Shown here piece by piece: positions 1-64,000 of a stretch of 64,000 nt of DNA (its first letter is position 1; each line of letters opens with the position of its first letter). A program made the position numbers and the translations under genes. Location of the stretch: the IMG/VR virus record IMGVR_UViG_3300036944_001289, positions 1-64,000 of that record. The stretch is one strand, 5' to 3'. The notes beneath the pieces were generated by a model, which had not been told where the DNA came from, made no database searches, and worked only from the letters and a program-made list of their open reading frames with translations.

Positions 1-312
1 ACAGACCCCGGCATAACCAGAGACCCAGGCTTTACCATAGACCTCGGCATTACCACAGACCTTGGCATTACCATAGACCATGGCATTACCAGAGACCCTG
101 GCATTATCACAGACCAAGGCATTACCATAGACCTCGGCATTACCACAGACCTTGGCATTACCATAGACCATGGCATCACCATAGACCTCGGCATCACCGG
201 AGACCCAGGCTTTACCAGAGACCTCGGCATTACCATAGACCATGGCATTACCAGAGACCTTGGCATCACCATAGACCTCGGCATCACCGGAGACCTCGGC
301 ATTATCATAGAC
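1..312 (-). repeat. 18-nt degenerate tandem repeat encoding V[YSC]G[ND]Ax hexapeptides
   Basis: Period-18 units such as accatagacctcggcatt / accagagacccaggcttt. Confidence 0.9.
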
Positions 313-441
313 GAAACAATCTCCTTCTTGGGAGAGGTTGGATTCAGTCTGAATCCAACCTCCGACAAGGTCATCGGAAATGCGCCGGATTTGTTTCAGG
401 CCGTTTTTTTCTTTACCAGTAAATTCGTATTTCTTTTTCAT
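1..441 (-). CDS. Hexapeptide-repeat (left-handed beta-helix) phage protein, truncated by window start
   Basis: ATG at 441 overlaps the stop of the upstream gene; reads MKKKYEFTGKEKNGLKQIRRISDDLVGGWIQTESNLSQEGDCFVYDNAEVSGDAEVYGDAKVSGNAMVYGNA...; missing from the ORF track because it runs off the edge. Confidence 0.85.
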   Translation of the reverse strand, partial: MKKKYEFTGKEKNGLKQIRRISDDLVGGWIQTESNLSQEGDCFVYDNAEVSGDAEVYGDAKVSGNAMVYGNAEVSGKAWVSGDAEVYGDAMVYGNAKVCGNAEVYGNALVCDNARVSGNAMVYGNAKVCGNAEVYGKAWVSGYAGVC

Positions 442-1112
442 TGTTTAGCTGGATTAATATCAACACCGCAACCGATCATATGCTCACCTACAAAAGCGGT
501 AATACCTACATCATTTAGTGCATAAGAGATAGCCTTTTGCTTCTGCTCTTCAGTACCATAATACTGTTTAGCAAACTCTGCACCATCACCTGTCTTACCA
601 GTACCACCAAAGAATTCAGATACTTCTCCAAGATTACCACCACACTGATATTGTCCAAGACCCCAGATTGCTCTGAGATCTACAAAGTACTCTGGCCAGT
701 AACGGTTATTACGGAGCTGTATATGAGAGGTATCTAGCTTATGCTTCCATGCACGACGAATAATATAAGGTAGATCGAACTCAAAAATATTCCAACCAAC
801 GATAGTTAGCTCACCATTGTATCCTTGTTTACAAGTATCTACAAAGTCTTTTATTACTTGATAGTCATCACGATTATCACTCTCTTTAACGTAAAGATCT
901 TTATTACGTTCATAGCCAATAACTGCAACATGACTTAACATTGGGTTAAGTGCAGCATTATCAATCCATTTCTGCTTCTTTTCTTCTATAGCAGCTTGAA
1001 TTTTAGAAGCATCTTTATAATTAGATGGAGCCTCAAATTCAGGCATAAGCTTTTCAAGCTTTTCAGTTAGATATGGAGCAGTTTCAATGTCGAAGTAGAT
1101 GCGATTTTTCAT
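438..1112 (-). CDS. DnaQ/PolB-like 3'-5' exonuclease
   Basis: ExoI FDIET, ExoII GWNIFEFDLPY, ExoIII YALNDV. Confidence 0.8.
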   Translation of the reverse strand: MKNRIYFDIETAPYLTEKLEKLMPEFEAPSNYKDASKIQAAIEEKKQKWIDNAALNPMLSHVAVIGYERNKDLYVKESDNRDDYQVIKDFVDTCKQGYNGELTIVGWNIFEFDLPYIIRRAWKHKLDTSHIQLRNNRYWPEYFVDLRAIWGLGQYQCGGNLGEVSEFFGGTGKTGDGAEFAKQYYGTEEQKQKAISYALNDVGITAFVGEHMIGCGVDINPAKQ

Positions 1113-1423
1113 TTGGTTAGTCCGAGAATTATTTTATCTTCTGCAGTTAGCTTACTAAGTGCAGCTTTAATTTTTTTGTTGTGTTCAATATATTCTTGTT
1201 CCCATGTAGTCTGGGATTCTTGAACAGCAGCCCATAGTGCTCGTAACAACCACCCGCTAGATTTTCTAATGCATACTGAACCGTTATGGATTTCTACTTC
1301 CCATTCACTATGTTCAGTGCGTTCGTGATATATATTGACATAATCGAACTGATCTAGTGATCTTACTAACTCCCTAATATCACAGTCTGATAGTGTCGGG
1401 CATTGACTAGGTTCTATTTTCAT
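1109..1423 (-). CDS. hypothetical protein
   Basis: ORF coupled by 4-nt overlaps to both neighbours. Confidence 0.6.
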   Translation of the reverse strand: MKIEPSQCPTLSDCDIRELVRSLDQFDYVNIYHERTEHSEWEVEIHNGSVCIRKSSGWLLRALWAAVQESQTTWEQEYIEHNKKIKAALSKLTAEDKIILGLTK

Positions 1424-1650
1424 TTTATTATCTCTTCTGAAATACTTTGAATCACATTCATTTCAAACTTTTCTAAATCTTTTTGATTTAGCTGACCGCT
1501 TTGTATATATGCATCTCTAAACTTTTTATAGACTTGTGATACTATATGAGGTAAAGAGTCTGGTGGTAAAAGAATAGGTGATATATCAACAGATATATCA
1601 CTTTTCTCGTTTATTGTGATAATTGCAATCGGATAGTCTGCATCGTTCAT
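1420..1650 (-). CDS. hypothetical protein
   Basis: ORF coupled by ATGA overlaps. Confidence 0.55.
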   Translation of the reverse strand: MNDADYPIAIITINEKSDISVDISPILLPPDSLPHIVSQVYKKFRDAYIQSGQLNQKDLEKFEMNVIQSISEEIIK

Positions 1651-2213
1651 ACTATAGTATATTCTTTAGGTTCAATAGGATTATTATTTTTATCTAGCAT
1701 CCATATACCTGTACGCTCATTAATAGTTAAATTTGGTAGCTTTAGCACTTGCTCCTTTATAAAACACCTATATCGATATTTCTTCTTCAAAACTAATTGG
1801 TAAAGTAAATCACTATTATTTGTTTGTTTTCTTTCTTCTACCTTACGGAGATACTTGGGAGAGGTAACGAAATAACAGTTTTTATCAATATATTCTGGTC
1901 GAATAAAAGAGTTAAAATCAAATTCATCAAAACACTTCCATTTATATTTTCTAAAACAAACAGCAGTATCGATGCATTTATCAGTGATATCTATTAGACT
2001 AATTAATCCAACTTCTTTATATATGCGATTACCGCAATCTATAATAATTTTTTCATTAGCTACTTTACTGCGTATGTGATTTTTTATCGTACTTACATTA
2101 CGTATATTAAACGTACTTATTAAAACAGTATCACCTTTACGTGCCTTATCGATAGCAAAATCGATAAGGCGCTCTGTCTTGCCTGATTGTCTTCCCGATA
2201 TTTCAAGATACAT
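1647..2213 (-). CDS. Small P-loop NTPase-like protein
   Basis: N-terminal SGRQSGKT Walker A; CFDEFD Walker-B-like. Confidence 0.6.
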   Translation of the reverse strand: MYLEISGRQSGKTERLIDFAIDKARKGDTVLISTFNIRNVSTIKNHIRSKVANEKIIIDCGNRIYKEVGLISLIDITDKCIDTAVCFRKYKWKCFDEFDFNSFIRPEYIDKNCYFVTSPKYLRKVEERKQTNNSDLLYQLVLKKKYRYRCFIKEQVLKLPNLTINERTGIWMLDKNNNPIEPKEYTIV

Positions 2214-2523
2214 GCTTTGTTATATTATTGCGTAGGTCTTCTTCGGTGATTATACCTGTAATCTTTTCTACCACCTGTCTGTTCTTTAGAACGACTGTAG
2301 TGGGTAGTGAACGAATATTATGTTCACTCATGAAACTAAACTCATCTGTATTGATTTTACCAAAAACTGCTCTTCCAATAAACTCTTTAGCAACCCTATC
2401 AAATATAGGGCTATAGGCTTTACAAGGACCACACCAGTTAGCGTAATAATCAATCACTACTATATTATTATAATTAATAGTATCTGCAAATGTTTGATCT
2501 GTAATTTGTACAACGTTATTCAT
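2203..2523 (-). CDS. trxA: Thioredoxin
   Basis: WCGPC active site, IRSLPT cis-Pro motif, 106 aa. Confidence 0.93.
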   Translation of the reverse strand: MNNVVQITDQTFADTINYNNIVVIDYYANWCGPCKAYSPIFDRVAKEFIGRAVFGKINTDEFSFMSEHNIRSLPTTVVLKNRQVVEKITGIITEEDLRNNITKHVS

Positions 2524-2547
2524 ATGTCTTCATATTATATGACAGGG

Positions 2548-2581
2548 AAAGAGACTTCAAGATCACTCTTGAAGTCTCTTT
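2548..2581. terminator. Intrinsic terminator-like hairpin
   Basis: aaagagacttcaaga-tcac-tcttgaagtctcttt inverted repeat downstream of the SPFH gene. Confidence 0.6.
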
Positions 2582-2596
2582 CTAACTACCTTAAAC

Positions 2597-3865
2597 TTAT
2601 TTAATAATACCCATACTCTTTAGCAGGGTCAGATTCATTAAGTTCTCATTCACGCTGGCTCCATCATTACCATTAGCTCCAGCACCACCAGTAATAACTG
2701 TACTTGGTACTGCAACTTTAGCAAGCGCCGCAGCAACATCTACGTCACGTCGTGCAGCAATCTCAGCTAGTACCTTCTTCTCTTCTGTGAGAGCACCACC
2801 CAACGCAATGCGTTCCTTTTCAGCTTTCGCAAGTTCAATAACTTGTTTAGCCGTTTCTTCAGCAGCCTGACGTTCAAGTCGTGCCACTTCAAGCTGTTTC
2901 ATGGCCGCAGTCTCAGCAGTTTCTTTATCAAGCTTTGCTACTGATAGGAGCTTTGCAGCTTCAGTTTCAGCAACCTGTTTTTCTTTCTCAGCACGAATAA
3001 CAGCCTCAGCCTTTTCACGATTTGACTTAGCTTCGGTCTCAGCCTTCTCACGAAGACCCTTCTCGATAATCATCAAACGCTGCTGAACCTCACCTTCACG
3101 TTGCGCTTTTGCAGATTCTGCCTGTAAAAATGCTTCCTTCTTTTGTGCAAATTGCTTTCGAGTCTGCTCATCGTATTCAGTCTCAGTAATAGAAAACTGG
3201 GTTACATGAATACCGAGGTGTTTGAGTGGTGAGGTTTGTGAAACGATAGGTTTACCATTCTTATCAACTACTACTTCAGTCGCAAGAACTTTAATTGGGT
3301 TACCCTTTTCGTCAATCTGATCTAGAGTTCGTTCAATACGTCGCATCTCATACAAACCTGCATTCATCTGTTCATATGCAACATTATTAAATTCAGACTT
3401 ACGAGCAGCCTGATTCTCAGATGCACTCATCAGAGGTCCAGAGGCCTTAAGAACGTTTGAAAGATGTCCCCAAACTGAGTTCTTAATAGCATCGTGATTA
3501 CCACCGAAACGGCGATGGAATTCACGCTTATTGTCAACTGTAGGGGGTGATGCAAATGAAATCATAGCATCAACATCTGCGGTACCACCGTCATTAAACG
3601 TTACACGAGTCGACTCATCTGTAGGAGACTCATTCGTGATCTCCCTCGTAAACTCAAACTGCCAGTTACGAGGGTATGTCCAGACAGTGCCGTACCATTT
3701 ACCATACCATCCAGGATTATCAATAATTCGAACCGTTCCATTAGGGTATTGCAGCACCTGCCAATCTTGGTCGTCATTATGACCGACAGCACCACTAAAT
3801 ACAAGGATACCACCAATAACGACAGCACCGACGCTTGCGAGTTTAATTATATTTTTTAGTTCCAT
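2597..3865 (-). CDS. SPFH/band-7 (flotillin-like) membrane protein
   Basis: N-terminal TM helix, SPFH-like core, long AE-rich coiled coil, VAVPSTVITGG tail. Confidence 0.75.
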   Translation of the reverse strand: MELKNIIKLASVGAVVIGGILVFSGAVGHNDDQDWQVLQYPNGTVRIIDNPGWYGKWYGTVWTYPRNWQFEFTREITNESPTDESTRVTFNDGGTADVDAMISFASPPTVDNKREFHRRFGGNHDAIKNSVWGHLSNVLKASGPLMSASENQAARKSEFNNVAYEQMNAGLYEMRRIERTLDQIDEKGNPIKVLATEVVVDKNGKPIVSQTSPLKHLGIHVTQFSITETEYDEQTRKQFAQKKEAFLQAESAKAQREGEVQQRLMIIEKGLREKAETEAKSNREKAEAVIRAEKEKQVAETEAAKLLSVAKLDKETAETAAMKQLEVARLERQAAEETAKQVIELAKAEKERIALGGALTEEKKVLAEIAARRDVDVAAALAKVAVPSTVITGGAGANGNDGASVNENLMNLTLLKSMGIIK

Positions 3866-3909
3866 AATTTATTATATTTAACAATTAAAATTTTACAAAA
3901 TTTCCTTGA

Positions 3910-4149
3910 TTACTTTTTAATATTTGATACTCTATGTTTTTCAGCATTGATCTTTTGCTGTGTTTTATCTAACGTGCTATTATAGTTATTAGCACGTTTA
4001 TTGGCAATATCAAATTCGCTTTGAATTGTAGAAGCATCAGTTTTCTTTGAAAGATTGCTAAGAAAACGGTCAAATGCCGCGCTAGTAAAGATCTTCCAGA
4101 TTGCTACCCCGGTAAGACCTAAAAATAAGAAGAGTAATATGTATCTCAT
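3910..4149 (-). CDS. Small membrane protein with coiled coil, probable SPFH partner
   Basis: N-terminal TM helix; directly upstream of the SPFH gene. Confidence 0.6.
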   Translation of the reverse strand: MRYILLFLFLGLTGVAIWKIFTSAAFDRFLSNLSKKTDASTIQSEFDIANKRANNYNSTLDKTQQKINAEKHRVSNIKK

Positions 4150-4178
4150 ACACCCTTATATTATAGAATTTCCTAGGA

Positions 4179-4409
4179 TTACTTTCTAGGTATTCTTCTT
4201 AAGAATAAAGCATATGTTAGAGATATACCTAACATAATCATACCATATGAATCAGGTTCAGGTACAGGGGGTCTAGGTTTACCTCCAGGCCCCCAACCAT
4301 TACCATTATTATCAAAATACACGATATCTGACCAGTCAGCAGGTATCATATCCTGTGAGTATGTAGTATATGATATACAAAGCAATATACTAAAGAGCAA
4401 TCTCTTCAC
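4179..4409 (-). CDS. Minimal PEP-CTERM protein (signal peptide + VPEP-TM-RR tail)
   Basis: Probable GTG start at 4409 after TAAATA; MKRLLFSILLCISYTTYS...PVPEPDSYGMIMLGISLTYALFLRRIPRK. Confidence 0.8.
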   Translation of the reverse strand: MKRLLFSILLCISYTTYSQDMIPADWSDIVYFDNNGNGWGPGGKPRPPVPEPDSYGMIMLGISLTYALFLRRIPRK

Positions 4410-4417
4410 ATTATTAT

Positions 4418-4999
4418 TTACATTCCTAGACTTATACCACAAGGTACATCATCTTCACCTGCCATACCTAAGTAATCTGACTTAGTTGTGCCGTCAGAAT
4501 ACTCTGTAACACGTGATCTACCACCCATAAAGTCTGAGTAATAAGTTCGGACCGGGGTCGGTTCTGTTATACTATCTTCATACATCTCATCATCGATAGA
4601 TCTACTCCAATTTCTTTTAAAGGTTCTGGGTTGTTCAGTTACTGAGCAATTGGTTTGTGATCGATGAAAAAGGCACTCACCATCTTCATTTCGTTTCATA
4701 TATCTTTCACCTTTGCGTACATACCTACCAGCAACTTTCCAGTCCATATATGTCTGAAACTCATTCTCAATCTTAGACTTTTTAGGCTTACTAGGTTGTA
4801 CCTTCTTACTCTCTCTCAATCTACCTGGAAGTATAACTCTAAGCTCGTTTGGGTTAAAGCAAACATTACACTTACAATTATATGGTCGTACATAGATATT
4901 ATTTGGAGCAATATCTACTACAACACCATCACGTACGTTCTCAGGAAACTCACTACGGGGTGCTTTTTGTGTATAAACTACTATATCTCCTATTTTCAT
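4418..4999 (-). CDS. hypothetical protein (N-terminal SH3/KOW-like)
   Basis: MKIGDIVVY start typical of phage SH3-like domains. Confidence 0.55.
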   Translation of the reverse strand: MKIGDIVVYTQKAPRSEFPENVRDGVVVDIAPNNIYVRPYNCKCNVCFNPNELRVILPGRLRESKKVQPSKPKKSKIENEFQTYMDWKVAGRYVRKGERYMKRNEDGECLFHRSQTNCSVTEQPRTFKRNWSRSIDDEMYEDSITEPTPVRTYYSDFMGGRSRVTEYSDGTTKSDYLGMAGEDDVPCGISLGM

Positions 5000-5000
5000 A

Positions 5001-5357
5001 TTAAAATGGTGGTTTAAGAATATCTGCTAAATTTGCATATTTATACTTAGGTACTGGATTGGATAATATATCCGCAATTGATGTAGATGCAAAATTATCT
5101 AATATAGGTGACTTATGTTGAAACTTATTACTATAATGGTTTAAATAATCGTCAAGTAAAAAAATAGGTATGTTTTTATCTTCAGTACCATACCTATTTT
5201 TCATTACACTAAAAAAAGTATCATGTAACTCAATAATAAGTCCAGCGTGTAGATATGTATTAGTATCATACGCAATTGCATGATCAGATGTTTTAATCTG
5301 TGTACCATCTAATATTAAAGCATATAGTACACCATTTTCAAATTCTTTTATAAGCAT
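5001..5357 (-). CDS. hypothetical protein
   Basis: ORF in co-oriented operon. Confidence 0.55.
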   Translation of the reverse strand: MLIKEFENGVLYALILDGTQIKTSDHAIAYDTNTYLHAGLIIELHDTFFSVMKNRYGTEDKNIPIFLLDDYLNHYSNKFQHKSPILDNFASTSIADILSNPVPKYKYANLADILKPPF

Positions 5358-5533
5358 ATTTTAGTCAAAAAAGCATCAAGCCTCTTCTCAAATTCATCAT
5401 CTTCCATATTGAACATCTTATCCTCTGATCCAAAGATAATAACACATAGCTGACCGAATCTCAAGTCAGGCATAGCTGTCCAGATCTTTTGAAACTTCTC
5501 AATAAGAATTGGTATGCGGTTTGGGTTTCTCAT
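5348..5533 (-). CDS. Conserved small phage protein (MRNPNRI...PDLRFGQL family)
   Basis: Recognisable motif MRxPxRI..W...PDLRxGQL. Confidence 0.65.
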   Translation of the reverse strand: MRNPNRIPILIEKFQKIWTAMPDLRFGQLCVIIFGSEDKMFNMEDDEFEKRLDAFLTKICL

Positions 5534-5537
5534 AAAA

Positions 5538-6710
5538 TTAATCTACTCCTACTCCATCTCTAATACCGATAACGTATGGAAATCTTGGCGCACCTTCAGC
5601 ACCAATACCAAAATACTTTACCTTAGCATACTTACCTTTAAATGTTTGTTTATTATCTAGTAGTTCCTTTAGATATTCATGAGAGCCTTTTACATTTGAG
5701 TTAAACTTATTATCGATATCACTATGGTTGTATCCGTAATTCTTAACAGCGTAGTTAATATCATCGATATCTTTTAGCAAGATAAATCGACCACACATAC
5801 CTGTTTTATTACCTTCACCTTCTTCAATATCAATAATATAATACTCTTTCTCATCGAAATCTTTTCGTTTTAGAAGATTAGAAGAGCGTTTATTTTCATA
5901 TGGCTTATTAAGGCGAATAATCTGCCCTTCATATCCAAGCTCCATAAACTGTTCATAATAGCGATTTACTTCATCTTCATTATTACAGTGATAAGAAGGA
6001 GCAATACAAATTACATTATTAATTATACCAGGCTGCAAACACTCAGATAGAATACTATTAAGCTTTTCTAAACGCTGTGAATAATTAAGTACAGTATCAA
6101 TAATGTCATAGATATGATACTGAATAGTATTAGCAGATTCTTCAATATCAGCTACAGTAGGCTTAGTCTTCTTAATAAGACTCATTATCTTTTCGAAGTT
6201 ATTATTGAGCTTATGACAATAAAGCTCTCCATCGAAAATGATATCAGGATACTTATCAAACACTGGCTGAAGTGCTTTTGAGATATGTTGTGCAGTCTTC
6301 CAAGGCTTGCCGTTTCTCGAAAACGGGCCAGTAATGCCATGTACAGAACGAGCACCATCGTACTTCATATTTACCCATACTGGATACATTACCTTATCTT
6401 TTCTATCAGCCCAATTCTTAGCAAGCATAGGCTCTACAAAATGAACCTTATCGATATCATCGATATTTAGCCAATAGCCAGATTCAAGCTTGCGTTTAAA
6501 GATTGCTTGTGCTTCAAACTCTGCTTGCTCTTCTGCATTACGAGCATTAGCTCTACCTTCATTGGTAGTGTATGTATTATACCATTCTGTGGTTTGAATA
6601 GCACCTCCAAGCTGTCCGTAAACGGTACGGTATTTTGCACCTTCTGTTTCTATATACCAGGTCTGAATAGCACCTGTTGAGGTACGACTATAAAGTGTAG
6701 AGTATTTCAT
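5538..6710 (-). CDS. lig: ATP-dependent DNA ligase
   Basis: EPMLA, motif I KYDGAR, FDGELY, YHIYD, GYEGQIIR, LLKRK, C-terminal PRFP. Confidence 0.92.
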   Translation of the reverse strand: MKYSTLYSRTSTGAIQTWYIETEGAKYRTVYGQLGGAIQTTEWYNTYTTNEGRANARNAEEQAEFEAQAIFKRKLESGYWLNIDDIDKVHFVEPMLAKNWADRKDKVMYPVWVNMKYDGARSVHGITGPFSRNGKPWKTAQHISKALQPVFDKYPDIIFDGELYCHKLNNNFEKIMSLIKKTKPTVADIEESANTIQYHIYDIIDTVLNYSQRLEKLNSILSECLQPGIINNVICIAPSYHCNNEDEVNRYYEQFMELGYEGQIIRLNKPYENKRSSNLLKRKDFDEKEYYIIDIEEGEGNKTGMCGRFILLKDIDDINYAVKNYGYNHSDIDNKFNSNVKGSHEYLKELLDNKQTFKGKYAKVKYFGIGAEGAPRFPYVIGIRDGVGVD

Positions 6711-6740
6711 AATAAGATTATATTAAATTTCCTAGATAGT

Positions 6741-7001
6741 TTATTTGCATACTCCATATTCATCAAATGGAGCAAATTTCGATACCCATCCACAAGTATC
6801 TCCAAAACAAGCCGATCCGGTCCACGCGTAAACTGGAACGATTTCGTGGTCAATCTCCCATTGAAACACTACTTTACCATGTAACATGAGTTGCCGGTAA
6901 AGTTTCTGTTCACACCAAGTATCGTCACATCTACCATACCTGTCTTTTCTTATCGTAATATGATGCCGTGTTACCTTTTTTCTTGAAGTAAATAGTTTCA
7001 T
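6741..7001 (-). CDS. hypothetical protein
   Basis: Likely starts at internal Met (MKLFTSRK), coupled to the upstream stop. Confidence 0.5.
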   Translation of the reverse strand: MKLFTSRKKVTRHHITIRKDRYGRCDDTWCEQKLYRQLMLHGKVVFQWEIDHEIVPVYAWTGSACFGDTCGWVSKFAPFDEYGVCK

Positions 7002-7342
7002 AGTCCAAACCAAAGCTTTCTTTTTCTTTTGATATTTTCCGGTAACAAGTTTATAACAAAGCACATTAGTTTAGCCCAATGTTTAGGTATGAGAATTGTT
7101 CTAGGTTTACCTGGTTGGTCGTAAAATACAACTTTAGTAACGAATACCGCTTTTTTTCCGTTTTGGGTTTTATAGTAGCGATTCCAACGAATCAGTTCTT
7201 TAATCCAATTATCATTTTCATCTATATCAAAGAAATCAAACTTTTCGGCATGGTAGGTAATACCCTTTGCATTATACCTTTCATAATAACCGTTACCATG
7301 CCAGTAACCGCTTTCGTGATATACTCTTAAAGTCTTTTTCAT
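6998..7342 (-). CDS. hypothetical protein
   Basis: Coupled ORF. Confidence 0.55.
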   Translation of the reverse strand: MKKTLRVYHESGYWHGNGYYERYNAKGITYHAEKFDFFDIDENDNWIKELIRWNRYYKTQNGKKAVFVTKVVFYDQPGKPRTILIPKHWAKLMCFVINLLPENIKRKRKLWFGL

Positions 7343-7710
7343 CCTTGTATTTCGTAATAGATAAGATTGCGTTTTAGTTCTTCGGCTCGATCAATGAGTT
7401 CTCTAATATTTCGAGTTAGAATATCCTCGGCAAATTTCTTTGCGGCTTCTAGGTTTGTGAAATATCCATTACGTTCTACATAACAATCATATTTCTCGTC
7501 TTTGTCAAATGGAAATCCATCCCAAGACTGTTCGACTTCACAAACAATGTTAAAGCTATCCTCATCAATCTTTTCCGTGGCGAGATATCTATTGAATGAA
7601 TTAGGTGTGATAAGTTTTTCAACCTCTAGTTTTCTAATACAATTAAGATAACCAGATGGAGCAAAACAGACTTCGTAGCAATAAGTTTTCATGGGAATTT
7701 CAGTTTTCAT
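7339..7710 (-). CDS. hypothetical protein
   Basis: Coupled ORF. Confidence 0.6.
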   Translation of the reverse strand: MKTEIPMKTYCYEVCFAPSGYLNCIRKLEVEKLITPNSFNRYLATEKIDEDSFNIVCEVEQSWDGFPFDKDEKYDCYVERNGYFTNLEAAKKFAEDILTRNIRELIDRAEELKRNLIYYEIQG

Positions 7711-8006
7711 TGTCTAAATCTTTTAATATAAATCGCGTCATAACCTAAATCTCCGTCTAAATGACAATGATATAACCAATCTTCGGCATCATGTCTAGTT
7801 CCATTTTCAATAATGAAAAATTTATCACTGTCAACAATAAATTCAGCAGAGTTATTCTGCATAAACCAGTCGTTATCTTCAACTTTACCGCTACGTTGAA
7901 AATTTATACCGTCCAGATGTTTTAATTCAATTTCTTCAACCTCAACTCCATCCGTTCCATATAAACGACACCTCCATCCACTTATTAGTTTTTTATTTAA
8001 TTTCAT
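7707..8006 (-). CDS. hypothetical protein
   Basis: Coupled ORF, likely start MKLNKK. Confidence 0.55.
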   Translation of the reverse strand: MKLNKKLISGWRCRLYGTDGVEVEEIELKHLDGINFQRSGKVEDNDWFMQNNSAEFIVDSDKFFIIENGTRHDAEDWLYHCHLDGDLGYDAIYIKRFRQ

Positions 8007-8023
8007 ATTTGAATACACGATTA

Positions 8024-8218
8024 TTAATCACCATCAAGCGCTCCAGCACCGTATGCAATCCAAAGAATTATTCCTATAATTGCATGACTAACAAAAACAG
8101 CTTTTAATCCGATTTGTAATTCATACAATGGCAACCACCAGCATACACATAAATATAGAAAAATAGCAAAGATTACCAATCCACCATATTTAGCAAACCA
8201 TTTGAGATGTTTTTTCAT
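8024..8218 (-). CDS. Small two-TM membrane protein
   Basis: GGAGG RBS before MKKHLKW; two hydrophobic helices. Confidence 0.55.
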   Translation of the reverse strand: MKKHLKWFAKYGGLVIFAIFLYLCVCWWLPLYELQIGLKAVFVSHAIIGIILWIAYGAGALDGD

Positions 8219-8222
8219 CTTG

Positions 8223-8789
8223 TTATCCTCCGTAATAACTACCCTTACCTTCAACCCAAAAAGCTCGAACATTCTCTTCAAGCCAATCAAATTTTAGGAG
8301 TGGAGATTCGTCTTTAAAGTCTTCTAAATAAACATGATTTATAAATAGACCATCGTACTTATTACCATCTTCAACACAAGTTACACATGGAAAAGATTTT
8401 GGAAAATCCTCGTTACGCTTTAACGTATTTAAATCAACATCCAAATCAGAAGCAATATATGTAACACCATCACCATCTTCGTCTGGATTGTAAACCAATC
8501 CCAAACTATAAAGAAGTGTTTCAGCAGAATAGCCCTCAAATATACCTCTCCAATAAAACATATCTTCTCCGTATTCTTTCTCTGCCTTTTCATAAACTTC
8601 AAAACATTTCTTCCACTCTTGGAAGTTTTCTTCTCTGAACTCCTTATCATCTACCTTAGAGATAAACGGCATATCTTCTTTTTTCCATACATGTGCTGCC
8701 GCATTATATGCACGCAAATGAGTAAAGATGCAAGCAGTTCTTACAAATTTAATATAATCATGTTCAGTTTGAAATGTTAGTTTGATCAT
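8223..8789 (-). CDS. hypothetical protein
   Basis: 188-aa coupled ORF. Confidence 0.6.
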   Translation of the reverse strand: MIKLTFQTEHDYIKFVRTACIFTHLRAYNAAAHVWKKEDMPFISKVDDKEFREENFQEWKKCFEVYEKAEKEYGEDMFYWRGIFEGYSAETLLYSLGLVYNPDEDGDGVTYIASDLDVDLNTLKRNEDFPKSFPCVTCVEDGNKYDGLFINHVYLEDFKDESPLLKFDWLEENVRAFWVEGKGSYYGG

Positions 8790-9535
8790 AGTACTTTCTT
8801 ATCGTTGTTGTAGTCTTTATAAGGTGAGTCTTCGGGTCCGTTCATAAACTCAGAAGTAAATCCTTCTCTTTTACCGTGATGATCTACAAGACCATGTGGT
8901 CTATTTTTGAGATGAGCTTTTACTTCAGTTAAACTAATGGGCTTTCCAAATGATTCTATACCAACGTCAAGTTGTCTACCGTTACCAGTATTCTTATTTG
9001 ATATAGGGTAATTACCATGACAATGACCAGAAAGATGAATAGAGCCTTTATTTTGACAATTCCAAGAGCCAATAGGGTAATGACTCAATACCATATGCGT
9101 ATCTTTATTTATCCTTAGTTCAATATAGTTTGGTATATATATTACTCTACGTCCTTCAAACTCAGTAACCAATGGAAAGATATCCACTTCAGGTGCAATA
9201 TATGGGTAAAGCTTAAGCTTATTAGTTTTATACATCTGCCTCCAACCTGATGTATGGTTACCAGGTAGAAGAAAAAGAGTATGAAATTTTAGACGTCTAA
9301 ATAGATTTTGAATCTTCTTACCATCTGGATCACCAAATACAAAGTCTCCAAGATGAAAAGCTATAGAGTCATAAGTACATGTTTCATTCCATTTACCGAT
9401 TATACCTTCAAGTGCGTCATTACAAGAAGTATAACCTCTTGGTTTATATACAAAGTCTTTATCATGATGAAAGTGGCAATCACTTACAAAGAATATATCA
9501 TTTTCAGGGTGTGTAATAGTATAGATATCACTCAT
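8786..9535 (-). CDS. Calcineurin-like metallophosphoesterase
   Basis: SDCHF, LGDF, PGNH, SHYP, GHCH motifs. Confidence 0.88.
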   Translation of the reverse strand: MSDIYTITHPENDIFFVSDCHFHHDKDFVYKPRGYTSCNDALEGIIGKWNETCTYDSIAFHLGDFVFGDPDGKKIQNLFRRLKFHTLFLLPGNHTSGWRQMYKTNKLKLYPYIAPEVDIFPLVTEFEGRRVIYIPNYIELRINKDTHMVLSHYPIGSWNCQNKGSIHLSGHCHGNYPISNKNTGNGRQLDVGIESFGKPISLTEVKAHLKNRPHGLVDHHGKREGFTSEFMNGPEDSPYKDYNNDKKVL

Positions 9536-9782
9536 TGATCATACTTTCTAATTTTGTGTATGCAATATCAAAGTCAATTTTACCTTTAGAATCTAATACT
9601 TCAATACTACATGTATAGCTTTTCGTTATGTTATTAAAATCACTCATCATTATACCTACATACGTTTCAAGTACTTGAATATAAATTATTTTAAAGTTAG
9701 CGTATATAGAGAATACTAGCGCATTCTCTCTGTTAGCCAGATAGTCTAATATCAAGGCTCGCTCAAATTCTTGTTTTGTCAT
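9528..9782 (-). CDS. hypothetical protein
   Basis: Coupled ORF. Confidence 0.5.
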   Translation of the reverse strand: MTKQEFERALILDYLANRENALVFSIYANFKIIYIQVLETYVGIMMSDFNNITKSYTCSIEVLDSKGKIDFDIAYTKLESMINE

Positions 9783-9783
9783 A

Positions 9784-10182
9784 TTAGCTTCCTATTACAA
9801 ATTCATAATATTGTAATCCAAATTTATCTTTTCTAACGTTAATATTCTCTAGAAAGATACCACAACCATCGCCTTGCTTCATAATATTATCTAACTCTAT
9901 TATAATATCTTTCCAAGTAGGGTTTTCTAAAGTAAAGTATATAGGCCGCTCAGATATTCTCCAGTAATCAACACAAAATCTACATTCACCTTTGAATACA
10001 GGTTGACTTGAAGTAATATCTGGATATATAATTATCCATTCTTGACCCGCGCCATCACCGTATGATACTGTATCAAAGATACTAAATTGAATGTTTTTAC
10101 ATCCAAAAGACTTTACAGTATCATTCAATGTTTTATAGTTACCAGTTACTACTGGAGTATTAAATCGATCGAGGTTATTCAA
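9784..10182 (-). CDS. hypothetical protein
   Basis: Coupled ORF. Confidence 0.55.
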   Translation of the reverse strand: MNNLDRFNTPVVTGNYKTLNDTVKSFGCKNIQFSIFDTVSYGDGAGQEWIIIYPDITSSQPVFKGECRFCVDYWRISERPIYFTLENPTWKDIIIELDNIMKQGDGCGIFLENINVRKDKFGLQYYEFVIGS

Positions 10183-10381
10183 GGTATTGTCCTTTAGTTG
10201 CTATGTCAATAACAAGGCAGATAATAAGTAGTACCCATGCAACAGGGCCGCATGCGATAAATACAGCTAAAAACTGTAAAGTGTTTGTAGGGAATGGTTT
10301 TGTATTAGACAGATGCTTTAGTATACAAACTCCAACTATACTCCATATAAGAAGAAATAAAATAGATAGAAATATTAACAT
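10175..10381 (-). CDS. Small two-TM membrane protein
   Basis: Two hydrophobic segments; promoter motif upstream. Confidence 0.55.
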   Translation of the reverse strand: MLIFLSILFLLIWSIVGVCILKHLSNTKPFPTNTLQFLAVFIACGPVAWVLLIICLVIDIATKGQYLE

Positions 10382-10402
10382 ACAGAATGATATTTTAGTT
10401 CC

Positions 10403-10438
10403 AAAAAAAAAGGCTCAGACCTTTTATGATCTGAGCCT
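10403..10438 (-). terminator. Intrinsic terminator after NAMPT-like gene
   Basis: aggctcaga...tctgagcct hairpin followed by a U9 tract on the minus strand. Confidence 0.8.
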
Positions 10439-10444
10439 ATATAA

Positions 10445-12031
10445 TCAGAGAGCTTTATTAATGCTCTCATTTACTCGCGCTCGAATATCGGCTAGAGTAT
10501 AATCAATCAACAGCTTACCATCTCGGAAGACCTCTTTAAGATCGCAGTTATCAGCAACGACCTTGGTAACTTCGTCGTGGAGGACATAATCACCTTTGTC
10601 GTTCTTAAACACTGCAAGATAACCCTTAGCAGACTTCTTCATACCACCATCAGTCTTAGGATCCTTAAAGATCGCACGCTCTTCACCATTTACGGTTACC
10701 GATGTTGCCTTCATTGCAAATCCAAGAGTATCACGAGTACAATACTGATAGGTATAAGAACCAACACCGAGAACGACGTTAGTACTTGCGAACCCTTTCT
10801 TCATCAACCCTTCCATGATTTGATAGGCGCGCTCGAGTGTAATCGAGTCACCATAAATCAAACCAATGTGAGAGTCAAGAACTTTGAATCCTTTCTCAGT
10901 TACAGTACCACCGAACGTGTCCCAAAGGCACTGGATAGCTCCTTTGAATTCAGCTTCGGTGATCTCTTTTCCTGGTATCGCTTTAATCAGTGATGTGTTA
11001 TCGTCAAGGAAAATCTTACTGTCCTTTCGAATGACTTCGTCTTCATTGTAACCACAGATGATTCGAATAGGATCGCCAGAGTCAGGTCGGATTACAACCT
11101 TATCTCCAACAGGTCCACCTTTACGAGCGAGAATCTCGTTCTTAAGAGCAGGTAAGAATACTGTGATAACCTGCCAGAAGTCCCAAGTGTCGGATACAAT
11201 TGAGACAATACCTTGTGGATATAACTCAGTAATAAGACGTTTAAAGGTATAGAGTTCATCACCTTGACCACCAGCACACATTACAGAGTGTTCAGTCGCA
11301 GGTACCGAACAACCGACTAGCTCCTTATCAGAGTTAGCATTATAGTAATCTTCGAGTAGATCGATCGCAGGGATCGTATCGGTACCGAGATTACCAGCTG
11401 CAAGGTGAGCAGCACCAGACATTACCGCGTCCTGAGGGCTAGACATACCACGGAAGCTAAAATCGTGAGCTTGGAAGTCAACGAAATTAACATCAGCACC
11501 GGTAAGCTTTGCATATCTCTTAAGAAGAATACGATACTTACGAGCGGTTGTAGCACTGGTACAAGGCTTCCAAATCATATTACTCAAGATAGTCTCGAGA
11601 TAATTAGTAAGCCAAAAAGCACCTGAGGTGGTATTTTCGATAACAAACACCGGAATCTTCTCATCAACTACAGCACCCTCAGGTAGGGCACTAATAGAGA
11701 TTGGAAGATAACCGATGTCGTGTAACTGTTCGATATGATCAATAGGTACAGCTCCAGTACCTAGGTAGTTATCAAGACGGCGCTTATACTTCTTTATAAC
11801 CTTTTCTTTAGGCTGATTGAAGAACTCCTGATTAAAGGTATCAATAAGCAACCACTTTAGAAGATATTGAAGGCCAAAGAATACTACTTTATTATCAACT
11901 CCTTTTACTTTTGCAGCGTGTCTAGTAGAACGCGGGGTAAAGTTAGAGTAAACCAACTCAGTACCTACTGGATATTGACGACGATGGTCGGCTTTATAGC
12001 CATCGATTAGATTTAGCGGATTAGTTTTCAT
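10445..12031 (-). CDS. nadV: Nicotinamide phosphoribosyltransferase-like protein (NadV/Namat)
   Basis: DGYKADH, YSNFTPRS, HDFSFRG, SVPATEHSVM, SIVSDTWD, IRPDSGDP, GLIYGDSIT, KDPKTD..KKSAKG. Confidence 0.93.
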   Translation of the reverse strand: MKTNPLNLIDGYKADHRRQYPVGTELVYSNFTPRSTRHAAKVKGVDNKVVFFGLQYLLKWLLIDTFNQEFFNQPKEKVIKKYKRRLDNYLGTGAVPIDHIEQLHDIGYLPISISALPEGAVVDEKIPVFVIENTTSGAFWLTNYLETILSNMIWKPCTSATTARKYRILLKRYAKLTGADVNFVDFQAHDFSFRGMSSPQDAVMSGAAHLAAGNLGTDTIPAIDLLEDYYNANSDKELVGCSVPATEHSVMCAGGQGDELYTFKRLITELYPQGIVSIVSDTWDFWQVITVFLPALKNEILARKGGPVGDKVVIRPDSGDPIRIICGYNEDEVIRKDSKIFLDDNTSLIKAIPGKEITEAEFKGAIQCLWDTFGGTVTEKGFKVLDSHIGLIYGDSITLERAYQIMEGLMKKGFASTNVVLGVGSYTYQYCTRDTLGFAMKATSVTVNGEERAIFKDPKTDGGMKKSAKGYLAVFKNDKGDYVLHDEVTKVVADNCDLKEVFRDGKLLIDYTLADIRARVNESINKAL

Positions 12032-12154
12032 ATGTTTGTGTTGAGTCTCGATGCTTTTACAGAATCAAATCACTTGAATGATTCATATATACGCATCGAT
12101 CTAACAAAATTATTTTATTAAAGTTCATTTGGAATCAACTACCCAAGCGTGACT

Positions 12155-13207
12155 TTATAGATGTCTATAGAAGTCAATCTGATTGCCGTTATCACGCGTC
12201 ATGGTAAACGTCATATCATCTAGTTTATATATAAAAATACCTTTTTCGGTATCAACATTGATAATATTATCTTCACCAACTTCAACACGGCGGTCAGGTT
12301 TTTTGTCAGCTTTACTATAAACTGTAAAATGGTGGGTCTTACCAAGCGGTAGACCTTCGATAATATTCGGATAAATTGCGTTTTTATCTTGAATTTTACC
12401 TTTAACAGCAAACGTAATACTAAAGTTAGCTTCACTATCACTACCAGGTTTAGCATTGAGCATCTCAAGAGCTTTGATAGGGTCTTCTTTATATCGATTC
12501 ATCTCTTCGACAAGTGCTTTAAGAATATCGAAGTTGAATGAATCAAACAACCCAGAGATACGACAGATAAGCTGAATGTGTTTCTTCTCATTAAGCATCG
12601 CATTACAATACTCGACGATGAAGTTTTGATCAAGTCCACGATAATCGAGCATATAATACAAACGACCAGGGCGATTGCGCATATGCTGGTTAATACGCCA
12701 TTTATCATTACAAGTAATTACAAAAAGCTTCTTCGTAGGGTATACCCCATCAAGAAGCGTCAATACTTGCTCTTGTTTTTCGTCATCGTATATCTTCTCA
12801 AACTCATCAAACATTACAACTGCAGGTTCATCAATATTCTGAATAAGCTGATTAAACTCATCACCGCACCAATCGTTATTAATGATTATGGTAGGATAAC
12901 CAAGTTTAGCACACTCAATCGAAAGACTCTTAGCAAGAAGAGTTTTACCACTGCCTTTTTCTCCAGCGAGTAAAACTCCTGTGCTGCATTCGCGGTCAAG
13001 AAACGTATTGATAATACGTTTAGAACGATCAGGAGTATTGCCAAAAATGTGGCTTGGCATTTTAAATCGATCAACTATTTCAAGGTAAAGCCCGGTCTGA
13101 GGGTGTTCCTTTACGGCATAGTTTCCGACAGGAAGTTTCTTTTCAATCGAAAGAGCAGCTTCGTTTTTGACTGAAACACTGGAACCGGTGATAATATAAT
13201 GGCTCAT
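12155..13207 (-). CDS. AAA+ ATPase
   Basis: GEKGSGKT, MFDEFEK, NRPGR. Confidence 0.88.
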   Translation of the reverse strand: MSHYIITGSSVSVKNEAALSIEKKLPVGNYAVKEHPQTGLYLEIVDRFKMPSHIFGNTPDRSKRIINTFLDRECSTGVLLAGEKGSGKTLLAKSLSIECAKLGYPTIIINNDWCGDEFNQLIQNIDEPAVVMFDEFEKIYDDEKQEQVLTLLDGVYPTKKLFVITCNDKWRINQHMRNRPGRLYYMLDYRGLDQNFIVEYCNAMLNEKKHIQLICRISGLFDSFNFDILKALVEEMNRYKEDPIKALEMLNAKPGSDSEANFSITFAVKGKIQDKNAIYPNIIEGLPLGKTHHFTVYSKADKKPDRRVEVGEDNIINVDTEKGIFIYKLDDMTFTMTRDNGNQIDFYRHL

Positions 13208-13214
13208 AATTGTA

Positions 13215-14102
13215 TTATAATTTTAATTTATTTCCTGGTAGTACATCTTTGGATGCAATAACAGCATCTAACATTTCATTAAGATCGTAGAATATCTTCG
13301 CATCTGGGTTTCTGAGTTTGGTTTGAATTTCTACATCACGTTTACGTTTAAATTCTGGGTGTATGCCAATAAAGTGTGCTTTATATCCAAACAATCCAAG
13401 TCCATATAAAGAAATCGGTGCTAGTGTTTCATTACTAAACCAGAATATTACTTGCTTGGCTGCAACTAAATGTTCGAACTCCCATTTAATTTGTTCTTCT
13501 TCCATCGTGCTATCAAGTACGTTAAAGTCATATCGACGAGGATTAAATACATCGAAATGAGGAGTAAGTTTATCAGCAGCAATTTGTTGCCAATCGACTG
13601 CATTAGATATAGAACCAGCTAAGAAAATAGAATCGAGATCAGAGAGATGACCATTATAGATATCTGTAGGTTTAAGATAAACCTTTTCGCGTCTCTCTTT
13701 TTCGATTCGAGTAACAACCTGCTCTAGTATATAATAGCTAGAGCGAAGACCGGCACGGTCACAAAGGAAGATGTTATAATATATCTTACCTTCGTTTCCA
13801 TATGGGAGAGCGATAGGATTCTTATTGATAGAGTCTATCTCGATACCCTTTTCAGCACAATAAACTCTGATCGATGTATGTCTCTCTACTTTACTAGCAG
13901 TAAATATCACTACGTAAAATCCAAGAGCTTTGCATCTCTTCATGAGATCAATTACAAACTCATGTGTCGTGCCTTTACCGTGCCAATCATATAAGGTATC
14001 ATCATAATCAACTGCTATGATGAGTCTATTATGCTTTTGATATTCTTTGTATAGACGTTCTATACAAAGTTCATTAGAAAGATATGGGTCGCTTTTGGTC
14101 AT
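13215..14102 (-). CDS. HAD-like domain fused to nucleoside 2-deoxyribosyltransferase-like (NDT/TIR-fold) domain
   Basis: N-term IAVDYDDTL...IFTAS...CDRAG; C-term IFLAGSI..DWQ..FNPRR..EQIKWE. Confidence 0.75.
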   Translation of the reverse strand: MTKSDPYLSNELCIERLYKEYQKHNRLIIAVDYDDTLYDWHGKGTTHEFVIDLMKRCKALGFYVVIFTASKVERHTSIRVYCAEKGIEIDSINKNPIALPYGNEGKIYYNIFLCDRAGLRSSYYILEQVVTRIEKERREKVYLKPTDIYNGHLSDLDSIFLAGSISNAVDWQQIAADKLTPHFDVFNPRRYDFNVLDSTMEEEQIKWEFEHLVAAKQVIFWFSNETLAPISLYGLGLFGYKAHFIGIHPEFKRKRDVEIQTKLRNPDAKIFYDLNEMLDAVIASKDVLPGNKLKL

Positions 14103-14166
14103 AAATTTTGTGTAATTTTACGTCTAACATCTATATCAAAGAATATAAATTTATCAGTTATTTTCA

Positions 14167-15033
14167 TTAAAATGTAAGATTATGGATATATAACTTATTT
14201 TTATTCTTCTCTTCGATATTTAAATCGGTACTGTAGCTATTAGTTGTATAAATCTCATCTATACCATTTGCAAATAGAGTATCAACACCTTGACTAAAAA
14301 TACCATGAGTAACGTATAGAATCACATTACCTGCATTCTTTTTCTTAAGAGATTTAGCGAGTTCGATAAAGGTGCGACCACCATCGCAAATATCATCTGC
14401 AATTACTATATCAGCACCATTAAGATCATCCGCAAATATAGAGGTTTCAATAATTTTACCTGTTGCAAGGTCACGAAGTTTATCAGCACGAATAAATCGA
14501 ATATGGTCAAAATACTTAGCAACATTTGCAGTCTTTTTATTTGCACCTGCATCTGGACTTACAAATAGTACACCCTGTAATACACGTTTACAAAACGCTG
14601 TAAAATCATTAATTATTTGTACCTGGTCGATAATTTTAACTCGATCGATTAATGCACCAGTAACATCGCTATGAGGATCACATACGATTACACGATCAAA
14701 ATTCAAATTATTAATAAATTTAGCAAATACCTTTAGGCTATGTGGTTCACCTTTACAGCATGTACGATCTTGTCGGGCATATGGTACATAAGGTATAATA
14801 AGCTCAATACTCGATTTATCACCATAAGTTATCTGTTCATTCTCGATAGCATCCTTAATGAGAGCAAGGGCAAATAAGTCATCGCTATTACGAATACGCG
14901 CTTCAATACGAATTGTATCTTGCGTATTAAAAAACCCAAAGTTTGGTTGAGTTTGTATAAGAACCTCACCACCTGGGAAGGTAGCTTGCTTAATCACAAG
15001 TTCATGTGTTCCTTTATATGTTCGAAAGTTCAT
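14167..15033 (-). CDS. prs: Ribose-phosphate pyrophosphokinase-like protein (PRS/Adps)
   Basis: FPGGE, PYVPYARQDR, DPHS, SPDAGA, DDICDGGRTF, YVTHGIFS. Confidence 0.92.
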   Translation of the reverse strand: MNFRTYKGTHELVIKQATFPGGEVLIQTQPNFGFFNTQDTIRIEARIRNSDDLFALALIKDAIENEQITYGDKSSIELIIPYVPYARQDRTCCKGEPHSLKVFAKFINNLNFDRVIVCDPHSDVTGALIDRVKIIDQVQIINDFTAFCKRVLQGVLFVSPDAGANKKTANVAKYFDHIRFIRADKLRDLATGKIIETSIFADDLNGADIVIADDICDGGRTFIELAKSLKKKNAGNVILYVTHGIFSQGVDTLFANGIDEIYTTNSYSTDLNIEEKNKNKLYIHNLTF

Positions 15034-15097
15034 GTAAGATATTGTAATATTGTTCCCTTGGATTAGTTAAAACTAACACAGAGTAAGCTGAATTATA

Positions 15098-15138
15098 AAA
15101 AAAGGTGGCAGGGCCCGCTACCTCGCGAATGCCCTGCC
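15098..15138 (-). terminator. Intrinsic terminator ending the ncRNA downstream of 15452-16192
   Basis: GGCAGGGC...GCCCTGCC stem followed by a T7 tract on the minus strand. Confidence 0.75.
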
Positions 15139-15450
15139 TGTTGTCATATTTTCATAATATGTGACAAAGAGCGTTTTTTAGCTCTGTTCTTTAAAATGCT
15201 TTGTGTTTTTAGCTTAATACCAGCACTCTACCACTAAGTTACCTGACCATATATACTAACCGGAAATTGGGGGTCAGGAGCTGATTTGAACAGCCGCATC
15301 TGGTTTAAATAGACACTATCTTTTAAAGAACCTTCTTAGTCGGGTTTTGAGCCTCGAGTGAATAGCCTTAGTTTGAACTTGAGCATGACCGGTTTAGACC
15401 CGGATTTCACTTTGAGCCTGGATACTCCCGAAGGAGCCACCCGAAATTGT
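15098..15450 (-). ncRNA. Putative ~350-nt structured RNA with a circularly permuted tRNA-like core (15219-15304)
   Basis: T-arm GGCTG-TTCAAAT-CAGCT, acceptor CCTGACC/GGTCAGG closed by a linker, D-arm ACTT-AGTGGTA-GAGT, closing stems ACCAG/CTGGT and GTTCTTTAAAA/TTTTAAAGAAC. Confidence 0.75.
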
Positions 15451-15451
15451 T

Positions 15452-16192
15452 TTAGTTGAAGATATAGCTAATCAACTTAGCACCGATCTTCTTATTCTTA
15501 TCGACCTCGGTATCGTTAGCACGAGAACGGGCCTGCTTAACTGCACGAGTCAAAGTATCAACTCGACTAAGATACTCAGACTTTTGCGCAGGAGTAATAA
15601 GACCAGACCACTCTTGCTCTTGAATATTACCGATAACCTTGTCTTCATCAACAAGCTGAGTCTGGGCAGGGTGCTTGTCGGTCGCAGGATATAGAACGAT
15701 TACTGACTTTTCCTTCTTCGTACGAGTCTTATTAATTGTACGGGCTTGATAGATACCACCACCACGAGCAGCATCATGTGTAAATCCTTTAGCAGGGTCG
15801 AGAGTAGGAATAGAAAGGATTAAAGAATTAATCTCAATTAGACGCTTCTCAAGTTCAAGAAGAGCGGTAGCAGGTACATCCTTAGCAATTACAGTGCCAT
15901 CTTCAAGAGTAATATCACCGCGAGCTGCAGTATTAGTTTCAGCAACCTGATACGAAGCATCGAGAGCCTTGGTAATAAACCCAGCAATAAGCTTCAATTC
16001 CTTATCAACAGTGGTCTGAATATCAAGCTGAGACTCGACCGTTGACTGACCTTCACCGGAAGGTGTAAATACAATCTTCTTCTCTTCGAAGAGATGACGC
16101 TTCTTTTCAAAGGTCGTGGCGAGTTCGTTACGTACCTTGTTTGTCTGATTTTCGAGAGAATTCTCGACTGCGAGTAGTTCGTGTAGCTTCAT
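15452..16192 (-). CDS. Conserved coiled-coil protein of unknown function (MKLHELLAVE...VPATALLELEK...ATDKHPAQ)
   Basis: 246 aa, high-expression-like codon usage, own promoter motif, followed by structured RNA. Confidence 0.8.
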   Translation of the reverse strand: MKLHELLAVENSLENQTNKVRNELATTFEKKRHLFEEKKIVFTPSGEGQSTVESQLDIQTTVDKELKLIAGFITKALDASYQVAETNTAARGDITLEDGTVIAKDVPATALLELEKRLIEINSLILSIPTLDPAKGFTHDAARGGGIYQARTINKTRTKKEKSVIVLYPATDKHPAQTQLVDEDKVIGNIQEQEWSGLITPAQKSEYLSRVDTLTRAVKQARSRANDTEVDKNKKIGAKLISYIFN

Positions 16193-16252
16193 AATGATAA
16201 TAATTTGTTACATTTTAATTTTATTAAAGTTCCTTAGATTTAATTGTATATC

Positions 16253-16615
16253 TTATGATAAGTTTGCATAGCTCTCAAATTTTAAACTCATTAAACCTTC
16301 TTCTTCTATCATTTTAGTAACGTACTCAATCATGCTGTGGTTAAGAAAATCGTTTAGAATAGCTGCTACTTTCTTATTAAGTTTACCGTTTGTTCTGAGT
16401 GGTATTGCTGCAATTTGTGATTTAAGGTAATAAAGATCTGCTGTTGGCAAACCAATCTTAACAACCTCTTTAAAAACAGGCATAAACTCTTCGAGATGTT
16501 TCTTTTTAGCACCATCTGGTGTTTTGCTACCACAAATCATAAATTGAAATTTAACGCCTTCACCTGTAGCGGCCCACTGATGAAATGTAAAATAGAGTTT
16601 GTAATTATTTGGCAT
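16253..16615 (-). CDS. hypothetical protein
   Basis: Likely start MPNNYK after the pth2 stop. Confidence 0.55.
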   Translation of the reverse strand: MPNNYKLYFTFHQWAATGEGVKFQFMICGSKTPDGAKKKHLEEFMPVFKEVVKIGLPTADLYYLKSQIAAIPLRTNGKLNKKVAAILNDFLNHSMIEYVTKMIEEEGLMSLKFESYANLS

Positions 16616-16616
16616 T

Positions 16617-17021
16617 TTAATATAATGGTAATGTTCCAGTAATCTTATCAATTTCTTCAGGCCACCAAGGCCCAATTGCTAATGCAGTTTTAGTTTTAAC
16701 TCCATTAAATTCTGTAATACCGTTATCCTCAATTAGACAGCAAGGTATTTTAGCTTCTTTAGCTTTAATTTCAAGATCAATAAGTTCTTGCTCGGTTTGA
16801 ACTGTTACAACTACTTTTGCAAATGAACCTTCTAACCAGGCTCTCATCGCTCTATCTATATCACAAATCATGTAGTGACAAGATGTGTTAAAAGGATCTT
16901 CCTGAAAATTAGCTCGTTTGGTAAAAACACCCATAGAAGCATGTGCACCCTGAGATATTTCTTTACCTCTACGCATTTTGAGGTCTTTTCTAATGATAAT
17001 TACTTGTTTGGTTTTACTCAT
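16617..17021 (-). CDS. pth2: Peptidyl-tRNA hydrolase, Pth2 family
   Basis: KQVIIIRKDLKMRRGK..QGAHA, KVVV, DNGITE, TALAIGP, IDKITGTLPL. Confidence 0.9.
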   Translation of the reverse strand: MSKTKQVIIIRKDLKMRRGKEISQGAHASMGVFTKRANFQEDPFNTSCHYMICDIDRAMRAWLEGSFAKVVVTVQTEQELIDLEIKAKEAKIPCCLIEDNGITEFNGVKTKTALAIGPWWPEEIDKITGTLPLY

Positions 17022-17196
17022 ACTACCTTTAATAATGTCCAGGGCTCACCATGCGTAGATCGATCAAATAGATAATTTTTACCATTAAAGTAAGCTTTTA
17101 CTTTAGTAATAGGTCGATCTGGTGTGGATGGAGGTGCAAAATATCTATGTGGTACCGTTTCACCGACATTAATAGAAGCATGTAGAGGTGTATTCA

Positions 17197-17397
17197 TTAT
17201 ACAAAAAAGAAGCTAAACGACTCTTTGATTATAGTAATATTCACATCTTGACAAATAAGCCACTTAGCCCAAGCAATTGGACTGAGGAGAAAGTCCATAC
17301 ACGCCCAAAATAATGGAAATGATGAGTTTAGATGCACATTGACATTATATCCAATAATACCTGTCAATACACAAAATATAAAGTATATAGATTTCAT
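17197..17397 (-). CDS. Small membrane protein
   Basis: Hydrophobic 66-aa ORF. Confidence 0.5.
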   Translation of the reverse strand: MKSIYFIFCVLTGIIGYNVNVHLNSSFPLFWACMDFLLSPIAWAKWLICQDVNITIIKESFSFFFV

Positions 17398-17617
17398 AAA
17401 AAAATTTAAATTTGTTCCTTATTTGATTTCAAATATAATCCGTACATCCGAAATAGTCATGTAAATAGTATCATCACCAGACTCTTCGGTAAGAATACAC
17501 ATAAGGGTTAATGTTTTAGCCAACTTATGTGTATTAGAATGATAGAATTTAGGTTTAGATTGTAATATCTCTTTACATCTTTTGTTTACTTTAGTTGTAC
17601 TTATTCTAATAAATGAT

Positions 17618-17980
17618 TCAGCAGCCATCATATTTTGAAATTTCGTCTTTAGTTTCTTCTCTTAACTGTTTTAACCAACTCTTCTTTTCCTCTTCAGTCA
17701 TGCTAATAAATTTAAGAATAGCTAAAGAATGCACACCATATGGGTTATACCTATTGATCGAGATATTCCATAGTCTAATAAATTCAGCTAACCTATCACT
17801 ATGTTGTGCAAGATCAGCAAAAGGAAACACCGAAGACAACTCACCTATCTTCATTATACATTGCTGAGAGTGCACTCCAGGTTTAGTTTGAACAACCCAA
17901 ACACCATCAGATAGAAACCGAGGTGTTTCATGCCTTTTATGATATTTACCTTTTTCGTCTTTGTAGTAAAATTCGCTCAT
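17618..17980 (-). CDS. hypothetical protein
   Basis: ORF in operon. Confidence 0.55.
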   Translation of the reverse strand: MSEFYYKDEKGKYHKRHETPRFLSDGVWVVQTKPGVHSQQCIMKIGELSSVFPFADLAQHSDRLAEFIRLWNISINRYNPYGVHSLAILKFISMTEEEKKSWLKQLREETKDEISKYDGC

Positions 17981-17994
17981 ATGTTTATATAAAA

Positions 17995-19050
17995 TTAAAC
18001 ACCGAATCCAATCTTACGAACTTGCTTCTCTTTGTATCCAGTATCATCACCGAGATTATACACTTCAGCAAGAGTCATTTCTTTATCAAAGACTACATCT
18101 CTACCAAGCGACTTTGCAAGTTTAGTTGCAGTAGCAGCATCGAGTTTACCAAAAGTATGGTCGATTGCAAGACGTCCTGGGCGAAGAAGTGCTTTATCAA
18201 CCTTATCTTTATCACCGTTATACGTAGCAACAATTTTAATATTGAGCATCGATCCAAGAATACCATCAGAGATATTAAGCAAAGTAGATACAGTGCTTAC
18301 ATTATGATCATCTTGTTCACGACTCTGCACAACCTTCTCTGAATCTTCAAGAATAAGTACCGAATCTTTATGTTCGAGTAGAAGAGACATAAAGTCTGGA
18401 GAGCTCAATTCACCTGCAAATGCTACTGGAATAAAAATAAACTCTTTATCAACAGCATTGGTCAGATACTTGATATATGAGCTTTTACCGCATCCTGGAG
18501 GTCCATGGAAGAACATAATAGAAGACTGCGGCTTATTAAGCTTTGAGACTACATTCTCATGAATCTTATTAAAGTTAGGACCATAGTTGATATTAATATC
18601 TTCTACTTTAATCGGATCAACTTTGATAGAGCGTGCTTCGAGTCCATACGCACCTTTAATTAGAATCGAAACTCTAGATGAGTTATCAGTAATCTTAAAC
18701 TTATCAAATTCGGTTATATCTGGTATAACATCTGTTGCGAAAAATAAGTTTATAGTAATTTCATCATTTGCACCTACGTAGATGATATAGTTTTTATAGT
18801 GAAAGTAGTATGAGTTATCTCTTCCATCTTGTTCATATACACGATATCTAATAAGCTTAGCTCGCTCACAAAGATAATCTAATAGTTTAACCTTATACTT
18901 TGTATCTGGCTTATAAGAACTTGCAAACTTATTTGTTAAACTAGAAATTAAGAATAAAGCAGGAAACTCATGACTGTCAATTTTAGCGGCATCGATAGGT
19001 AACAGAGTAGGGAAGTCTGTAAAAACTTCAGGTTGTTCGTTGAAGATCAT
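17995..19050 (-). CDS. AAA+ ATPase
   Basis: GPPGCGKS, ILEDSE, LLNISDG, DKALLRPGR. Confidence 0.9.
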   Translation of the reverse strand: MIFNEQPEVFTDFPTLLPIDAAKIDSHEFPALFLISSLTNKFASSYKPDTKYKVKLLDYLCERAKLIRYRVYEQDGRDNSYYFHYKNYIIYVGANDEITINLFFATDVIPDITEFDKFKITDNSSRVSILIKGAYGLEARSIKVDPIKVEDININYGPNFNKIHENVVSKLNKPQSSIMFFHGPPGCGKSSYIKYLTNAVDKEFIFIPVAFAGELSSPDFMSLLLEHKDSVLILEDSEKVVQSREQDDHNVSTVSTLLNISDGILGSMLNIKIVATYNGDKDKVDKALLRPGRLAIDHTFGKLDAATATKLAKSLGRDVVFDKEMTLAEVYNLGDDTGYKEKQVRKIGFGV

Positions 19051-19084
19051 GTGTATATGTTAATTAAGTTCCGTTGAGTACTTT

Positions 19085-19621
19085 TTAGTTCAAGTACCAT
19101 TCAGGCGTTGTAGTATTTGTCCAGGTAGCAAATTCTTTATCGTGTTTAATGTATAGGCGATATCTTTGCTGAGTATTAGAATCTTTAAAGGTAGGTAATG
19201 ATGTGCATTTAGAATTTTTAGTAAATGCTTCAGCGAAAGGAGTCAACCCTTTGTCAGATAATTTTGTTGATGTATTATTACATAAGCACCAATCTATAAA
19301 ATCTTCTGTAAAGTGCTTTTTACTATTGGGAAATCTATTACGCCTCTCATCACACATAGCTTTTGCATGTAAGCAAAGCCATACATAATTTGTTACCGAC
19401 TCTCTAACCCATTTAGAACATGGATGGTTATAATATCCTCCTCCACTTTTTCTTACACTACCTGCAAGAGTTCTTGGGCATGAAGAGGATGCAAGCGTTT
19501 CATTAGAAAAACAATGCTGTAACATTATAGCAGATTCAATAATCATTTTTGATTTGATATACTGATCTGGTAATTCGTATGCTGACTTAGCAGCCTCTTC
19601 GTGTATACAAAAGATGTTCAT
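19085..19621 (-). CDS. Pyrimidine-dimer DNA glycosylase-like protein
   Basis: MNIF...KMIIESA.ML...NHPCSKWVRES..NY.WL...TPFA...YR.Y motif set. Confidence 0.75.
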   Translation of the reverse strand: MNIFCIHEEAAKSAYELPDQYIKSKMIIESAIMLQHCFSNETLASSSCPRTLAGSVRKSGGGYYNHPCSKWVRESVTNYVWLCLHAKAMCDERRNRFPNSKKHFTEDFIDWCLCNNTSTKLSDKGLTPFAEAFTKNSKCTSLPTFKDSNTQQRYRLYIKHDKEFATWTNTTTPEWYLN

Positions 19622-20031
19622 TCGCTATACTTCATTTTCAGCCAATATTTAACCACATCTAATAAAATAGGGTGCATATAATGTGCGCAATTCTTCTTTA
19701 TTGCACGTAGATGTGCTCTTTTAAACGTAAAGATAGGTTTCCAAGCTAGAGGTTGTTTACCATCTTTACCACGAGTACCCCAAAGTGCCATAGTACGTAT
19801 TTCATCTAGATTGTTAAAATCACTATCAGTACACCAGTTCATAACTATACCTTCTTTATATAGTTCCAAGTTACCACCAACACGGATATAATCACTACCA
19901 CCATCTATAAATATATATCTACCATCATCGTGTGTATATGTTATAAAGTCATGCCGATGATAAGAAACTAAGAATAAGTTCTTATGTGGTATATGAATAG
20001 CGTTCTGTTTAAATCTTACTTTTGTTTGCAT
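19618..20031 (-). CDS. Conserved phage protein (HRHDF...IDGG.DY.R family)
   Basis: SYHRHDF, IFIDGGSDYIR, WGTRGKDG motifs. Confidence 0.65.
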   Translation of the reverse strand: MQTKVRFKQNAIHIPHKNLFLVSYHRHDFITYTHDDGRYIFIDGGSDYIRVGGNLELYKEGIVMNWCTDSDFNNLDEIRTMALWGTRGKDGKQPLAWKPIFTFKRAHLRAIKKNCAHYMHPILLDVVKYWLKMKYSE

Positions 20032-20392
20032 AGTTGTATGTTAATTCTGTTCCTTTACTGTCCTTTATTGTTTCAAAACCATATTCGTCTGGATGCTGGA
20101 TAAACATACTAGACGAATCTGTTAACTTACCCTCATACATATGTGTAACAGGATAACCGATTATAAAATAATCTTCTTCAAGAATATTAAATTCATCTGA
20201 ACTATCTATATATTTACCAATCACATCATCTGTAATAGTACCTTCTACATCGGTATGCTCTTTAAACCATATACCGGTATACCTCTTAAAGAAATATAAG
20301 ATATCAGTGCAATCAAACTCACCGAGATATTCACAGTGACTATTATGTACGATTTTACGAATGCGAATTTTAGGTATCGATATACGACTCAT
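20009..20392 (-). CDS. hypothetical protein
   Basis: ORF in operon. Confidence 0.5.
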   Translation of the reverse strand: MSRISIPKIRIRKIVHNSHCEYLGEFDCTDILYFFKRYTGIWFKEHTDVEGTITDDVIGKYIDSSDEFNILEEDYFIIGYPVTHMYEGKLTDSSSMFIQHPDEYGFETIKDSKGTELTYNYANKSKI

Positions 20393-20541
20393 ATATGTTT
20401 ATATTTGTACCATCTGCATGTTTACGTATAATATGTCTGCGTTTTTCAGGTACTGCAGATAAAGAAGGTACTGAGGCTGCCTTTGATTGAGCAGCCTCAT
20501 AATCCTTTTCTTTTTTAGATTTGTAATAGCTTTTCTTTTGT

Positions 20542-21024
20542 TTAGCCATTAACTATTTGTAGGTCTTCGTGATTTAATACATAACCACCAGAATCACCTT
20601 GTTTGTATTTTTCTTCTTCACGTACTGTATATTCACCAGTATTTTCTTTAAACGAAGTAATGATGCATTTTTTACCCTTAACACTACTATACGGTCTGGT
20701 AACGACTACCTTTGTACCAACAGTATATGGTTGTATAGGGTTATTAATAAACCATTGTTCGAGCGCTTGTTTATAATGTTTGTCTAAAATAGACCAACCA
20801 TTGTCAAGTGCCTCGCATAATGGAAAATCTACAATCCAACCATCGTAATCTAATGCCTTGGCAAAATCATATGCATCTTGATGGTAAGATTTAATTAGTG
20901 AGTCAATAGCTTCATCTTCTTCTCCAAAGTCATCGAGTTTTGCTAGATGCTTTGTATAGAGCTCTTTCATTGCAGGCTCTAAAATCTCTTTATCAAGCTT
21001 AGTTGGTCTTTTGGTCATTTTCAA
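20542..21024 (-). CDS. hypothetical protein
   Basis: ORF in operon. Confidence 0.6.
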   Translation of the reverse strand: MKMTKRPTKLDKEILEPAMKELYTKHLAKLDDFGEEDEAIDSLIKSYHQDAYDFAKALDYDGWIVDFPLCEALDNGWSILDKHYKQALEQWFINNPIQPYTVGTKVVVTRPYSSVKGKKCIITSFKENTGEYTVREEEKYKQGDSGGYVLNHEDLQIVNG

Positions 21025-21454
21025 TTACCTTTTCGGTTTCAAGTACAATTACCCGTACAGGTTCTTTTGTTTTAATTTTTACGTTTACTTCTTGCTCTTT
21101 AGTAGTCTTTGACTTAATATAAGCAAATACATCTCTCCAAAGCTCAACAGCCCACTTCTTTTTCTTAAGGTTATTATTGTGTTTTGCTGTAGCAATCTTG
21201 AGTCTATCTACTAAAGTAGAGTCATCTTGCTCTTCTGGTGTCTGTACAATCCAGGCTTGTTGAATAACTTTCGCTACTTCAGCATCACCACGAATTAATA
21301 CAGTAAACTTAGACTTCTGTCTAGGTGCCTTCTCTTTATCTTCTTTTTCTGCATCAGCAGCCTCTTTGATATCTTTAATGATAGCAGAGCGCTTTTCTGG
21401 TTCAATTCCGTTTTGAATTAGTACTTCTTGAATATCGTCGATGTTTATTGCCAT
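20999..21454 (-). CDS. hypothetical protein
   Basis: 151-aa ORF. Confidence 0.65.
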   Translation of the reverse strand: MAINIDDIQEVLIQNGIEPEKRSAIIKDIKEAADAEKEDKEKAPRQKSKFTVLIRGDAEVAKVIQQAWIVQTPEEQDDSTLVDRLKIATAKHNNNLKKKKWAVELWRDVFAYIKSKTTKEQEVNVKIKTKEPVRVIVLETEKVIENDQKTN

Positions 21455-21473
21455 ATTAAAATTTTAAATTAGT

Positions 21474-21869
21474 TTATTTTGAAATCAACATTCTTTCAGG
21501 TGTTTCGAATTTATTACCTATAACTTCGATATTCGAAATACCGTAATCAGTAAACCAATTCCACACTACATTATTTTTACCTACACCAAATGCTGCATTT
21601 TTGCTATCATAAATAACTTCTGCAACTAATGTTTGTATATCTCCATGTTCATGAAGCTTTTCAGTAAATTTTACTATATCACCTTCATATATCTCTATAT
21701 CGTTCTTATCCTTAAATCCAGTATATTGTTGTAGAATATAGTCTTTACCACCTGCCCCGTTTTGTAGGTTATACACAGACCCATTTAGATCTATTGTAAT
21801 ATGGTAATTATCAGTGTATTGATGTGCAGGTACATCCCATACTCTAAACTTAATTTCTCTATTACTCAT
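21474..21869 (-). CDS. YopX-family protein
   Basis: REIKFRVWD, QYTGFKDKN..EIYEGDIV, EVIGNKFE.PE. Confidence 0.88.
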   Translation of the reverse strand: MSNREIKFRVWDVPAHQYTDNYHITIDLNGSVYNLQNGAGGKDYILQQYTGFKDKNDIEIYEGDIVKFTEKLHEHGDIQTLVAEVIYDSKNAAFGVGKNNVVWNWFTDYGISNIEVIGNKFETPERMLISK

Positions 21870-22900
21870 ATCTTTCTCCATTGAACATCTTTTAAAGCAG
21901 TTAAATCATTACCACCTGCATATGAAATTTGACTTTGAACAGCATCTTTAATTTGATCATATTTTTCTGCATAAGTTAAACTATTACCCTCAAGAACAAT
22001 GCTCTTACCTTCAACGTGTTTTACTTCTTGACCGGTCTTCTTTTTGGATTCAGCAGAAGCTGATCCGTAGTAATTTTTCCATACTCTTCCATTAATAATA
22101 ATATCATCACCAGGAGCATCAATACAAGCAGCAAAGATACTACCAGCCATAATCATCGGAACGTTAAGTGGTTCTCTCCATTGTTTATTACCGCATTTAA
22201 AAGGATTTCCATAAACAGCTTGAAACTGATTGGATAAGAATGCAACAATAGCTTTTGCAATATCTCCATTATGTCTAATACCTCCATCAAGAATTACTGG
22301 TACCTTTGCGTTAACACCAGCTTCAAAAGCAGCACTAAACATTGGTGAACCAAATCCAGTCTCATTAAATGTAGAGCATCCTGCACCGCAACTTAAACCT
22401 ACTTTAATTGCATCTGCTCCTGCGTTTTGTAGAAATTCTATAGACTGTTTATCACCCCATATATTACCAGCGATTACTTTAGTATTGGGTAACTTATTTT
22501 TGATATACCTAACCATCACTGCAACAGACTCTGCAAAACCGTGAGCAATATCAATTGTAATAAAGTCTACTTTATATTTAGTAATCTCAAGCCAATCAAT
22601 TAGCATAGTATCACTAGGTTGTACACCAATAGAAATACTTACGAGAGGCCAACGCTCAAAATTAGAACGACTAATAAAATCACGAGTATCTCCAAAGCGA
22701 TGATAGATATAGAAATGCTTATTAAACGCTAACCATTTAGCATTATTTATGTCGATAACCGATGCCATGTTTGCAGGTACTACTGGTAAGTTAAATATGT
22801 AACCACAAAAATTAATCGTAGTATCACATTGAGAGCGTGAGTTAACTACACACTTATTAGGTATAAGTGTTACTTGATTATAATAAAGTGCTTCTTTCAT
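21866..22900 (-). CDS. guaC: GMP reductase (IMPDH/GMPR family)
   Basis: SRSQCD, PVVPANM, ITIDIAHG, IAGN, GADAIKVG...C.T, DGGIRHNGDIAKA, YYGSAS, VEGK, ISYAGG. Confidence 0.88.
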   Translation of the reverse strand: MKEALYYNQVTLIPNKCVVNSRSQCDTTINFCGYIFNLPVVPANMASVIDINNAKWLAFNKHFYIYHRFGDTRDFISRSNFERWPLVSISIGVQPSDTMLIDWLEITKYKVDFITIDIAHGFAESVAVMVRYIKNKLPNTKVIAGNIWGDKQSIEFLQNAGADAIKVGLSCGAGCSTFNETGFGSPMFSAAFEAGVNAKVPVILDGGIRHNGDIAKAIVAFLSNQFQAVYGNPFKCGNKQWREPLNVPMIMAGSIFAACIDAPGDDIIINGRVWKNYYGSASAESKKKTGQEVKHVEGKSIVLEGNSLTYAEKYDQIKDAVQSQISYAGGNDLTALKDVQWRKI

Positions 22901-23229
22901 GCGATTTTATATTCTTTTTTAAGTAATGCAATTACAACAGCTCTACCTACAGTTTCATGTTGATATTCATAAACATTACTATTTTCGTACAGTCTTATTG
23001 TATACAACTTCCCTTGCTTGAAAAACTCATATCTTTCACAGACATTTAACTGCTTCCATAATTCACCACTGATATAGTTATGGCAAAAGCTAGGTGGAGG
23101 AAATTCATATATACATCGAGAGTCTATATCTACCTGCTCAGTATACTCGTAAGGTATATTAGCTACATCTCTACAAAAGCTTTCATCAAGCTCTTTATCA
23201 GTATACTGTTCAATTATTTTACTTTTCAT
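22897..23229 (-). CDS. hypothetical phage protein
   Basis: Coupled ORF. Confidence 0.5.
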   Translation of the reverse strand: MKSKIIEQYTDKELDESFCRDVANIPYEYTEQVDIDSRCIYEFPPPSFCHNYISGELWKQLNVCERYEFFKQGKLYTIRLYENSNVYEYQHETVGRAVVIALLKKEYKIA

Positions 23230-23401
23230 AGTGCATACCATAATCCATCCCATACTTAGCTAAATCTTCAAACGAAGTCACCTCGTTATCATCAATAAGA
23301 GAAATTAAACAATCAAACTCACGCGAACCTACATCATAGATATAGTCTTTTTTAAACTTGTAGCAGTATTCTATAAGTTGTTCTTTAACTGTTAAACACA
23401 T
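23219..23401 (-). CDS. hypothetical protein
   Basis: Coupled ORF. Confidence 0.5.
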   Translation of the reverse strand: MCLTVKEQLIEYCYKFKKDYIYDVGSREFDCLISLIDDNEVTSFEDLAKYGMDYGMHYEK

Positions 23402-23609
23402 TTTTATTTGAATCTAAGAATTCCTTAATATCTGATCTGTATTCGAGATAGTCTTTTGATTTATCAGCAGCATGATCTACCAATACTTGATAACCGTATA
23501 TTGTCTTCTGAAGGAGTCTACCAATACGACCTGTATATCTATCAGGGTTAAAGACAATATCTTCTTGTAACTCTATCAATTCTTCATCTGTAACTCTGGC
23601 GATTTTCAT
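23385..23609 (-). CDS. hypothetical protein
   Basis: ORF in operon. Confidence 0.5.
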   Translation of the reverse strand: MKIARVTDEELIELQEDIVFNPDRYTGRIGRLLQKTIYGYQVLVDHAADKSKDYLEYRSDIKEFLDSNKNVFNS

Positions 23610-23645
23610 AAAATAAAAGAGGAGAGCTATAGTATAGCTCTCCTC
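23610..23645 (-). terminator. Intrinsic terminator after DUF2828-like gene
   Basis: gaggagagctata-g-tatagctctcctc hairpin plus T-rich tail on the minus strand. Confidence 0.75.
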
Positions 23646-23653
23646 AAATCTAA

Positions 23654-25183
23654 TTAAGCTTTGATTACTTCATAACGGTCACTACAAACTGTATCGATCA
23701 TCATGTTATAAGGTGTTGTTGATTTGTTAGACAAAACACTCTTCAAGATTGAAGGTGAACAGCCTGATACTAAGCAAGTACCTTTATCGTCATATTTAAC
23801 CGGTACATCACTATAAGAGTTAACATTCCAATATACAATTTGAGGCACGTTGTAACCAGCTGCAGCGTACTTTGCCTTAATAGCAGCATGATTAGTTACT
23901 TCACCGCTATTAAGAGAGTCTGGCCCGGTAGCACAATCAAATTGCATATCTGAGATAATATATACATGGGATGGCATTTCAGATTGCGGCACTTTATTAC
24001 TTACGCCTTTATCAAGTATAAGATCAAATACAGATTGTAGATTAGTATTAGCAACCTCACGTCTACCAAGAACATCAGTTACATTTTGTATTAGACTTGT
24101 ACCTGTAATCTTTAAAAGTTTAGCATTATGGGAGAAGATCATAAAATGATCTTTGAATGCACCTTCGTTTCGTTCAGCAAAATAAATTGCAATTGATACA
24201 GCAACATCAATAGGTGCTATGTTATTACCAATATTAGCATTATAATAGTTACAAGAGTCCATTGAAGCTGAAACGTCAGCTACAACAATACCATTATGCT
24301 TATTACCGGCAAGATAATCTGGTAAGGCCTTCCATTGGGCCTCTAGAGTACGATCTACGGACCGTATATTACGAACTGAACGTACAATATCATATGGGTA
24401 CAATACTGAAGCGTTAATCTTTTCTTCACCTTTCTCGACATTAGTTAAAAACTTTGAGTAACGGTCACCGTCATGTTCTTTGAATGCTTTACGGTAAGTG
24501 CTTGCAGCCTTTGAAGGTACCGCAGGATAATTGATCTTGTCCCATTCACCTACACACATTTTGCGTTCCACTACATCGATCTTTTTACGAAGAGCTGATA
24601 GAAGCTTACGATATTGCTTTGGAGAGTAATCTAAAGTAGTACGTACTTTCTTTGCAAGACGTTTGGTTACAGAAGATGAAGCCTGTTCACTTGGTGCCCA
24701 TTTAGCACATAGTGAAGGATTCTTTTCAGATGCATCTTCAATAAGTTTATCAGCAACAAATTTAAGTGCGATTTTTTCAAGAGATGTACCTTCAAGCGTC
24801 TCAAGTACGTTGTCCCAACGAGTAAACTCAGGGATCTGGATCAAGAGGTTCTTAGCTACTTTCTCATCGTTTTGCGCAAGCCACTTAAAGCAGTTACGGA
24901 AGAGCTTACGCTCACCTTGACCTTCACGTACATCTACTAGATAGAAGAGAATCTTAAGAGCGATAGTCTTATCCTCATTATAAGCGGAGCGGAAAAGTGT
25001 AATAGATGCATCATCTGGTTGTGAACGCATTGAACCACCTTTACCAAAAAAATCGAGCAAAGAAGTACCAGTAGTCGAATGACTTACCGCACCATTATGC
25101 GTCTTGATATCTCCTGTAGTTAAAGCACTGATAAGTGCGTTTTGCTTAGGAGCTGTCTTTTTGATTGTTTTTTTAGTTGCCAT
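23654..25183 (-). CDS. DUF2828/TROVE (Ro60-like) protein with C-terminal vWA domain
   Basis: T.NGA.SHSTTG..LLDFF, D.R.GQGER, SLCAKWAPSE, VE.KMC..W..INY..VPS.A, LYPYDIV, MIDAS DVSASM, ISDMQFD, IVYWN. Confidence 0.8.
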   Translation of the reverse strand: MATKKTIKKTAPKQNALISALTTGDIKTHNGAVSHSTTGTSLLDFFGKGGSMRSQPDDASITLFRSAYNEDKTIALKILFYLVDVREGQGERKLFRNCFKWLAQNDEKVAKNLLIQIPEFTRWDNVLETLEGTSLEKIALKFVADKLIEDASEKNPSLCAKWAPSEQASSSVTKRLAKKVRTTLDYSPKQYRKLLSALRKKIDVVERKMCVGEWDKINYPAVPSKAASTYRKAFKEHDGDRYSKFLTNVEKGEEKINASVLYPYDIVRSVRNIRSVDRTLEAQWKALPDYLAGNKHNGIVVADVSASMDSCNYYNANIGNNIAPIDVAVSIAIYFAERNEGAFKDHFMIFSHNAKLLKITGTSLIQNVTDVLGRREVANTNLQSVFDLILDKGVSNKVPQSEMPSHVYIISDMQFDCATGPDSLNSGEVTNHAAIKAKYAAAGYNVPQIVYWNVNSYSDVPVKYDDKGTCLVSGCSPSILKSVLSNKSTTPYNMMIDTVCSDRYEVIKA

Positions 25184-25189
25184 AATTCT

Positions 25190-25219
25190 AAGTATATTTT
25201 TTGTTTGCTGTCGATACTT
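25190..25219 (-). promoter_or_regulatory. CAGCAA-motif hairpin filling the 5' UTR of the DUF2828-like gene
   Basis: AAGTAT-CGA-CAGCAA-ACAAAAAAT-ATACTT, ending 6 nt before the ATG; same motif as four RNAs in the tRNA array. Confidence 0.7.
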
Positions 25220-25249
25220 CAGTTTTATTTTATATATGTTCCTTATTAA

Positions 25250-25489
25250 TCAAGTGCTTTTGTTGAAGAAATTTTCGTTAATACGTTTACTGTATTCATC
25301 TTGCATAGCTTTAGAATATGCAAATCTCCAGCGGACTAAATAGTCCATCTGTGGCTCGAACATCTTCTTTGTAACTTGATGTTTCCAACCTGGCTTACCA
25401 GGCATATCTTCCACAACATTTTCATACCATACAAGTCGTTCGAACCAATCTGGAATAGGTGGTGCGTGTGTTAGAAATTCAATATTCAT
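25250..25489 (-). CDS. hypothetical phage protein
   Basis: HAPPIPDWF...WRFAYSKAM motif. Confidence 0.6.
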   Translation of the reverse strand: MNIEFLTHAPPIPDWFERLVWYENVVEDMPGKPGWKHQVTKKMFEPQMDYLVRWRFAYSKAMQDEYSKRINENFFNKST

Positions 25490-25695
25490 TGTTTAATTTT
25501 CTTTCTAAGAACGGATTGTGAGCAATGACCATTAAGATAATCTAATACCCAATCACTATCATATTCATTACTGTTATTAGGATCAATATTGAGTAGTTTA
25601 CATGCTTTATCTTCAATTTCTATAAGAGAATTCAGATGAGCTCTATAATTCTCTTTAAGCGATGTTAATTCTTTACTTTGTTGTTTTTGATTCAT
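25486..25695 (-). CDS. hypothetical protein
   Basis: Coupled ORF. Confidence 0.5.
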   Translation of the reverse strand: MNQKQQSKELTSLKENYRAHLNSLIEIEDKACKLLNIDPNNSNEYDSDWVLDYLNGHCSQSVLRKKIKQ

Positions 25696-25697
25696 AA

Positions 25698-26951
25698 TTA
25701 TTCGTAGTCAGATAACTTAAATATTTTAGACTCTTTTGGTATATAATGTCTATAATTATCAGATAAAAACCAGTACCAACGTTCTGGCTTCTCTGGTTTA
25801 ACTGTATCACCATAACCATCAGTGATTAAAAATACAGCTTTAGGGTATTTAATCTTTTCAGATTTAATAGTATTTTGTATCTTAGATTCTATAATACTAA
25901 AAGAAGTACCTCCACCGCCGTACACTTTATTCTGTTTGATATCAATCTCTACAACAGAGGTATCAAAGCAAAATAAACGAACATTAAACCTATTAGGATT
26001 TAAACTACGTGCAGCAGTAAAGAAGCGATCTTTTAACCCAATACAAGAACCAGATGTATCTAAAAAGAACCATACATCAATCTTATGATTGTCTTTAAAA
26101 TCATCTAAGATCCAATTCTCAGTAGGTAGTGATATATCACTAGATAGTAATTGAGAGTATTTAGGAGTTACTCTCTCCCATCGTTCTAACGTATTGATAG
26201 TATCTTTATTAAACTGACTTTCCCATTTCTTAATAACAGTCTCCCACTTGTACTTCTTTTTTCTTAACGAATTTACAGTAAGCCATGAACCTGTGCCTTT
26301 ACCTGCAGCAGAGTTCTTTAATTTTTGCGTATCAACAGTTGATGGTAGTTTATTGGTAAATGATTCATCTAGTTTATCAAGAATACCAGAAGCATCTATC
26401 AAATCTTTCATCTGTTGTTGCTGTTCGGGAGTTAATACTTTATGAGAGTCTATAGCAAAGTATTTGTTCTCTTTATCTTTAGGTAGTCTATTAAAATAGT
26501 ATTCTGTAGATTGATTAGGTAAGCAATTTTTATCATTTTTGAATACCGTATCCATCCAGCAACCTTTTTCACTTAGATCATTATTCAGTTCAATTCTCTT
26601 AAAACTAAATGAACTTACTAAAGTCTCGTTAATAACTACATCGGCAGCTATATTCATATTACTAAATTCTTGTGTACCTATATACTCAGAGAATCTATAA
26701 CCATGCTCTAATAGAATGTGTAAAATCTCATGACAAACTAAAAAGAGTTTAGTTTCTTCGTTTAGAGAATTCCAAAAATCTTCATTTATCATCAAGTTAA
26801 GATGATTGCCTTGATCATCAAAGGTAATCGCAGCAGTAGGTAAATCATCAAACTTACCTACTATGGGGTTACCTATATCCCAAAAAGCTCTAAAGAAATA
26901 GTGATAACTTTGGAGCTTTTGAGATATTTCTAACCGTTCTTGATAGTTCAT
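25698..26951 (-). CDS. Metallopeptidase-like (HExxH) + vWA protein (DUF2201-like)
   Basis: PTAA, CHEILH, NIAADVVIN, DTSGSC, GGGGTSF, ITDGYG. Confidence 0.82.
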   Translation of the reverse strand: MNYQERLEISQKLQSYHYFFRAFWDIGNPIVGKFDDLPTAAITFDDQGNHLNLMINEDFWNSLNEETKLFLVCHEILHILLEHGYRFSEYIGTQEFSNMNIAADVVINETLVSSFSFKRIELNNDLSEKGCWMDTVFKNDKNCLPNQSTEYYFNRLPKDKENKYFAIDSHKVLTPEQQQQMKDLIDASGILDKLDESFTNKLPSTVDTQKLKNSAAGKGTGSWLTVNSLRKKKYKWETVIKKWESQFNKDTINTLERWERVTPKYSQLLSSDISLPTENWILDDFKDNHKIDVWFFLDTSGSCIGLKDRFFTAARSLNPNRFNVRLFCFDTSVVEIDIKQNKVYGGGGTSFSIIESKIQNTIKSEKIKYPKAVFLITDGYGDTVKPEKPERWYWFLSDNYRHYIPKESKIFKLSDYE

Positions 26952-28522
26952 TTTATATTAGAAGATAGAGCAACAAGCATACTAGCCTCGTTTACTTTCT
27001 TTTCAAAGTCTTCAGATATAATAACACTCGTTTCATCTGAATCACCCCGTAAATAGTTTATAAATTCGTTATAGTGTGTATCTCCAATCTTAGCCTTATT
27101 AATATGTATCTGGGATCTTATTTGCTTTTGCTCATCTGTATTTAGCTTTTGTTTAGCTAACATACAGCATGTACCAATTAGAGGTAGTAGTTTAGATTTA
27201 TATTTAGTAAATGTGGTGGTTTGAAACGATCCAACCATAGTACATGTAAAGTTAATTACATCATAATGATTGGGTACATTACTCCAAGACTTAACTAAGT
27301 CCTCCATTAGACTTATATAAACGTTAGTACCTAGACTTCTATATACAGTAAAATCTATCTTCTTAGTTTTGCCTGCTACTAATATAGCAGGATTAACTGA
27401 GAATAAATCGTTTGTTGTGACTGAAGGTGGTAAAGATGTAAGTAGGTTGTTGGTAGATTGAGTTGTAATCTCAAACTTACTAATATCGAGATTTTGCGCT
27501 TCTAGTAGCTTAAGAACCTTTAATAAATCATTATTCATAGTTGAATTTGATACCGCTGTAATTGCAGCAGTAAAGGTTACATCCTTCTTTAACCCCTGTA
27601 ATATAGCATAGTTCTTATAAATACCACTATTCTTTATATTAGCACAGATATACTCTTGCTTGAGGTATTTATGGAATTTCCAGAAACGAGGCTCATTCAA
27701 CTTATCCTTATACTTGAGATAGTTCTGATCACCGAGTAAGAATAGCTTCATTACATCTTCTGTAGGATTAGCAAATACACTATGTAACAATGCGTCTTCT
27801 TTCTTGGTAGCAAGTTTAGTTACAAGATCTTTTGTATTAGCTGATACCGGTAGAAGATCATATACATCTCCTCCTTTATTGAAAAACTCTCCAATATAAT
27901 CTAATCTACGAGGACTTAGAATCTTCTTAGCATCATCTGATTGATCTTTCCACCAGTTAATAAGAATATTACCATGATGATCACCATACTTATCTACAAA
28001 GTATTTCTTATCAGGAGCATTTGGAAGCTCAACAATAACATGAAAACGGTCGAGTTGTGCAGGATCAAGTTGCTCTACATCATAGTCTTGTGAGTTAGCA
28101 TCGCTATCAGACTTAGGTGGATTAATAGCAGCCCAAACCATCTTAAGCTTAGGAAACTTACGACCGTTAATTGACTTAAACTGTTGAAGCTCAAGAAGAG
28201 CGTTCTTTACAAGTTTATGAGTTCTATTATATTCGTCAATAAATAATGCTTCAATATCTTCATCAAGGTTAGAAGGTAGAATAAAATCCATCTTCTCTTG
28301 ACCTTCTGCACCTCTTACTTTTGGGATACCAATCAAATGAATCCAAGGATCAAGAGTAGAACCAGAAAAATAAGCAAACTTAAGATTATTGCGTTTAAAT
28401 GCATCTATAACGCGCTGTGTCTTGCCAACACCCTTCTCGCCAATAAGAAGAACATTTACACCAAGTTGAACCCATTGATCGAGTTTAGCAGGGGTAGCAT
28501 TTACTTTATTGAATTGTAGCAT
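26948..28522 (-). CDS. MoxR/dynein-related AAA+ ATPase
   Basis: GEKGVGKT, FIDEYNR, AAINP, LDPAQLDRF, SPRRL; paired with vWA gene. Confidence 0.82.
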   Translation of the reverse strand: MLQFNKVNATPAKLDQWVQLGVNVLLIGEKGVGKTQRVIDAFKRNNLKFAYFSGSTLDPWIHLIGIPKVRGAEGQEKMDFILPSNLDEDIEALFIDEYNRTHKLVKNALLELQQFKSINGRKFPKLKMVWAAINPPKSDSDANSQDYDVEQLDPAQLDRFHVIVELPNAPDKKYFVDKYGDHHGNILINWWKDQSDDAKKILSPRRLDYIGEFFNKGGDVYDLLPVSANTKDLVTKLATKKEDALLHSVFANPTEDVMKLFLLGDQNYLKYKDKLNEPRFWKFHKYLKQEYICANIKNSGIYKNYAILQGLKKDVTFTAAITAVSNSTMNNDLLKVLKLLEAQNLDISKFEITTQSTNNLLTSLPPSVTTNDLFSVNPAILVAGKTKKIDFTVYRSLGTNVYISLMEDLVKSWSNVPNHYDVINFTCTMVGSFQTTTFTKYKSKLLPLIGTCCMLAKQKLNTDEQKQIRSQIHINKAKIGDTHYNEFINYLRGDSDETSVIISEDFEKKVNEASMLVALSSNIK

Positions 28523-28554
28523 AATGTATAATAATATTGTTCCAGGTTACATTT

Positions 28555-28869
28555 TTAAGCCGTGACTTGAACATAATTTGAGTGTTCAATAATTTCAGCT
28601 TCGGCTTGAGCAAGAGCTTGCTCTAATTTTTCTATTTGACTTCTCAGTTCACTATTTTCTTCATCAAGTTTATCACGTTCATCGGTAACATCACTTAACT
28701 TGCTTTCAAGTCTTCCAGCTTCTACTTCCCATTCACGTCCCCATTCCCGTAATTCTTCATGAATACTTCGTGCCTTTTCTACTTCATGCCTTACTGTATT
28801 AGCTGCTTGTTCAGCTGCACTGATAGCCTCATCGAGATGCGGACAACTATATTTAGGTTCTTTTGTCAT
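28555..28869 (-). CDS. Coiled-coil phage protein
   Basis: CPHLD...LREWG plus heptad repeats. Confidence 0.6.
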   Translation of the reverse strand: MTKEPKYSCPHLDEAISAAEQAANTVRHEVEKARSIHEELREWGREWEVEAGRLESKLSDVTDERDKLDEENSELRSQIEKLEQALAQAEAEIIEHSNYVQVTA

Positions 28870-29165
28870 TTACCATCCTCCCAAAGATTTAAAGTTTTAA
28901 GAAAAGCCTCGGCGCGTTGGGTGGCGGTGGCAAATATATCTGCACCTGCAAGAACATAAACAAGTTCTGTTCGGTATCGTTCACGTTGCATAGGATCGAG
29001 CACCTTCTCCGCCTCGTGCATGGCATCCAGACTGTTGAAATAATCCGGTGGTTCTTTTAGATAACCTCCGCTACCGGAGTGATACCAACTATAGTCTTCT
29101 CGGTGCTTCAGAAACTTCCACCCGCAGGCGTGAGTGATGGCTAAGTTTTGTTCTTGTTGGTTCAT
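28866..29165 (-). CDS. Phage protein (ABA-sandwich-like)
   Basis: ACGW...PDYFNSLDAMHEAEKVL...ATATQRAEAFL; visibly GC-richer than flanks. Confidence 0.6.
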   Translation of the reverse strand: MNQQEQNLAITHACGWKFLKHREDYSWYHSGSGGYLKEPPDYFNSLDAMHEAEKVLDPMQRERYRTELVYVLAGADIFATATQRAEAFLKTLNLWEDGK

Positions 29166-29168
29166 ACA

Positions 29169-29357
29169 TCAACATTCAAATTCTTGTAGAGCTTGACTTA
29201 AATTATATAGTGCTTGTACAGGTACAGTTATAGTAGCATCATCACTGGATAGATTGACATACTTATTATTATCAGGGTTTGTTGTTATAACATACTCGAT
29301 ATGTTCTGAACCAGTATCTGCGACTAATTTAATTGTTTTAGTTTTTGTAATTTGCAT
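29169..29357 (-). CDS. hypothetical protein
   Basis: ORF in operon. Confidence 0.5.
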   Translation of the reverse strand: MQITKTKTIKLVADTGSEHIEYVITTNPDNNKYVNLSSDDATITVPVQALYNLSQALQEFEC

Positions 29358-29358
29358 A

Positions 29359-29772
29359 TTATATTGTATTTCCTGTTTCTAAAATTACCTTCCAGAATTC
29401 CTCTGGAAGGATTACATTAATTGGAATACACCACTTTGCAAAAAGCTTTGCAATTTGTTCCACTTTATAACCAGCTAATCCACAGCCTATCTTAGTAACA
29501 ATAAATTCATACTGTCTATTATTGTCAGCGAAATTCAAGAAAGTAAAGATCTCCGCTTCTATATCTACAAGAGATAATGTATTTACTTCAAAGTCTTTTG
29601 TAGGTAAAGCATAAGATTGCCCTTGTAATCCTCTACCTACACCATATCTTGCACCATATTTATTAAGTGCAATTTTAGCAGCACCCTTTCCGTGCCTACC
29701 AGCGAGGTTAGAACCGAATACAAACACCTGATTCGGTTCTAACCTATTAACATTCTCTGGTGTATATTTCAT
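29359..29772 (-). CDS. Macrodomain-like phage protein (A1S_2505-type)
   Basis: VFVFGSNLAGRHGKGAA, GLQGQSYALPT, VTKIGCGLAG. Confidence 0.8.
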   Translation of the reverse strand: MKYTPENVNRLEPNQVFVFGSNLAGRHGKGAAKIALNKYGARYGVGRGLQGQSYALPTKDFEVNTLSLVDIEAEIFTFLNFADNNRQYEFIVTKIGCGLAGYKVEQIAKLFAKWCIPINVILPEEFWKVILETGNTI

Positions 29773-30158
29773 CCGGTTATGATAAGTACTTTTGTACCAG
29801 ATACAAGTTTCCTATTTAAAGATGTGCTCTGAATAAAGATATCGTAATCTACGGTATGTAGTGGTGTTACTCTTGTAGTTTCTTCAGATATACCTAAAAG
29901 GGATCGAGCATATACACCTTGAAACACATCTTTAGTTTTTTTATTTTGAATAAAAATCTGCTTATGTTTTTGTATGATCTCTTGCTTAGTTAACATGTAA
30001 AAAGTGCTACCTTTTACATAAGGGTTACCTGTAACACTTGCAACAAAATCATCGATTCTAGATGTACAATTAACTAGTGTAACTATGTATTCATTAGGAG
30101 GTACAACCGTTAAACAGTCCTTAACTGCATCATCTGTAACTTTTTGCGTAAATCTCAT
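29769..30158 (-). CDS. hypothetical protein (domain often found C-terminal to phage vWA proteins)
   Basis: YVKG..FY.LTK.E.IQ..K...FIQSTS.NRKL..GT. Confidence 0.55.
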   Translation of the reverse strand: MRFTQKVTDDAVKDCLTVVPPNEYIVTLVNCTSRIDDFVASVTGNPYVKGSTFYMLTKQEIIQKHKQIFIQNKKTKDVFQGVYARSLLGISEETTRVTPLHTVDYDIFIQSTSLNRKLVSGTKVLIITG

Positions 30159-30439
30159 TTAGATTTCTTAGTAGCTTTAGTATTTAAAGAATCTATTTTT
30201 TCAAGAACAGCTACCACTCCAGTACTCTCTCGACTCTTAGAATTGCTTGTATCGATTTTAACTGCAAAATATTTTGCAAGATCTCGCATTTCATGAGCTT
30301 TTAACTCATTCTTACGATAGTCTATGTTGTAAACCACCATAGACTCTATCATACGTTTAAGTATGCGTTTAAATCCATGTGAGGCAAATCTTTTTTGTTT
30401 TGCGAAACTATTTTTTTCTTGTGAATTGTCTTTGTTCAT
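30155..30439 (-). CDS. hypothetical protein
   Basis: Coupled ORF. Confidence 0.5.
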   Translation of the reverse strand: MNKDNSQEKNSFAKQKRFASHGFKRILKRMIESMVVYNIDYRKNELKAHEMRDLAKYFAVKIDTSNSKSRESTGVVAVLEKIDSLNTKATKKSK

Positions 30440-30920
30440 AAATTTGAATAATTATTTAGCAGGCTCATTAATACAAGTAATCCAAAGATTGTATTTTTGT
30501 AATCCAATCTCTCCATTTTTCCTCTAAACGTGAGATCTATAGGTAGATTTGTTTTTTCTACTTTTAGAGAGACCACATTAAGTATATATCTTTTTTACTC
30601 ATATTGATATTTTATTTTCGTTCCAAAGCATATTTGCGTATTCGCGTGCATCCTGAGATGACCAACCTTCATCTATACATTTCTTCCATGTTTCAAATAC
30701 AAATCTCTTATAATCAGGGTCTAGAAATAGATATGTAGCAGGTTTATTTTCTTTTACCATAGCTTAAGATTTCTTCCATTATTTGCGATAATAAAAAAGC
30801 ATGTAATAATATGTACTAACCACCAGAACGTTCTGATAATAGCAGCAATATCTGCTTCTCTATCATCTTCGCTTATTTTATTACCCATTGTTTTAACCCA
30901 TATTATCCAAATGCGTTTTA

Positions 30921-31910
30921 TCATACCTTAGAAAGTATATTACTTCCTGAGCTAATATAATCAGCTGTTAGATCTTTGTCGGTGATTACATCCCAGAAGT
31001 TATTCTTGGCAGCGCGTCCAAGACCAAACTCAGATGATACAAACTGTGCACCAACGTTAACACCACTACCGCGTGTTGATTCATGAGTATAATAGTCTGT
31101 TACAGCGCTAAATGCATCAGCACAATTTTCACCACGATTACCAGCACCAGATGAGAATAGTTCAGTAAGACGATTTACCTTGTTCAAGAACTTTGTAGAG
31201 GGTTCTTTTTCAGGTGTTGTACGGTTCAACCAGCCAGTAAATAGATATTTTGCATCACGCTGTGTAAGTGGTTCAGCCATCAATCGTTCAAATTCAAGCT
31301 TGAAATTAGCTTGTGAGCCTAGATGAATATCAATAACCTCTTTAAAGTTTTCAATTCTTACTTCAATGTTACCTTTGTGAGGGATTCTGAGATTGATATC
31401 TCCAGATTTATTATTGAGATTTGCAGAGAATGTGTTATTGCATACCGTGCATATATTTGTATTATTTGCCCAGAGAACAGATGACTGGTCATGACCATTA
31501 CCAAAGTTTAAGTAGTCGTTAAACTCTCTGTTACCGATTTTATAAACTGATGTATCTTTTAGAGAGATAGATACAAATACCCTTCCTCGATTACAAACTG
31601 AACCCACCGATTCAATCTTTGCACCATCGATCTCTTTAAGCACATCTTTGATCATCTTCAAAAACTGCGTATTCGAGATAGGCTTATAAGTTTCTGCAAA
31701 CGGCTTACCGATAACTTTATTATCATCGGTTGCAGTCAGAATATAAAAATCGGTTTCAATACCATCACCAATGAATAGACGAGATGATTTAATCTCCCAT
31801 TCAGATAAAAAGCAATTATCAAGATCGATATGTTCTAATACTTGCGTCAGACCATGCCAAGCTTGCTTGATGCCTTGTTGTTTGTCTCGTTTTGTAATAT
31901 GGTGAGCCAT
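30921..31910 (-). CDS. DUF932/DUF945-family phage protein
   Basis: MAH...AWHGL, Y.PISN, GRVFVS, NGHD.S, VCNNT, AFSAVTDY..H. Confidence 0.8.
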   Translation of the reverse strand: MAHHITKRDKQQGIKQAWHGLTQVLEHIDLDNCFLSEWEIKSSRLFIGDGIETDFYILTATDDNKVIGKPFAETYKPISNTQFLKMIKDVLKEIDGAKIESVGSVCNRGRVFVSISLKDTSVYKIGNREFNDYLNFGNGHDQSSVLWANNTNICTVCNNTFSANLNNKSGDINLRIPHKGNIEVRIENFKEVIDIHLGSQANFKLEFERLMAEPLTQRDAKYLFTGWLNRTTPEKEPSTKFLNKVNRLTELFSSGAGNRGENCADAFSAVTDYYTHESTRGSGVNVGAQFVSSEFGLGRAAKNNFWDVITDKDLTADYISSGSNILSKV

Positions 31911-31965
31911 AATAATATGTTTGGTTGTAAAAACATATTATTAAAGTTCCCGCGATTTAAAAATA

Positions 31966-32211
31966 TTATAGCCAAACCCTACACGGTGTTGCTGGTGTAA
32001 TGGTGTATTGCTGAAATACTTCAGGTAGTTCTGAACCATCTATTATACGTAAATTAACATGCCACCCAACAACACCGTCGATGTTGCCGATAACATCAAA
32101 TGCATATTTATGATTGAAGCTTACACTTCCTACAGTGTCAAGGTTACTAATAGATTGTAATATACCAATAAATGTATCTTCTGAATTAAATTTTAGGCAA
32201 TAATCGTTCAT
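31966..32211 (-). CDS. Small tail-fibre-associated protein
   Basis: D..L.F...DVIG.I...GWHVNLR...P.TP.RVW motif, coupled to the upstream fibre-like gene. Confidence 0.6.
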   Translation of the reverse strand: MNDYCLKFNSEDTFIGILQSISNLDTVGSVSFNHKYAFDVIGNIDGVVGWHVNLRIIDGSELPEVFQQYTITPATPCRVWL

Positions 32212-34001
32212 GTTGAGATAATTTGAATGCTAGCGTTGGGTAAGCGGCGGTTGTAAAAACGGATACGAGCAATGGTGCCGCACAAATTGCTGGTGCCGAT
32301 CAAAAGCTCCGTGTTTACGTTTGTCGTCGGCGAAACTGAGCTAGTCGTAGCGGCAGTCGCATTGTATGATTGTGCATGCCCAGACACATCCCACGCAAAG
32401 GCATACGCCATGCTGGACGACTGCGGAACTGCCGCGCTAGATCCGATAAACACGCCACCTCGAAAAACCTGAGTTTGATAATTCAAAGTGCTGCCGCCAT
32501 TGAGTAAGCCCCAGCGTTCGGCGCTAGGGCCAAATCTAAAGACGGACTCAAAACGAGGCGACGAAGGAAACGGAATAGGTGGCGGGGCATAATTAACTGC
32601 TATGGTTCCAGCTGCCTGCTTAAACCATGATGAGAAGTTGGGGCCCGTAATCGTGGCCACGTCGGCGGCGCGGGTGGCTGATGCGGTGGTTGTAGCGATG
32701 TAAGAAGTTACGAACGACCCTGCTTCCGCGCCCGCTCCCCAAATAAAAAGGCCGCTAGTTCCGTCGCCCGTGTAACTGGTATTAGTTCCGGTGTCAACCA
32801 GCTTTAAGTATAGCGTTCCGGTTGCTGTTGCATTTGCTGTTGCGGTTAGAACGCAGCGATAAAACCCATTGGGTAGAGCACTAATGGACGCCGTTGCAGC
32901 CGCCCCCGTTGAAACAACCGTCCCAGCGTCCGCGTCAAAAACAGCAGAAGCCCCCGCTGGGAAGCTAAACGGAAGCTCCATTGAGACGCGTGATCGTTCA
33001 GCCTTCTTTATGAAAATAGAAAACGTGTATGCTTGCCCAGATGTTACATTTATTGCTCGGCTAATTTCATGGCTACCTGTTGACGTGTCCTCAACCAACT
33101 TGTCCGCCGTAACCACCCCGTCTGGTGCTGTTGTAGCATTTGCAGAAATCGACAACCTTGTTTTTGTCCAGTAGGCGTCACTAAACTCTTCGCTTCTGGC
33201 AAAAAGGTTTGTCCGCGCCTCCTCGATAAGCAGGCCTTGAGACGCAAGCGTAACGGGATTATGTGCAAATCGTGGGCCATACACAGCAGAGGTAGTTGTT
33301 ATTATATATGCAGTTGGTGATGTACCCCTTTGAATCTGTGCACCATAAAGTAAAACTCCCGACACCCCATTACCTGTATAAGAAGTGGTATCATTATTAA
33401 CAAGGAGTATGTTTACACTTGAAGCCAAAACAGTGGAAGTCCCGGTAACGGATACCCTCCACCAATCGTTTGAAAACTGCTGCACAGACGCACTACCAAT
33501 AACCGAGCTTAAAGCGCCCGTGCTTAGGTCTACGTTTACTCTTCCAAAGCTGCCATTAGTGGCGTTAAACAACAAAAGTTGGCAGCTAGTCCGCCCCGCA
33601 GCTTTAATAAAGATCGAAAAAGTTTGAACACCTATGGCGGTGTTTAGTGTCTGAAAAATTTGATGATTACCACTCGCGGTGTTTTCTACAAAACTATAGG
33701 CAGCAAGACCGTCGGTAGGATCTAAGACGGTAGTTGGTGTCGCAGTTCCGTTTAATGTAGCCCAAGGCGCGGTATTAAACTCCCCGCTTCGTGTTAGTAG
33801 ATTCTCAGGAGCCCACTCAACCAAACCTGCAGGGCCGATGTTTGTTGCTCCACTTGAGCGTGAGAATGTTACTCTAGGTTCTAACGTTTTTGTTAGAGCA
33901 AAATTTAAATCTAAAGAAAGATAGTCATCGTAACCAATACCACCATCGGTATTGTTAAAGCTTAGACCATTAAATCCCGGTACTGTAGGAAATATTCTCA
34001 T
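32208..34001 (-). CDS. Virion fibre/head-spike-like protein with repeated carbohydrate-binding modules
   Basis: FSRSSGAT, GLLIEEARTNL, two NLL..SEEF..W modules, TSYIATT...TRAAD; GC-rich core. Confidence 0.7.
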   Translation of the reverse strand: MRIFPTVPGFNGLSFNNTDGGIGYDDYLSLDLNFALTKTLEPRVTFSRSSGATNIGPAGLVEWAPENLLTRSGEFNTAPWATLNGTATPTTVLDPTDGLAAYSFVENTASGNHQIFQTLNTAIGVQTFSIFIKAAGRTSCQLLLFNATNGSFGRVNVDLSTGALSSVIGSASVQQFSNDWWRVSVTGTSTVLASSVNILLVNNDTTSYTGNGVSGVLLYGAQIQRGTSPTAYIITTTSAVYGPRFAHNPVTLASQGLLIEEARTNLFARSEEFSDAYWTKTRLSISANATTAPDGVVTADKLVEDTSTGSHEISRAINVTSGQAYTFSIFIKKAERSRVSMELPFSFPAGASAVFDADAGTVVSTGAAATASISALPNGFYRCVLTATANATATGTLYLKLVDTGTNTSYTGDGTSGLFIWGAGAEAGSFVTSYIATTTASATRAADVATITGPNFSSWFKQAAGTIAVNYAPPPIPFPSSPRFESVFRFGPSAERWGLLNGGSTLNYQTQVFRGGVFIGSSAAVPQSSSMAYAFAWDVSGHAQSYNATAATTSSVSPTTNVNTELLIGTSNLCGTIARIRFYNRRLPNASIQIIST

Positions 34002-34294
34002 CTCTGATTTAAATTACTATAATATGCAGTGCGACAATATATTGTACCTGAACCTGCTGTAGTTAATACACTTAATTGATCACTATTAGTAATACCTCTA
34101 AATACTACACCTTCAAGGCTACCTAAAAGAAAGGATCTACTAGCGTCAGTAGTATTAGCATCATATATAATAATATCTTGACCTGTTTTATTAGTTATAA
34201 GGATTTCACTACATTCAAAGCTAGACAGTTTCTTTAATGCTGTTGTTGCTATAAGATTAAATGAATAACAAAGGTTTAGATTTGTAAATGACAT
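33998..34294 (-). CDS. Late (probably virion) small protein
   Basis: TAAATA upstream. Confidence 0.55.
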   Translation of the reverse strand: MSFTNLNLCYSFNLIATTALKKLSSFECSEILITNKTGQDIIIYDANTTDASRSFLLGSLEGVVFRGITNSDQLSVLTTAGSGTIYCRTAYYSNLNQR

Positions 34295-34336
34295 GTTAAT
34301 ATTTATTCACTTGTAAGAAAACCCGCAATGTTAACT

Positions 34337-34951
34337 TTAAGTTGATACAGCCCAGGTACCTACACTAGCCGTAGGAGATGACCTAACTACATCATTTGTT
34401 GGTGTAATCTTAAAAGAGCCCACGCCTGCGCTTCCGACTAAGAAGGTTGCGGTATACCCGTAACCTTCAGAATATGTATTGATTGTACCTACGATGCTTT
34501 GTATTCTATTTGTAAAATCACTATCACTTACATCTCCAGGGTCAGCAATGTAATAATCTTCTGCACCTGGTACTGGTTCTATAGCGCCACTACCATCCCA
34601 ACCTAATGAAATTCCCCAAATTACCCCTGGTATACCAATTTCTAAAGTAAAGTATTGTTCAGTCATCCTAGTATCATTTCCAGCCTGAGCAAGTGTTACT
34701 GTGTATGTGTAAGATATAAGACTAGGCGGTGGTATCACTCTCTTATTAGAATCACCAGCGTTTAAATCTCCACCATGTTTTTCTAATAGATCATATTCTG
34801 CTCTTCTTTTTTCAAAAATAGTACGTTGCTCAGCTTCAAATTGTGCAGCAGCATCAAACGCTAACTTTTGTTGCAAACTACGTGGTATTGCTATTGTCTT
34901 TCCAGAAGAATAGTATGGTTGTCTTTGTAATTCTTTTAAATAGTGTTGCAT
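34337..34951 (-). CDS. Late protein, hypothetical
   Basis: TATAAATA upstream. Confidence 0.55.
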   Translation of the reverse strand: MQHYLKELQRQPYYSSGKTIAIPRSLQQKLAFDAAAQFEAEQRTIFEKRRAEYDLLEKHGGDLNAGDSNKRVIPPPSLISYTYTVTLAQAGNDTRMTEQYFTLEIGIPGVIWGISLGWDGSGAIEPVPGAEDYYIADPGDVSDSDFTNRIQSIVGTINTYSEGYGYTATFLVGSAGVGSFKITPTNDVVRSSPTASVGTWAVST

Positions 34952-34969
34952 TTGTAATAATAATAATAT

Positions 34970-35422
34970 TTATAGACCCACTCTTGTTATTGTTATTGGC
35001 ATAGGGTAACCACCAGAAGCAAGGAACCATTCATATACGTTCCATACATTTGATTCAGGACTATTTCCGTCCAGTGTCTGAGAATCTATTAAATCCCCTA
35101 TAGTCCAAAAACCTGGTCTCTCTTCTATAGGTGGATCTGGATAGAATCTCCAAAATATAGTTACAGTACCGTCGTTATTTTTATAAAAAGGTTTCTCATT
35201 GGTTAGACCACTTTGTAAGTAATATCTACCACTAAAATCTAGTCCATCATCAATATAAGCTCCTTTTACAAGCAAATAAGGGCGTGTATCTATATCTTTA
35301 TTAAGAGCTATCTTAAATTTTTTTAAACCACCTGGTGGTGTTGTTCTTCCTAGAGGTGGCGGTACACTCGATCCTTGTGTTCTAGGTACTATAGCCAGGC
35401 TCTGATTGTTAAACTTTACCAT
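34970..35422 (-). CDS. Late protein, hypothetical
   Basis: TAAATA upstream; G.Y...G..NEKPFY module shared with 45398-46021. Confidence 0.55.
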   Translation of the reverse strand: MVKFNNQSLAIVPRTQGSSVPPPLGRTTPPGGLKKFKIALNKDIDTRPYLLVKGAYIDDGLDFSGRYYLQSGLTNEKPFYKNNDGTVTIFWRFYPDPPIEERPGFWTIGDLIDSQTLDGNSPESNVWNVYEWFLASGGYPMPITITRVGL

Positions 35423-35440
35423 ATATGTTATTTACTATAT

Positions 35441-35986
35441 TTAGAACTTTTTCAAATAGATACTTGCCTGTTGTTTTTCTGTTAGTATTATTTGTTTTCC
35501 AGTCTGAGGTTCAAAAAATACTAAACCTTTATTAGTTAATGCAGCAACTATAGCATGATTATATTTTGCTGTTTTTGTTTCCTTTTCTGTAAACCATATT
35601 TCTGCTAAAGCGAGAGCTTGAGGTTTATTATTTCCCCATGTTATTTTAAAATATTCGATCTGTGCTCGAGCAATATAAGATGTTGCAAATTTGTTACAAT
35701 CAAATTTATCATCCCATTTTATAACATTCTGCGCAAATATTTCATCTCTCCATACTTCATAAAATTCAAATAACCAATCATAATTAACAACAGCGTAGTC
35801 TTTATCACCAGTAAAAGGAAATGATCCGCTGTTCTGAACTTTTGATAACAATTTCCATTGTGTATCTATAAAGTACGCAGGTATAGAGTCGTTTGTATAA
35901 GGTAAAGCATTAGTAGATTTCTTTGAGCATGAGCTTAAAGATATAACTAGTATGAGTAGAGTTATAAATGTAAGTAATTTCTTCAT
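35441..35986 (-). CDS. Lipoprotein with transglutaminase/cysteine-protease-like domain
   Basis: Lipobox LSSC; FDCNKFA, NHAI, FFEPQT (Cys-His-Glu). Confidence 0.65.
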   Translation of the reverse strand: MKKLLTFITLLILVISLSSCSKKSTNALPYTNDSIPAYFIDTQWKLLSKVQNSGSFPFTGDKDYAVVNYDWLFEFYEVWRDEIFAQNVIKWDDKFDCNKFATSYIARAQIEYFKITWGNNKPQALALAEIWFTEKETKTAKYNHAIVAALTNKGLVFFEPQTGKQIILTEKQQASIYLKKF

Positions 35987-36050
35987 ACGTATATTTAGTG
36001 GAACTTTAACCTAATAATACATATTATTAGTTATTTGATTAAATAATACT

Positions 36051-37478
36051 ATGGGATCATTTGATTCAAATGTAGTGGTAAATTATCAGACTTTAGAATA
36101 TAATAAGTTTATACAAATAACTAACAATACTCAATTCCCTCCTGTTTCTGTAGTACGATTTAGTTCGCCTGATACAGTAGGGGTACAACCAGTTAGTTCA
36201 ATGGATGTATATTCTAAATACGCTGTTCTGGTTAAAAATGTTGATAACACTACTGCAAATTATACCGGTAACTTGAATATGGCAAGTGATGCGTTTGGTC
36301 GTACAAGAACATCTAGTCCATTAACTCTTTTTGATTCATCATTTAGATATGGTGATAACAGTCTTTGGTCTAATCTTACAGGTGGTACTACATCGACATC
36401 TGCTTCTGCTCAATTTATTCAAGCTCAAGGATTAATAGAGTTAAGAGTCGATGCATTAAGTGGTTCAAAAATATATAGAGAGACAACAAAAGTATTTTCT
36501 TATCAACCGGGTAAGAGTCTTCAAATAATGAATTCATTTAGTTTCAATCAAGCTAAATCTAATTTAAGACAGCGCACTGGTTATTTTGGTAATGATAACG
36601 GTATATATCTAGAATTAGATGATAGTACGCTTTATATGGTTGAACGTAGCATTACAAGCGGTTCAGTTGTATCTAATCGTATATCACAATCACAATGGAA
36701 TGTAGATCGACTTGATGGTACAGGTCCATCAGGTATTATTTTAGATATTACTAAATCACAAATTTTGTTTGTAGATATAGAGTGGCTTGGTTTAGGTACA
36801 GTTAGAACAGGCTTTATTATAAATGGTCAGTTTATACCTTGTCACTATTTTCATCATGCTAACGTAATTGATGTCACTTATATAACTACAGCTTCACTAC
36901 CTCTTAGATATGAGATAGAAAATAAAGCTGCTACAGCAAGTCCTAGTAAATTGAAGCAAGTATGTAGCACAGTAATATCTGAAGGTGGTTACGAATTAAG
37001 AGGTTTACAACAATCTGTTGGTACATTAATAACCGCACCAAAGAGTCTTGTTACAGCAGGCACATACTATCCTGTAATAACCATAAGATTGAGACCAAGT
37101 AGATTAGATGCTATTGTCATTCTAACAGCAATATCGTTAATGGGTGATGGTACAGGTATTTATAGTTGGAAGGTTATTGCTAGTGGTGTTTCAGCAGGTG
37201 GTACCGGTACATGGATAGATGCAGGTGGTAGCTCTTCTGTACAGTATAAACTTGACGCCACTAGTATAACAGGTGGTAGGGTACTAGCATCTGGTTACTT
37301 TAGTTCTAACGCTCAAGGTTCTACAACAATAGATATATTGAAAGAAGCTTTATTTAAGTTCCAACTTGAGAGAAATAGTTTTACCGGTGAATCTTATGAA
37401 CTAACACTTGCTGTAACAGCAAGTACTGATGTTGAGGTTGTTTACGGTTCTGTTGATTGGGAAGAGGTAAGTAGATAA
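36051..37478 (+). CDS. Virion structural protein
   Basis: DAFGRTRTSSPLTLFDS, YQPGKS, WNVDRLDGTGPSG, EWLGLG.VR.GF motifs; TAAATA upstream. Confidence 0.75.
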   Translation: MGSFDSNVVVNYQTLEYNKFIQITNNTQFPPVSVVRFSSPDTVGVQPVSSMDVYSKYAVLVKNVDNTTANYTGNLNMASDAFGRTRTSSPLTLFDSSFRYGDNSLWSNLTGGTTSTSASAQFIQAQGLIELRVDALSGSKIYRETTKVFSYQPGKSLQIMNSFSFNQAKSNLRQRTGYFGNDNGIYLELDDSTLYMVERSITSGSVVSNRISQSQWNVDRLDGTGPSGIILDITKSQILFVDIEWLGLGTVRTGFIINGQFIPCHYFHHANVIDVTYITTASLPLRYEIENKAATASPSKLKQVCSTVISEGGYELRGLQQSVGTLITAPKSLVTAGTYYPVITIRLRPSRLDAIVILTAISLMGDGTGIYSWKVIASGVSAGGTGTWIDAGGSSSVQYKLDATSITGGRVLASGYFSSNAQGSTTIDILKEALFKFQLERNSFTGESYELTLAVTASTDVEVVYGSVDWEEVSR

Positions 37479-37491
37479 TTTATTCTTTGTT

Positions 37492-37568
37492 TGGTGCTCA
37501 GGGAGGGATTTGAACCCATCACTATTCGGCTTCTAAGACCGACGCCTCTACCGTTGGGCTACCTGAGC
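37492..37568 (-). tRNA. tRNA-Leu(UAG), short variable loop
   Basis: Cloverleaf, TCGGT-CT TAG AA-GCCGA, CCA encoded. Confidence 0.85.
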
Positions 37569-37697
37569 ATATCCGTTACTTATCGGGCGAACGGAACGAA
37601 GGCCATATCCGAAGCCATAAGGCTTGGAGGTTACGGTTACAGAAGGCGAACTGCTGGACTTGCCTTGTTGAGTCGAACTCAGCCATTACCGTCAAAT

Positions 37698-37773
37698 TGG
37701 TCAGGAGCCAGAGAATCAAACTCTGCCACCCAGGTTCACAGCCTAGTATGCTAATCACTACATCATCTCCTGA
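37698..37773 (-). tRNA. tRNA-His(GUG)
   Basis: CTAGG-CT GTG AA-CCTGG; U-1/A73 rather than G-1/C73. Confidence 0.8.
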
Positions 37774-37871
37774 TAAAAGCTTTCGGTAAGTTTCTTCCCC
37801 TATACGGCTGAAATTGAAGTCATTCAGTTGTTCCAAGGTTTACACCACCAGCTTCAATTCTGGTCCGAAAG

Positions 37872-37947
37872 TGGAGCACCAGGTCGGATTTGAACCGACA
37901 TGAATCAGGGTTGCAATCTGAGCCGTAGCCTTTCCGGTCACTGGTGC
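37872..37947 (-). tRNA. tRNA-Cys(GCA)
   Basis: TCAGA-TT GCA AC-CCTGA, U73, CCA. Confidence 0.85.
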
Positions 37948-38022
37948 ATATTCTTTCGGATTGCAATTCCATCCGCCGAACTCAACGGCAGCATGCCTTG
38001 GTGCCAGATGGCCGAAAGAAAG

Positions 38023-38101
38023 TGGTGGGGGCAACCGGAATGCGAGCCGGCATTTTACCTGTGAGAGAGGTATGTCCTTTACGTTTTTAGACGATGTCCC
38101 C
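38023..38101 (-). tRNA. tRNA-Glu(CUC), atypical T-loop
   Basis: TACCT-CT CTC AC-AGGTA, CCA. Confidence 0.75.
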
Positions 38102-38329
38102 ATAAATTGAGAACTTTTCAGTAGTATCGGTGATTAGACTTTCTGAAAAGAAAGAACAGACTTAAATCTAAAGATATACATCTTGGTTTCACCTACCATT
38201 GTTCTATTCTCAAATTTGTAGTTCGACCGACGGGATTCGCACCCGCGGGCAGACACTTTGCCAGCTTCTCTGCCTTACTAAACGGCGTCACGATCGAACA
38301 TACTCGAAGATAATTAGTCTTCGAGAAAG

Positions 38330-38405
38330 TGGTGTCCCGTGGAAGAGTCGAACTTCCATCGTTCGGTCCGTAGCCGAAGGTTCTGATCCATTGAACTAAC
38401 GAGAC
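38330..38405 (-). tRNA. tRNA-Arg(ACG)
   Basis: TTCGG-CT ACG GA-CCGAA, CCA. Confidence 0.9.
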
Positions 38406-38411
38406 ATAAAG

Positions 38412-38487
38412 TGGTGGAGAATACCGGCTTTGCTCCGGTCACCTATTGCTTGCAAAGCAATTGCTCTACTGAATGAGCTAACTCCCC
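38412..38487 (-). tRNA. tRNA-Ala(UGC)
   Basis: G3:U70, TTGC-TT TGC AA-GCAA, CCA. Confidence 0.88.
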
Positions 38488-38518
38488 AATAAACTCTCCC
38501 TGAATTATGCTTCAATGC

Positions 38519-38554
38519 TATAATGTAAGTAATTGCGCAATTACTTACATTATA
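38519..38554. repeat. Perfect 36-bp palindrome
   Basis: tataatgtaagtaattgc|gcaattacttacattata. Confidence 0.9.
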
Positions 38555-38588
38555 TTATGCATGAGAGGCACAGAGAGACTACTAAAAA

Positions 38589-38936
38589 TTATTGCTCTTT
38601 AAGCTTTCTATCAACATACGTTTTAAGATACTCTTTTAATTGAGATTTGTCTTGCCTTTTATCTCTCTCGATTATATTATCTATATATGTAAATAAAAAC
38701 TTTTGAGCTTCTTCTAAGCTACTTGTTGTAAACGTCTCACCATATGGCACGTTACGGAAATCATTAGATCCATTGACCAAAGGTAAGTACGTACCATCAT
38801 CTTTTTTTGTAACAGAGAGACGTCGACATTTATAATCTGGATACACCCAATTGAAAGGTTGTTGTTCTATATCAAGAACAACATGCCATTGATTTGGTTT
38901 ATCGAGTAAAGGACATCTGTATCTAGCTTTTCCCAT
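38589..38936 (-). CDS. hypothetical protein
   Basis: GGAAC-N5-TAAAAT motif upstream. Confidence 0.6.
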   Translation of the reverse strand: MGKARYRCPLLDKPNQWHVVLDIEQQPFNWVYPDYKCRRLSVTKKDDGTYLPLVNGSNDFRNVPYGETFTTSSLEEAQKFLFTYIDNIIERDKRQDKSQLKEYLKTYVDRKLKEQ

Positions 38937-38959
38937 ACCAAATTTTATTTTTGTTCCTT

Positions 38960-39148
38960 CTAACAGTGGTAATTAATAAATCTATTTGCTTGTTTCTTAG
39001 TAAGTGTGTCTCTACTTGAAGTAAAAGATCTTGCTTTAGAACAAGTTATCTTACCTTTACCAAAGCGTTTAGTTACCTTTGCTTTAAATCTTCCAGGATG
39101 TCTAGCTTTATGTATATTGGCTTCAAAAAATAAACTAAACGTGATCAT
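38960..39148 (-). CDS. Small basic protein, possible internal head protein
   Basis: MITFSLFFEA N-terminus; K/R-rich. Confidence 0.55.
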   Translation of the reverse strand: MITFSLFFEANIHKARHPGRFKAKVTKRFGKGKITCSKARSFTSSRDTLTKKQANRFINYHC

Positions 39149-39543
39149 TTTATTCTTAGACCTTCTGCTCTTAGAAATTTAAAGAAACTGGGTGCATCGT
39201 TTTCATATTTATCGTTAATTTCTATACTCATCTTATCTGTAGTCTTAGGGTTTGTACCTACTAATATCATCGTTATCTCTCTACTATCTTCAAAAGTATC
39301 TATAGCGTAAAATATGTTTAGAGGTTTTTCTTCTAGTTTTTTAATGATTGCTTGCTTTTTATCGTGTCTATTCAAACCGACAATACTTACTGTATCTTCT
39401 AAACTTTTACTAAAAAGACGTTGTATAGTGTTGTCGTAATCATCAGCCATCCAGAACATTATATAATAATCATCTGTTGTATCGTATCTTTTTGTAAACG
39501 CTATTTCAGTTAGATACTTTTCACTTATAATCTTGTCTTCCAT
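39145..39543 (-). CDS. Late protein, hypothetical
   Basis: TAAATA before MEDKIISE. Confidence 0.55.
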   Translation of the reverse strand: MEDKIISEKYLTEIAFTKRYDTTDDYYIMFWMADDYDNTIQRLFSKSLEDTVSIVGLNRHDKKQAIIKKLEEKPLNIFYAIDTFEDSREITMILVGTNPKTTDKMSIEINDKYENDAPSFFKFLRAEGLRIK

Positions 39544-39578
39544 ACTATTATTTATTAGATACAGTATCAATACAAAAA

Positions 39579-39673
39579 TGGCGGAGGGTGAGGGAATTTA
39601 ACCCTCACCGGCTTTTAAGGTCCGGTTTTGTTTAGCAAACAAATGTAGCAAGAACAATATCTACCTACCCTCC
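39579..39673 (-). tRNA. tRNA-Ser(GCU)
   Basis: TTTGT-TT GCT AA-ACAAA, long V-arm, G73, CCA. Confidence 0.85.
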
Positions 39674-39676
39674 AAA

Positions 39677-40009
39677 TTATTTTAGCTTAATAAGGCACTC
39701 ACCGTATGCTTCAAGTTCACCTGTTACTTTTTGAAATTCAGCCTGTGTCATACTCTTCCAACTTCTCAGTTTAGAAAAGCATTGATCTGCTTTAGATTCA
39801 ATAAATTTTGGATTCTCTATATTTTTAATACATTCTTTGTATGGTATTTCTTTTGCTTTAAAGTGTTGAGCTGTAAGCAGTGATGGACCACCTTTTGCTC
39901 TTGCAGATGCTTCTATCTTTTTTGCACCTTTAGATCTAACATTGAAAAATTCTTGATTCTTTGCATCAAGGTTGGATAGAGTCTTTTCTATTAGAAGATC
40001 AAAATTCAT
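39677..40009 (-). CDS. Late protein, hypothetical
   Basis: TAAATA before MNFDLLIEKTL. Confidence 0.6.
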   Translation of the reverse strand: MNFDLLIEKTLSNLDAKNQEFFNVRSKGAKKIEASARAKGGPSLLTAQHFKAKEIPYKECIKNIENPKFIESKADQCFSKLRSWKSMTQAEFQKVTGELEAYGECLIKLK

Positions 40010-40020
40010 TTAATTATTTA

Positions 40021-40350
40021 TTAATCTATCTTTTGCAAAGCTATTCTATACATGAAAGATGTTGCACCGCCAGGGTATATATTAAGATGTATTACCTTTA
40101 GTTTCACTCCTTGCTCTTCAGCTAATTTAAGTATATTTTTTGTATATAAATTACCTGCTTTTGCAGCAACTGCATAATGCTTTTTAACTGTCTCTTCTTT
40201 ATTTTTACGTTTAGCTAAACTTCTGATTATATTAGAATCCGGATTATCAGGGTTAATATAAAGATTACTATCAGGTGTTATATAATCTTCATACTTTTTA
40301 AGTACGCTACCTTCGCGTGATAACATACTTTGTATCATGTGTTTACCCAC
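40021..40350 (-). CDS. Late protein, hypothetical
   Basis: TAAATA upstream. Confidence 0.5.
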   Translation of the reverse strand: MGKHMIQSMLSREGSVLKKYEDYITPDSNLYINPDNPDSNIIRSLAKRKNKEETVKKHYAVAAKAGNLYTKNILKLAEEQGVKLKVIHLNIYPGGATSFMYRIALQKID

Positions 40351-40376
40351 TATTATATTTAGTTAAGAAATAAAAA

Positions 40377-40450
40377 CATCCAGCGTAAGAATCGAACTTA
40401 CCGCATTGAGTTTTGGAGACTCTATCGCCTACCTTGGAACATGGCTGGAT
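40377..40450 (-). tRNA. tRNA-Trp(CCA), CCA end not encoded
   Basis: GAGT-CT CCA AA-ACTC, T-arm GTAAG-TTCGATT-CTTAC. Confidence 0.8.
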
Positions 40451-40453
40451 AAA

Positions 40454-40527
40454 TGGTTGGCCTAGAGGGAATTAAACCCCCATTTCTCGCTAATCAGGCA
40501 AGCACACTATCATTGTGTTATAGGCCA
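40454..40527 (-). tRNA. tRNA-Ile(GAU)
   Basis: CTTGC-CT GAT TA-GCGAG (U37), CCA. Confidence 0.8.
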
Positions 40528-40528
40528 G

Positions 40529-40604
40529 TGGCTGGAGCTCTCGGTATCGATCCGAGATCTTCTGCTCTTCATGCAGACGTGAGCACCTGCTTCACCAAAC
40601 TCCA
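40529..40604 (-). tRNA. tRNA-Phe(GAA)
   Basis: TCTGC-AT GAA GA-GCAGA, CCA. Confidence 0.8.
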
Positions 40605-40796
40605 ATATGAGTTATTTAATAATCTACAGTGTCAACTCATCCACTGCAATGTCGTTCAATCTCTCCGAACTGTCAAGCCTTCTCTTCGTTGGATCAACGG
40701 CGGCTTTCCCTAAATTATTCCAATATTCAGACTTTTACTGCACTCTTTGATCATCACGACTATTGGAAATCGATGTGTTTTCTTTGTTAACAAAAA

Positions 40797-41087
40797 TTAT
40801 TTAAATTCCGAACTATCATATACATTACATAATAATGTAGCAAGTTCTTCTACTACATCTATTCTTTTTTCGTTTATTGGAGCATAATGACATCCAACAA
40901 ACTCTAAATCATCTATTAATTCACCAAGTAATCTATCCTGACTTTTTTCTCCATTTATAAAAACGGAATATGTTATTGCTCCAAAATTTATAGGATCTCG
41001 TTTTGCAACGAATTCAACATCTTTTATAGATGGATTTTTTTCCTTCATTTTGACTTTAATACGTTCAAGCGTTTCGTTTCTATTCAT
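40797..41087 (-). CDS. hypothetical protein
   Basis: ORF directly downstream of tmRNA. Confidence 0.55.
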   Translation of the reverse strand: MNRNETLERIKVKMKEKNPSIKDVEFVAKRDPINFGAITYSVFINGEKSQDRLLGELIDDLEFVGCHYAPINEKRIDVVEELATLLCNVYDSSEFK

Positions 41088-41091
41088 AAAA

Positions 41092-41479
41092 TGGTGGAGG
41101 TGGCGGGAATTGAACCCGCGTGTTTAACCCAAACCTCACTATTATCTACAAGCTTAGTAGTATTTAATAACTATTTTAAGGTATACTACAACCTGTAGAT
41201 AGTGGTATACATTTATATACTAGAGAATCCCAATGTATAACTGACTCTCTAATCTCACTATATAACGAAATTAAATTTTAGTGAGAATCAAATCTAGTTT
41301 CGATCGCTGTTTATTAAGCAGCGAATGCAAGGGCCTCAACAGGAGCAGCGCTCTTGAAGAAGTTCTTGATGTAATTTACAATGTTGCCATTTGTAGTTTT
41401 GATACTAGTTATAGAGATAATATCAATCTCTGCTTGCAAATAGAGCTGTATCGAATTAAGTCGAATCCTGTACACCCCC
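41092..41479 (-). ncRNA. ssrA: tmRNA
   Basis: 5' GGGGGTGTACAGGATTCGAC, 3' CGCGGGTTCAATTCCCGCCACCTCCACCA with G3:U70; internal tag ORF ...GNIVNYIKNFFKSAAPVEALAFAA*. Confidence 0.93.
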
Positions 41480-41604
41480 ATAAATTGGTCCCAAGTAAGG
41501 GTCGTCAATCTTACAATCCTACTATTACGTTTGGATGCCCTCTACCAGAGCCCAATCGAAAAGGGTCTAGTTTTTCCGGATTTCTACCGTACAACCTGAG
41601 AAAA

Positions 41605-41682
41605 TGGTAGGAGATAAGGGGCTCGAACCCTTCTGTTAATCGCTATGTAAAAGCGGTGACCAACCCTGCAGTCCCATCTCCT
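41605..41682 (-). tRNA. tRNA-Val(UAC)
   Basis: CGCT-TT TAC AT-AGCG, CCA. Confidence 0.8.
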
Positions 41683-41688
41683 GTAAAT

Positions 41689-41767
41689 TGGTGCATCAGA
41701 TGGGATTTTAACCCATGTAAATCTCGTTAAGAGCGAGGACCGTTAAACGAACTCCGGGCACTGATGC
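41689..41767 (-). tRNA. tRNA-Lys(CUU)
   Basis: CTCG-CT CTT AA-CGAG, CCA. Confidence 0.8.
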
Positions 41768-41858
41768 ATAAAGGTAGCAACATTAGGTCTTTGCTTTCCT
41801 ATAATTTCCTTATACCTGACTTAGCGCTGAGTATTATAGGTTAGTTGCTTTCGCAAAA

Positions 41859-41934
41859 TGGAGCATCGTGTGAGATTCGAACTCACGGAATCCTCTTTGG
41901 AAGAGAGGCGCACTAACCACTATGCGAACGATGC
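41859..41934 (-). tRNA. tRNA-Gly(UCC)
   Basis: CCTCT-CT TCC AA-AGAGG, U73, CCA. Confidence 0.9.
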
Positions 41935-41994
41935 ATAAATTACACGTACCCATTATTCACATTGATAACAAGAGGTATAGTACGTATGTTAAAG

Positions 41995-42087
41995 TGGAGG
42001 AGAGTGAGGGATTTGAACCCGTCGGGGCTTTTGAGGACCCTTCTATTTTCAAGATAGATGCCATAAACCGTACTCGGCCAACTCTCC
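41995..42087 (-). tRNA. tRNA-Ser(UGA)
   Basis: TCTAT-CT TGA AA-ATAGA, long V-arm. Confidence 0.85.
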
Positions 42088-42094
42088 ATAAAAA

Positions 42095-42169
42095 TGGCTG
42101 CCCGCCGTGGTTACGATCCACGCTCACCTGATTAACAGTCAGGGGTACTCGCCAGAATACGAGCAGGCA
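42095..42169 (-). tRNA. tRNA-Asn(GUU)
   Basis: CCTGA-CT GTT AA-TCAGG, G73, CCA. Confidence 0.85.
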
Positions 42170-42176
42170 ATAAAAA

Positions 42177-42266
42177 TTTATATCTAATGTTCTACCATGT
42201 TGAACTATCCTCCTTGTTCTATTGGGTAAGAGAGGAGCGGACCTTGAACCCGCATCTTTAGATAAA
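42177..42266 (-). ncRNA. Circularly permuted tRNA-like RNA without anticodon
   Basis: ATCTAA, T-arm GCGGG-TTCAAGG-TCCGC, TCCTC/GAGGA acceptor closed by a loop, D-arm GTTC-AACATGGTA-GAAC, TTAGAT. Confidence 0.7.
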
Positions 42267-42326
42267 GAGACTGGGTCTGCATAACAGACCCGAAAGCTCA
42301 CTGTACGCTTGGTACATGAACAAAAA

Positions 42327-42401
42327 TGGCGCTCCCAGTAGGGCTCGAACCTACATAATACGGCTTAGAAGACCGGTGCCTATCCATTAGACTATAGGAG
42401 C
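42327..42401 (-). tRNA. tRNA-Arg(UCU)
   Basis: CGGT-CT TCT AA-GCCG, CCA. Confidence 0.88.
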
Positions 42402-42406
42402 AAAAA

Positions 42407-42493
42407 TGGTGCGTCGGGAGGGACTCGAACCCTCGATGGGTTTAAACCGTGAGCTTAAAAGGCTCGACCTTTCGCCGCTAAGGGAACCGACGC
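42407..42493 (-). tRNA. tRNA-Lys(UUU) with long variable arm
   Basis: GAGC-CT TTT AA-GCTC, then CGGTTTAAACCCATC extra arm. Confidence 0.75.
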
Positions 42494-42502
42494 GTAAAAA
42501 AC

Positions 42503-42640
42503 TAAGTATATTTTTTGCGTTTACTGTGCTACCGTTACACTACTCTCCAATAAAGTATAAATTGGGTGGAGAGGTGGGAATTGAACCCACACTAGCATCT
42601 GTATATGATGATTGCGTTTTATTTTTGCTGTATATACTTA
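42503..42640 (-). ncRNA. Y-RNA-like (YrlA-architecture) RNA: CAGCAA terminal stem + permuted tRNA domain
   Basis: TAAGTATA/TATACTTA stem, TACAGCAA, T-arm GTGGG-TTCAATT-CCCAC, CTCTCCA/TGGAGAG acceptor closed by a loop, D-arm GTGT-AACGGTA-GCAC. Confidence 0.8.
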
Positions 42641-42643
42641 AAG

Positions 42644-42722
42644 TGGTACCCTAGGTGAGATTCGAACTCACACTGAAGAGTGTTTAAGACTCTGGCCATA
42701 CTACCAATTGGGCTACTAGGGC
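42644..42722 (-). tRNA. tRNA-Leu(UAA), short variable loop
   Basis: AGAGT-CT TAA AC-ACTCT, CCA. Confidence 0.85.
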
Positions 42723-42731
42723 GTAAAAAAA

Positions 42732-42807
42732 TGGAGTCTCGTATAGGAATTGAACCTATGTAATTTCTTTTGCAGAGAAAAGCCTGTAACCACTCGACCA
42801 ACGAGAC
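42732..42807 (-). tRNA. tRNA-Cys(GCA), second copy
   Basis: TTTCT-CT GCA AA-AGAAA, U73, CCA. Confidence 0.87.
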
Positions 42808-42813
42808 ATAAAA

Positions 42814-42890
42814 TGGTACCGATGAGCGGGATCGAACCGCCAAGCTTCTCCGTGAAAGGGAGGTGTCCTAACCAATTAGACGACATCGGC
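42814..42890 (-). tRNA. tRNA-Glu(UUC)
   Basis: CTCC-CT TTC AC-GGAG, CCA. Confidence 0.87.
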
Positions 42891-42902
42891 ATAAAAAATT
42901 TC

Positions 42903-42964
42903 AAAGTCCGTTTTTAGCTTGTATTGATTAATATTCAATTGCTTTTGATTGCTGTGCGGACTTT
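42903..42964 (-). ncRNA. CAGCAA-motif small RNA 1
   Basis: AAAGTCCG-CA-CAGCAA...AAAAA-CGGACTTT. Confidence 0.7.
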
Positions 42965-42970
42965 TATTAC

Positions 42971-43024
42971 TAAGTTCAGCTTTTTGTTGTATTCAATGAC
43001 ATTTAGTATTGCTGGATGAACTTA
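42971..43024 (-). ncRNA. CAGCAA-motif small RNA 2
   Basis: TAAGTTCA-TC-CAGCAA...AAAAAGC-TGAACTTA. Confidence 0.7.
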
Positions 43025-43027
43025 AAT

Positions 43028-43099
43028 TGGGTGCAGCGCTGGTACTCGAAACCAGAGAAGGTAGCTTATGAGACTCCTTGGGCAACCTGCCTCACTGCA
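43028..43099 (-). tRNA. tRNA-Met(CAU), atypical short D-arm
   Basis: CT CAT AA loop, TGCAGTG/CGCTGCA acceptor, CCA. Confidence 0.65.
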
Positions 43100-43167
43100 A
43101 TAAATTGGCGATGTAACTAATCTGAAATATTGACTTGTAAGCGTTCTTACCGTTACATTATTAAATA

Positions 43168-43243
43168 TGGTGGTAGAGGTGAGACTTGAACTCACAAATA
43201 AGAGCTTATGAAACTCTTGCCTAAACCGTTCGGCCTCTCTACC
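43168..43243 (-). tRNA. tRNA-Met/Ile2(CAU)
   Basis: AGAGT-TT CAT AA-GCTCT, CCA. Confidence 0.85.
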
Positions 43244-43244
43244 A

Positions 43245-43338
43245 TGGTAGTCAGGGAGGGAATTGAACCCTCGCTCGGCACCAATCTAGTGCTCACGGTT
43301 TATAAGGCCGTCGATGCTTCCAATTACATTACCTGACT
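43245..43338 (-). tRNA. tRNA-Ile(UAU) with long variable arm
   Basis: ACGG-C-CT TAT AA-A-CCGT, V-arm GCACTA-GAT-TGGTGC, CCA. Confidence 0.8.
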
Positions 43339-43344
43339 ATAAAA

Positions 43345-43418
43345 TGGCTGAGATGGCTGGTAACGCTCCAACTTCTTCGGGGTCAAAGTCCGAGGTAATA
43401 CTTTTATACGACATCTCA
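43345..43418 (-). tRNA. tRNA-Gln(UUG)
   Basis: U1:A72, CT TTG AC loop, G73, CCA. Confidence 0.82.
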
Positions 43419-43425
43419 ATAAAAT

Positions 43426-43511
43426 TGGTACGGTGTGAAGGAGTTGAACCTTCAAGGCTCATGCAGTCTAAATGCATACTGTCTGCCAAATTCCAGCTTA
43501 ACCAACACCGT
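43426..43511 (-). tRNA. tRNA-Leu(UAG), second copy, enlarged D region, no long V-arm
   Basis: ATGCA-TT TAG AC-TGCAT, CCA. Confidence 0.72.
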
Positions 43512-43518
43512 AATAAAA

Positions 43519-43592
43519 TGGTCCTCCACCTCGGTTACGCTCCGAGTCCTTTCCGCCCCAAACGGGAAATGCTACTATAACACCTGTGAAGG
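43519..43592 (-). tRNA. tRNA-Pro(UGG)
   Basis: CCG-TT TGG GG-CGG, C1:G72, A73, CCA. Confidence 0.78.
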
Positions 43593-43599
43593 ATAAAAA

Positions 43600-43675
43600 T
43601 GGCGATGGTACGGGGAAATTGAACCCCGACTTGAACAGTGACAGTGTTCTGTGCAAACCTTTACACTATACCATC
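43600..43675 (-). tRNA. tRNA-Asp(GUC)
   Basis: GAACA-CT GTC AC-TGTTC, G73, CCA. Confidence 0.88.
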
Positions 43676-43683
43676 GTAAAAAC

Positions 43684-43737
43684 TAAGTCCATTTATTTAC
43701 CTTATTGTAGTATTTTAATGGTTGCTGTCTGGACTTA
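43684..43737 (-). ncRNA. CAGCAA-motif small RNA 3
   Basis: TAAGTCCA-GA-CAGCAA...AATAAA-TGGACTTA. Confidence 0.7.
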
Positions 43738-43741
43738 AAAA

Positions 43742-44545
43742 TTATTTGATAGAGAAGTATTTTTTCCATTGTTTATATCTTGGAGATCCACCTTCTCGTT
43801 TATTAGCACCTTTATAAAATTGAGATAGTGAATGGCAGTTTGGACACAACAACTCTAAATTATCTGGAATGTTATTAATGCAATTACCATCTTTATGTTC
43901 TAACTCGATCGGTACTTTACCTGAAAAAGGATTTACTTCGGACCAACCACATTTCATACACCTTGGTCCAAATTTGCGAATTAAGTATCTTCTATATATT
44001 GTGTTATTTGTTTCAATATTTTGAGAAATAACCTTTCCTTCGATTAATAGTGGTTCTAATTCTTTTTCACGCTGGTTTTTTCTGTGTTCAGAAGAGCATA
44101 TTTGTTCACAAAATATTGACGTTTTTGCTACCGGTAAGAAGTCTCGTTCACAATTTAAACACTTTTTGTATTCTTTATATCTTAATGCAGGACCTCTTTT
44201 AAGGAAGCGATTATTGCTAATAAAATTTTCTGTATTTTTATGAACTTTGTTACAAACTCTTGTCTTGTTGATTGTTGTAGCAGCACAACTATTAGAGCAA
44301 AATTTATTTTCGTAACTAAAAAAGGAAATGTTACATGTCAGGCATACTTTTGTATTTTCTTCTATTATTTTTTGCTTTTCTTTTTCTTTACAAGAAGGAC
44401 AATCAAATTTATCTACGTTATGTTTTATATTATGCTTAATATAAATTTTAAGTCTTTTGGTTTCTGTTCCACAATCTTTACACCAGCAAGTAACTGAATC
44501 TTTATTTGTCGCGTTATCGAATTCTTCTTGGTTGAATTTATACAT
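43742..44545 (-). mobile_element. Free-standing HNH homing endonuclease in the tRNA array
   Basis: Multiple CxxC motifs; C..CGW...ELEHKDGN..NN...NLELLCPNCHS. Confidence 0.85.
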
Positions 44546-44591
44546 TTAATTATTTATTCATAAAATGGAGCTTTCAAGAGATAGTAATAAG

Positions 44592-44668
44592 TGGATCCCC
44601 CAGTCAGGTTCGAACTGACAACTTCCCGCTTACAAGGCGGGTACTCTACCAATTAAAGTTATGAGGGA
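44592..44668 (-). tRNA. tRNA-Thr(UGU)
   Basis: CCCGC-CT TGT AA-GCGGG, CCA. Confidence 0.88.
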
Positions 44669-44758
44669 ACAAAAAGGCAAGAAATGAATTTTTGAGAGTT
44701 TTATCGACAATATTCGTCGCATATTCAGCTAAAAGCGGTGTAGTCGCTCCCAAAAAAA

Positions 44759-44844
44759 TGGTGCCGCTGGCAGAATTCGAATCTGCAAAAACTCTACGTT
44801 CTCAACGTAGTAACTGTACCAATTTGTATTATTGTCACAGCGGC
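44759..44844 (-). tRNA. tRNA-Leu(GAG), enlarged D region, no long V-arm
   Basis: CTACG-TT GAG AA-CGTAG, CCA. Confidence 0.75.
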
Positions 44845-44850
44845 GAAAAA

Positions 44851-44944
44851 TGGTAGGAGTAGCAGGAATTGAACCTGCGATGTTTACCCAGAGGGACTTG
44901 ATTTACAGTCAAGTGCAGCACGACCCAGCAGCTACCTTACTCCT
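44851..44944 (-). tRNA. tRNA-Tyr(GUA)
   Basis: CTTGA-CT GTA AA-TCAAG, V-arm, A73, CCA. Confidence 0.85.
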
Positions 44945-45141
44945 ATAACCCGGCTATTTATAGCGTCCGGGGCCGCTAACGACGTTTAATAATGTCGTCA
45001 AACCAAACAAAGAACTCTACTCTCAACCTCTCTCACTTACCTTTCTCAGGTGTGGTTTAGGATGCTGATGGATTTTCTTCAGCGTTCGTTGATTTACCTT
45101 CGCTCAACTTTAAAGCGTTGTATTAACTAAATTGTAAAAAT

Positions 45142-45157
45142 ATTTTAAGTATGTTCC
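45142..45157 (-). promoter_or_regulatory. GGAAC-N5-TAAAAT promoter motif heading the tRNA array
   Basis: Same motif at 11 other intergenic positions on the minus strand. Confidence 0.65.
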
Positions 45158-45164
45158 TTGGCTA

Positions 45165-45200
45165 AATAAAAAACCCTAAGCTTTTCTTAGGCTTAGGGTT
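45165..45200 (-). terminator. Intrinsic terminator (candidate attenuator)
   Basis: AACCCTAAGC-CTAAGAAAA-GCTTAGGGTT-TTTTATTT. Confidence 0.85.
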
Positions 45201-45223
45201 ATCATATAGAATATGGAAATTCT

Positions 45224-45322
45224 TTATTCTAACCCTAGGTAATCGCATATAGGTAGATTACCATAAAACGCTTCACTTGGGCGTCTTTGTAATTTACTTG
45301 TAATGGACCATATTGTTGTCAT
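45224..45322 (-). CDS. Putative 32-aa leader peptide MTTIWSITSKLQRRPSEAFYGNLPICDYLGLE
   Basis: Starts just after TAAATA; its 3' end (TAGGGTTA) is complementary to the terminator 5' arm. Confidence 0.6.
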   Translation of the reverse strand: MTTIWSITSKLQRRPSEAFYGNLPICDYLGLE

Positions 45323-45397
45323 ATGTTTAATTATTTATTCAAAAGAACTAACTTTCAACACCACTATTTTAAAAAAAGTTCCTTCTTTGAAAATTTA

Positions 45398-46021
45398 TTA
45401 TTGTATTGGATATGGAGTAACAGTAGGTGCAGGAGAGGCGCCAAATACTGAAGTAAAAGATCTAGTCCATGGGTTGATTATATTATATGGAGAAATCAAT
45501 CCAGACAAATTGTTTTCATATAGTTGTGTAGCTTCAGAAGCTATAATCCATACGCCATTTGCTCCTGAATCAGACTTATAGATACTGTAAAATACGTTTC
45601 CATCCATAACATAAAAAGGAAAATTATTATAGACACCGTCAAAAATGTATATTCCATTTGCCGCGGCTGTTCCTGCTCCAGATACTTGAACAGAATATGC
45701 AACTGATACTTCAACTGGTGGTGGGTTGAATGCATCTAAAGTAGATTGCCATGTAGTATTCAATGGAGTTGTTAAATTTGGTTGTGTGGTTACATACAAT
45801 ATTTCTGTTGATACCTCTATTACCCATTTTGCATCAAATGATCTGTAATAAATTTCATAATTTGATAAATTAGTGTAATAAGGTTTATCATTGCGTGTCC
45901 CAGTAAGAGTATATAAACCATTTCCTAAAGCAACACCAGCACCTGATACCATGATATATGTATATTCCACTGTAGAATCTTGTTGGTTACAACAGAAAAC
46001 ATAAAAGTCTTTAATAGTCAT
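45398..46021 (-). CDS. Virion-associated protein with two VSGAG...NG.Y modules
   Basis: Internal duplication; TAAATA upstream. Confidence 0.6.
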   Translation of the reverse strand: MTIKDFYVFCCNQQDSTVEYTYIMVSGAGVALGNGLYTLTGTRNDKPYYTNLSNYEIYYRSFDAKWVIEVSTEILYVTTQPNLTTPLNTTWQSTLDAFNPPPVEVSVAYSVQVSGAGTAAANGIYIFDGVYNNFPFYVMDGNVFYSIYKSDSGANGVWIIASEATQLYENNLSGLISPYNIINPWTRSFTSVFGASPAPTVTPYPIQ

Positions 46022-46113
46022 GTGATTAAAATATTTATGATATAGCTGTTAGTATTGTTTTTAATACTTGACCACGACAGATTATAAAAAATTCTTTAGG
46101 TATCATAAAATTC

Positions 46114-47556
46114 TTAATTAAACTTTCCGATACCGTATAGAGCATTATTTGTTTTATATATGTATATACCGCTAAATTGTGTACTATTTTTATTACTTGT
46201 AGCACATAAATTATTTACTTGTGTAGATGATATGTAAACTGTATTTGTACCAATATTTGTTATTCCCACGTTAAATCCGTTTGGCAAGATACCTGGAAAG
46301 ATTGCTGATATTGATCCAGATGCAGTGTTAAAGTTGAATATCTTAGAGTTGTCTGCAGAATAGCTAAATGTTTTAGTGGTTGTTATATTGGTTACGTTTA
46401 CGTCAGATATAACCTCTCGTGCTGTTAATGTATTTATATTTGCATTAGCAGCTGTTATTACACTTACATTTGCATTAGTAGTTGTTAGATTATTGGTATC
46501 TACAGATGAAGCTACTAATCTATTTATATTTGCATCAAATGCTGTCAAACCTTTAGATGAAACACCTATACTATACGTATTACCGTTTACAAAAATAGTA
46601 TATGTTACATCTGTTAGTTCTGATAGTGTTGTGGTATCAAATAATGTTGGTCCATCTATATATATTTGGCCATCTTGAAGATTATATGCATTTGCACTAA
46701 TTTTAGGTGAAAACCTATTATATCCGTTCCATTCTAAATCCCTTCCTACATTTATATTAGTTGCTGTAAGTGTCTGAGCGGATAGACTTTTTACATTTAT
46801 ATTAGTTGCTGTAAGTGTCTGAGCGGATAGACTTTTTACATTTATATTAGTTGCTGTAAGTGTTTGGGTAGATAAATTGTTAGTAATTGTAGTGCCGCTT
46901 AATACAGGATTTAAAATTGGTGCTTTGAGAGCTAATTGCTCTGTTGTTGCTAAAGTACCACTTTCAGTTGGGAGAGTAACTACGACATTACTATTTGCTG
47001 AACCATATAATTCTGTGACATTAAGTCCAAGCCTTATACTTAATATATCAGCCTGTCCATATAGAGATAAAAAATTGGTCAATACTGCCGGTGTGTAAAC
47101 GCTACTTAATGCAATTACTTCACCATCTACTGTAAGGGTTTGAGCAGATAGGCTCCTTACATTTATATTAGTTGCTGTAAGTGTTTGGGTAGATAAATTG
47201 TTAGTAATTGTAGTACCGCTTAATACAGGGTTCAGAATTGGTGCTTTGAGAGCTAATTGATCTGTTGTTACTAAAGTACCACTTTCAGTTGGGAGAGTAA
47301 CTTCAACACTACTGTTTGCTGAACCATATAATTGAGTAGCATTAAGACCTATTTGGGCAGTTAAAAACTGAGCCTGACCGTATATTTGTATAAGCCCGGC
47401 CTGAACAACACCACTTACAACAGCGCTACCTGGTATATAAAGCGTATTAAATGTAACATCATCATTAGCTCCAACCCCAAGGTTAGTGCGCGCTGCAGCT
47501 TTATTAGCTGCTTGCATAAAGTTATCGATATCTTGAGATACAATTACATCGGACAT
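46114..47556 (-). CDS. Tail fibre-like protein with internal repeats
   Basis: AARTNLGVG, TLPTESGTL x2, LSAQTLTATNINV repeats. Confidence 0.7.
   Translation of the reverse strand: MSDVIVSQDIDNFMQAANKAAARTNLGVGANDDVTFNTLYIPGSAVVSGVVQAGLIQIYGQAQFLTAQIGLNATQLYGSANSSVEVTLPTESGTLVTTDQLALKAPILNPVLSGTTITNNLSTQTLTATNINVRSLSAQTLTVDGEVIALSSVYTPAVLTNFLSLYGQADILSIRLGLNVTELYGSANSNVVVTLPTESGTLATTEQLALKAPILNPVLSGTTITNNLSTQTLTATNINVKSLSAQTLTATNINVKSLSAQTLTATNINVGRDLEWNGYNRFSPKISANAYNLQDGQIYIDGPTLFDTTTLSELTDVTYTIFVNGNTYSIGVSSKGLTAFDANINRLVASSVDTNNLTTTNANVSVITAANANINTLTAREVISDVNVTNITTTKTFSYSADNSKIFNFNTASGSISAIFPGILPNGFNVGITNIGTNTVYISSTQVNNLCATSNKNSTQFSGIYIYKTNNALYGIGKFN
46747..47330 (-). repeat. 45-nt tandem repeat (x3, about 46747-46875) plus ~170-nt duplication (46837-47007 vs 47158-47328)
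   Basis: Direct reading of the sequence. Confidence 0.85.
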
Positions 47557-47589
47557 ATAATTTATTTATTATATGTCCGATGTAATTGT
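47540..47589 (-). promoter_or_regulatory. 22-bp perfect hairpin sequestering the start codon, late promoter TAAATA at the loop
   Basis: acaattacatcggacatataat-ttattt-attatatgtccgatgtaattgt. Confidence 0.8.
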
Positions 47590-47596
47590 GTGGGTA

Positions 47597-48244
47597 TTAT
47601 TCAAGATATAAATAAGGTCGCCACTCTTCTCTTAAGATAGGTGTATTTTGTACTAAAATTGCCTGAGGTGCAATACGTCTAGGTTTTACTTCTTCACCAT
47701 TTACATTAAAAAAGGGGAAAATATTATCCTTTTCGTTATTACATTGCTTACAAGCTAAAACAAGATTAAAATCATCGTTAGTACCACCTTTTGATTTTGG
47801 AAATGCATGATCTTTTGTTGCTGTGTGATATGGTATACGCTCTAAACAATATTGACACACACCTTTATATAAATTGTATAACATTTTTAATGATGTATTA
47901 CCGTTCTTTCTTACGTGAAAACCGAAGTGGTGTGTACATCTCAGTATAGTTGGTATAGCCCAATTAGTATCTTCACCGGTAACGGGATTAGGTGCAGATC
48001 TAAGACAAGGTTGATCTTCAAATAGTTCTACTCTATTACCATACCAAGATAATGTAGCTCTTATAGCACCGTTTTTATCGTGATCAGCACCAGACCATGA
48101 AACTAAGTTACCGGATGCATCGATACCAGAGGCTCTACCAGTTATAAGATGACGTAAGGCAGCCCGAGCATTACAGAATGCAAATGCTTGATAATTCTTA
48201 TTAAGTAATAAGGTTGTCTTTGTTTCTGGTTGTACTACTTTCAT
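47597..48244 (-). CDS. HNH endonuclease (McrA-like)
   Basis: LLLNKNY, CQYC, TKDHAFPKSKGG, NLVLACKQCNNEK, EEW.PYL. Confidence 0.85.
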   Translation of the reverse strand: MKVVQPETKTTLLLNKNYQAFAFCNARAALRHLITGRASGIDASGNLVSWSGADHDKNGAIRATLSWYGNRVELFEDQPCLRSAPNPVTGEDTNWAIPTILRCTHHFGFHVRKNGNTSLKMLYNLYKGVCQYCLERIPYHTATKDHAFPKSKGGTNDDFNLVLACKQCNNEKDNIFPFFNVNGEEVKPRRIAPQAILVQNTPILREEWRPYLYLE

Positions 48245-48259
48245 ACAGCCAAGTATATA

Positions 48260-48685
48260 TTAGTTCCTATATTTCTCAAAAACCCTATTATAAAACTGCT
48301 CAAAACTGAGTTCAAGTTGTTTTGCTGTAACTGGTTTACTCTCAATTTTATCTTGATTACTTTGAGTTTTAGGATTATCTTCAACTAACTCATAATTAAA
48401 ATATTTATAAACAACAGATTTAATAATACCAAATTTGTCACGTAAGTTTGGGTTAGCATTAATAAACTTATTTGTTATATATCTATCTAAATATTGTACT
48501 AATTCAGTTTCTTTTTTTGGATCGTAAGCCTTATTTATCTCAATAGGTGTTATGGATAATTTTTTAACAAAATTAATAACGCGTTGACCTAGACTATCTT
48601 GTATAGTTGCAATTGGTTTACCGGTTACTTTATTATTTTTTAAACCAATATCTTCATATCTACGATCTCTAATGCGAATTTTCAC
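48260..48685 (-). CDS. Late protein, hypothetical
   Basis: TAAATA upstream. Confidence 0.55.
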   Translation of the reverse strand: MKIRIRDRRYEDIGLKNNKVTGKPIATIQDSLGQRVINFVKKLSITPIEINKAYDPKKETELVQYLDRYITNKFINANPNLRDKFGIIKSVVYKYFNYELVEDNPKTQSNQDKIESKPVTAKQLELSFEQFYNRVFEKYRN

Positions 48686-48701
48686 AAAAATATTTAATAA
48701 A

Positions 48702-48732
48702 AAAAGGCTAGGTTTGCAAACCTAGCCTTTTT
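48702..48732. terminator. Bidirectional intrinsic terminator
   Basis: aaaaaggctaggttt-gc-aaacctagccttttt. Confidence 0.8.
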
Positions 48733-48733
48733 G

Positions 48734-48958
48734 TTAAAGAGCTGTAATTCTGCTCTTATTTAAGGTTGATGCTAAGTTCCGTGCATCAACCTTAACTACC
48801 TTTGCTTGATGCTGATTTACAGCCTCGAGCATGATTGCTGAGTTTCCTATGATTCTAAATGTACCGTCATCGTTTCTTTCAAATGTTACATTGAAACACT
48901 TTGGCCGGACATTTGGGTTATTTAGGTACTCATTCCATGTTACTTTTGCGTCTTTCAT
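48734..48958 (-). CDS. hypothetical protein
   Basis: Likely start MKDAKV. Confidence 0.55.
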   Translation of the reverse strand: MKDAKVTWNEYLNNPNVRPKCFNVTFERNDDGTFRIIGNSAIMLEAVNQHQAKVVKVDARNLASTLNKSRITAL

Positions 48959-48991
48959 AAACAGGTCTATAGTAAGTGAAGAATACAAAAA

Positions 48992-49225
48992 TCAACTAAT
49001 ATCTTCGTCTAGGTTTATGTTTTTGTATTTTTCACTTGAATGTATATATAGTACTTCTAAATCAAAGTCTTTCTTAGAACTGCAAGTACATTTTACACTC
49101 TTAATACATTGAACAGTTGGGTCTTCAATGTTATTGTTGTCATATACATGTATAAACCCGTATCGATCATATACATATACATAACCATTAACGTTATGTC
49201 TATAAACAATATCTTCCTTATTCAT
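48992..49225 (-). CDS. hypothetical protein
   Basis: Coupled ORF. Confidence 0.5.
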   Translation of the reverse strand: MNKEDIVYRHNVNGYVYVYDRYGFIHVYDNNNIEDPTVQCIKSVKCTCSSKKDFDLEVLYIHSSEKYKNINLDEDIS

Positions 49226-49703
49226 TATTATCTTTAAAACCTGTAAATAACTTACCAGTTTTTGATGTTAGTAGTTTATCTTTAAATATCTTCATTTTAC
49301 CGTAAAGTTTGCATGAATTAGTCAAGTGATCGTCTAGAAAGTTTTTTACATCTACTTCTAGAGGGCTGTTAATATAATCTTCATAAGTTGCATCATTGTA
49401 TGTAGTATCGTCAAATACTACATGAAATATTTTATCTTGTAAAAAATGTCTAAACTCATGTAAGAAATATTTAATAAAAGAACTATCGTTTTTTAAATTT
49501 GTTACTATTTTAATTGTTAATCTACCTCTCGCACCACGTTGATACTGACACTCGCTTCCCTTAACTCCTTTGACATGAATCGTATAATTTCTTTTATTAG
49601 TCTTATTAGACGTATACAATATATTACATATATGTTCCAGTAGATGAAAATCTACTGTTTTGTATTTTGTTTTAATAAGCTTATCAGGCTTTATATGTAT
49701 CAT
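49218..49703 (-). CDS. HExxH metallopeptidase-like protein
   Basis: FLHEFRHFLQ...Y.NSPLEVD. Confidence 0.6.
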   Translation of the reverse strand: MIHIKPDKLIKTKYKTVDFHLLEHICNILYTSNKTNKRNYTIHVKGVKGSECQYQRGARGRLTIKIVTNLKNDSSFIKYFLHEFRHFLQDKIFHVVFDDTTYNDATYEDYINSPLEVDVKNFLDDHLTNSCKLYGKMKIFKDKLLTSKTGKLFTGFKDNNE

Positions 49704-50070
49704 TTAAGTGATTTAATATGTCTTTATTAAAATGCTTTTCAAAGCGTTCTGAGCAAACAAACTTAGAATATTCATCATTCTTTTTAACTGCATCATTGTA
49801 ACATATAATCAAATAGTATGCATATATGTTCAATTTATATTTATCTTGATTATGTAATTCTTGCTCTTCTTTTTTAGCAGAAGGTGATATAAAAGTATCT
49901 ACAAACAACTTGAAGTTATTTTTATACTTAGTTTCTATTAGTTTGACAAGATTTTTATGGTAATACACAACCTTTTCACCTGAAACTATACATGTAGCAG
50001 TATACGTTGCAGGTATTTTATACTCTCCATCGTCAAAAGTGTAGTTTATGAACTTTTTATCACGTGCCAT
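49684..50070 (-). CDS. hypothetical protein
   Basis: Coupled ORF. Confidence 0.55.
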   Translation of the reverse strand: MARDKKFINYTFDDGEYKIPATYTATCIVSGEKVVYYHKNLVKLIETKYKNNFKLFVDTFISPSAKKEEQELHNQDKYKLNIYAYYLIICYNDAVKKNDEYSKFVCSERFEKHFNKDILNHLNDTYKA

Positions 50071-50084
50071 GATTAAATAATATT

Positions 50085-50327
50085 ATGGAGAATCTTGTCA
50101 AGATTGTGGATATCGTTAAAGAGTATACTAAAGATGTTCATATCGACTATGATCGGGGTACGGTTCTTCTATTTTTACAAGAAAAGTTTTTACAGGATTT
50201 TCTTGTAAAAATAGATAAGACACCTTATGATATAATGTTTAAGTTACCAATTGACGGTAAGTTAATTTGTATTGTTTTAGGATACGAACCTATACTTGAA
50301 CTTATGGATGAATTTGATGATGATTAA
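50085..50327 (+). CDS. hypothetical late protein
   Basis: TAAATA upstream on the + strand. Confidence 0.5.
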   Translation: MENLVKIVDIVKEYTKDVHIDYDRGTVLLFLQEKFLQDFLVKIDKTPYDIMFKLPIDGKLICIVLGYEPILELMDEFDDD

Positions 50328-50329
50328 TT

Positions 50330-50539
50330 TCAAGTTCTCCAAGAGTCATCTACGTCTCTATCAAATAATTCAACCGTACCTAGAATAGTACCGCTATGTG
50401 AATTGATTAGAATTCCTGGTTGATATTTTTTATCAGGATGAAAAAACCATATTTCATCCATTCCAATTACCTCACTAACACTAGTGGTAGGCAAATTACC
50501 GTTTCTTACGTTTTTGATTAAAAAGTCACCGACTGTCAT
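50330..50539 (-). CDS. hypothetical protein
   Basis: GGAAC motif upstream. Confidence 0.5.
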   Translation of the reverse strand: MTVGDFLIKNVRNGNLPTTSVSEVIGMDEIWFFHPDKKYQPGILINSHSGTILGTVELFDRDVDDSWRT

Positions 50540-50704
50540 AATTAGTTATTATTATCTTGTTCCTTTGATGATTTTTGTTGATTTAACCAAATACCGAATT
50601 TGCATCAAACCAATTTTTCTTTGTCATCTCAATTATAATAATATATGAAAACATAAAATCAAATTCAAAGTTGATTAAAAATCATTTGAAATTACAATAT
50701 ATAT

Positions 50705-51388
50705 GTGATTAATTTTGATCCTCAAACACATACTTATTCGAATAATAATGGTGAAGTATACCAATCTGTTTCGCAACTTTTAGGTAAATATAAGAAACCG
50801 TTTGATGTTGATTTTTTTAGTAGAATAGTAGCTAAGAAACGAGGTGTATCACAGCAAGTAGTAAAAGAGGAGTGGAAACAAAATACAGAAAACGCTTGTG
50901 CTTTTGGTAAAGATGTTCACTCAGTCGTAGAGAACTACTTAAAGAACGGTACTGTTGACGAACAGAATATTATAAATGAGTTCCAAAAAGTATTCCCATA
51001 TAAAAGAATAGATGTGCGTAGTGAAGTTATGTTGTGGAATGATACATACAAAATAGCGGGAACGTCGGATATTATCGTAGATATTGATGATAAATCTTTT
51101 GATGTCTTAGACCTTAAAACGAATAAGAAGTTTGATTTTTATAACAAATACAATGAAACTTTGTTAAAACCTCTAGAACACCTGCACAACTGTAAGTATA
51201 CTACATACAGCCTTCAATTATCATTATATGCATATATATACTCTATAATGACAGGTAAGAAACCTAGACAGTTAGTGGTTTTATATTGGAATAAGGTTTC
51301 TTTTGAAAGGTACTACACACCGTATATGTTTTGGGATGTAAGTGTATTATTAAAACACTATAGCAAACCACCTAACATAAATAATTAA
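50705..51388 (+). CDS. PD-(D/E)XK (Cas4/RecB-like) exonuclease
   Basis: H.Y...SVSQ, G..VH, SE, IAGTSD, DLKT, Y.LQLSLYAY. Confidence 0.85.
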   Translation: MINFDPQTHTYSNNNGEVYQSVSQLLGKYKKPFDVDFFSRIVAKKRGVSQQVVKEEWKQNTENACAFGKDVHSVVENYLKNGTVDEQNIINEFQKVFPYKRIDVRSEVMLWNDTYKIAGTSDIIVDIDDKSFDVLDLKTNKKFDFYNKYNETLLKPLEHLHNCKYTTYSLQLSLYAYIYSIMTGKKPRQLVVLYWNKVSFERYYTPYMFWDVSVLLKHYSKPPNINN

Positions 51389-51389
51389 T

Positions 51390-53216
51390 ATGGCTCTGGA
51401 CAATACCGATTTCACGTTACCTAGAAACAGTTACGCTACTTTTGATGCTTTAACCCTCAAGCAGCTTATAAAAGATAGGCTAACAAAAGGAGGCGTTTTT
51501 ACGGATCAAAATTACGAAGGTAGTAATCTCTCTGCAATAATAGACGTTATTGCATATTCTTACCATACTCTTTTATTTTATCTAAACCAAACTTCTTCTG
51601 AATCTACATTTTCAGAAAGCTCTATTTATGAAAATATGAATAGAATTGTTAAGCTTATAGGTTATAAACCTACAGGTTACAAAACAGCGCTATTAAGCTT
51701 TCAAGCAAATGCTAATGCAAACTTAACACAAGGTGTTTACACTATAAAAAGATACTCATTTTTTAATATAAACGGTATTAAATATTCATTCTTAAAAGAT
51801 ATAACATTTGCAAAAAATACCAATGATGCAGAGTATCTTGAAGGTCTATCAACGGATAACATATTATATCAGGGTTCGGTATTTGAATATACACCTCAAA
51901 CTGCAATAGGTGAAGATTTTGAAACAATTACATTAGTAGTTAAAGATACAATAACCAATAAACCCATTAATATAGAAGACAGCAGCATAGGTGTTTTTGT
52001 TAAATTTGGCTCACCAGACGCGGATGGTATTAGTTTTTCAGAAGTTGATTCAATTTTTAATGCTAAAACTACATCATTTTCTTTCGAAAAACGTATAAAT
52101 GAAAATGGATTTTATGAAATAAAATTCGGTAACGGTGTTTATGGTAGAAGATTAAATGCAGGAGATACAGTATATATCTATTATTTAAAAAGCGATGGGT
52201 TAACCGGTATAGTTTCAGCTAATCAATTAAACAATAACTCACTAAATACATACGCAACACCTCAATTTAATGACTTAACTAAGAATACATACAATAACAC
52301 AACATTATTGAACGGTGTTGATGTTACAAATATTATATTTTCAAATAATTCAGGTTCATCTTCATCTGCAGAACCTGAATCAGTCGATAAAATAAGACAA
52401 AATGCACCTAAGATGTTATTTTCTCAAAATAGAATAGTGACATCAGAAGATCTTGAAACATATATAAATAAAAATTACTCCAATATAGTATCAAGTATAA
52501 AGGTTGTTAATAATCTAAGCTATATCGATAATGTAATCAAGTACTATTATAGTTTAGGATTAGATAGACCTAATGATGATTCAAGGGTGTTGTTCAATGA
52601 AGTAAACTTCTCGACATGTGGACAAACCAACAACGTTTATGTCTTTATGGTACCTGGTATAAAGGCTGTAGATGAAAATAACAACCTGTTTTTCTTATCA
52701 CAATCACAGAAGTCTGAAATACTGAACGGTGCAGAGAGTATCAAAATGTTAAACATGGAAATAATACCACAGGACCCTGTTTATACAGCAGTAACTATTG
52801 GACTAACCTTTTTAGGTGATATACCTACACAACAAGACGTTAATGATACAGTATTAGTGGTTGAAAAATCACTCACAAATAAGATTAGTACACAGAAAAT
52901 AATAGAAAATGTTAATAATATATTCGTTGAATACTTTAATAAAACTAACACACAGCTCGGTTTATTAATAGATACAACTGCATTACAAACTAAGATACTA
53001 CAGCTACCAGGTGTTGTAGGTATTAAAACTAGAAAAGTTTCAAATGGCCGTATATTTGAAGTACCATACATAAACTTAATTATATATAACCCAGTTTATC
53101 CGGACGTTGATATAGTATCAACGTCCAACAGCACACAATTACCTTATTTTAAGTATCCATTCTTACTCAACAGTTCAATTTTAAATAAAATAGTAGTGGA
53201 GAACGTAAATGCCTAA
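51390..53216 (+). CDS. Baseplate wedge subunit (T4 gp6-like)
   Basis: FTDQNYEGSNLSAIIDVIAY, IGYKP, EIKFGNGVYG, ESVDKIR.NAP..F..QNRIVT..D. Confidence 0.88.
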   Translation: MALDNTDFTLPRNSYATFDALTLKQLIKDRLTKGGVFTDQNYEGSNLSAIIDVIAYSYHTLLFYLNQTSSESTFSESSIYENMNRIVKLIGYKPTGYKTALLSFQANANANLTQGVYTIKRYSFFNINGIKYSFLKDITFAKNTNDAEYLEGLSTDNILYQGSVFEYTPQTAIGEDFETITLVVKDTITNKPINIEDSSIGVFVKFGSPDADGISFSEVDSIFNAKTTSFSFEKRINENGFYEIKFGNGVYGRRLNAGDTVYIYYLKSDGLTGIVSANQLNNNSLNTYATPQFNDLTKNTYNNTTLLNGVDVTNIIFSNNSGSSSSAEPESVDKIRQNAPKMLFSQNRIVTSEDLETYINKNYSNIVSSIKVVNNLSYIDNVIKYYYSLGLDRPNDDSRVLFNEVNFSTCGQTNNVYVFMVPGIKAVDENNNLFFLSQSQKSEILNGAESIKMLNMEIIPQDPVYTAVTIGLTFLGDIPTQQDVNDTVLVVEKSLTNKISTQKIIENVNNIFVEYFNKTNTQLGLLIDTTALQTKILQLPGVVGIKTRKVSNGRIFEVPYINLIIYNPVYPDVDIVSTSNSTQLPYFKYPFLLNSSILNKIVVENVNA

Positions 53217-53979
53217 TTTGCAATATAATTTTGTTAATAGTTATGATAATCTATCTGTTGTTACTATACCTTTATGTGTATTAAACTATACTTATCAAAA
53301 CACAACATCATGTTACTGTGGTGATATAGATACAGTTGTGTGTTACCCGATATTTGACAATTTACCGTCTCAGTTGAATTTTATTGAAAATTGGGGGTAT
53401 TATATAGATTTTGGAGATGGTACCATAAGCAATAGCTTAACAGCTACACATAAATATCAGGTTCCAGGTACATATAATATAACACTCGTTGTTGCTGATA
53501 GTGGTGGTAACCTATACAAATCGGCTATAATACCTACTTTAGAAGCATATAATTTAATACCTGATAAACTAACCTTTACGTACTTAAGTGGTAATTCTGC
53601 TTATTCTTCGAGTGCAAGTATACCTCTCCAGATAACACGTATGAATTCATTTCAGACATATACATCTCTGTCTGCTGAAGGTTATAGTGTACGGTTATCA
53701 GTATCAGGAAATAAATCACAACTACAATCTATATCTTCATATGAGACAGATCAATACTCACACTTAAAATTATTTTCGATGTTTACATTAAGTGGTGATT
53801 TATTTCCTATAAGTGAAGTAACAACTACTTGTGATAAAATATATGCACAGCTAAACCCATTAACAAATCAAGTAGTACTATTTAGTAATGAAGCATCTGG
53901 GTTTGCAGGTGTAACTACTGTGTTTGTAGGTACATCAGGAATTGCAAGCATATACTACTATGAAGATTTTAAACCTTAA
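53209..53979 (+). CDS. PKD-domain virion protein
   Basis: DFGDGT...THKYQVPGTYNITLVV. Confidence 0.75.
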   Translation: MPNLQYNFVNSYDNLSVVTIPLCVLNYTYQNTTSCYCGDIDTVVCYPIFDNLPSQLNFIENWGYYIDFGDGTISNSLTATHKYQVPGTYNITLVVADSGGNLYKSAIIPTLEAYNLIPDKLTFTYLSGNSAYSSSASIPLQITRMNSFQTYTSLSAEGYSVRLSVSGNKSQLQSISSYETDQYSHLKLFSMFTLSGDLFPISEVTTTCDKIYAQLNPLTNQVVLFSNEASGFAGVTTVFVGTSGIASIYYYEDFKP

Positions 53980-53987
53980 ATATTAGA

Positions 53988-55385
53988 ATGACCAGCGCTT
54001 ATCCAGTAATAATATTTGCACATCTCAATACATCTAAAATAAAAGATGCTGAATCATATTTTATAAATTACGATAACAGTGAAGTAATAAATCCTACATA
54101 CTACTACACCACATTTAAAATAGTAGAGAACGTTATTTCTGCAGATAGTAAGTTAGTTATAACATCGAACGGTATAGACGGTGTAGGTTATACTGATAAT
54201 ACCTTTAATATTGATATTAATAAGTTTAATAACACAAAAGTATATTTTGTAGTGAGAGTTAAAACTGCTAACGACGTACCTATAAAGAGTATACCTTTAA
54301 TACCACTATCATCTATAGATCTTAAAATTGTAGACAGCAACGGTACTGATTTAAGTGCAACATTTAATAGCAATTTTCAAGATTTATCTTCTGAAGAGTA
54401 TGGTGGTTTCTTTAAGGGTTATTTTGTATCTACTTTAACAGGTAGTGATGTAAAAATACAGGCTATATATAATGACACGTATTCACTTACTGGTTATTCA
54501 AATACATTTAATATATATCCTAGCGCAGGTATATATAATATAAGAATTATAAATGAAGATAATAATCAAAGCGCACAATATGAGTCTCTTGCATTACAGC
54601 AGATATTACAAGACAAAACATCATTTTTTAGAGACTTTTTAGGTCAAATAGTAGGTGATTCTTCTAGCGATCCAAATACGCTAGGAATAGAGATATATGA
54701 AAAGATATCGAATTTTGTACAAAATAATAGCGATGTTGTTTATTCTAACTTGCCTCAGTTTACATCAATGCTAGACAGTATAAAAGACGTTTATACAAAC
54801 TATAACCTACAATACCCACCAAGCCTTCAAAGACTTATCAATATATTTTGCGTACCATTATCATATCAAATAGGTGGTAAAAATCAATATAACTTTAATT
54901 TTGATAATAAAGGTTTTGTAAATAGCACTGTTTACGGTCTAAATAAAGGTAATAAAATAGATTTTCTTACTGGTGTTTTATACAGAAATACGAACCCAAG
55001 TTACTATAAACCTGTAATAGCTCACGAAAAATTTAGCGGTAACTATACATTAGTATCACCTTTAATTCCCGATGCTTTAAATGTGGTTTATATAGACCCG
55101 GTTCTTAAATCTTACGCATTATCTTCATACAACACAGATTGGGGCTGGGGATTAATATTACCTAACGACTTTGAAAACGTAGATATACCTAAGTATTATG
55201 AATTTTATGAGTATATAGATAGAGTTGATAATACTCTTTTACAAAAATACATAGATTTCGACAACCCAAAGAATACATATCTAAATAACTGCAGCTCATA
55301 TAGACAATATGCAGAAGATGGTGGTATTATAGATAATATATTAGTTTATCATCTATACACGAATACAGGTATCATATCTACCTGA
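53988..55385 (+). CDS. Virion/baseplate structural protein
   Basis: Late operon context, TAAATA upstream. Confidence 0.6.
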   Translation: MTSAYPVIIFAHLNTSKIKDAESYFINYDNSEVINPTYYYTTFKIVENVISADSKLVITSNGIDGVGYTDNTFNIDINKFNNTKVYFVVRVKTANDVPIKSIPLIPLSSIDLKIVDSNGTDLSATFNSNFQDLSSEEYGGFFKGYFVSTLTGSDVKIQAIYNDTYSLTGYSNTFNIYPSAGIYNIRIINEDNNQSAQYESLALQQILQDKTSFFRDFLGQIVGDSSSDPNTLGIEIYEKISNFVQNNSDVVYSNLPQFTSMLDSIKDVYTNYNLQYPPSLQRLINIFCVPLSYQIGGKNQYNFNFDNKGFVNSTVYGLNKGNKIDFLTGVLYRNTNPSYYKPVIAHEKFSGNYTLVSPLIPDALNVVYIDPVLKSYALSSYNTDWGWGLILPNDFENVDIPKYYEFYEYIDRVDNTLLQKYIDFDNPKNTYLNNCSSYRQYAEDGGIIDNILVYHLYTNTGIIST

Positions 55386-55399
55386 TAAATATATTTGTA

Positions 55400-57766
55400 A
55401 TGTCATTGACACAAAAAAATATTACTACGTTTGAGGTACTTAATAGTATCACAAATGATATAGATGATCAAAAATATGATTCTGTAAAGCTATTTTCGTT
55501 TATTGAGTTTCTCAATTATGCAAAAGCTGTTACAAATAGTGTAATAAATTTTGATCAATATACTATTTACATTAAAAACTGGAACGAAAAAATAAAGCAA
55601 AATAATGACTCTACATTTTCTGATACACAGAACCAGTTCTTAAATCTTCTAACAGAAATAAAAATAAAATATACTTCTGCTGAAGAAAAGAAATACATAT
55701 CTAATTTAGATGTTAATAACCCAGAAAATCTAGAAATTATTATACCGTTTTTTGCAAGAAAAATAAAAGAAATATGTTTATATTTTGCAAATAAAAAGAA
55801 AACTTTTAATAAAAATTTAAGTTTTGTATCTCAAAAAGGCAACGTACAGAGTATAGAAGAGGTTATAAAAGATACTGTAATTTCTTTATTCTCAACTGAT
55901 GATAACTCATTAAATCTAACAACTACTCAATCCCTATCTTCAATAATACGAGATTTAGTAATAGAAGTAGAGAGACAATATGACGTTTTTAATGATTACT
56001 ATGATTTAGATCCCAATAAAACACCAGACTTTTATAATGCTACAGGCAAACGTAAGCAATACTTTACGTCAAATACAAATAATATCGTTTCTGAGTATTT
56101 TTTTGATATAGATACTGCTATAAGAAAGTTAATATCTAGTAAAGTAATAACCTTAAAAGAATTGACTAGTTTAGCAGTAAATATAAATTCTACAGAATTA
56201 TCATACTTAGATATTACAGATACTATTGATTATACCCAACCAACTAGAACTAACTTAAAATACAACATTGATGTCGAATTAGTAAAAAATTATATTGGTA
56301 CAGATTTTTACTACGTATCATCCAACTCACTAGGTGAGGTATTGTCAGGTAAACTCTTTAGTAATGGCAAGTATCATCGTAACCTCTTAAACATTTTTAA
56401 TCCCTCAACTTTAACAGTAGATAATGATGAAATATTAACAGAGAGACAAATTGGATTATTTTTTAAACCAACGTATCAAGGTATAATTAAGATGGATTCG
56501 CATTTTGATTATTTTATAGATAAGTCTCAAATAGAATCAAATAAGATCTATGTATTCCCTGACCCATCGAAGTATGGTAATATAAGTAATACATCAAAAA
56601 CACAAAACTATATACCACTAACGTTTATATTAGATGATGCTAGCGTTGCTAGAAATATATCTACCTCTTTTGGTTCTAATTTACCTAAAACATATGTAGG
56701 TACTCAACAGTTTACTTCTTATACAGCCTTAGAAAATAAAAACTTTATTCCTGACTATAGTGGTAATTTTAATAGTATAGAACAATTTACAGATAAAGGT
56801 GATATATATAGTAAAGATACGGATATTTTTGGTAATATCTTTATTAGTTTTGCACAGGACTCTTATTTTAAACAAGACGTTGAAGGTAGCTTTATAGGTG
56901 GTACACCCTCTAATTTAAACTTTAATAACACAACTACACAGTTTACAACCGAAACACCTGATGGTAAAGAAACACTGTCTTTTAAACAGTTATCTACTAA
57001 AAACTATTTTATTATCGACATAACTACTGAAAATGTAACACCTTTATCAGGTGGTTTTGAAAATGTCTTTAAAAAATACGTAGGTAACTCAGTATTGTAT
57101 GAGCAGTTGAATAATTCTGTCTTAGACTTAGCAATGTTCGGTAATGTATATTTTATTAAGACGTTGAATTATGTTGTCATAGATAGATTTACATATGATA
57201 CAAAATTAAAAGCAACAGGTGATATACCTGTAATATTAGAATACAACAGACAACCAAGTGTCGGTGCCGATATAACTGCTATTACCAACCCATATAGAGT
57301 AGGTGATGATATATATTATATTAAATTAGAAACAAAAAATAACGTAAACACCAAATATGTTATTCATTCTATATACAAATATAATCTAAAGACGGCTACA
57401 AGGTTTACAATACTGGATAACAGAACAACAAATGAAAGTACTTTTGCTGAAATATTTACGTTTGATAGTATGACTACGAATATTGTAAAGATAAGACAGT
57501 CAAAGTTAATATTTAACACAAAAACTAATGCGTTTTGTTTGGTTACAAATTACGTGGATCTTAATTTCATGCCTCTAATACATGTGCTGATATTTAGAAT
57601 AAAGAATAGCGAGCTTAGTATATTTACTAACCGATATTTCAGCCCTTTAAACCACAATGTTACGGAAAACTTTTACACTGAAAATGTATTATCTAGTGAT
57701 TTTGCAACCCAAACAATAGTATCTACACCAACTCAAACTTTTACAGATGGAACAATTAACTTCTAA
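55400..57766 (+). CDS. Virion/baseplate structural protein
   Basis: 788 aa, late operon, TAAATA upstream. Confidence 0.6.
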   Translation: MSLTQKNITTFEVLNSITNDIDDQKYDSVKLFSFIEFLNYAKAVTNSVINFDQYTIYIKNWNEKIKQNNDSTFSDTQNQFLNLLTEIKIKYTSAEEKKYISNLDVNNPENLEIIIPFFARKIKEICLYFANKKKTFNKNLSFVSQKGNVQSIEEVIKDTVISLFSTDDNSLNLTTTQSLSSIIRDLVIEVERQYDVFNDYYDLDPNKTPDFYNATGKRKQYFTSNTNNIVSEYFFDIDTAIRKLISSKVITLKELTSLAVNINSTELSYLDITDTIDYTQPTRTNLKYNIDVELVKNYIGTDFYYVSSNSLGEVLSGKLFSNGKYHRNLLNIFNPSTLTVDNDEILTERQIGLFFKPTYQGIIKMDSHFDYFIDKSQIESNKIYVFPDPSKYGNISNTSKTQNYIPLTFILDDASVARNISTSFGSNLPKTYVGTQQFTSYTALENKNFIPDYSGNFNSIEQFTDKGDIYSKDTDIFGNIFISFAQDSYFKQDVEGSFIGGTPSNLNFNNTTTQFTTETPDGKETLSFKQLSTKNYFIIDITTENVTPLSGGFENVFKKYVGNSVLYEQLNNSVLDLAMFGNVYFIKTLNYVVIDRFTYDTKLKATGDIPVILEYNRQPSVGADITAITNPYRVGDDIYYIKLETKNNVNTKYVIHSIYKYNLKTATRFTILDNRTTNESTFAEIFTFDSMTTNIVKIRQSKLIFNTKTNAFCLVTNYVDLNFMPLIHVLIFRIKNSELSIFTNRYFSPLNHNVTENFYTENVLSSDFATQTIVSTPTQTFTDGTINF

Positions 57767-58376
57767 ACCAACATATACCATATACATATCAGGATATGAA
57801 CCTGTATCTATGTCGTATACTCTCTACCAAACACACAGTATACAGGGTAGTACAAATTTAATATTCAATCTTACTGGTATTGATATAGGCACATACGGTG
57901 TATATAGAGTAAAATGTACTACACCTGAATTAAATATTTTTGATATTACAACATCTATTTCTGGTAATACGGTTTTCATATCTAATCCTATAATAAACTA
58001 TACATATTATCCTAAAAATAAAAACGATTATATCACTGTAGATGTTTTATACAGAAACGGATATAAAACTACATTTGGTATTACTCTATGCACAGTTGCA
58101 GAGAATATACTAGACAAGGACTTAACGTTACTAAACACGCAAATGCTTTATTATAGCGGTGTTTATATACCATTCTTTAATTTTGAAAGTAATGAAAATA
58201 TCATATACCCTGTTGCATACTCAACAGTACTAGTACAACAGCAAACATCATCGGCAGTTATTTATTTAAAGACAGACCCTGAAATAGACACATCTGTATC
58301 AGAAACAACATTTTATGGTCTCAGTGCATCCAACTTTATTAATACTGAAAATTCAGAGCGTATTGTAGGAGTATAA
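57747..58376 (+). CDS. Virion protein, hypothetical
   Basis: Late operon. Confidence 0.55.
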   Translation: MEQLTSKPTYTIYISGYEPVSMSYTLYQTHSIQGSTNLIFNLTGIDIGTYGVYRVKCTTPELNIFDITTSISGNTVFISNPIINYTYYPKNKNDYITVDVLYRNGYKTTFGITLCTVAENILDKDLTLLNTQMLYYSGVYIPFFNFESNENIIYPVAYSTVLVQQQTSSAVIYLKTDPEIDTSVSETTFYGLSASNFINTENSERIVGV

Positions 58377-58384
58377 ATATTCTT

Positions 58385-61009
58385 ATGTCAACAGATATCA
58401 AGATTTCAGAACTTAACGAGATTAGTGTTAATAAAACTATTAATCAGTTGATTGTTAATGATAGGGCTAATAGTTCAGATCCTGGAATAACAAGAAAGAT
58501 TTCAATCAGTAATCTGTTACCTACCTATAACGCAGCTGATTCAAGTAGAAGGGCAATAGTAGGTAATGAACAGTTAATATCAACACAACAGTCTCCGGGT
58601 TCTGAAGCTGTAAATACTAATGTTATAAGAGATAGCGCAATAACAGAGTCGAAAATTGCAAGTCAATCTGTTACAGGTTCTAAAATAGCTAACAGTACTA
58701 TAACAAATACAAACATAGCTGATGGTACATTATTAGGTTCAAAAATATCTACAACAACAAGTATTACTGTTAACTCTCTAAACGCAACAACATTACAAGG
58801 TAGTACACTAAATGTTACAGGTAATACAACGTTTAATACAAAACAGTATACATGGCCAAGTTCTTATACGGGTGATAGATATTTAAGAGTTGATGGTGCA
58901 GGTAATCTTTCATGGTCTCAACCTATACAGGGGTCTGGAACATCACTAGTGTTTGCTGATGCTATACCGATTGGTGCTATAATGCCATGGGCTTCTGCAT
59001 CTACTCCTTCAAACTATCTTCTATGTAATGGTGGTACTTTTAATGGTACTCAATATCCAGGGTTATCATCAATTTTAGGTGAAACATATGGTCCAAAAGT
59101 TGGTGATCTTTATAAACTACCTGATTTAAGAGGTAAAATAGCGGTAGGTTCTGGTACTAATGTACGTGACGTATCCGGAAATACAGCCACATTTACATTA
59201 GGCACTTCAGGTGGTGAATACGTTCATACACTAACTATTGCAGAGATACCACCCCACAAACACGATTTAACAATTAGGACTACTGGTTCTCAAGGAGATA
59301 GTACGGTACCTTGGGGTCTTAATAATTCTGGTACTACAGGTAATGCAGATTCATCAATAACTATGGGATTAACAGGTGGTGGTGAATCACATACAAATAC
59401 TCAGCCATATTTAGTAACAAACTACATTATAAAAGCACTACCAGATCCAAAAGTAAACTTTAATTTAATTGTAGGACCTGGTTTATCTGCTAATACAGCC
59501 ACAGGTAATATAGATCTTTCAGGTGGTACATTACAAGTACGTGTTGATAATACATCAATAGGTTTTGATGGTCTAAATAGACTAACTTTAGTAAATCAAC
59601 CGGTACCGCAAATTGTAAGACAATTTCCTGAAAATTCTAACAATCGCAGATTTGTAGGTGATGGTTTTGCTTTTGTTGATTACGAAGGTAATGCTAGAGT
59701 GATAGGTGAAAATTCTGCTTATAATAGATTTGGTACACTAAATGTATATGCACCAGGTGCTATAGTCCCACTACCAAATAACGTAAAAGTTAGTAAATTA
59801 TTTACAACTGACGATAAAACATTTATTTTAACAACAGCTGGAAATGTTTATGCTATGGGTAGAAACGATTACGGTCAGTTGGGTGTAGGAGGTACAACCA
59901 GTACTATATCATACCCTACGCAATGTAATCTCTCTAATATTACAAAAATGATATTATCTTACGATGACCGAAATCTATCAACCATGGCATTAGATTCAAA
60001 TGGACGCCTTTATAGCTTTGGCCATAATGGTTTTGGCCAACTAGGTAATGGAACAACAACAAATACTGGTATAGGTAATCCAGGTTTAGTGCTTGGGTCA
60101 GTTATACCGGTTGTTGATGTAGTTGCTGCGGGTGGTTATAATCTTAGTACTGTACCTGAAACATACTGCGCATTGCTTGCGAATAGTCAAGTACGCATGG
60201 TAGGTTATGGTGGTTACGGTCAAATGGGTAACAATACAACAACCAGTACAAATACAACCTGGTTATCTGTCGTTAATCCTCTAGCGACTACACAACCATT
60301 ATCAGGTATAGTAGCTGTTTATGCAGGAGGTTATGATGCATCCACTGCATTCTATGCATTAAGCGCTGGTAATAACCTTTCACTTAGTGGTGGTAGATTA
60401 TATGGCTGGGGGCGCGGTGAATGGGGTAACTTTGGTAACAATTCTGTCACCGAAACAAATAGTATACCTGTACTAGTAACAACAAATGTACTAAGTGCAT
60501 GGGTGGGTGGTGGTAATGGTCAACCTCCTTTTTTAATTGTTAAGAGACGTGAGGCTAACGGTAGTACTCGTATTTATGGTTGTGGTGAGAATAGCAGTGG
60601 CCAGTTAGGTACAGGTGTTACTACAAATGCAAGACAACTATCAGCTATAACATCTTTAGATGGTATAGATATTGAGCAAATATATATCTCCGGGGTAAAT
60701 AGTCCAGAACCACATGTATTTGCTAAAGAAAAAAATACTAATAGAATATTTGCTACAGGTTACAACGCTCAAGGTCAGCTAGGTCTTGGAGATTACGTTC
60801 AGCGTAATTCATTTACACCGGTAAACTTCAATATAACATCATCAATCGTTGATATATATTGCAACTTTACTGATGCAATAGGTGGTACAACAACTATCTT
60901 AACAGCGGATGGTCAGACATACATTACAGGTAAATGTAGATGGGGTGCAGGTACAATAACAGATACTAACAGAGTATTTTTTGCACGAAACACACAGCTA
61001 TTGTGTTAA
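58385..61009 (+). CDS. Tail fibre with tail-collar domain and C-terminal RCC1-like beta-propeller
   Basis: IKISEL; PIGAIMPW...LLCNG...LPDLRG...QPYLVTNYIIK collar; repeated G.N..GQLG.G. Confidence 0.85.
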   Translation: MSTDIKISELNEISVNKTINQLIVNDRANSSDPGITRKISISNLLPTYNAADSSRRAIVGNEQLISTQQSPGSEAVNTNVIRDSAITESKIASQSVTGSKIANSTITNTNIADGTLLGSKISTTTSITVNSLNATTLQGSTLNVTGNTTFNTKQYTWPSSYTGDRYLRVDGAGNLSWSQPIQGSGTSLVFADAIPIGAIMPWASASTPSNYLLCNGGTFNGTQYPGLSSILGETYGPKVGDLYKLPDLRGKIAVGSGTNVRDVSGNTATFTLGTSGGEYVHTLTIAEIPPHKHDLTIRTTGSQGDSTVPWGLNNSGTTGNADSSITMGLTGGGESHTNTQPYLVTNYIIKALPDPKVNFNLIVGPGLSANTATGNIDLSGGTLQVRVDNTSIGFDGLNRLTLVNQPVPQIVRQFPENSNNRRFVGDGFAFVDYEGNARVIGENSAYNRFGTLNVYAPGAIVPLPNNVKVSKLFTTDDKTFILTTAGNVYAMGRNDYGQLGVGGTTSTISYPTQCNLSNITKMILSYDDRNLSTMALDSNGRLYSFGHNGFGQLGNGTTTNTGIGNPGLVLGSVIPVVDVVAAGGYNLSTVPETYCALLANSQVRMVGYGGYGQMGNNTTTSTNTTWLSVVNPLATTQPLSGIVAVYAGGYDASTAFYALSAGNNLSLSGGRLYGWGRGEWGNFGNNSVTETNSIPVLVTTNVLSAWVGGGNGQPPFLIVKRREANGSTRIYGCGENSSGQLGTGVTTNARQLSAITSLDGIDIEQIYISGVNSPEPHVFAKEKNTNRIFATGYNAQGQLGLGDYVQRNSFTPVNFNITSSIVDIYCNFTDAIGGTTTILTADGQTYITGKCRWGAGTITDTNRVFFARNTQLLC

Positions 61010-61686
61010 GCAACACGGCGCCAAATATACAGACCAAAATATGGTGGTATATTATTGTGCGGTACTGCGGGTGTTAATCCACCTATAGCACTTAACCCAG
61101 TTATAGTAATAGTAGAGTAGCTTATGTTACGATTAGCAGTAAGTACTCTACTACCACTTGCAGCATCATCACTAGTTACACGTTCTGTAGCTTGTATTGC
61201 GTGGTTGTGTGGTGGTAGTTCACTAGCGGATAATCCGTGAGTATATTCACCTACGGTATCACTACCTGCACATACACTGACGCTAAATGTATTCCCATTT
61301 TTATCAGTACCAGTACCTACACCTGCTATAAATCTACCTTGAGAAATTTGAACCCATGTAAACCCCAAAAAGCTAGCAAAACTTGAGTTAGAAGTAGTAA
61401 AGTATACACTATTTATAGGATATATAGTATTTAATATCGACTGAAACGCACCGGATGACGTGGGTATATCAAAATTACTGGCAGAGATAGTACCAACCAC
61501 GTTAAAGGGACCTGTAACTCTAGCACCGTTATTTATCGTACTTATAGAAAAAGAACTTTCATTACCCATACCATCGGTTATAACTGAAAGCTTCGATGTT
61601 AATGTGTTATTAGGTGCTGCTTCAGTACCGATATTTAAAACAGATTTGTATGTTTGTTCGATTGTTTTGGTCGATAAATTACTCAT
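61006..61686 (-). CDS. Baseplate/short-fibre collar protein
   Basis: IYPINSVY, W.QISQGRF..GVG, GEYTH.L...ELP.H.H, HNNIPPY...YIWRRVA. Confidence 0.78.
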   Translation of the reverse strand: MSNLSTKTIEQTYKSVLNIGTEAAPNNTLTSKLSVITDGMGNESSFSISTINNGARVTGPFNVVGTISASNFDIPTSSGAFQSILNTIYPINSVYFTTSNSSFASFLGFTWVQISQGRFIAGVGTGTDKNGNTFSVSVCAGSDTVGEYTHGLSASELPPHNHAIQATERVTSDDAASGSRVLTANRNISYSTITITGLSAIGGLTPAVPHNNIPPYFGLYIWRRVA

Positions 61687-61694
61687 AATATTAT

Positions 61695-63398
61695 TTAATT
61701 AAATGGTATAACTTGTGTTGTTGAATACTTGGTATTAATAATTGTTGGTTCAATAATACTTAATATTGTATGTTGATAATCAAGTATTTTCTTAAAAACA
61801 CGATTTACAACTTGGGGTGATATATTTTCATTTACACCTACAAAATAATCGAGTGTCTTTTCTTTTCTTATATTAGATACATCGTCTACAGATAGTACAG
61901 AAACGCTATCGAGTAGTAGATCATAATTTGTATAATTATATGATAACTTAGACTGAATAAAAGATACAAATATATCATGATTGTATAGCAACTTATATAA
62001 CATTCTATTAAACGTTATGTTATTAACGTAATCTTTTTGTAGTAAAATATTACTCTCATTGTATATACTAAAATGGTTCTTTTGTAATGTACTTGTTAGA
62101 TCATTTTGCTCTTGAAACAGCATAAATCTATTGGTATCATATATCATGATATAATCGTAATTATTATCTGTAATTATACTAGAAAATGAAAGGCTTGATA
62201 CAGAAGATATGGTGGTATTACCCCATATAAATTTGCCTATTTTATTCTGTAATTTGTTTAAGAATAGCTTATATACATTTTTAGTTGTACTAACATATAC
62301 AATGTTACTATCATTATATGATATTTTGATTTTATTACAATATTCGCCTATATCAAGAATGATATTCGTACTAACAACCTCTGCTGTAGTATCTAATAAA
62401 GGTGACGATTTTACAATTACACCTGTTTTGGTCAGTATATATAAGTTTCCATTTACATCTTTCTCTATATAACAGGGTTCGTTTGTTTGAAATACTTTAC
62501 TATTAACGTATTTTGTAGTAAACGTCATCTTTGAGTTGTATATGTATACTGTAAAAGAAGATCTATCATAGACGTATAATAAATCGTCAATATAACGTAC
62601 AACAGATGGTTCAATCAAACCACCTATTATGTGCACTAATTTCGGGTTATTTAAAGAAACTCTACTATTATTGAGTGTTGAGTTAATACTAATCTTATAA
62701 ACCTGTTTATTATCCTTATCTGCAATATATAAGTTACCGTTGCTATCTGCATCTATTGAAGATATATTTAAGAAGTTTATTTTTGAAGTTGCGTCTACCG
62801 CAGTTGCAGATGCAACTGCTCTAAATGTATTAAATTGATTATTAAAATTAAATATGAAATATGCGCTTGGTGTCTGTGTTACTACGTTTAGATTATCACC
62901 GTAAAAATTCTTTACTAATAATATATCACTTATTGCAGTTAGTTGCGGGTTTACAGACTGTATACCATATGCACCGGAGTTAGCTGATGATTTCCAGTTT
63001 AATAAGGTGCCTCCGTTTGAAGTAACAGACGCATAGGCGGTATAACCATTCGGTAAGTTATTAGTTAATGCAGAGCATCGTCTGTATAAATCGAAAAAAT
63101 TACTAATGATTTTACCAATTTTTAAATTAATCGAATTCGAATTTACGATTTCATTACTGCTAAAGGTTATATCCTGTTCGTTATACGGTAACGATGTATC
63201 TGTGAGCGGGGTATAGTTAAAATATCCTTCGTTGATAATAAAATCATTTAAAATGTTAGATTGGTTCTGTAATTGTGCGGAAGTATTTGTATAATATCTA
63301 TTAACATATGCAATATTGTCTTTCAGGTTATAAAAACCTGTATATGCAGACCCGTTATAGGTAAACGTATCACCTTCTGTGTAATTATAAATGTTCAT
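61695..63398 (-). CDS. Virion protein with beta-propeller (NHL-like) segment
   Basis: IDADSNGNLYIAD, IEKDVNGNLYI repeats. Confidence 0.6.
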   Translation of the reverse strand: MNIYNYTEGDTFTYNGSAYTGFYNLKDNIAYVNRYYTNTSAQLQNQSNILNDFIINEGYFNYTPLTDTSLPYNEQDITFSSNEIVNSNSINLKIGKIISNFFDLYRRCSALTNNLPNGYTAYASVTSNGGTLLNWKSSANSGAYGIQSVNPQLTAISDILLVKNFYGDNLNVVTQTPSAYFIFNFNNQFNTFRAVASATAVDATSKINFLNISSIDADSNGNLYIADKDNKQVYKISINSTLNNSRVSLNNPKLVHIIGGLIEPSVVRYIDDLLYVYDRSSFTVYIYNSKMTFTTKYVNSKVFQTNEPCYIEKDVNGNLYILTKTGVIVKSSPLLDTTAEVVSTNIILDIGEYCNKIKISYNDSNIVYVSTTKNVYKLFLNKLQNKIGKFIWGNTTISSVSSLSFSSIITDNNYDYIMIYDTNRFMLFQEQNDLTSTLQKNHFSIYNESNILLQKDYVNNITFNRMLYKLLYNHDIFVSFIQSKLSYNYTNYDLLLDSVSVLSVDDVSNIRKEKTLDYFVGVNENISPQVVNRVFKKILDYQHTILSIIEPTIINTKYSTTQVIPFN

Positions 63399-64000
63399 CG
63401 TATGTCAAGATTGTATGTAATATCGCTTATATTTGAAGGTAGTATAGATCTAACTCTATCATTAACTACACTTGTCAAAGAGCTTGCGGTTGTACTATCA
63501 ACGTCTAATCCTTTAATATAAACTAATACTTTATTAGATAATCTACCAGGTATGTTATACTTGAAGATATTATCTACGGTTTCTATAGAATTTCTATCAT
63601 CACAAGTGAAGTCGATGTTTATATTGTCTATAGTTATACCTCTCATATAGAGATACTTAATAAAGTCATCTGATAAGGATATGTTGTATATATTAAAATC
63701 TGATACATCGAAACCTGTTGCAATTATTTTTTGATTTGTTATGTAGTCTGTTATTGACTTGTCACTATAATTCTGATTACCTAAGTATAGAATATTTTTA
63801 ACTATAGTGTCAATAGATAATAAATTAGTAGGTGTACTAATGGAATTAGTTAGTACACCATTAACGTAAACATTAATTACACCGTCGAGTAAATTAAAGT
63901 CCATATCAATATGGTTATCTAGGTATTGTAATGGTATTACGTCAATAATTGAATTATCGTTCAGTACATTAACTGAAGAGTAATTAAACGCCCAATACGA
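63395..64000 (-). CDS. C-terminal part of a LamG-like virion protein, truncated at window end
   Basis: Frame open to 64000; INVYVNG...LYLG...DFNIYNISLS. Confidence 0.6.
   Translation of the reverse strand, partial: SYWAFNYSSVNVLNDNSIIDVIPLQYLDNHIDMDFNLLDGVINVYVNGVLTNSISTPTNLLSIDTIVKNILYLGNQNYSDKSITDYITNQKIIATGFDVSDFNIYNISLSDDFIKYLYMRGITIDNINIDFTCDDRNSIETVDNIFKYNIPGRLSNKVLVYIKGLDVDSTTASSLTSVVNDRVRSILPSNISDITYNLDIR

What the first reader, a model, noticed from the sequence alone, without database searches (positions are those of the whole stretch)
42177..42640. Permuted tRNA mimics keep CCA in the acceptor loop: possible two-piece RNAs
Seen: all three permuted elements have CCA shortly after the acceptor 3' strand: CCTGACC-C-CCA (near 15270), CTCTCCA-C-CCA (near 42565) and TCCTCTC-TTAC-CCA (near 42225). 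The first two have exact tRNA spacing with a C discriminator. Established: permuted tmRNAs are matured by RNase P and 3' trimming into two-piece RNAs. Inference: these may mature into anticodon-less RNAs with free CCA ends. The 42177-42266 element has no CAGCAA stem but is preceded by two hairpins (42273-42316).
Basis: partly seen in the sequence, partly recalled or inferred. Interest (0 to 1): 0.6.

Follow-up and report, generated by a model that had tools for sequence, protein, structure and literature searches.

The report
Phage permuted tRNA mimics with CCA
A 209-kb phage carries three small RNA genes shaped like tRNAs turned inside out, relatives of bacterial Y-RNA-like "YrlA" RNAs; the same design, with a built-in CCA tail that points to cutting by the tRNA enzyme RNase P, recurs unannotated in many phages, often beside an unstudied protein (DUF7873).

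Summary
Three minus-strand elements (E1 ~42181-42264, E2 ~42502-42641, E3 ~15186-15331) read: T arm, acceptor 3' strand, N-CCA, loop, acceptor 5' strand, UA, D arm, closed by a stem made from the two ends. E2 and E3 have exact tRNA spacing (C73 then CCA). E1 is offset by 3 nt and its stem pairs at 6 of 7 positions. They are not tmRNA-like. Their architecture is that of YrlA, the bacterial Y-RNA-like circularly permuted tRNA mimic, which Rfam matches end to end but below threshold. The E3 type lies downstream of a DUF7873 gene in every relative examined: 14 distinct metagenomic phage contigs, 11 cultured phages of Proteobacteria, Actinobacteria and Cyanobacteria, and 1 MAG contig. All 20 base pairs covary. 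The acceptor stem is 7 bp in 31 of 32 elements, and N-CCA sits at the tRNA position in 24 of 32 (chance 1/64 each). "Orphan" copies like E1 and E2 recur inside other phages' tRNA arrays. Some relatives place a Ro60 (TROVE) gene beside DUF7873; this phage has none. Opening by RNase P into a two-piece RNA with a CCA end is inferred from this anatomy and has a published precedent (M. smegmatis YrlA), but no RNA data exist for this phage. Verdict: a new variant of a known kind, moderately to highly interesting.

The parts
42502..42641 (-). E2, complete permuted tRNA-like RNA: 10-bp terminal stem (42641-42632 with 42511-42502), T arm 42590-42574, acceptor 3' strand 42573-42567, C73 42566, CCA 42565-42563, loop to 42550, acceptor 5' strand 42549-42543, UA, D arm 42540-42526. 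It lies between tRNA-Leu (42644-42722) and tRNA-Lys (42407-42493).
   Evidence: Sequence; fold z = -2.4; model R1 73.6 bits; not called as tRNA.
42181..42264 (-). E1, permuted tRNA-like RNA, atypical copy: 7-bp anticodon-like stem (42264-42258 with 42187-42181), 4-nt variable region, T arm 42253-42237, acceptor 3' strand 42236-42230, UUAC, CCA 42225-42223, acceptor 5' strand 42214-42208 (6 of 7 pairs), UA, D arm 42205-42189.
   Evidence: Rfam YrlA 28.8 bits over model positions 1-114; R1 57.9 bits.
42273..42321 (-). Two hairpins upstream of E1 (42321-42296 and 42291-42273); the second is weakly terminator-like.
   Evidence: Fold; terminator scan.
15186..15331 (-). E3, permuted tRNA-like module of the DUF7873-linked RNA: 11-bp terminal stem (15331-15321 with 15196-15186), 4-bp helix (15303-15300 with 15223-15220), T arm 15295-15279, acceptor 3' strand 15278-15272, C73 15271, CCA 15270-15268, loop to 15249, acceptor 5' strand 15248-15242, UA, D arm 15239-15225.
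   Evidence: R1 87.4 bits; counterparts at the same position in all relatives examined, with full covariation.
15333..15445 (-). Conserved 5' domain of the DUF7873-linked RNA: closing helix UUCGGGUG / CACCCGAA-type, a capped hairpin, and roughly 6-nt periodic repeats (CAGGCU / AAGCUC type).
   Evidence: Alignment A5; 84% paired, covariation 0.34 against 0.16 for shuffles.
15096..15138 (-). Sequence-conserved terminal hairpin (GGGC..CGCG-GGUAGCG..GCCC type) followed by a U run; the likely 3' end of the DUF7873 + RNA transcript.
   Evidence: (z = -4.3).
15452..16192 (-). DUF7873 gene (246 aa), directly upstream of E3 on the same strand; candidate protein partner.
   Evidence: Pfam PF25283, E = 9e-68; linkage to the RNA in all relatives examined; no known fold.

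Best explanation
E1, E2 and E3 are genes for phage-encoded, YrlA-like (Y-RNA-like) circularly permuted tRNA mimics. Shown: each folds into a tRNA elbow and acceptor domain (T arm, D arm with GG, U8-A9, 7-bp acceptor stem) in which the acceptor is closed by a loop and the anticodon arm is replaced by a stem formed by the RNA's two ends. The design is conserved with full covariation across phages of unrelated hosts. It comes in two settings: a DUF7873-linked multi-domain RNA (E3 type), and orphan copies embedded in tRNA arrays (E1/E2 type). Inferred: the elements are transcribed with the neighbouring tRNAs (E1, E2) or with the DUF7873 mRNA (E3), and released by the host's tRNA-processing enzymes. 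Because the acceptor is exactly 7 bp, is stacked on a normal T arm, is followed by N-CCA and is preceded mostly by U(-1), host RNase P cuts 5' of the acceptor 5' strand. Exonucleases then trim the A/U-rich loop remnant back to CCA. The product is a nicked, two-piece, anticodon-less tRNA mimic with a free CCA end, held together by the acceptor and terminal stems, as documented for M. smegmatis YrlA. More speculative: the mimic serves as the RNA scaffold or ligand of a protein. That protein would be DUF7873 for E3, with Ro60 in those relatives that encode it. For the orphan copies it could be a host tRNA-binding factor or a host defence enzyme that acts on tRNA ends.
For: Architecture. Rfam YrlA aligns end to end with E1 and with relatives at 27-40 bits. 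Covariation: 97.9% of cells paired, 20 of 20 pairs with compensatory changes, score 0.943 against 0.246 for shuffles and 0.09-0.17 for slid controls; helix 1 was never a search criterion. Conservation next to DUF7873: 14 distinct IMG/VR contigs, 11 of 11 cultured-phage representatives, 1 MAG contig. Orphans in tRNA arrays of other phages. The acceptor-pairing distribution in a protein-free scan is bimodal, 0-5 pairs or 7 of 7. N-CCA in 24 of 32, 7-bp stem in 31 of 32, U(-1) in 21 of 32. Encoded CCA partly tracks the phage's own tRNA genes. Link to Ro60: TROVE genes adjacent in G002, G006/G007 and G012, and about 6 kb away in Rhizobium phage TM30. [quoted passage not shown]
Against: There is no expression or end-mapping data, because only DNA runs hold this phage. 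Rfam YrlA scores are below the gathering score (28.8 against 69). The Ro60-binding motif GNCGAAN0-1G is absent, and the phage has no TROVE gene. Eight of 32 family members lack CCA at the tRNA position, E1 among them, so a CCA end is not obligatory. Some loops are only 6-7 nt (CCA plus 2-3 nt), which may hinder simultaneous CCA docking and cleavage by RNase P. C73, the commonest discriminator, is not the best RNase P context. DUF7873 has no recognisable RNA-binding fold, and its binding to the RNA rests on gene linkage alone.
Confidence: 0.7

Rival explanations
1. The elements are YrlA-like scaffolds that stay closed. On this view the loop CCA is not a future 3' end but a conserved contact, for a protein that recognises tRNA 3' ends or for an RNA-RNA pairing.
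For: Most characterised YrlAs are not cut and lack a free CCA. Several family members have loops of only 6-7 nt. Eight of 32 lack CCA yet keep the perfect stem.
Against: An exact 7-bp stem, N-CCA at precisely positions 73-76, a U(-1) preference and A/U-rich trailers are the hallmarks of an RNase P substrate. The one YrlA with a 7-bp stem is cut in vivo. CCA presence partly follows the tRNA-gene convention of the phage.
Confidence: 0.2
2. The elements are processing punctuation. They exist only to recruit RNase P or RNase Z so that flanking RNAs (the DUF7873 mRNA, neighbouring tRNAs, the 5' repeat domain) get defined ends, as with the MALAT1 mascRNA element. The mimic itself would have no further role.
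For: They lie within polycistronic tRNA arrays or at the 3' side of an mRNA. tRNA-like 3'-end formation is an established mechanism (cited).
Against: An ordinary tRNA would serve as punctuation. Here the permuted order, the terminal stems, the 4-bp helix and the flanking AUYARRYU motif are all conserved. Orphans sit between tRNAs that already supply cleavage sites.
Confidence: 0.07
3. The elements are decayed remains of two adjacent tRNA genes (the 3' half of one and the 5' half of the next) with no function. This is most plausible for E1.
For: YrlA is thought to derive from dimeric tRNAs. Tandem isoacceptor tRNAs imitate the pattern, as in L049 at 40.8 bits. E1 has a mismatch and a displaced CCA.
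Against: There is no trace of the missing tRNA halves. E2 and E3 have 10-11-bp terminal stems. The whole module covaries across very distant phages. Orphans recur in many arrays.
Confidence: 0.03
4. The elements are true permuted genes: either two-piece tmRNAs, or permuted tRNAs that are circularised and re-cut into working tRNAs.
For: The gene order (3' half before 5' half, CCA in between) resembles both. tmRNA_permuted gives a weak local hit on E2 (17.5 bits).
Against: There is no anticodon stem-loop and no bulge-helix-bulge motif. ARAGORN calls no tmRNA or tag peptide in the elements. There is no G3:U70. A full D arm is present, unlike tmRNA. A standard tmRNA is already encoded at 41092-41479 (133.9 bits). 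Bacteria lack the splicing endonuclease needed for circular tRNA intermediates.
Confidence: 0.01

Closest known systems
YrlA (Rfam RF02553), bacterial Y-RNA-like tRNA mimics; closest of all is Mycobacterium smegmatis YrlA
   Same: Same topology: terminal stem from the 5' and 3' ends, short anticodon-like helix, 4-nt variable region, T arm, loop-closed acceptor, UA, D arm (the Rfam model aligns over positions 1-114). M. smegmatis YrlA also has a 7-bp acceptor, is cut by RNase P and carries CCA, so it exists as two pieces. Phage copies are known. Some relatives here have Ro60 next door.
   Different: Scores are far below the Rfam threshold. There is no Ro60 gene in this phage or in most relatives, and no GNCGAAN0-1G Ro-binding motif. 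The 7-bp stem with a fully encoded N-CCA is the rule here but the exception in YrlA. One class is linked to DUF7873 and carries an extra 5' repeat domain and a conserved terminal hairpin. The others are orphans inside tRNA arrays.
Two-piece (circularly permuted) tmRNA of alpha-proteobacteria, cyanobacteria and some beta-proteobacteria
   Same: Gene order with the acceptor 3' strand and CCA ahead of the acceptor 5' strand; maturation by RNase P and 3' trimming into two base-paired pieces.
   Different: No mRNA-like tag region, no pseudoknots, no alanine identity pair. A complete D arm is present. The Rfam score is 17.5 against a threshold of 47. The phage already has a one-piece tmRNA.
Circularly permuted tRNA genes (Cyanidioschyzon merolae and other algae, one archaeon)
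   Same: The 3' half is encoded before the 5' half, and the acceptor is initially closed by a loop that is opened by RNase P or RNase Z.
   Different: Those precursors contain a whole anticodon arm split at a bulge-helix-bulge site and become normal tRNAs through a circular intermediate. Here there is no anticodon loop, and the host domain has no such splicing endonuclease.
tRNA-like 3'-end elements of long noncoding RNAs (MALAT1 mascRNA)
   Same: A tRNA-shaped module inside a longer transcript that is recognised by RNase P.
   Different: mascRNA has normal, unpermuted tRNA topology and is eukaryotic. Here the order is permuted and the module is closed by a terminal stem.

Membership tests
YrlA / bacterial Y RNA (RF02553) | tRNA-like module with T arm, D arm and loop-closed acceptor stem, with the 5' and 3' ends paired in place of the anticodon arm | tested here: met
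   Sequence and folds; end-to-end alignment to the YrlA model; covariation of all four helices.
YrlA / bacterial Y RNA (RF02553) | Score at or above Rfam's gathering threshold (69 bits) | tested here: not met
   E1 28.8 bits; E2 and E3 not reported; relatives 27-40 bits. A phage element directly beside a TROVE gene (L051) also scores only 39.9 bits, so this criterion is weak for phage copies.
YrlA / bacterial Y RNA (RF02553) | Encoded next to a Ro60/Rsr (TROVE) gene | tested here: not met
   No TROVE domain in the complete 209-kb genome. It is met in relatives G002, G006/G007 and G012, where TROVE is adjacent to DUF7873 or to an element, and in Rhizobium phage TM30 at about 6 kb distance.
YrlA / bacterial Y RNA (RF02553) | Ro60-binding motif GNCGAAN0-1G on the 5' strand of the terminal stem | tested here: not met
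   No match in E1, E2 or E3 with their flanks.
YrlA / bacterial Y RNA (RF02553) | Physical binding by Ro60, and tRNA-type modifications (pseudouridine, dihydrouridine) | not testable with these tools
   Needs immunoprecipitation and modification mapping.
Two-piece (permuted) tmRNA | Match to a tmRNA model, with tag reading frame and pseudoknots | tested here: not met
   tmRNA_permuted 17.5 and 15.4 bits against 47. ARAGORN, which searches for tmRNA genes and their tag peptides, reports none in the elements.
Two-piece (permuted) tmRNA | G3:U70 alanine identity pair and a reduced D arm | tested here: not met
   E2 has G3-C70 and E3 has U3-A70; all three have a full 4-bp D stem with GG in the loop.
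Circularly permuted tRNA gene | Complete anticodon stem-loop reconstituted from the transcript ends (bulge-helix-bulge junction) | tested here: not met
   The ends form continuous 7-11-bp stems without an anticodon loop.
Canonical tRNA (RF00005) | Cloverleaf in normal order, detected by ARAGORN or the Rfam tRNA model | tested here: not met
   No call at 42170-42326, 42494-42643 or 15186-15335.
RNase P substrate (functional class) | A 12-bp acceptor/T-stem stack, intact T-loop/D-loop elbow, 3' N-CCA, and a single-stranded 5' leader, usually with U at -1 | tested here: met
   The sequence features are present in E2 and E3 and in most of the family. Actual cleavage was not tested.

The most novel reading that the evidence does not exclude
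DUF7873 and its roughly 350-450-nt downstream RNA (a 6-nt-repeat domain, an RNase-P-opened tRNA mimic with a CCA end, and a conserved terminal hairpin) may form a previously unrecognised phage ribonucleoprotein. It would be functionally allied to, or would replace, the Ro60/Y-RNA machine. Its free CCA end would be used actively: charged, extended or modified, for example as a decoy or sensor for host enzymes and defence toxins that act on tRNA 3' ends. The orphan copies in tRNA arrays (E1, E2) would be stand-alone versions of the same decoy.
Probability: 0.15. Interest if true: 0.85.

Novelty: new variant of a known kind. Interest (0 to 1): 0.66.

Why it matters
tRNA mimics of the YrlA type are known mainly as Ro60 partners in bacteria, and only one (M. 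smegmatis) is known to be opened by RNase P. This work shows a broad phage family in which the RNase P-ready form (7-bp stem plus encoded N-CCA) is the norm. It usually occurs without a phage Ro60. It is either linked to a conserved uncharacterised protein (DUF7873) or scattered through tRNA arrays. The family is unannotated, or in one case probably mis-annotated as a suppressor tRNA, in cultured and tractable phages: Klebsiella and Serratia jumbo phages, Ralstonia RSL1, Rhizobium, Vibrio, Gordonia, Arthrobacter and Rhodococcus phages, and cyanophages. That makes several questions directly testable: what the tRNA-like domain of Y-like RNAs binds, whether an anticodon-less RNA with a CCA end is charged or targeted, and what DUF7873 does. 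It also matters for annotation, because gaps in phage tRNA arrays are not empty.

Tried and rejected
Megablast of the array against GenBank phages found nothing. DUF7873 function: PHROGs none, PDB sequence search none. Foldseek found nothing at E <= 1e-3; its weak top rows were Cas7-family proteins at TM 0.12-0.18, which I considered because of the 6-nt RNA repeats and dropped as unreliable. VIA-align gave only generic helical matches at Z <= 9.5. The ESM Atlas gave only DUF7873 itself. No paper mentions DUF7873. RNAalifold on the MAFFT alignment of the 5' domain was uninformative, so a hand-specified helix was tested instead. A fourth architecture hit at 33479-33433 has no D arm, scores nothing with the model, and is taken as chance. 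The hit over the tmRNA 3' end (41043-41135, 30.3 bits) and the tRNA-tRNA junctions are false positives of the model. A tandem tRNA-Thr pair in a relative (L049, 40.8 bits) shows that isoacceptor junctions can imitate the element. Histidine identity was considered because of C73 and rejected, because position -1 is mostly U and not G. The big protein searches (search for homologous proteins, the search of protein representatives) were not used; tblastn and pattern scans gave enough relatives. Two review papers on bacterial Y RNAs were not held in the library.

Full report
CONTEXT. The window is the first 64 kb of a complete 209,282-bp phage record with direct terminal repeats and 33% G+C. DNA of it is found only in shale-gas metagenomes. 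Positions 37.4-45 kb hold a dense minus-strand array: 24 tRNAs by ARAGORN, three more by Rfam, and a standard one-piece tmRNA at 41092-41479 scoring 133.9 bits. The finding's coordinates cover two gaps in that array. The third element lies 27 kb away.

OBSERVATION. On the minus strand each element reads as follows: 5' stem strand, short variable stretch, T arm (5 bp, loop UUCAAnn), 7-nt acceptor 3' strand, N-CCA, loop, acceptor 5' strand, UA, D arm (4 bp, loop with GG), 3' stem strand. E2 (42502-42641) and E3 (15186-15331) have perfect 7-bp acceptors followed by C then CCA at exactly tRNA positions 73-76. Their terminal stems are 10 and 11 bp. E1 (42181-42264) pairs at 6 of 7 acceptor positions, has CCA displaced by 3 nt, and has a 7-bp anticodon-like stem. 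'CAGCAA' is present only beside E2. None of the three overlaps a tRNA call, so they are not junctions of neighbouring tRNAs.

WHAT THEY RESEMBLE. A below-threshold Rfam scan aligned E1 end to end with YrlA (RF02553), at 28.8 bits against a gathering score of 69. The permuted-tmRNA model gave only 17.5 bits against 47. YrlA is the bacterial 'Y RNA-like' partner of Ro60. Its effector domain is a circularly permuted tRNA with a loop-closed acceptor (PMC4201824; bioRxiv 10.1101/312249). Those papers also supply the key precedent. M. smegmatis YrlA is the one YrlA with a 7-bp acceptor. It is cut by RNase P in vitro and in vivo, is nibbled and receives CCA, and exists as 82-nt and 65-nt halves. [quoted passage not shown]

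COMPARATIVE EVIDENCE, E3 TYPE. E3 lies 120-230 nt downstream of a 246-aa DUF7873 gene (PF25283, E = 9e-68). DUF7873-based searches gave 18 IMG/VR loci from 14 distinct contigs, with 50-63% protein identity and 36-63% G+C. In every distinct contig a scan for T arm, paired acceptor and D arm found the element on the same strand, roughly 120-430 nt after the gene. The scan did not require CCA. Each stem sequence is different but perfectly paired. On a 17-sequence alignment, 97.9% of cells pair and all 20 pairs show compensatory changes. The covariation score is 0.943, against 0.246 for shuffles and 0.09-0.17 for slid controls. The 4-bp anticodon-like helix was never a search criterion and still covaries.

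A covariance model (R1) finds only E3, E2 and E1 in the phage's own genome, at 87, 74 and 58 bits, with junction noise at 30 bits or less. tblastn found DUF7873 in 75 cultured phages, always annotated 'hypothetical protein' and usually within or beside tRNA arrays: Vibrio 29, Rhizobium 12, Gordonia 12, Klebsiella 7, Serratia 6, Arthrobacter 3, Ralstonia RSL1 2, Pseudanabaena 2, Rhodococcus 1, Microcoleus 1. In 11 of 11 representatives R1 hits the unannotated gap after the gene at 35-61 bits, and the hit is duplicated in tandem in actinophages. In Klebsiella phage FBKp24 an annotated 'tRNA-Sup-TTA' overlaps the element. One more instance lies on a contig of a Verrucomicrobia MAG, at 83 bits with G-CCA.

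THE CCA. Of 32 aligned elements, 31 have a 7 of 7 acceptor and 24 have N-CCA at the exact tRNA position (N = C 13, U 4, G 4, A 3). At 1/64 per element this gives P of about 4e-37. For the 15 elements not used to build the model, 8 have it, giving P of about 2e-11. These figures ignore relatedness, but the adjacent stems are entirely different in sequence. Position -1 before the acceptor 5' strand is U in 21 of 32, and the loop after CCA is 75% A+U.

Encoded CCA partly follows each phage's own convention. This phage encodes CCA in 23 of 24 tRNA genes. Actinophages Mimi, NiceHouse and Fryberger encode it in none of 18, and most of their elements lack it, showing U-CUG, U-CUA or A-CGA instead. 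Yet Phendrix (2 of 17 tRNAs) keeps CCA in both elements. In four metagenomic relatives the element has C-CCA while the tRNA right after it has none. So the CCA is selected in its own right, in the manner of a tRNA 3' end.

ORPHANS, E1/E2 TYPE. Whole-record searches found extra copies away from DUF7873 in relatives. L046 lies in a tRNA array with a U-CCA-AU loop; L048 and L051 lack CCA. Among the 80 loci returned, acceptor pairing was bimodal. In 65 loci it was 0-5 pairs (tRNA-His followed by the next tRNA), and in 15 it was 7 of 7. Only 4 of those 15 have DUF7873 upstream. Most of the rest sit between called tRNAs, on the tRNA strand, scoring 42-57 bits. E1 and E2 therefore belong to a recurrent class. 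One caution: a tandem tRNA-Thr pair (L049) scored 40.8 bits, so isoacceptor junctions can imitate the element.

LINK TO Ro60. This phage has no TROVE domain, no RtcB and no CCA-adding enzyme, and the Ro-binding motif GNCGAAN0-1G is absent from all three elements. Four DUF7873 relatives do encode TROVE proteins, right beside these loci. In G012 the order is TROVE, a 78-nt gap, DUF7873, then the RNA. In G002 it is DUF7873, RNA, TROVE, then a second element. In G006/G007 an element lies about 530 nt upstream of TROVE. Rhizobium phage TM30 has TROVE about 6 kb away. The TROVE-adjacent element L051 scores only 39.9 bits on Rfam YrlA, so sub-threshold scores are normal for phage copies.

MECHANISM. 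Shown: a conserved, covarying, permuted tRNA-elbow RNA with a 7-bp acceptor and N-CCA. Inferred: it is co-transcribed with tRNAs or with the DUF7873 mRNA. There is no promoter between DUF7873 and the RNA, and a terminator-like conserved hairpin lies at 15138-15107. RNase P would cleave at acceptor +1, and trimming would stop at CCA, leaving a nicked two-piece mimic. Speculative: DUF7873, Ro60 or a host tRNA-binding or tRNA-end-modifying factor binds it. The DUF7873 model is confident (pLDDT 86), but no known fold or function emerged.

VERDICT. It is a new variant of a known kind, for four reasons: the RNase P-ready form is the rule, a phage Ro60 is usually absent, one class is linked to DUF7873 and extra RNA domains, and orphan copies sit in tRNA arrays.

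Noticed in passing
window 15096-15445 (-), and L009-L024 downstream of each DUF7873 gene: The DUF7873-linked RNA is a roughly 350-450-nt multi-domain unit. It has a 5' domain closed by a UUCGGGUG/CACCCGAA-type helix and filled with ~6-nt periodic repeats (CAGGCU, CAGACU, AAGCUC). The tRNA mimic follows, then the motif AUYARRYU again, and a sequence-conserved terminal hairpin (GGGC..CGCG-GGUAGCG..GCCC) with a U run. No Rfam family matches these parts.
   Followed up: partly
window 43030-43107 (-): An uncalled, aberrant tRNA-like cloverleaf lies in the gap between tRNA-Glu and tRNA-Met. It has a 7-bp acceptor, a 3-nt D loop, anticodon loop CUCAUAA (CAU) and a good T arm, followed by C-CCA-AUUU, the same CCCAAUUU tail as E2 and E3. 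ARAGORN and Rfam both miss it.
   Followed up: partly
window 41092-41479 (-): A standard one-piece tmRNA gene (Rfam 133.9 bits) sits inside the tRNA array. ARAGORN did not report it.
   Followed up: no
window 41692-41767, 38026-38101, 43348-43418 (all -): Rfam calls three tRNAs (37-46 bits) that ARAGORN missed, which brings the array to at least 27 tRNA genes.
   Followed up: no
window 10445-15033 (-): An NAD-salvage-type gene set lies directly downstream of E3: a ribose-phosphate pyrophosphokinase-like gene (14167-15033), a nucleoside 2-deoxyribosyltransferase-like gene (13215-14102), an AAA ATPase (12155-13207) and a NAMPT/NAPRTase-like gene (10445-12031). It possibly rebuilds NAD+ against host defence.
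   Followed up: no
window 43742-44545 (-): An HNH homing-endonuclease-like gene (PHROG 1271) is embedded in the tRNA array. A near-identical contig from another sample ends 292 nt after it (L006).
   Followed up: no
L012, L016, L018, L021, L022 (about 40-60 nt after the element): In several relatives a real tRNA (anticodons CAU, UGU or UCU in those read) sits between the mimic and the terminal hairpin. In the two alignments displayed (L018, L021) its first acceptor pair is mismatched, and in the four loci where ARAGORN called it (L012, L018, L021, L022) it has no encoded CCA, although the element beside it has C-CCA.
   Followed up: partly
L062 3012-3091 (Klebsiella phage vB_KpM_FBKp24, MW394391.1): An annotated 'tRNA-OTHER / tRNA-Sup-TTA' overlaps the permuted element (R1 hit 3046-3161, A-CCA). 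It is probably a mis-annotation of the mimic.
   Followed up: partly
L129 2958-3395 (-): A GOLLD RNA (Rfam 194.9 bits) lies about 700 nt from an orphan permuted element in another phage's tRNA region.
   Followed up: no
L059, L061, L064 (Arthrobacter Mimi, Gordonia Phendrix, Rhodococcus NiceHouse): Actinophages carry two tandem permuted elements after DUF7873. Their tRNA genes typically end N-C-x-x without CCA.
   Followed up: partly

What the first reader, a model, noticed from the sequence alone, without database searches (positions are those of the whole stretch)
42503..43737. Family of AAGU-NN-CAGCAA hairpin RNAs: a Ro60/Y-RNA-like system built on a DUF2828 protein
Seen: four elements in the tRNA array (42503-42640, 42903-42964, 42971-43024, 43684-43737) share an 8-bp terminal stem starting (T/A)AAGT and ending ACTT(A/T). 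The inner pairs vary compensatorily (ATA/TAT, CCG/CGG, TCA/TGA, CCA/TGG). Two nt after the stem comes an invariant CAGCAA, and an A-rich tract precedes the 3' strand. The longest element carries a permuted tRNA domain, as in bacterial YrlA Y RNAs. A fifth copy is the 5' UTR of the TROVE-like/vWA gene at 23654-25183. Established: Ro60/TROVE proteins bind Y RNAs through a conserved terminal helix and are linked to RNA repair and decay; the YrlA-type Ro-binding consensus (GNCGAA-like) differs from this one. Inference: CAGCAA is the binding site of the DUF2828-type protein, and these RNAs are its Y-RNA equivalents, co-transcribed with the tRNAs.
Basis: partly seen in the sequence, partly recalled or inferred. 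Interest (0 to 1): 0.85.

Follow-up and report, generated by a model that had tools for sequence, protein, structure and literature searches.

The report
Phage Y-RNA-like partners of Ro60-like protein
This phage carries small hairpin RNAs with an invariant ACAGCAA motif, one fused to a circularly permuted tRNA, and the same RNAs sit beside a Ro60-shaped "DUF2828" protein gene in phages of many unrelated bacteria, which points to a widespread Ro/Y-RNA-type particle that I could not find described.

Summary
AAGT-N5-CAGCAA occurs 5 times in the window, all on the tRNA strand, against 0.17 expected. Each copy sits in a terminal stem whose inner pairs covary.

The same design occurs next to the DUF2828/DUF7788 gene, on its strand. 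The design is a stem, 1-3 nt, (A)CAGCAA, an A-rich tract and the 3' strand. It appears in 10 of 11 named phages: Felixounavirus, KVP40, and Listeria, Staphylococcus, Enterococcus, Bacillus, Campylobacter, Mycobacterium and Synechococcus phages. It also appears in most of 80 IMG/VR loci and 80 genome-collection loci.

A covariance model of the long form supports four helices: terminal stem, T arm, closed acceptor and D arm. About 90% of cells pair and 22 of 23 pairs show compensatory changes.

A search starting from the RNA pattern alone recovers DUF2828 genes in 34 of 117 loci. A scrambled motif recovers 1 of 120.

An AlphaFold model of the protein (pLDDT 84) matches Ro60 structures over its full length, with no sequence-level match.

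Rfam's YrlA model matches only the tRNA-like module of one relative, below threshold. It does not match the window at all.

Verdict: a new variant of the Ro60/Y-RNA kind. Protein binding and autoregulation through the leader copy are inferred, not shown.

The parts
42503..42640 (-). El1, the long form. It has a terminal stem, ACAGCAA, a small hairpin, a T arm, a loop-closed acceptor stem, a D arm, an A-rich tract and the 3' strand. It lies 3 nt after tRNA-Leu and 9 nt before tRNA-Lys.
   Evidence: Sequence. Fold. Covariance model R1: 85.5 bits, E 6e-14. Pattern hit.
42903..42964 (-). El2, a short form. Stem AAAGUCCG/CGGACUUU, then CA, then CAGCAA. It has an internal 5-bp hairpin with a 7-nt loop and an A-rich tract. 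It lies 12 nt upstream of tRNA-Glu.
   Evidence: z -3.6. R1 local match 24.0 bits.
42971..43024 (-). El3, a short form. Stem UAAGUUCA/UGAACUUA, then UC, then CAGCAA. It is in tandem with El2, separated by a 6-nt spacer.
   Evidence: z only -1.4. R1 local match 21.7 bits.
43684..43737 (-). El4, a short form. Stem UAAGUCCA/UGGACUUA, then GA, then CAGCAA. It starts 4 nt after the stop of ORF 43742-44545 and ends 8 nt upstream of tRNA-Asp.
   Evidence: z -3.9. R1 local match 24.2 bits.
25189..25220 (-). El5, a mini copy in the leader of the DUF2828 gene: AAGUAU-CGA-CAGCAA-ACAAAAAAU-AUACUU. It ends 6 nt before the AUG. It is a candidate operator.
   Evidence: R1 gives only 13.6 bits, E 1.5. Comparable mini hairpins abut the SD/AUG in L067, L055, L024, L025 and L012.
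23654..25183 (-). Gene for the 509-aa DUF2828 + DUF7788 protein: an alpha-helical repeat domain followed by a vWA domain with an invariant DxSxS MIDAS motif. Its fold is Ro60-like.
   Evidence: Pfam. PHROG 850 'RNA-binding protein'. AlphaFold pLDDT 84. Foldseek top 5 hits are all Ro60. Invariant D303, S305, S307.
42176..42263 (-). A second permuted tRNA-like module (T arm, closed acceptor, D arm) with no CAGCAA and no terminal stem. Whether it belongs to the family is uncertain.
   Evidence: R1 28.2 bits, matching model positions 40-111 only. Sequence.

Best explanation
The four elements in the tRNA array are small non-coding RNAs. They are transcribed with the tRNAs and released by tRNA processing.

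They belong to a large phage RNA family with a fixed design. The 5' and 3' ends form a terminal helix, commonly AAGNNNN...NNNNCUU followed by G. One to three unpaired nucleotides follow, and then an invariant single-stranded (A)CAGCAA. A G-poor linker and usually a small hairpin come next. An A-rich tract faces the motif across an internal loop.

Long forms also carry a tRNA-like body, usually a circularly permuted tRNA.

I infer that the motif and the helix are the docking site of the phage's Ro60-shaped DUF2828/DUF7788 protein. These RNAs would then be that protein's Y-RNA equivalents. The tRNA-like module of the long form would recruit tRNA-acting enzymes or mimic tRNA.

The mini copy just before the protein's start codon would let surplus protein bind its own message and block translation. 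This part is the most speculative.

Shown: the motif, the structure, the covariation, the genomic linkage and the Ro60-like fold.
Inferred: binding, processing, autoregulation and biological role. The role is plausibly tRNA/RNA surveillance or counter-defence.
For: Motif enrichment in the window: 5 hits against 0.17 expected.

The same design lies beside the DUF2828 gene, on its strand, in Felixounavirus, KVP40, and Bacillus, Listeria, Mycobacterium, Campylobacter, Staphylococcus, Synechococcus and Enterococcus phages.

In 91 loci (1.73 Mb) there are 275 same-strand hits and 85 opposite-strand hits. Within 3 kb of the gene the counts are 183 and 30.

Of the 18 single-base variants of CAGCAA, only AAGCAA (58 vs 22), CAGAAA (71 vs 33), GAGCAA (23 vs 10) and CAGCAG (24 vs 12) show a same-strand excess of about two-fold or more, all much weaker than CAGCAA itself at 156 vs 25.

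RNAalifold on a MAFFT alignment of 15 long forms gives four helices, with 20 of 23 pairs compensatory. 89.9% of cells pair, against 40-49% in the slid controls.

Model R1 gives 50 hits. 49 are on the DUF2828 strand, and the remaining hit is a tandem-tRNA false positive in T4. In that 50-sequence alignment 22 of 23 pairs are compensatory.

Reverse search from the RNA pattern: 34 of 117 loci hold DUF2828, against 1 of 120 for the scrambled motif. Fisher p = 5e-11.

Genome-collection loci: 130 same-strand against 9 opposite-strand hits.

The protein model matches Ro60 over its full length.

YrlA matches the tRNA-like module of the JoeDirt element.

In 19 of 91 loci a motif hairpin ends no more than 31 nt before the start codon. 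Several of these abut the SD.

The PhageMaP preprint (PMC11482910) reports that Bas63 gp130 is structurally like Ro60 and counters the Ppl defence. It speculates that Y RNAs hide among the adjacent tRNA genes. Bas63 is a Felixounavirus, and gp130 sits directly upstream of its tRNA genes, as the DUF2828 gene does in pinkbiff. I did not check that gp130 is a DUF2828 homologue.
Against: There are no binding or expression data. No RNA-seq run holds this phage.

The protein has no detectable sequence similarity to Ro60/TROVE.

The array elements lie 17-19 kb from the protein gene in this window, although they are adjacent to it in most relatives.

24 of 91 viral loci, including Xanthomonas phage XbC2, show no strict-motif hairpin within 3 kb of the gene.

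El3 and El5 are not significant by folding energy alone.

El5 also fits a weak sigma-70-like pattern.

The short forms were found with a scanner that requires a stem, so their covariation is partly circular. The strand asymmetry is the independent support for them.
Confidence: 0.75

Rival explanations
1. The hairpins are cis-acting processing or punctuation signals of tRNA operons, for example RNase III or RNase E sites, or spacers. They have no dedicated protein partner and appear linked to DUF2828 only because that gene tends to sit near tRNA arrays.
For: In the window the elements lie 3-12 nt from tRNAs. 56 of 286 elements are within 30 nt of a same-strand tRNA. 767 of 774 tRNAs in DUF2828 loci lie on the gene's strand.
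Against: The T4 and T5 tRNA arrays have no such hairpin on the tRNA strand. The scrambled-motif control also hits tRNA-rich loci (404 tRNAs) yet finds DUF2828 in only 1 of 120. In the Staphylococcus, Campylobacter, mycobacteriophage and Bacillus loci the elements lie immediately beside the gene, with no tRNA annotated in those stretches, or only one about 2 kb away. An invariant single-stranded hexamer plus whole tRNA-like bodies is more than a cleavage site needs.
Confidence: 0.08
2. The RNAs are real and are linked to the DUF2828 locus, but the conserved ACAGCAA is read by something else. Candidates are a host factor (PNPase, Hfq, a CCA-adding or modification enzyme, the ribosome) or another phage protein. 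The Ro60-like protein would then bind elsewhere or bind other RNAs.
For: Co-occurrence cannot say which molecule touches the motif. Canonical Ro60 recognises a bulged helix, not a single-stranded hexamer (PMC4201824, PMC12135203). RNA ligase, RtcB or polynucleotide kinase genes lie in the same loci in the Listeria, Xanthomonas and Mycobacterium phages.
Against: DUF2828 is the only gene I found linked to the elements across hosts as different as Campylobacter, Mycobacterium and Synechococcus, although neighbour sharing was not tabulated systematically. A mini copy sits at the protein's own start codon.
Confidence: 0.12
3. The elements are decayed tRNA genes or repeat debris from recombination in the tRNA array, and CAGCAA is a chance remnant.
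For: Long forms contain tRNA arms. KVP40 and Synechococcus B23 annotate 'pseudo' or 'undetermined' tRNAs in the same regions.
Against: Short forms have no tRNA arms. The motif is invariant across distant phages while the stems covary. The strand bias is strong. The permuted order of the arms is itself conserved.
Confidence: 0.02
4. The leader copy El5 is not an operator. It is either a promoter-like sequence or just one more co-transcribed RNA gene that happens to lie upstream of the ORF.
For: TCGACA-N18-TAGAAT (10 of 12 positions) overlaps El5. In many relatives, ordinary full-size elements lie 50-150 nt upstream of the gene.
Against: The promoter-like count is at chance: 4 found against 3.0 expected. 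The -10 hexamer ends 2 nt before the ATG, so a transcript from it would lack the start codon's context. Mini hairpins that abut the SD or AUG recur in unrelated loci: L067, L055, L024, L025 and L012.
Confidence: 0.4

Closest known systems
Bacterial and phage YrlA Y RNAs with Ro60/Rsr (Rfam RF02553; Chen et al. 2014, PMC4201824)
   Same: The RNA ends pair into a terminal helix next to a short conserved motif. The RNA carries a tRNA-like module with a T arm, a loop-closed acceptor-like stem and a D arm. Genes lie on the same strand as, and usually beside, a ring-plus-vWA protein gene. Several RNA genes per locus, long and short, occur as with YrlA and YrlB. The YrlA model aligns to the tRNA-like module of the JoeDirt element at 39.8 bits.
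   Different: The motif is single-stranded ACAGCAA rather than GNCGAAN0-1G. No CGAA is visible in the window's five elements (by eye). The window gets no YrlA hit at E<=10, and the relative scores below the gathering score of 69. A separate hairpin precedes the T arm, so the module reads as a full circularly permuted tRNA. Some relatives carry a non-permuted D/anticodon/T core. The partner protein is DUF2828/DUF7788, not Pfam TROVE.
Ro60 / TROVE2 proteins (PDB 1yvr, 2i91, 9nep; Thermus phage phiLo Ro60, 9l5y)
   Same: Full-length structural match of helical repeats plus a C-terminal vWA domain: Foldseek E 5e-6 to 1e-5, probability 1.0, TM 0.50-0.58. The MIDAS DxSxS motif is conserved.
   Different: Identity is 12-16%. 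There is no Pfam TROVE hit. Neither phmmer nor a profile search hits Ro60 chains in the PDB. Whether the model forms a closed ring with a central hole was not examined.
Bas63 gp130 (PhageMaP preprint, PMC11482910)
   Same: Bas63 is a Felixounavirus. gp130 sits directly upstream of the tRNA genes, as the DUF2828 gene does in pinkbiff. The authors report structural similarity to Ro60 and suggest that some nearby 'tRNA' genes could be Y RNAs.
   Different: That paper identifies no RNA. Here the candidate RNAs are non-tRNA hairpins plus one permuted tRNA between the tRNA genes. I did not verify that gp130 is a DUF2828 homologue. The Ppl counter-defence phenotype has not been tested for this phage.
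Stable RNAs of unknown function in the T4 and T5 tRNA clusters (rnaC, rnaD; T5 RNAI, RNAIII, RNA1, RNA2)
   Same: They are small stable RNAs encoded between phage tRNA genes. Some are annotated as tRNA-like.
   Different: There is no CAGCAA hairpin and no R1 hit on the tRNA strand of either region. From my own knowledge these phages have no DUF2828 gene; I did not check this genome-wide.
Autogenous translational operators that mimic the protein's RNA ligand (ribosomal-protein leaders; the thrS tRNA-like operator). Cited from general knowledge.
   Same: A reduced copy of the ligand is placed over the ribosome-binding region of the protein's own mRNA.
   Different: For El5 this is inferred only from position and sequence.

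Membership tests
YrlA / bacterial Y RNA (Rfam RF02553) | Scores at or above the Rfam gathering score (69 bits) | tested here: not met
   The window has no YrlA match, even at E<=10. The JoeDirt homologue scores 39.8 bits.
YrlA / bacterial Y RNA (Rfam RF02553) | GNCGAAN0-1G motif near the 5' end, the presumed Ro60 contact (PMC4201824) | tested here: not met
   The five window elements carry ACAGCAA at that place and show no CGAA. In the YrlA alignment of JoeDirt, the 5' motif region aligns poorly.
YrlA / bacterial Y RNA (Rfam RF02553) | tRNA-like module: T arm, loop-closed acceptor-like stem, D arm | tested here: met
   Met for the long form El1 and 49 relatives. Not present in short forms El2-El5.
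YrlA / bacterial Y RNA (Rfam RF02553) | Encoded within a few kb of the Ro60-type gene, on the same strand | tested here: met
   Same strand throughout. El5 is adjacent to the gene. El1-El4 are 17-19 kb away in this window, but the elements are adjacent to the gene in most relatives.
YrlA / bacterial Y RNA (Rfam RF02553) | Physically bound by the Ro60-type protein | not testable with these tools
   Needs RIP/CLIP or EMSA.
Ro60 / TROVE protein family (Pfam PF05731) | Significant match to the TROVE profile or to Ro60 sequences | tested here: not met
   Pfam returns only DUF7788 and DUF2828 at E<=0.1. There is no PDB sequence hit with the single sequence or with a 37-sequence profile.
Ro60 / TROVE protein family (Pfam PF05731) | Helical-repeat domain plus C-terminal vWA domain with a MIDAS motif, superposable on Ro60 | tested here: met
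   AlphaFold pLDDT 84, pTM 0.84. The top five PDB matches are Ro60 chains over 512-572 alignment columns. DxSxS is invariant.
Pfam DUF2828 + DUF7788 / PHROG 850 | Profile match above the curated threshold | tested here: met
   DUF7788 150.9 bits, DUF2828 135.5 bits. phrog_850 E 3e-139.
Intrinsic terminators | GC-rich hairpin followed by a U run | tested here: not met
   The terminator scan calls none of the elements. Only 42 of 286 family members have a T-rich tail.

The most novel reading that the evidence does not exclude
DUF2828/DUF7788 proteins and ACAGCAA RNAs form a second, ancient branch of Ro/Y ribonucleoproteins that has its own RNA code. In this reading phages use it to handle damaged or attacked tRNAs, or to present tRNA decoys that blunt host defences. 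The modular tRNA-like inserts (permuted, non-permuted or absent) would select the client or the enzyme. A ligand-mimic leader would autoregulate the protein. Pfam describes DUF2828 as also present in eukaryotes (from my memory of the Pfam entry; not checked here). If so, the same logic might point to unknown RNA partners there.
Probability: 0.3. Interest if true: 0.9.

Novelty: new variant of a known kind. Interest (0 to 1): 0.8.

Why it matters
Ro60/Y-RNA particles are known from animals, about 5% of bacteria and a few phages, always with TROVE-type Ro60 and a CGAA-type motif.

Here a different protein family with the same fold is paired with a different, sharply defined RNA motif. tblastn finds that protein family in 705 phage records, including Felix O1-like, KVP40-like, Listeria, Staphylococcus, Enterococcus and Campylobacter phages.

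This gives concrete candidate ligands for a protein that one preprint (PMC11482910) reports as a counter-defence factor. It also explains unannotated gaps in several phage tRNA arrays, and it may explain some 'pseudo-tRNA' annotations. It supplies a conserved hexamer that can be mutated directly in cultured phages.

It also shows that tRNA mimicry by Y-like RNAs comes in several interchangeable architectures.

Tried and rejected
- **Megablast of the tRNA region against phage records:** no match. Distant blastn found only tRNA-sized hits.
- **Exact-peptide search of IMG/VR:** found only the window's own contig.
- **Single-sequence AlphaFold:** unusable, pLDDT 42. Replaced by the MSA-based model.
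- **phmmer and profile search against PDB sequences:** no Ro60 hit.
- **MAFFT alignment of short forms (A4):** the 3' strands are left ragged, so I built no short-form covariance model. Short forms rest on the motif-anchored scanner and its strand controls.
- **Cognate versus non-cognate terminal-stem test on regex-selected long forms:** uninformative, mean best stem 6.4 against 6.0. The stems share AAG/CUU ends and the search window was wide.
- **RNA-seq evidence:** only DNA runs of shale-gas and freshwater metagenomes hold the sequence, so I laid no reads.
- **R1 hit at 21140-21199 (-):** lies inside an ORF and has no convincing stem. Treated as chance.
- **R1 hit in T4:** this is the tRNA-Gly/tRNA-Leu junction, a tandem-tRNA artefact.
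- **Supplementary tables of Chen 2014:** not held, so I could not see which 22 phages they scored.
Full report
**Source and orientation.** The window is part of a 209-kb IMG/VR phage contig from a shale-gas metagenome. It has no close relative among sequenced phages. ARAGORN finds 24 tRNAs, and Rfam adds a tmRNA and a few more tRNAs. All lie on the minus strand between 37.5 and 45 kb. The finding therefore has to be read on the minus strand.

- AAGT-N5-CAGCAA matches five times, all on the minus strand, against 0.17 expected. None of 100 shuffles reached five.
- The four tRNA-array copies are closed by 8-9 bp terminal stems.
- The outer pairs of those stems are conserved ((U/A)AAGU...ACUU(A/U)).
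- One to two nucleotides separate the stem from CAGCAA. An A-rich tract precedes the 3' strand, and a G usually follows it.
- By folding energy alone, El3 (z -1.4) and the leader copy (z +0.9) are not significant.
- El1 contains a T arm, an acceptor stem closed by a loop, and a D arm, in that order. It is a permuted tRNA.
- The fifth copy (25189-25220) is a 32-nt mini hairpin whose two ends are almost identical to El1's ends. It stops 6 nt before the ATG of the 509-aa gene at 23654-25183.

**Position relative to tRNAs.** Each array element lies a few nucleotides from neighbouring tRNAs. El1 is 3 nt after tRNA-Leu and 9 nt before tRNA-Lys. El2 is 12 nt before tRNA-Glu. El4 is 8 nt before tRNA-Asp. 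Co-transcription and release by tRNA-processing enzymes is therefore plausible, but it is inferred. The terminator scan calls none of the elements.

**The protein.**
- Pfam assigns DUF2828 plus DUF7788 and no TROVE domain. PHROGs assigns family 850, 'RNA-binding protein'.
- tblastn finds homologues at 31-43% identity in 705 phage records. These include Felixounavirus, KVP40-like vibriophages, and Listeria, Staphylococcus, Enterococcus, Bacillus, Campylobacter and Aeromonas phages. They also include cluster L mycobacteriophages, where annotators call the gene 'Ro-like RNA binding protein'.
- Sequence searches against the PDB find nothing, with either the single sequence or a 37-sequence profile.
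- A single-sequence AlphaFold model was useless.
- With the alignment the model reaches pLDDT 84 and pTM 0.84.
- Its five best PDB matches are all Ro60: Xenopus Ro60 with and without RNA, the Ro60/pre-5S complex, and the Thermus phage phiLo Ro60. They align over the full length with E about 5e-6 and TM 0.50-0.58. After these come only isolated vWA domains at E about 1e-2.
- The vWA MIDAS motif DxSxS is invariant in the family.
- So the protein is Ro60-like in architecture but is not a detectable member of the TROVE sequence family.

**The decisive evidence is comparative.** A simple scanner looked for CAGCAA preceded by 1-4 nt (1-3 nt in the later counts) and a stem whose partner lies downstream. 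It found the same design next to the DUF2828 gene, on its strand, in 10 of the 11 named phages I fetched:

| Phage | Elements found |
|---|---|
| Felixounavirus pinkbiff | Three short and one long, immediately downstream of the gene, between the first tRNAs |
| KVP40 | One short and one long |
| Bacillus PJN02 | Five |
| Listeria LP-124 | Three, just upstream of the gene |
| Mycobacteriophage JoeDirt | Short-long-short, just downstream of the gene |
| Campylobacter CP30A | Two, just upstream of the gene |
| Staphylococcus S-CoN_Ph6 | Three, just downstream of the gene |
| Synechococcus B23 | Two |
| Enterococcus Porthos | Two |
| Xanthomonas XbC2 | None found |

Stem sequences differ between phages (AGACCNN, AAGACAC, TAGGAAN, TGGACTC and others), while ACAGCAA stays the same.

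**Counts across loci.**
- In these loci plus 80 IMG/VR loci fetched through the protein (1.73 Mb in all), the scanner finds 275 same-strand and 85 opposite-strand hits. Within 3 kb of the gene the counts are 183 and 30. 67 of 91 loci have at least one hit.
- With stems of at least 8 bp, CAGCAA gives 156 same-strand hits against 25 opposite-strand. AAGCAA gives 58 against 22, CAGAAA 71 against 33, GAGCAA 23 against 10 and CAGCAG 24 against 12. The other single-base variants show no clear excess.
- Lengths are bimodal, at 50-70 nt and 110-130 nt. Position -1 is A in 63% of elements, and the 10 nt after the motif are nearly free of G.
- In 80 loci from the bacterial and archaeal genome collection, the counts are 130 same-strand against 9 opposite-strand. 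These are mostly MAG contigs of Clostridia, with some archaeal bins.

**Structure of the long form.**
- A MAFFT alignment of 15 long forms from different phages, folded by RNAalifold, gives a 7-bp terminal stem, a 5-bp T arm, a 7-bp closed acceptor and a 4-bp D arm. 20 of 23 pairs show double changes.
- 89.9% of cells pair, against 40-49% when partners are slid by 1-3 columns. The covariation score is 0.77 against 0.21 or less.
- A covariance model built from this alignment (R1) finds 50 matches at E<=0.01 in 1.8 Mb. 49 are on the DUF2828 strand. The remaining hit is the tRNA-Gly/tRNA-Leu junction of T4, a known kind of artefact. There are no matches in the T5 tRNA region.
- On the 50-sequence model-based alignment, 22 of 23 pairs show compensatory changes.
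- With filters off, R1 ranks El1 first in the central 28 kb of the window (85.5 bits). The three short elements come at ranks 3-5 through local matches to the stem and the motif.
- Between the motif and the T arm, most long forms have a further small hairpin with a loop of 6-8 nt, usually 7. Most short forms keep only that hairpin.
- Read this way, the long form is a tRNA opened between the D arm and the anticodon arm. This reading rests on inspection only.
- Some genome-collection loci instead carry a non-permuted D/anticodon/T core, with the CAGCAA stem in the place of the acceptor stem.

**Co-occurrence, tested from the RNA side.**
- An exact-pattern scan of IMG/VR for ACAGCAA-N22-50-GGTTCGANTCC uses no protein information. 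It returned 117 new loci with a median length of 7.5 kb. 34 of these contain a DUF2828 homologue. All 24 of the first batch that I checked have it on the same strand, mostly within 2 kb.
- The same scan with the motif scrambled to AACGACA returned 120 loci, of which 1 contains the gene. The odds ratio is 49 and Fisher p is 5e-11.
- R1 confirms 101 long forms in the first 100 motif-derived loci.
- Many of these loci are short pieces of contigs longer than 100 kb, so 34 of 117 is a lower bound.

**Relation to known RNAs.**
- Rfam 15 has no family match in the window at gathering scores, nor at E<=10 over the array.
- The JoeDirt long form hits YrlA (RF02553) at 39.8 bits, below the threshold of 69. 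The match runs through the T arm, acceptor and D arm. The 5' part that carries YrlA's GNCGAA motif aligns poorly.
- Published Y RNAs of bacteria and phages are all defined by a CGAA-type motif next to a canonical TROVE Ro60 (PMC4201824, PMC12135203). These include mycobacteriophages, CcrColossus, Bacillus phage G and Thermus phiLo.
- The only statement I found that links this protein family to Y RNAs is a speculation in the PhageMaP preprint. It says Bas63 gp130 resembles Ro60, counters the Ppl defence system, and that 'some tRNA genes are possibly Y RNAs' (PMC11482910). I did not verify that gp130 is a DUF2828 homologue.
- The term DUF2828 appears in five held papers, none of them about RNA.
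- I therefore regard the RNA family as undescribed in the held literature and in Rfam. I cannot exclude a description in a paper that is not held.

**Mechanism.**
- Shown: a conserved, strand-specific, covarying RNA design with an invariant single-stranded hexamer, tightly linked to a Ro60-shaped protein gene across very distant phages.
- Inferred, by analogy with Ro60/Y RNA: the helix and the hexamer dock the protein, and the tRNA-like module engages tRNA-recognising factors or mimics tRNA.
- The same loci often hold RNA-repair genes, which fits a role in tRNA/RNA damage handling or counter-defence. This is context, not proof. Examples are RtcB and RNA ligase in Listeria LP-124, an RNA ligase next to the gene in XbC2, and RNA ligase and polynucleotide kinase in JoeDirt.

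**The leader copy.**
- In 19 of 91 loci a motif hairpin ends no more than 31 nt before the start codon. Mini hairpins abut the Shine-Dalgarno sequence or the AUG in L067, L055, L024, L025 and L012.
- Several loci that include Synechococcus phage B23 (L009, L013, L019, L021, L022) share a conserved leader hairpin, AAGTTGAT...ATCAACTT, with a degenerate motif directly before GGAG-ATG.
- This is what an autogenous translational operator would look like, but it needs a reporter test.
- El5 also fits a weak promoter pattern. That pattern is at chance frequency, and its -10 hexamer ends 2 nt before the ATG.

**Limits.**
- There are no expression or binding data.
- The short-form evidence depends on a stem-requiring scanner, controlled by strand and by motif variants rather than by a covariance model.
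- About a quarter of DUF2828 loci show no strict-motif hairpin nearby.
- The Ro60 relation is structural only.
- Absence of DUF2828 from T4 and T5 rests on my own knowledge and was not checked genome-wide.

Noticed in passing
window 41092-41479 (-): A phage-encoded tmRNA (Rfam RF00023, 133.9 bits, full length) sits inside the tRNA array.
   Followed up: no
window 42176-42263 (-): A second permuted tRNA-like module (T arm, closed acceptor, D arm) with no CAGCAA and no terminal stem. ACAGTGA stands roughly where the motif would be. It may be a decayed or divergent family member.
   Followed up: partly
window 41692-41767, 38026-38101, 43348-43418, 43025-43167 (-): Rfam calls three tRNAs that ARAGORN misses. 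The 143-nt gap at 43025-43167 looks tRNA-like by eye. ARAGORN's tRNA-Ile(tat) (94 nt, 43245-43338) and tRNA-Lys (87 nt, 42407-42493) are unusually long for their class.
   Followed up: no
window 25698-26951 (-) and 17995-19050 (-): The gene just upstream of the DUF2828 gene has a DUF2201_N putative metallopeptidase domain, and an AAA ATPase lies nearby. Both are common companions of vWA proteins. Whether they are linked to the Ro-like protein is unknown.
   Followed up: no
L349 2827-2932; L355 5669-5762; L365 4596-4689; L366 4354-4448; L370 4024-4120: In loci from the genome collection (mostly Clostridia MAG contigs), the CAGCAA hairpin encloses a non-permuted tRNA core (D arm, anticodon arm, T arm). 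The terminal stem takes the place of the acceptor stem.
   Followed up: partly
L009, L013, L019, L021, L022 (60-80 nt before the DUF2828 start): These loci, which include Synechococcus phage B23, share a leader hairpin AAGTTGAT...ATCAACTT with a degenerate motif (CAGCAT, CAGCAG, CAGCTT). It lies directly in front of the GGAG/ATG of the DUF2828 gene.
   Followed up: partly
L003 504-616, 627-750, 2301-2416 (KVP40); L009 21854-21963 (Synechococcus B23): Records annotate 110-124-nt 'tRNA-Pseudo' or 'tRNA-Undet' genes near the DUF2828 gene. They could be divergent long forms, but R1 did not hit them at E<=0.01.
   Followed up: no
all DUF2828 loci (L002-L091, L331-L410, window): 767 of 774 ARAGORN tRNAs lie on the DUF2828 strand. 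A G follows the 3' strand of the hairpin in 163 of 286 elements.
   Followed up: partly
window 21140-21199 (-): An R1 match (21.6 bits, E 0.049) with ACAGCAAAAC lies inside ORF 20999-21454. There is no convincing stem, so it is probably chance.
   Followed up: yes

Follow-up and report, generated by a model that had tools for sequence, protein, structure and literature searches.

Leader-peptide attenuators control the amino-acid biosynthetic operons of enterobacteria (trp, his, leu, thr, pheA and ilv), in which a short leader ORF precedes an intrinsic terminator, an antiterminator shares a strand with this terminator, and the position of the ribosome selects the fold, a ribosome at the stop codon favouring termination. 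In this subclass the leader carries a cluster of codons for the amino acid being sensed. Other attenuators respond to general translation stress and have a short upstream ORF with no amino-acid-specific codon run, as in vmlR (PMC9226507), mef(E)/mel (PMC4335068), the whiB7 uORF (PMC10274678) and predicted elements of this type (PASIFIC, PMC5314783); a ribosome stalled anywhere in the ORF favours the antiterminator and read-through into genes that relieve the translation problem. These elements are cellular, respond to ribosome-targeting antibiotics or starvation, and control resistance or stress proteins. T-box riboswitches also sense tRNA status and switch between a terminator and an antiterminator, but they bind uncharged tRNA directly, need no ORF, and have a conserved stem I, specifier loop and T-box sequence. 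The pyrBI leader of E. coli has a leader ORF without specific regulatory codons and depends on how closely the ribosome follows the polymerase; it senses UTP through polymerase pausing, and a closely following ribosome prevents termination, which is the opposite polarity with respect to ribosome progress. In phage T4, the tRNA cluster is likewise preceded by promoters and termination signals, although no leader-peptide attenuator is known to have been described there, and nothing relevant on its transcription control was found in the literature library searched. No published description of an element like the one presented here was found either.

The sequence analysed, hereafter the window, is a stretch of 64,000 nucleotides (positions 1 to 64,000 of IMG/VR record IMGVR_UViG_3300036944_001289). 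On its minus strand, 45382-45164 holds promoter motifs, a 32-codon ORF, an intrinsic terminator and an upstream segment that pairs with the 5′ arm of the terminator, at the head of an array of tRNA genes and a tmRNA. The observation made in the original prediction, that a short codon-diverse ORF overlaps a terminator/antiterminator arrangement in front of the array, was confirmed. Like the enterobacterial attenuators, this locus has a short leader ORF, a terminator ahead of the presumed regulated genes and an antiterminator sharing a terminator strand; it differs from them in that the leader lacks a run of codons for one amino acid and uses many different amino acids instead, the downstream genes are tRNAs and a tmRNA rather than enzymes, the element is carried by a phage, and a bypass promoter often follows it. 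Compared with the stress-responsive attenuators, the output would be the translation substrates themselves, and the leaders appear selected for amino-acid diversity. No T-box was matched by Rfam in 44700-45450 even at E up to 10, or at gathering score in 34000-48000, and the other Rfam 15 matches were at chance level, far below gathering scores.

The leader ORF runs from ATG at 45322 to TAA at 45226-45224 and encodes a peptide with 18 kinds of amino acid, lacking H and V, as had been predicted; the peptide is not on record as a called gene. The terminator at 45200-45164 consists of AACCCTAAGC, a 9-nt loop and GCTTAGGGTT followed by a T run; its 5′ arm is 45200-45191, its loop 45190-45182 and its 3′ arm 45181-45172, with a 10-bp stem of -13.8 to -14.1 kcal/mol, and the U-tract (TTTTATTT) occupies 45171-45164. 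The terminator sequence is unique in the window, and a repeated or mobile element was therefore rejected. The antiterminator pairs TAGGGTTA (45237-45230), which spans codons 29-31 and has the stop codon 4 nt downstream of it, with TAACCCTA (45201-45194) over 8 bp, and 7 of the 8 nt of the latter strand belong to the terminator 5′ arm. Hairpin H2, GGTAATC/GATTACC (45262-45238), abuts the antiterminator, and a further hairpin, H1 (45287-45265; 7 bp, 9-nt loop), lies inside the ORF. An inner hairpin within the antiterminator loop (45227-45204) combines ATA/TAT with AGAAT/ATTCT. The original prediction had the antiterminator pairing extended by AGAAT/ATTCT, but there are two AGAAT copies, and the predicted fold pairs the second one with ATTCT.

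The fold of 45150-45340 is far stronger than that of shuffled sequence (z = -5.13; 0 of 200 shuffles fold as well). With a ribosome footprint on codons 27-33, the full terminator forms with P about 0.95, whereas with no ribosome, or with one on codons 1-25, the antiterminator has P about 0.97 in all but one case (0.30 at codon 10). However, exclusivity is incomplete in this phage, because a duplicated CCTAAG lets a 6-bp hairpin, CCTAAG/CTTAGG (45191-45175; -6.7 kcal/mol), persist with the U-tract alongside the antiterminator (P about 0.98 in the antiterminated state). The switch thus toggles between a strong and a weak terminator rather than cleanly on and off. This residual hairpin is absent from all other members of the family described below.

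Promoter-like motifs flank the element on both sides. Motif P1, GGAAC-N6-TAAAAT(A), lies at 45382-45365, about 40 nt upstream of the leader ATG, and motif P2, GGAAC-N5-TAAAAT, lies downstream of the terminator at 45157-45142, so that the caveat in the original prediction about a second promoter is correct. GGAAC-N5-6-TAWWAT occurs 11 times in the window against 0.55 expected, with 9 copies on the gene strand. A motif like a T4 late promoter, (A)TAAATA (45338-45332, with TAAATA itself at 45337-45332), lies 9 nt before the ATG. In the window, TAAATA followed by 5 nt and ATG starts an ORF of 80 aa or more in 10 of 10 cases, and the 14 nt around the leader's copy are identical to those before genes 44545 and 40009. 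The start context resembles that of real genes in this phage, most of which lack a Shine-Dalgarno sequence. On the other hand, the leader ORF also has no Shine-Dalgarno sequence, and its ATG lies 9 nt after TAAATA instead of the 5 nt seen at the ten clear gene starts with that spacing; late transcripts in T4 start about 6 nt after the motif, and if the same holds here their 5′ UTR would be only 3-4 nt.

Conservation in relatives had been named beforehand as the decisive test, and the layout was found at the head of tRNA arrays in eight further distinct sequences from related T4-like phages, plus a probable tenth whose ORF is cut by the locus end. The loci are designated here by L numbers. Several were found without using the antiterminator or the ORF as a criterion: L092 through the neighbouring 207-aa gene, L095 through the HNH gene inside the array, L103 and L104 through the terminator stem alone, and L129 and L144 through the HNH-like gene upstream; all of them have the ORF and the antiterminator. 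L114, which was found with a pattern that required the antiterminator core, L038 and L036 have different stem sequences but the same layout, and L018/L016 has an antiterminator and a terminator with the truncated ORF. All lie 150-300 nt upstream of same-strand tRNA arrays, except L129, where an HNH gene is inserted in between. Unrelated contigs matching the same DNA pattern have no tRNAs, and of their 14 distinct matched sequences, 1 has a comparable ORF. The element is not universal, since none was detected at the array heads in L014, L020, L021, L068 and L098. L005 looked analogous, with an 8-bp upstream complement and an 8-codon ORF, but its 15-bp terminator dominates the fold, and this doubtful case was not counted.

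Other searches returned little. DNA searches of isolated phage genomes with the locus and the top of the array found nothing or only single tRNAs. The 207-aa gene gave only the same phage and one unrelated 35% hit in IMG/VR and JGI metagenomes, and its other homologues precede T4 gp13-type neck genes and have no array; the 480-aa fibre gene gave nothing useful as an anchor. A single-sequence nhmmer search of the first 90 loci with the leader found only self hits, and exact 20-30-mers from the leader and spacer found only the same phage in IMG/VR.

Each of the nine complete members has an ORF of 20-34 codons whose stop codon lies between 7 nt upstream and 9 nt downstream of the first base of the GGGTTA-type core of the antiterminator 5′ strand. 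In shuffles, such an ORF arises 2-10% of the time per sequence. The peptides cannot be aligned with one another; identity is 17-37%, and only Met1 and the Gly encoded by the RNA core are invariant. P1-type motifs precede the leader in L095, L103, L104, L129 and L144, the block of high identity with L092 begins exactly at P1, and the TAAATA motif is conserved before the ORF in L092, L095, L103, L104, L114, L129 and L144. L114 also has AAGGA 5 nt before its ATG. At the place of P2, the motif is conserved in L092, and L114, L036 and L038 carry a TTGACA-type promoter, but no obvious promoter is seen in L095, L103 or L104.

The antiterminator is kept by different bases. Its helices are 8-13 bp in the eight members of the sequence group called family A, and 10 bp in both L036 and L018. 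The core GGGTTA is present in 7 of 8 family-A members and is AGGTTA in L144, and the terminator stem is conserved in all of them, with compensatory changes in L114 and a G-U pair in L144. In L114, UA changes to GC and a C-G pair is gained in both the antiterminator and the terminator, which are three-way changes shared with both terminator arms, and one position specific to the antiterminator (k = -8) shows A-U, G-C, G-U and U-A pairs in different members. These comparisons rest on an anchored, gap-free register table, because MAFFT and covariance-model alignments misplace L114 by one column. A formal shuffle test of covariation on the outer helix was weak (80 of 500 shuffles as high), because the core never varies. 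All 8 differences between the window and L092 fall outside the predicted stems (P = 0.005). H1 keeps its stem with a changed loop in L092 and L129 but is not seen in more distant members; H2 is kept in L092 with two loop changes but not in L129, so it is probably not essential; and the inner hairpin shows only loop and bulge changes in L092.

These comparisons bear on two readings other than attenuation. First, the region could encode a free-standing small structured RNA of about 165-200 nt that acts in trans or is a processed stable RNA of the tRNA region, the ORF being incidental. The strong fold, the region's own promoters and terminator, the absence of a Shine-Dalgarno sequence and the restriction of differences from L092 to unpaired positions would suit this reading, as would the fact that all four differences from L092 within the ORF change the amino acid (all three codon changes are non-synonymous); T4 also encodes small stable RNAs in its tRNA region. 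However, an open frame ending at the same structural point is kept in nine diverged sequences, H1 and H2 are not conserved outside the closest relatives, only the overlapping antiterminator and terminator are conserved and these cannot both be part of one stable fold, and no Rfam family matches. This reading is therefore considered unlikely. Second, an ordinary small late gene or a spurious ORF could be followed by an ordinary terminator that insulates the array from late tail-fibre transcription, with the upstream complementarity arising by chance or as a by-product. Indeed, the element sits at the end of a late structural block of tail-fibre genes (46114-47556 and 45398-46021), the array has its own promoter in the window, and, when only overlap with the terminator arm is counted, the complementarity is not improbable in L095 and L103 (P = 0.25 and 0.66). 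Nevertheless, a functional small protein is unlikely because the peptide is not conserved, the complementarity sits at the same place relative to the stop codon in all members and is maintained by compensatory and three-way changes, a plain insulator would be selected against carrying a competitor that dominates the fold, and in most relatives the element follows an HNH-like gene rather than tail-fibre genes. This is the least likely of the readings considered.

In folds masked with a ribosome footprint on the last codons or the stop, the terminator has P of at least 0.94 in all six members modelled. Equilibrium folds without a ribosome disagree among these members: the antiterminator wins in the window and L104, the result is mixed in L092 and L103, and the terminator wins in L095 and L114, in which masking of early codons does not shift the equilibrium. 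An upstream segment that sequesters the antiterminator strand, like the 1:2 pairing of trp, is predicted in L095 and L114 but not in the window or L104, with a mixed result in L092 and L103, and this pairing does not appear to be general. A model of attenuation therefore relies on co-transcriptional kinetics.

With regard to the sensed signal, the 18 of 20 amino acids in the window leader are only mildly unusual on their own (P 0.02-0.07), and the match of its codons to phage anticodons, which had been noted in the original prediction, is not significant (19 of 32 against a gene mean of 14.5, P about 0.10) and was rejected as evidence. Across the family, however, all nine leaders exceed the random-ORF mean for kinds of amino acid (z from +0.8 to +3.0), and L114 has all 20 amino acids in 34 codons (P = 0.0014). 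Fisher's combined P is 1e-5 for 8 leaders and 8e-5 for a more conservative set of 7, although these values treat diverged homologues as independent. No amino acid occurs more than 5 times, and none occurs as a run. The idea that the leader responds to any of many amino acids thus gains statistical support across the family.

Taken together, the region is probably a ribosome-dependent transcription attenuator with a codon-diverse leader at the head of the tRNA/tmRNA array (rough probability 0.65). In this view, transcripts start at P1 and/or the TAAATA motif and carry the leader ORF. If a ribosome reaches the last 5-6 codons or the stop while RNA polymerase is transcribing the terminator, the antiterminator cannot form, the 10-bp terminator folds and the transcript ends at about 45165; if the ribosome lags or stalls earlier, the antiterminator forms first and polymerase reads on into the array. 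Because the leader has no run of one codon and uses an unusually wide set of amino acids, the signal would most likely be general elongation performance, meaning shortage of any of many charged tRNAs, and the output would be more tRNAs and tmRNA, a supply feedback. In this phage P2 would give expression independent of the attenuator, which would then add a conditional increment. The analysis itself establishes the sequence anatomy, the thermodynamic switch, the conservation of the layout with compensatory changes, the maintenance of the ORF without conservation of the peptide and the excess amino-acid diversity, whereas translation of the leader and its effect on read-through, termination itself, the coupling of transcription and translation in the host, the direction and size of the effect, the share of array expression governed and the physiological trigger are inferred from sequence alone. 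The interpretation offered in the original prediction is accordingly supported in part: its core idea of a short ORF whose ribosome decides between an antiterminator and a terminator upstream of the tRNA array survives the test of conservation in relatives, while the link to tRNA depletion or host anticodon nucleases is pure inference.

A pan-tRNA sensor in the full sense remains possible but tentative. Here the leader would sample nearly every amino acid, so that shortage or cleavage of almost any host tRNA, whether through the AT-rich codon demand of the phage or through host anticodon nucleases and other tRNA-targeting defences, would stall the leader ribosome and switch on extra transcription of the phage's own tRNA set and tmRNA, an inducible counter-defence and supply circuit built from a classical attenuator. 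Alternatively, the RNA switch may be the same but couple termination to whether the leader is translated at all, for example through ribosome availability, the timing of infection or which promoter made the transcript, and so set how much transcription from upstream promoters enters the array. Two promoter classes feed the leader, a separate promoter follows it in five members, and the default state without a ribosome differs among members. Moreover, a normal 74-aa gene in L144 ends with its stop codon inside a segment complementary to the 5′ arm of its own terminator, which hints at a more general design of translation-coupled terminators in these phages. This alternative seems unlikely, since it explains neither why the leaders carry more kinds of amino acid than random ORFs nor why the element sits specifically at tRNA array heads in every member found.

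Phage tRNA arrays are currently discussed as codon-supply devices and as a shield against host nucleases that cut tRNAs (PMC10264068, PMC11555353, PMC11464382), with almost nothing known of how their expression is controlled. A conserved attenuator at the array head would show that some large T4-like phages regulate their tRNA and tmRNA supply by feedback from the ribosome itself, through a leader that reads out many tRNAs at once instead of one amino acid, which would extend a textbook mechanism to a new target and a new sensing logic. At about 170 nt, the element makes the question of when phage tRNAs matter directly testable in standard reporter and cell-free systems, and it provides a sequence and structure signature for finding regulated tRNA arrays in metagenomes.

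The presumed regulated target (37492-44944, minus strand) is an array of about 26 tRNA genes and a tmRNA (41092-41479) with interspersed HNH genes. ARAGORN finds 24 tRNAs with default settings and 26 with relaxed settings, and a few more are found with Rfam only, so that the total is not the 30 originally predicted. Between P2 and the first tRNA lies a conserved spacer (45135-44945), presumably a pre-tRNA leader, which ends in a hairpin with TATAAATA in its loop (44971-44949). The fold of this spacer is not exceptional (z = -1.0), but it shows few differences from L092, with a central stretch of about 130 nt differing at only two positions while the adjacent tRNA-Tyr differs more, and parts of it recur in other members.

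The sequence derives from an uncultivated phage of about 209 kb (IMGVR_UViG_3300036944_001289), with a GC content of 35%, and its leader region is identical in two other samples. The genes of this phage are T4-like and include a baseplate wedge, tail fibres and a virion protein 60-62% identical to those of T4-like cyanophages, and relatives carry gp13, gp14, gp15, terminase, sheath and portal genes. No isolated phage was found to be close at the DNA level. On the minus strand, positions 37492-44944 hold about 26 tRNA genes, a tmRNA (41092-41479) and HNH endonuclease genes, and the features of the leader described below lie on this strand as well.

The sequence features of the original prediction are all present where it placed them. 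An ORF of 32 codons (45322-45224) is preceded by TAAATA 9 nt upstream of its ATG, and a 10-bp terminator with a U-tract occupies 45200-45164. TAGGGTTA, located in the last codons, pairs with TAACCCTA, which is the first part of the terminator's 5′ arm; a GGTAATC/GATTACC hairpin lies beside it, and a GGAAC-N5-TAAAAT motif (P2) follows the terminator. A second mini-ORF of 9 codons in another frame (45235-45264) ends with TAG exactly at the first bases of the antiterminator 5′ strand, which is the stop position used by the main ORF in the related contig L104. The region folds much better than shuffled sequence (z = -5.1). Although such a fold might belong to a free-standing small RNA encoded here, we rank this possibility lower than that of an attenuator. 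When a ribosome footprint was modelled at each codon, the antiterminator dominated (P about 0.97) with no ribosome or with one on codons 1-25, apart from one position (0.30 at codon 10), whereas the full terminator dominated (P about 0.95) with a ribosome on codons 27-33.

The interpretation offered with these features, a ribosome-dependent attenuator sensing many tRNAs, is only partly supported, and some details require correction. First, the array contains about 26 tRNA genes plus a tmRNA, not 30. Second, the proposed match between leader codons and phage anticodons is not significant (P about 0.10). Third, a duplicated CCTAAG lets a weak 6-bp hairpin (-6.7 kcal/mol) plus the U-tract coexist with the antiterminator, and the predicted switch in this phage is therefore between a strong and a weak terminator.

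Two promoter-like motifs are associated with the leader. GGAAC-N5-6-TAWWAT occurs 11 times in the window against 0.55 expected, nine times on the minus strand (16218-16233, 25227-25242, 28528-28543, 30609-30624, 31935-31950, 38942-38957, 45142-45157, 45366-45382 and 50969-50984) and twice on the plus strand, and usually sits so that the ATG of the next gene follows GGAAC by 20-22 nt. One copy lies about 40 nt before the leader ATG and one just after the terminator. It looks like a phage-specific promoter class with an upstream GGAAC element close to the -10, and the same motif heads leaders and array heads in the related contigs L095, L103, L104, L129, L144, L018 and L098. TAAATA followed by exactly 5 nt and ATG starts an ORF of 80 aa or more in 10 of 10 cases (gene starts at 44545, 40009, 39543, 36051, 53988, 58385 and 61686, for example). 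In T4, late transcription starts about 6 nt after the motif; if the same holds here, many late mRNAs of this phage would be leaderless or nearly so. The leader has the same 14-nt cassette as two genes of the array, but with 9 nt of spacing. Most genes of this phage lack a Shine-Dalgarno sequence, so its absence before the leader ORF says little.

The decisive evidence came from other contigs, reached by several routes. A homologue of the 207-aa gene (52% identity) sits on contig L092, in which, from the first GGAAC motif onwards, the leader, P2, spacer and tRNA-Tyr are highly similar to those of the window, far more so than the upstream gene. All 8 differences within the L092 leader lie outside predicted stems (P = 0.005), the three changed codons are all non-synonymous, and the terminator loop lacks the CCTAAG duplication. 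A homologue of the array's HNH gene led to L095, the terminator stem alone found L103 and L104, and a pattern of core plus terminator ends found L114. Homologues of the HNH-like gene at 47597-48244 led to L129 and L144, and a covariance model and a generic scan of array heads added L038, L036 and L018/L016, which have different stem sequences. All of these lie 150-300 nt upstream of same-strand tRNA arrays, except L129, where an HNH gene has been inserted in between. The unrelated contigs that matched the same DNA pattern by chance have no tRNAs, and of their 14 distinct matched sequences only one has a comparable ORF. The family sample amounts to nine complete sequences in perhaps six or seven lineages, plus one incomplete, and the element is absent or unrecognised at the array heads of five other contigs (L014, L020, L021, L068 and L098). 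A different kind of leader is found at the array heads of L098 (1-230, plus strand) and L005 (about 8300-8400, minus strand), consisting of up to three tandem copies of a (G)GAAC-N5-TATAAT promoter, each followed by a conserved GATGACATCAGCGATG-like segment, with no terminator.

The genes around the leader differ among these phages. The HNH-domain gene of 215 aa at 47597-48244 (minus strand) has a large family of homologues (105 clusters, 40-87% identity); it lies directly upstream of the leader in L103 and L144, upstream with a gap or small gene between in L095, L104 and L129, and next to tRNA arrays in a further contig, L136, and it behaves like a conserved syntenic gene, not a roving homing endonuclease. 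The 480-aa fibre-like gene and the 207-aa gene (45398-47556, minus strand) lie between the HNH-like gene and the leader only in the window and L092, and elsewhere homologues of the 207-aa gene are followed by gp13-type neck genes. The array and its leader are therefore placed differently in different relatives (mosaicism).

Every member with complete sequence has an ATG-initiated ORF of 20-34 codons, located at 45224-45322 (minus strand) in the window, L092:775-873 (+), L129:5461-5541 (+), L095:1108-1197 (+), L103:9335-9424 (+), L104:746-835 (-), L114:766-870 (+), L144:3685-3765 (+) and L038:7798-7863 (-), with one in L036. The stop codon lies inside the antiterminator 5′ strand or within 7 nt upstream of it. 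The peptides are only 17-37% identical, with Met1 and a Gly encoded by the RNA core as the sole invariant residues, whereas in dinucleotide shuffles such an ORF appears 2-10% of the time per sequence. Keeping an open frame across this much divergence therefore implies selection for translation, not for the peptide. An ordinary small gene followed by an insulating terminator is also conceivable, but we rank this reading lower.

The antiterminator helix is 8-13 bp long and is maintained with different bases. In L114, the pair next to the core changes from U-A to G-C and a further C-G pair is gained, and matching changes occur in the terminator's 3′ arm, so that the change is three-way. In L144, an A-to-G change in the shared strand creates a C-G pair in the antiterminator and a G-U pair in the terminator. 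At one position used only by the antiterminator, the members show A-U, G-C, G-U and U-A. The formal shuffle test on the outer helix is nevertheless weak (80 of 500), because the 6-nt core never varies. Of the other structures in the window, hairpin H1 within the ORF and hairpin H2 (GGTAATC/GATTACC) are kept only in the closest relatives.

Each leader was compared with random stop-free ORFs of the pooled leader composition, and all nine leaders use more kinds of amino acid than expected: 18 kinds in 32 codons in the window, 18 in 26 in L129, 16 in 29 in L095, 17 in 29 in L103, 18 in 29 in L104, 20 in 34 in L114, 16 in 26 in L144, 16 in 20 in L036 and 16 in 21 in L038. The z values run from +0.8 to +3.0, and Fisher's combined P is about 1e-5 for eight leaders and 8e-5 for a more conservative set, although these values are somewhat optimistic because the members are diverged homologues. 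In the window alone the effect is marginal (P = 0.02-0.07). Histidine is missing from 7 of the 9 leaders, and tryptophan is over-represented (2.8% against 1.2% expected).

The anatomy is that of a leader-peptide attenuator. In the most likely mechanism, a ribosome that reaches the end of the ORF would cover the antiterminator strand, so that the terminator forms, whereas a ribosome delayed earlier would leave that strand free to pair with the terminator's 5′ arm as soon as the arm is made, so that the polymerase reads on. As the leader samples many amino acids and has no run of any one, the likely signal is general elongation performance, that is, shortage of any of many charged tRNAs, and the output would be more tRNAs and tmRNA. 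What the sequences themselves establish is the anatomy and its recurrence in relatives, whereas translation of the leader, termination and read-through are all inferred, none of them being directly shown by this analysis. Equilibrium folds without a ribosome differ among members, and in L095 and L114 an upstream segment is predicted to sequester the antiterminator strand, as in the trp 1:2 pairing; the default state may therefore differ between members, and kinetics matter. It is also possible, though we rank it lower, that the same switch reads out whether the leader is translated at all, not tRNA status. The terminator after an ordinary 74-aa gene in L144 (2924-3003, plus strand) shows the same arrangement, in that the stop codon TAA lies inside GCCTAAGCT, which can pair with the terminator's 5′ arm AGCCTAGGC, and terminators that depend on translation of the preceding ORF may be a wider habit of these phages.

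The putative element would work like the attenuators of the trp/his/leu class, but it lacks the codon run that defines that subclass, and it would regulate RNA genes. Its logic is closest to that of the attenuators that sense general translation stress, namely vmlR (PMC9226507), mef(E)/mel (PMC4335068) and the whiB7 uORF (PMC10274678). It is not a T-box and matches no Rfam family. Full-text literature searches found no description of a leader-peptide attenuator on a phage tRNA cluster.

A promoter that would bypass the element follows the terminator in the window, L092 and L018 (GGAAC type) and in L114, L036 and L038 (TTGACA type), but none is evident in L095, L103 or L104. In some phages the attenuator may therefore gate most transcription into the array, whereas in this phage it would add a conditional increment. 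The spacer between P2 and the first tRNA (44945-45135, minus strand) shows few differences from L092, fewer than the adjacent tRNA-Tyr, and ends in a hairpin CCCGG...CCGGG (44971-44949) with a perfect TATAAATA in its loop. The stem of this hairpin shows a compensatory change in L104 (CCTGG/CCAGG), and it could be a processing signal or a structured promoter. The tRNA-Tyr itself (44851-44944, minus strand) is 94 nt long, falls just below the Rfam threshold (28.6 bits against 29) and shows compensatory acceptor-stem changes relative to L092, and it is followed by a weaker tRNA-like match (44770-44829, minus strand; 21.8 bits), which may be a degraded tRNA.
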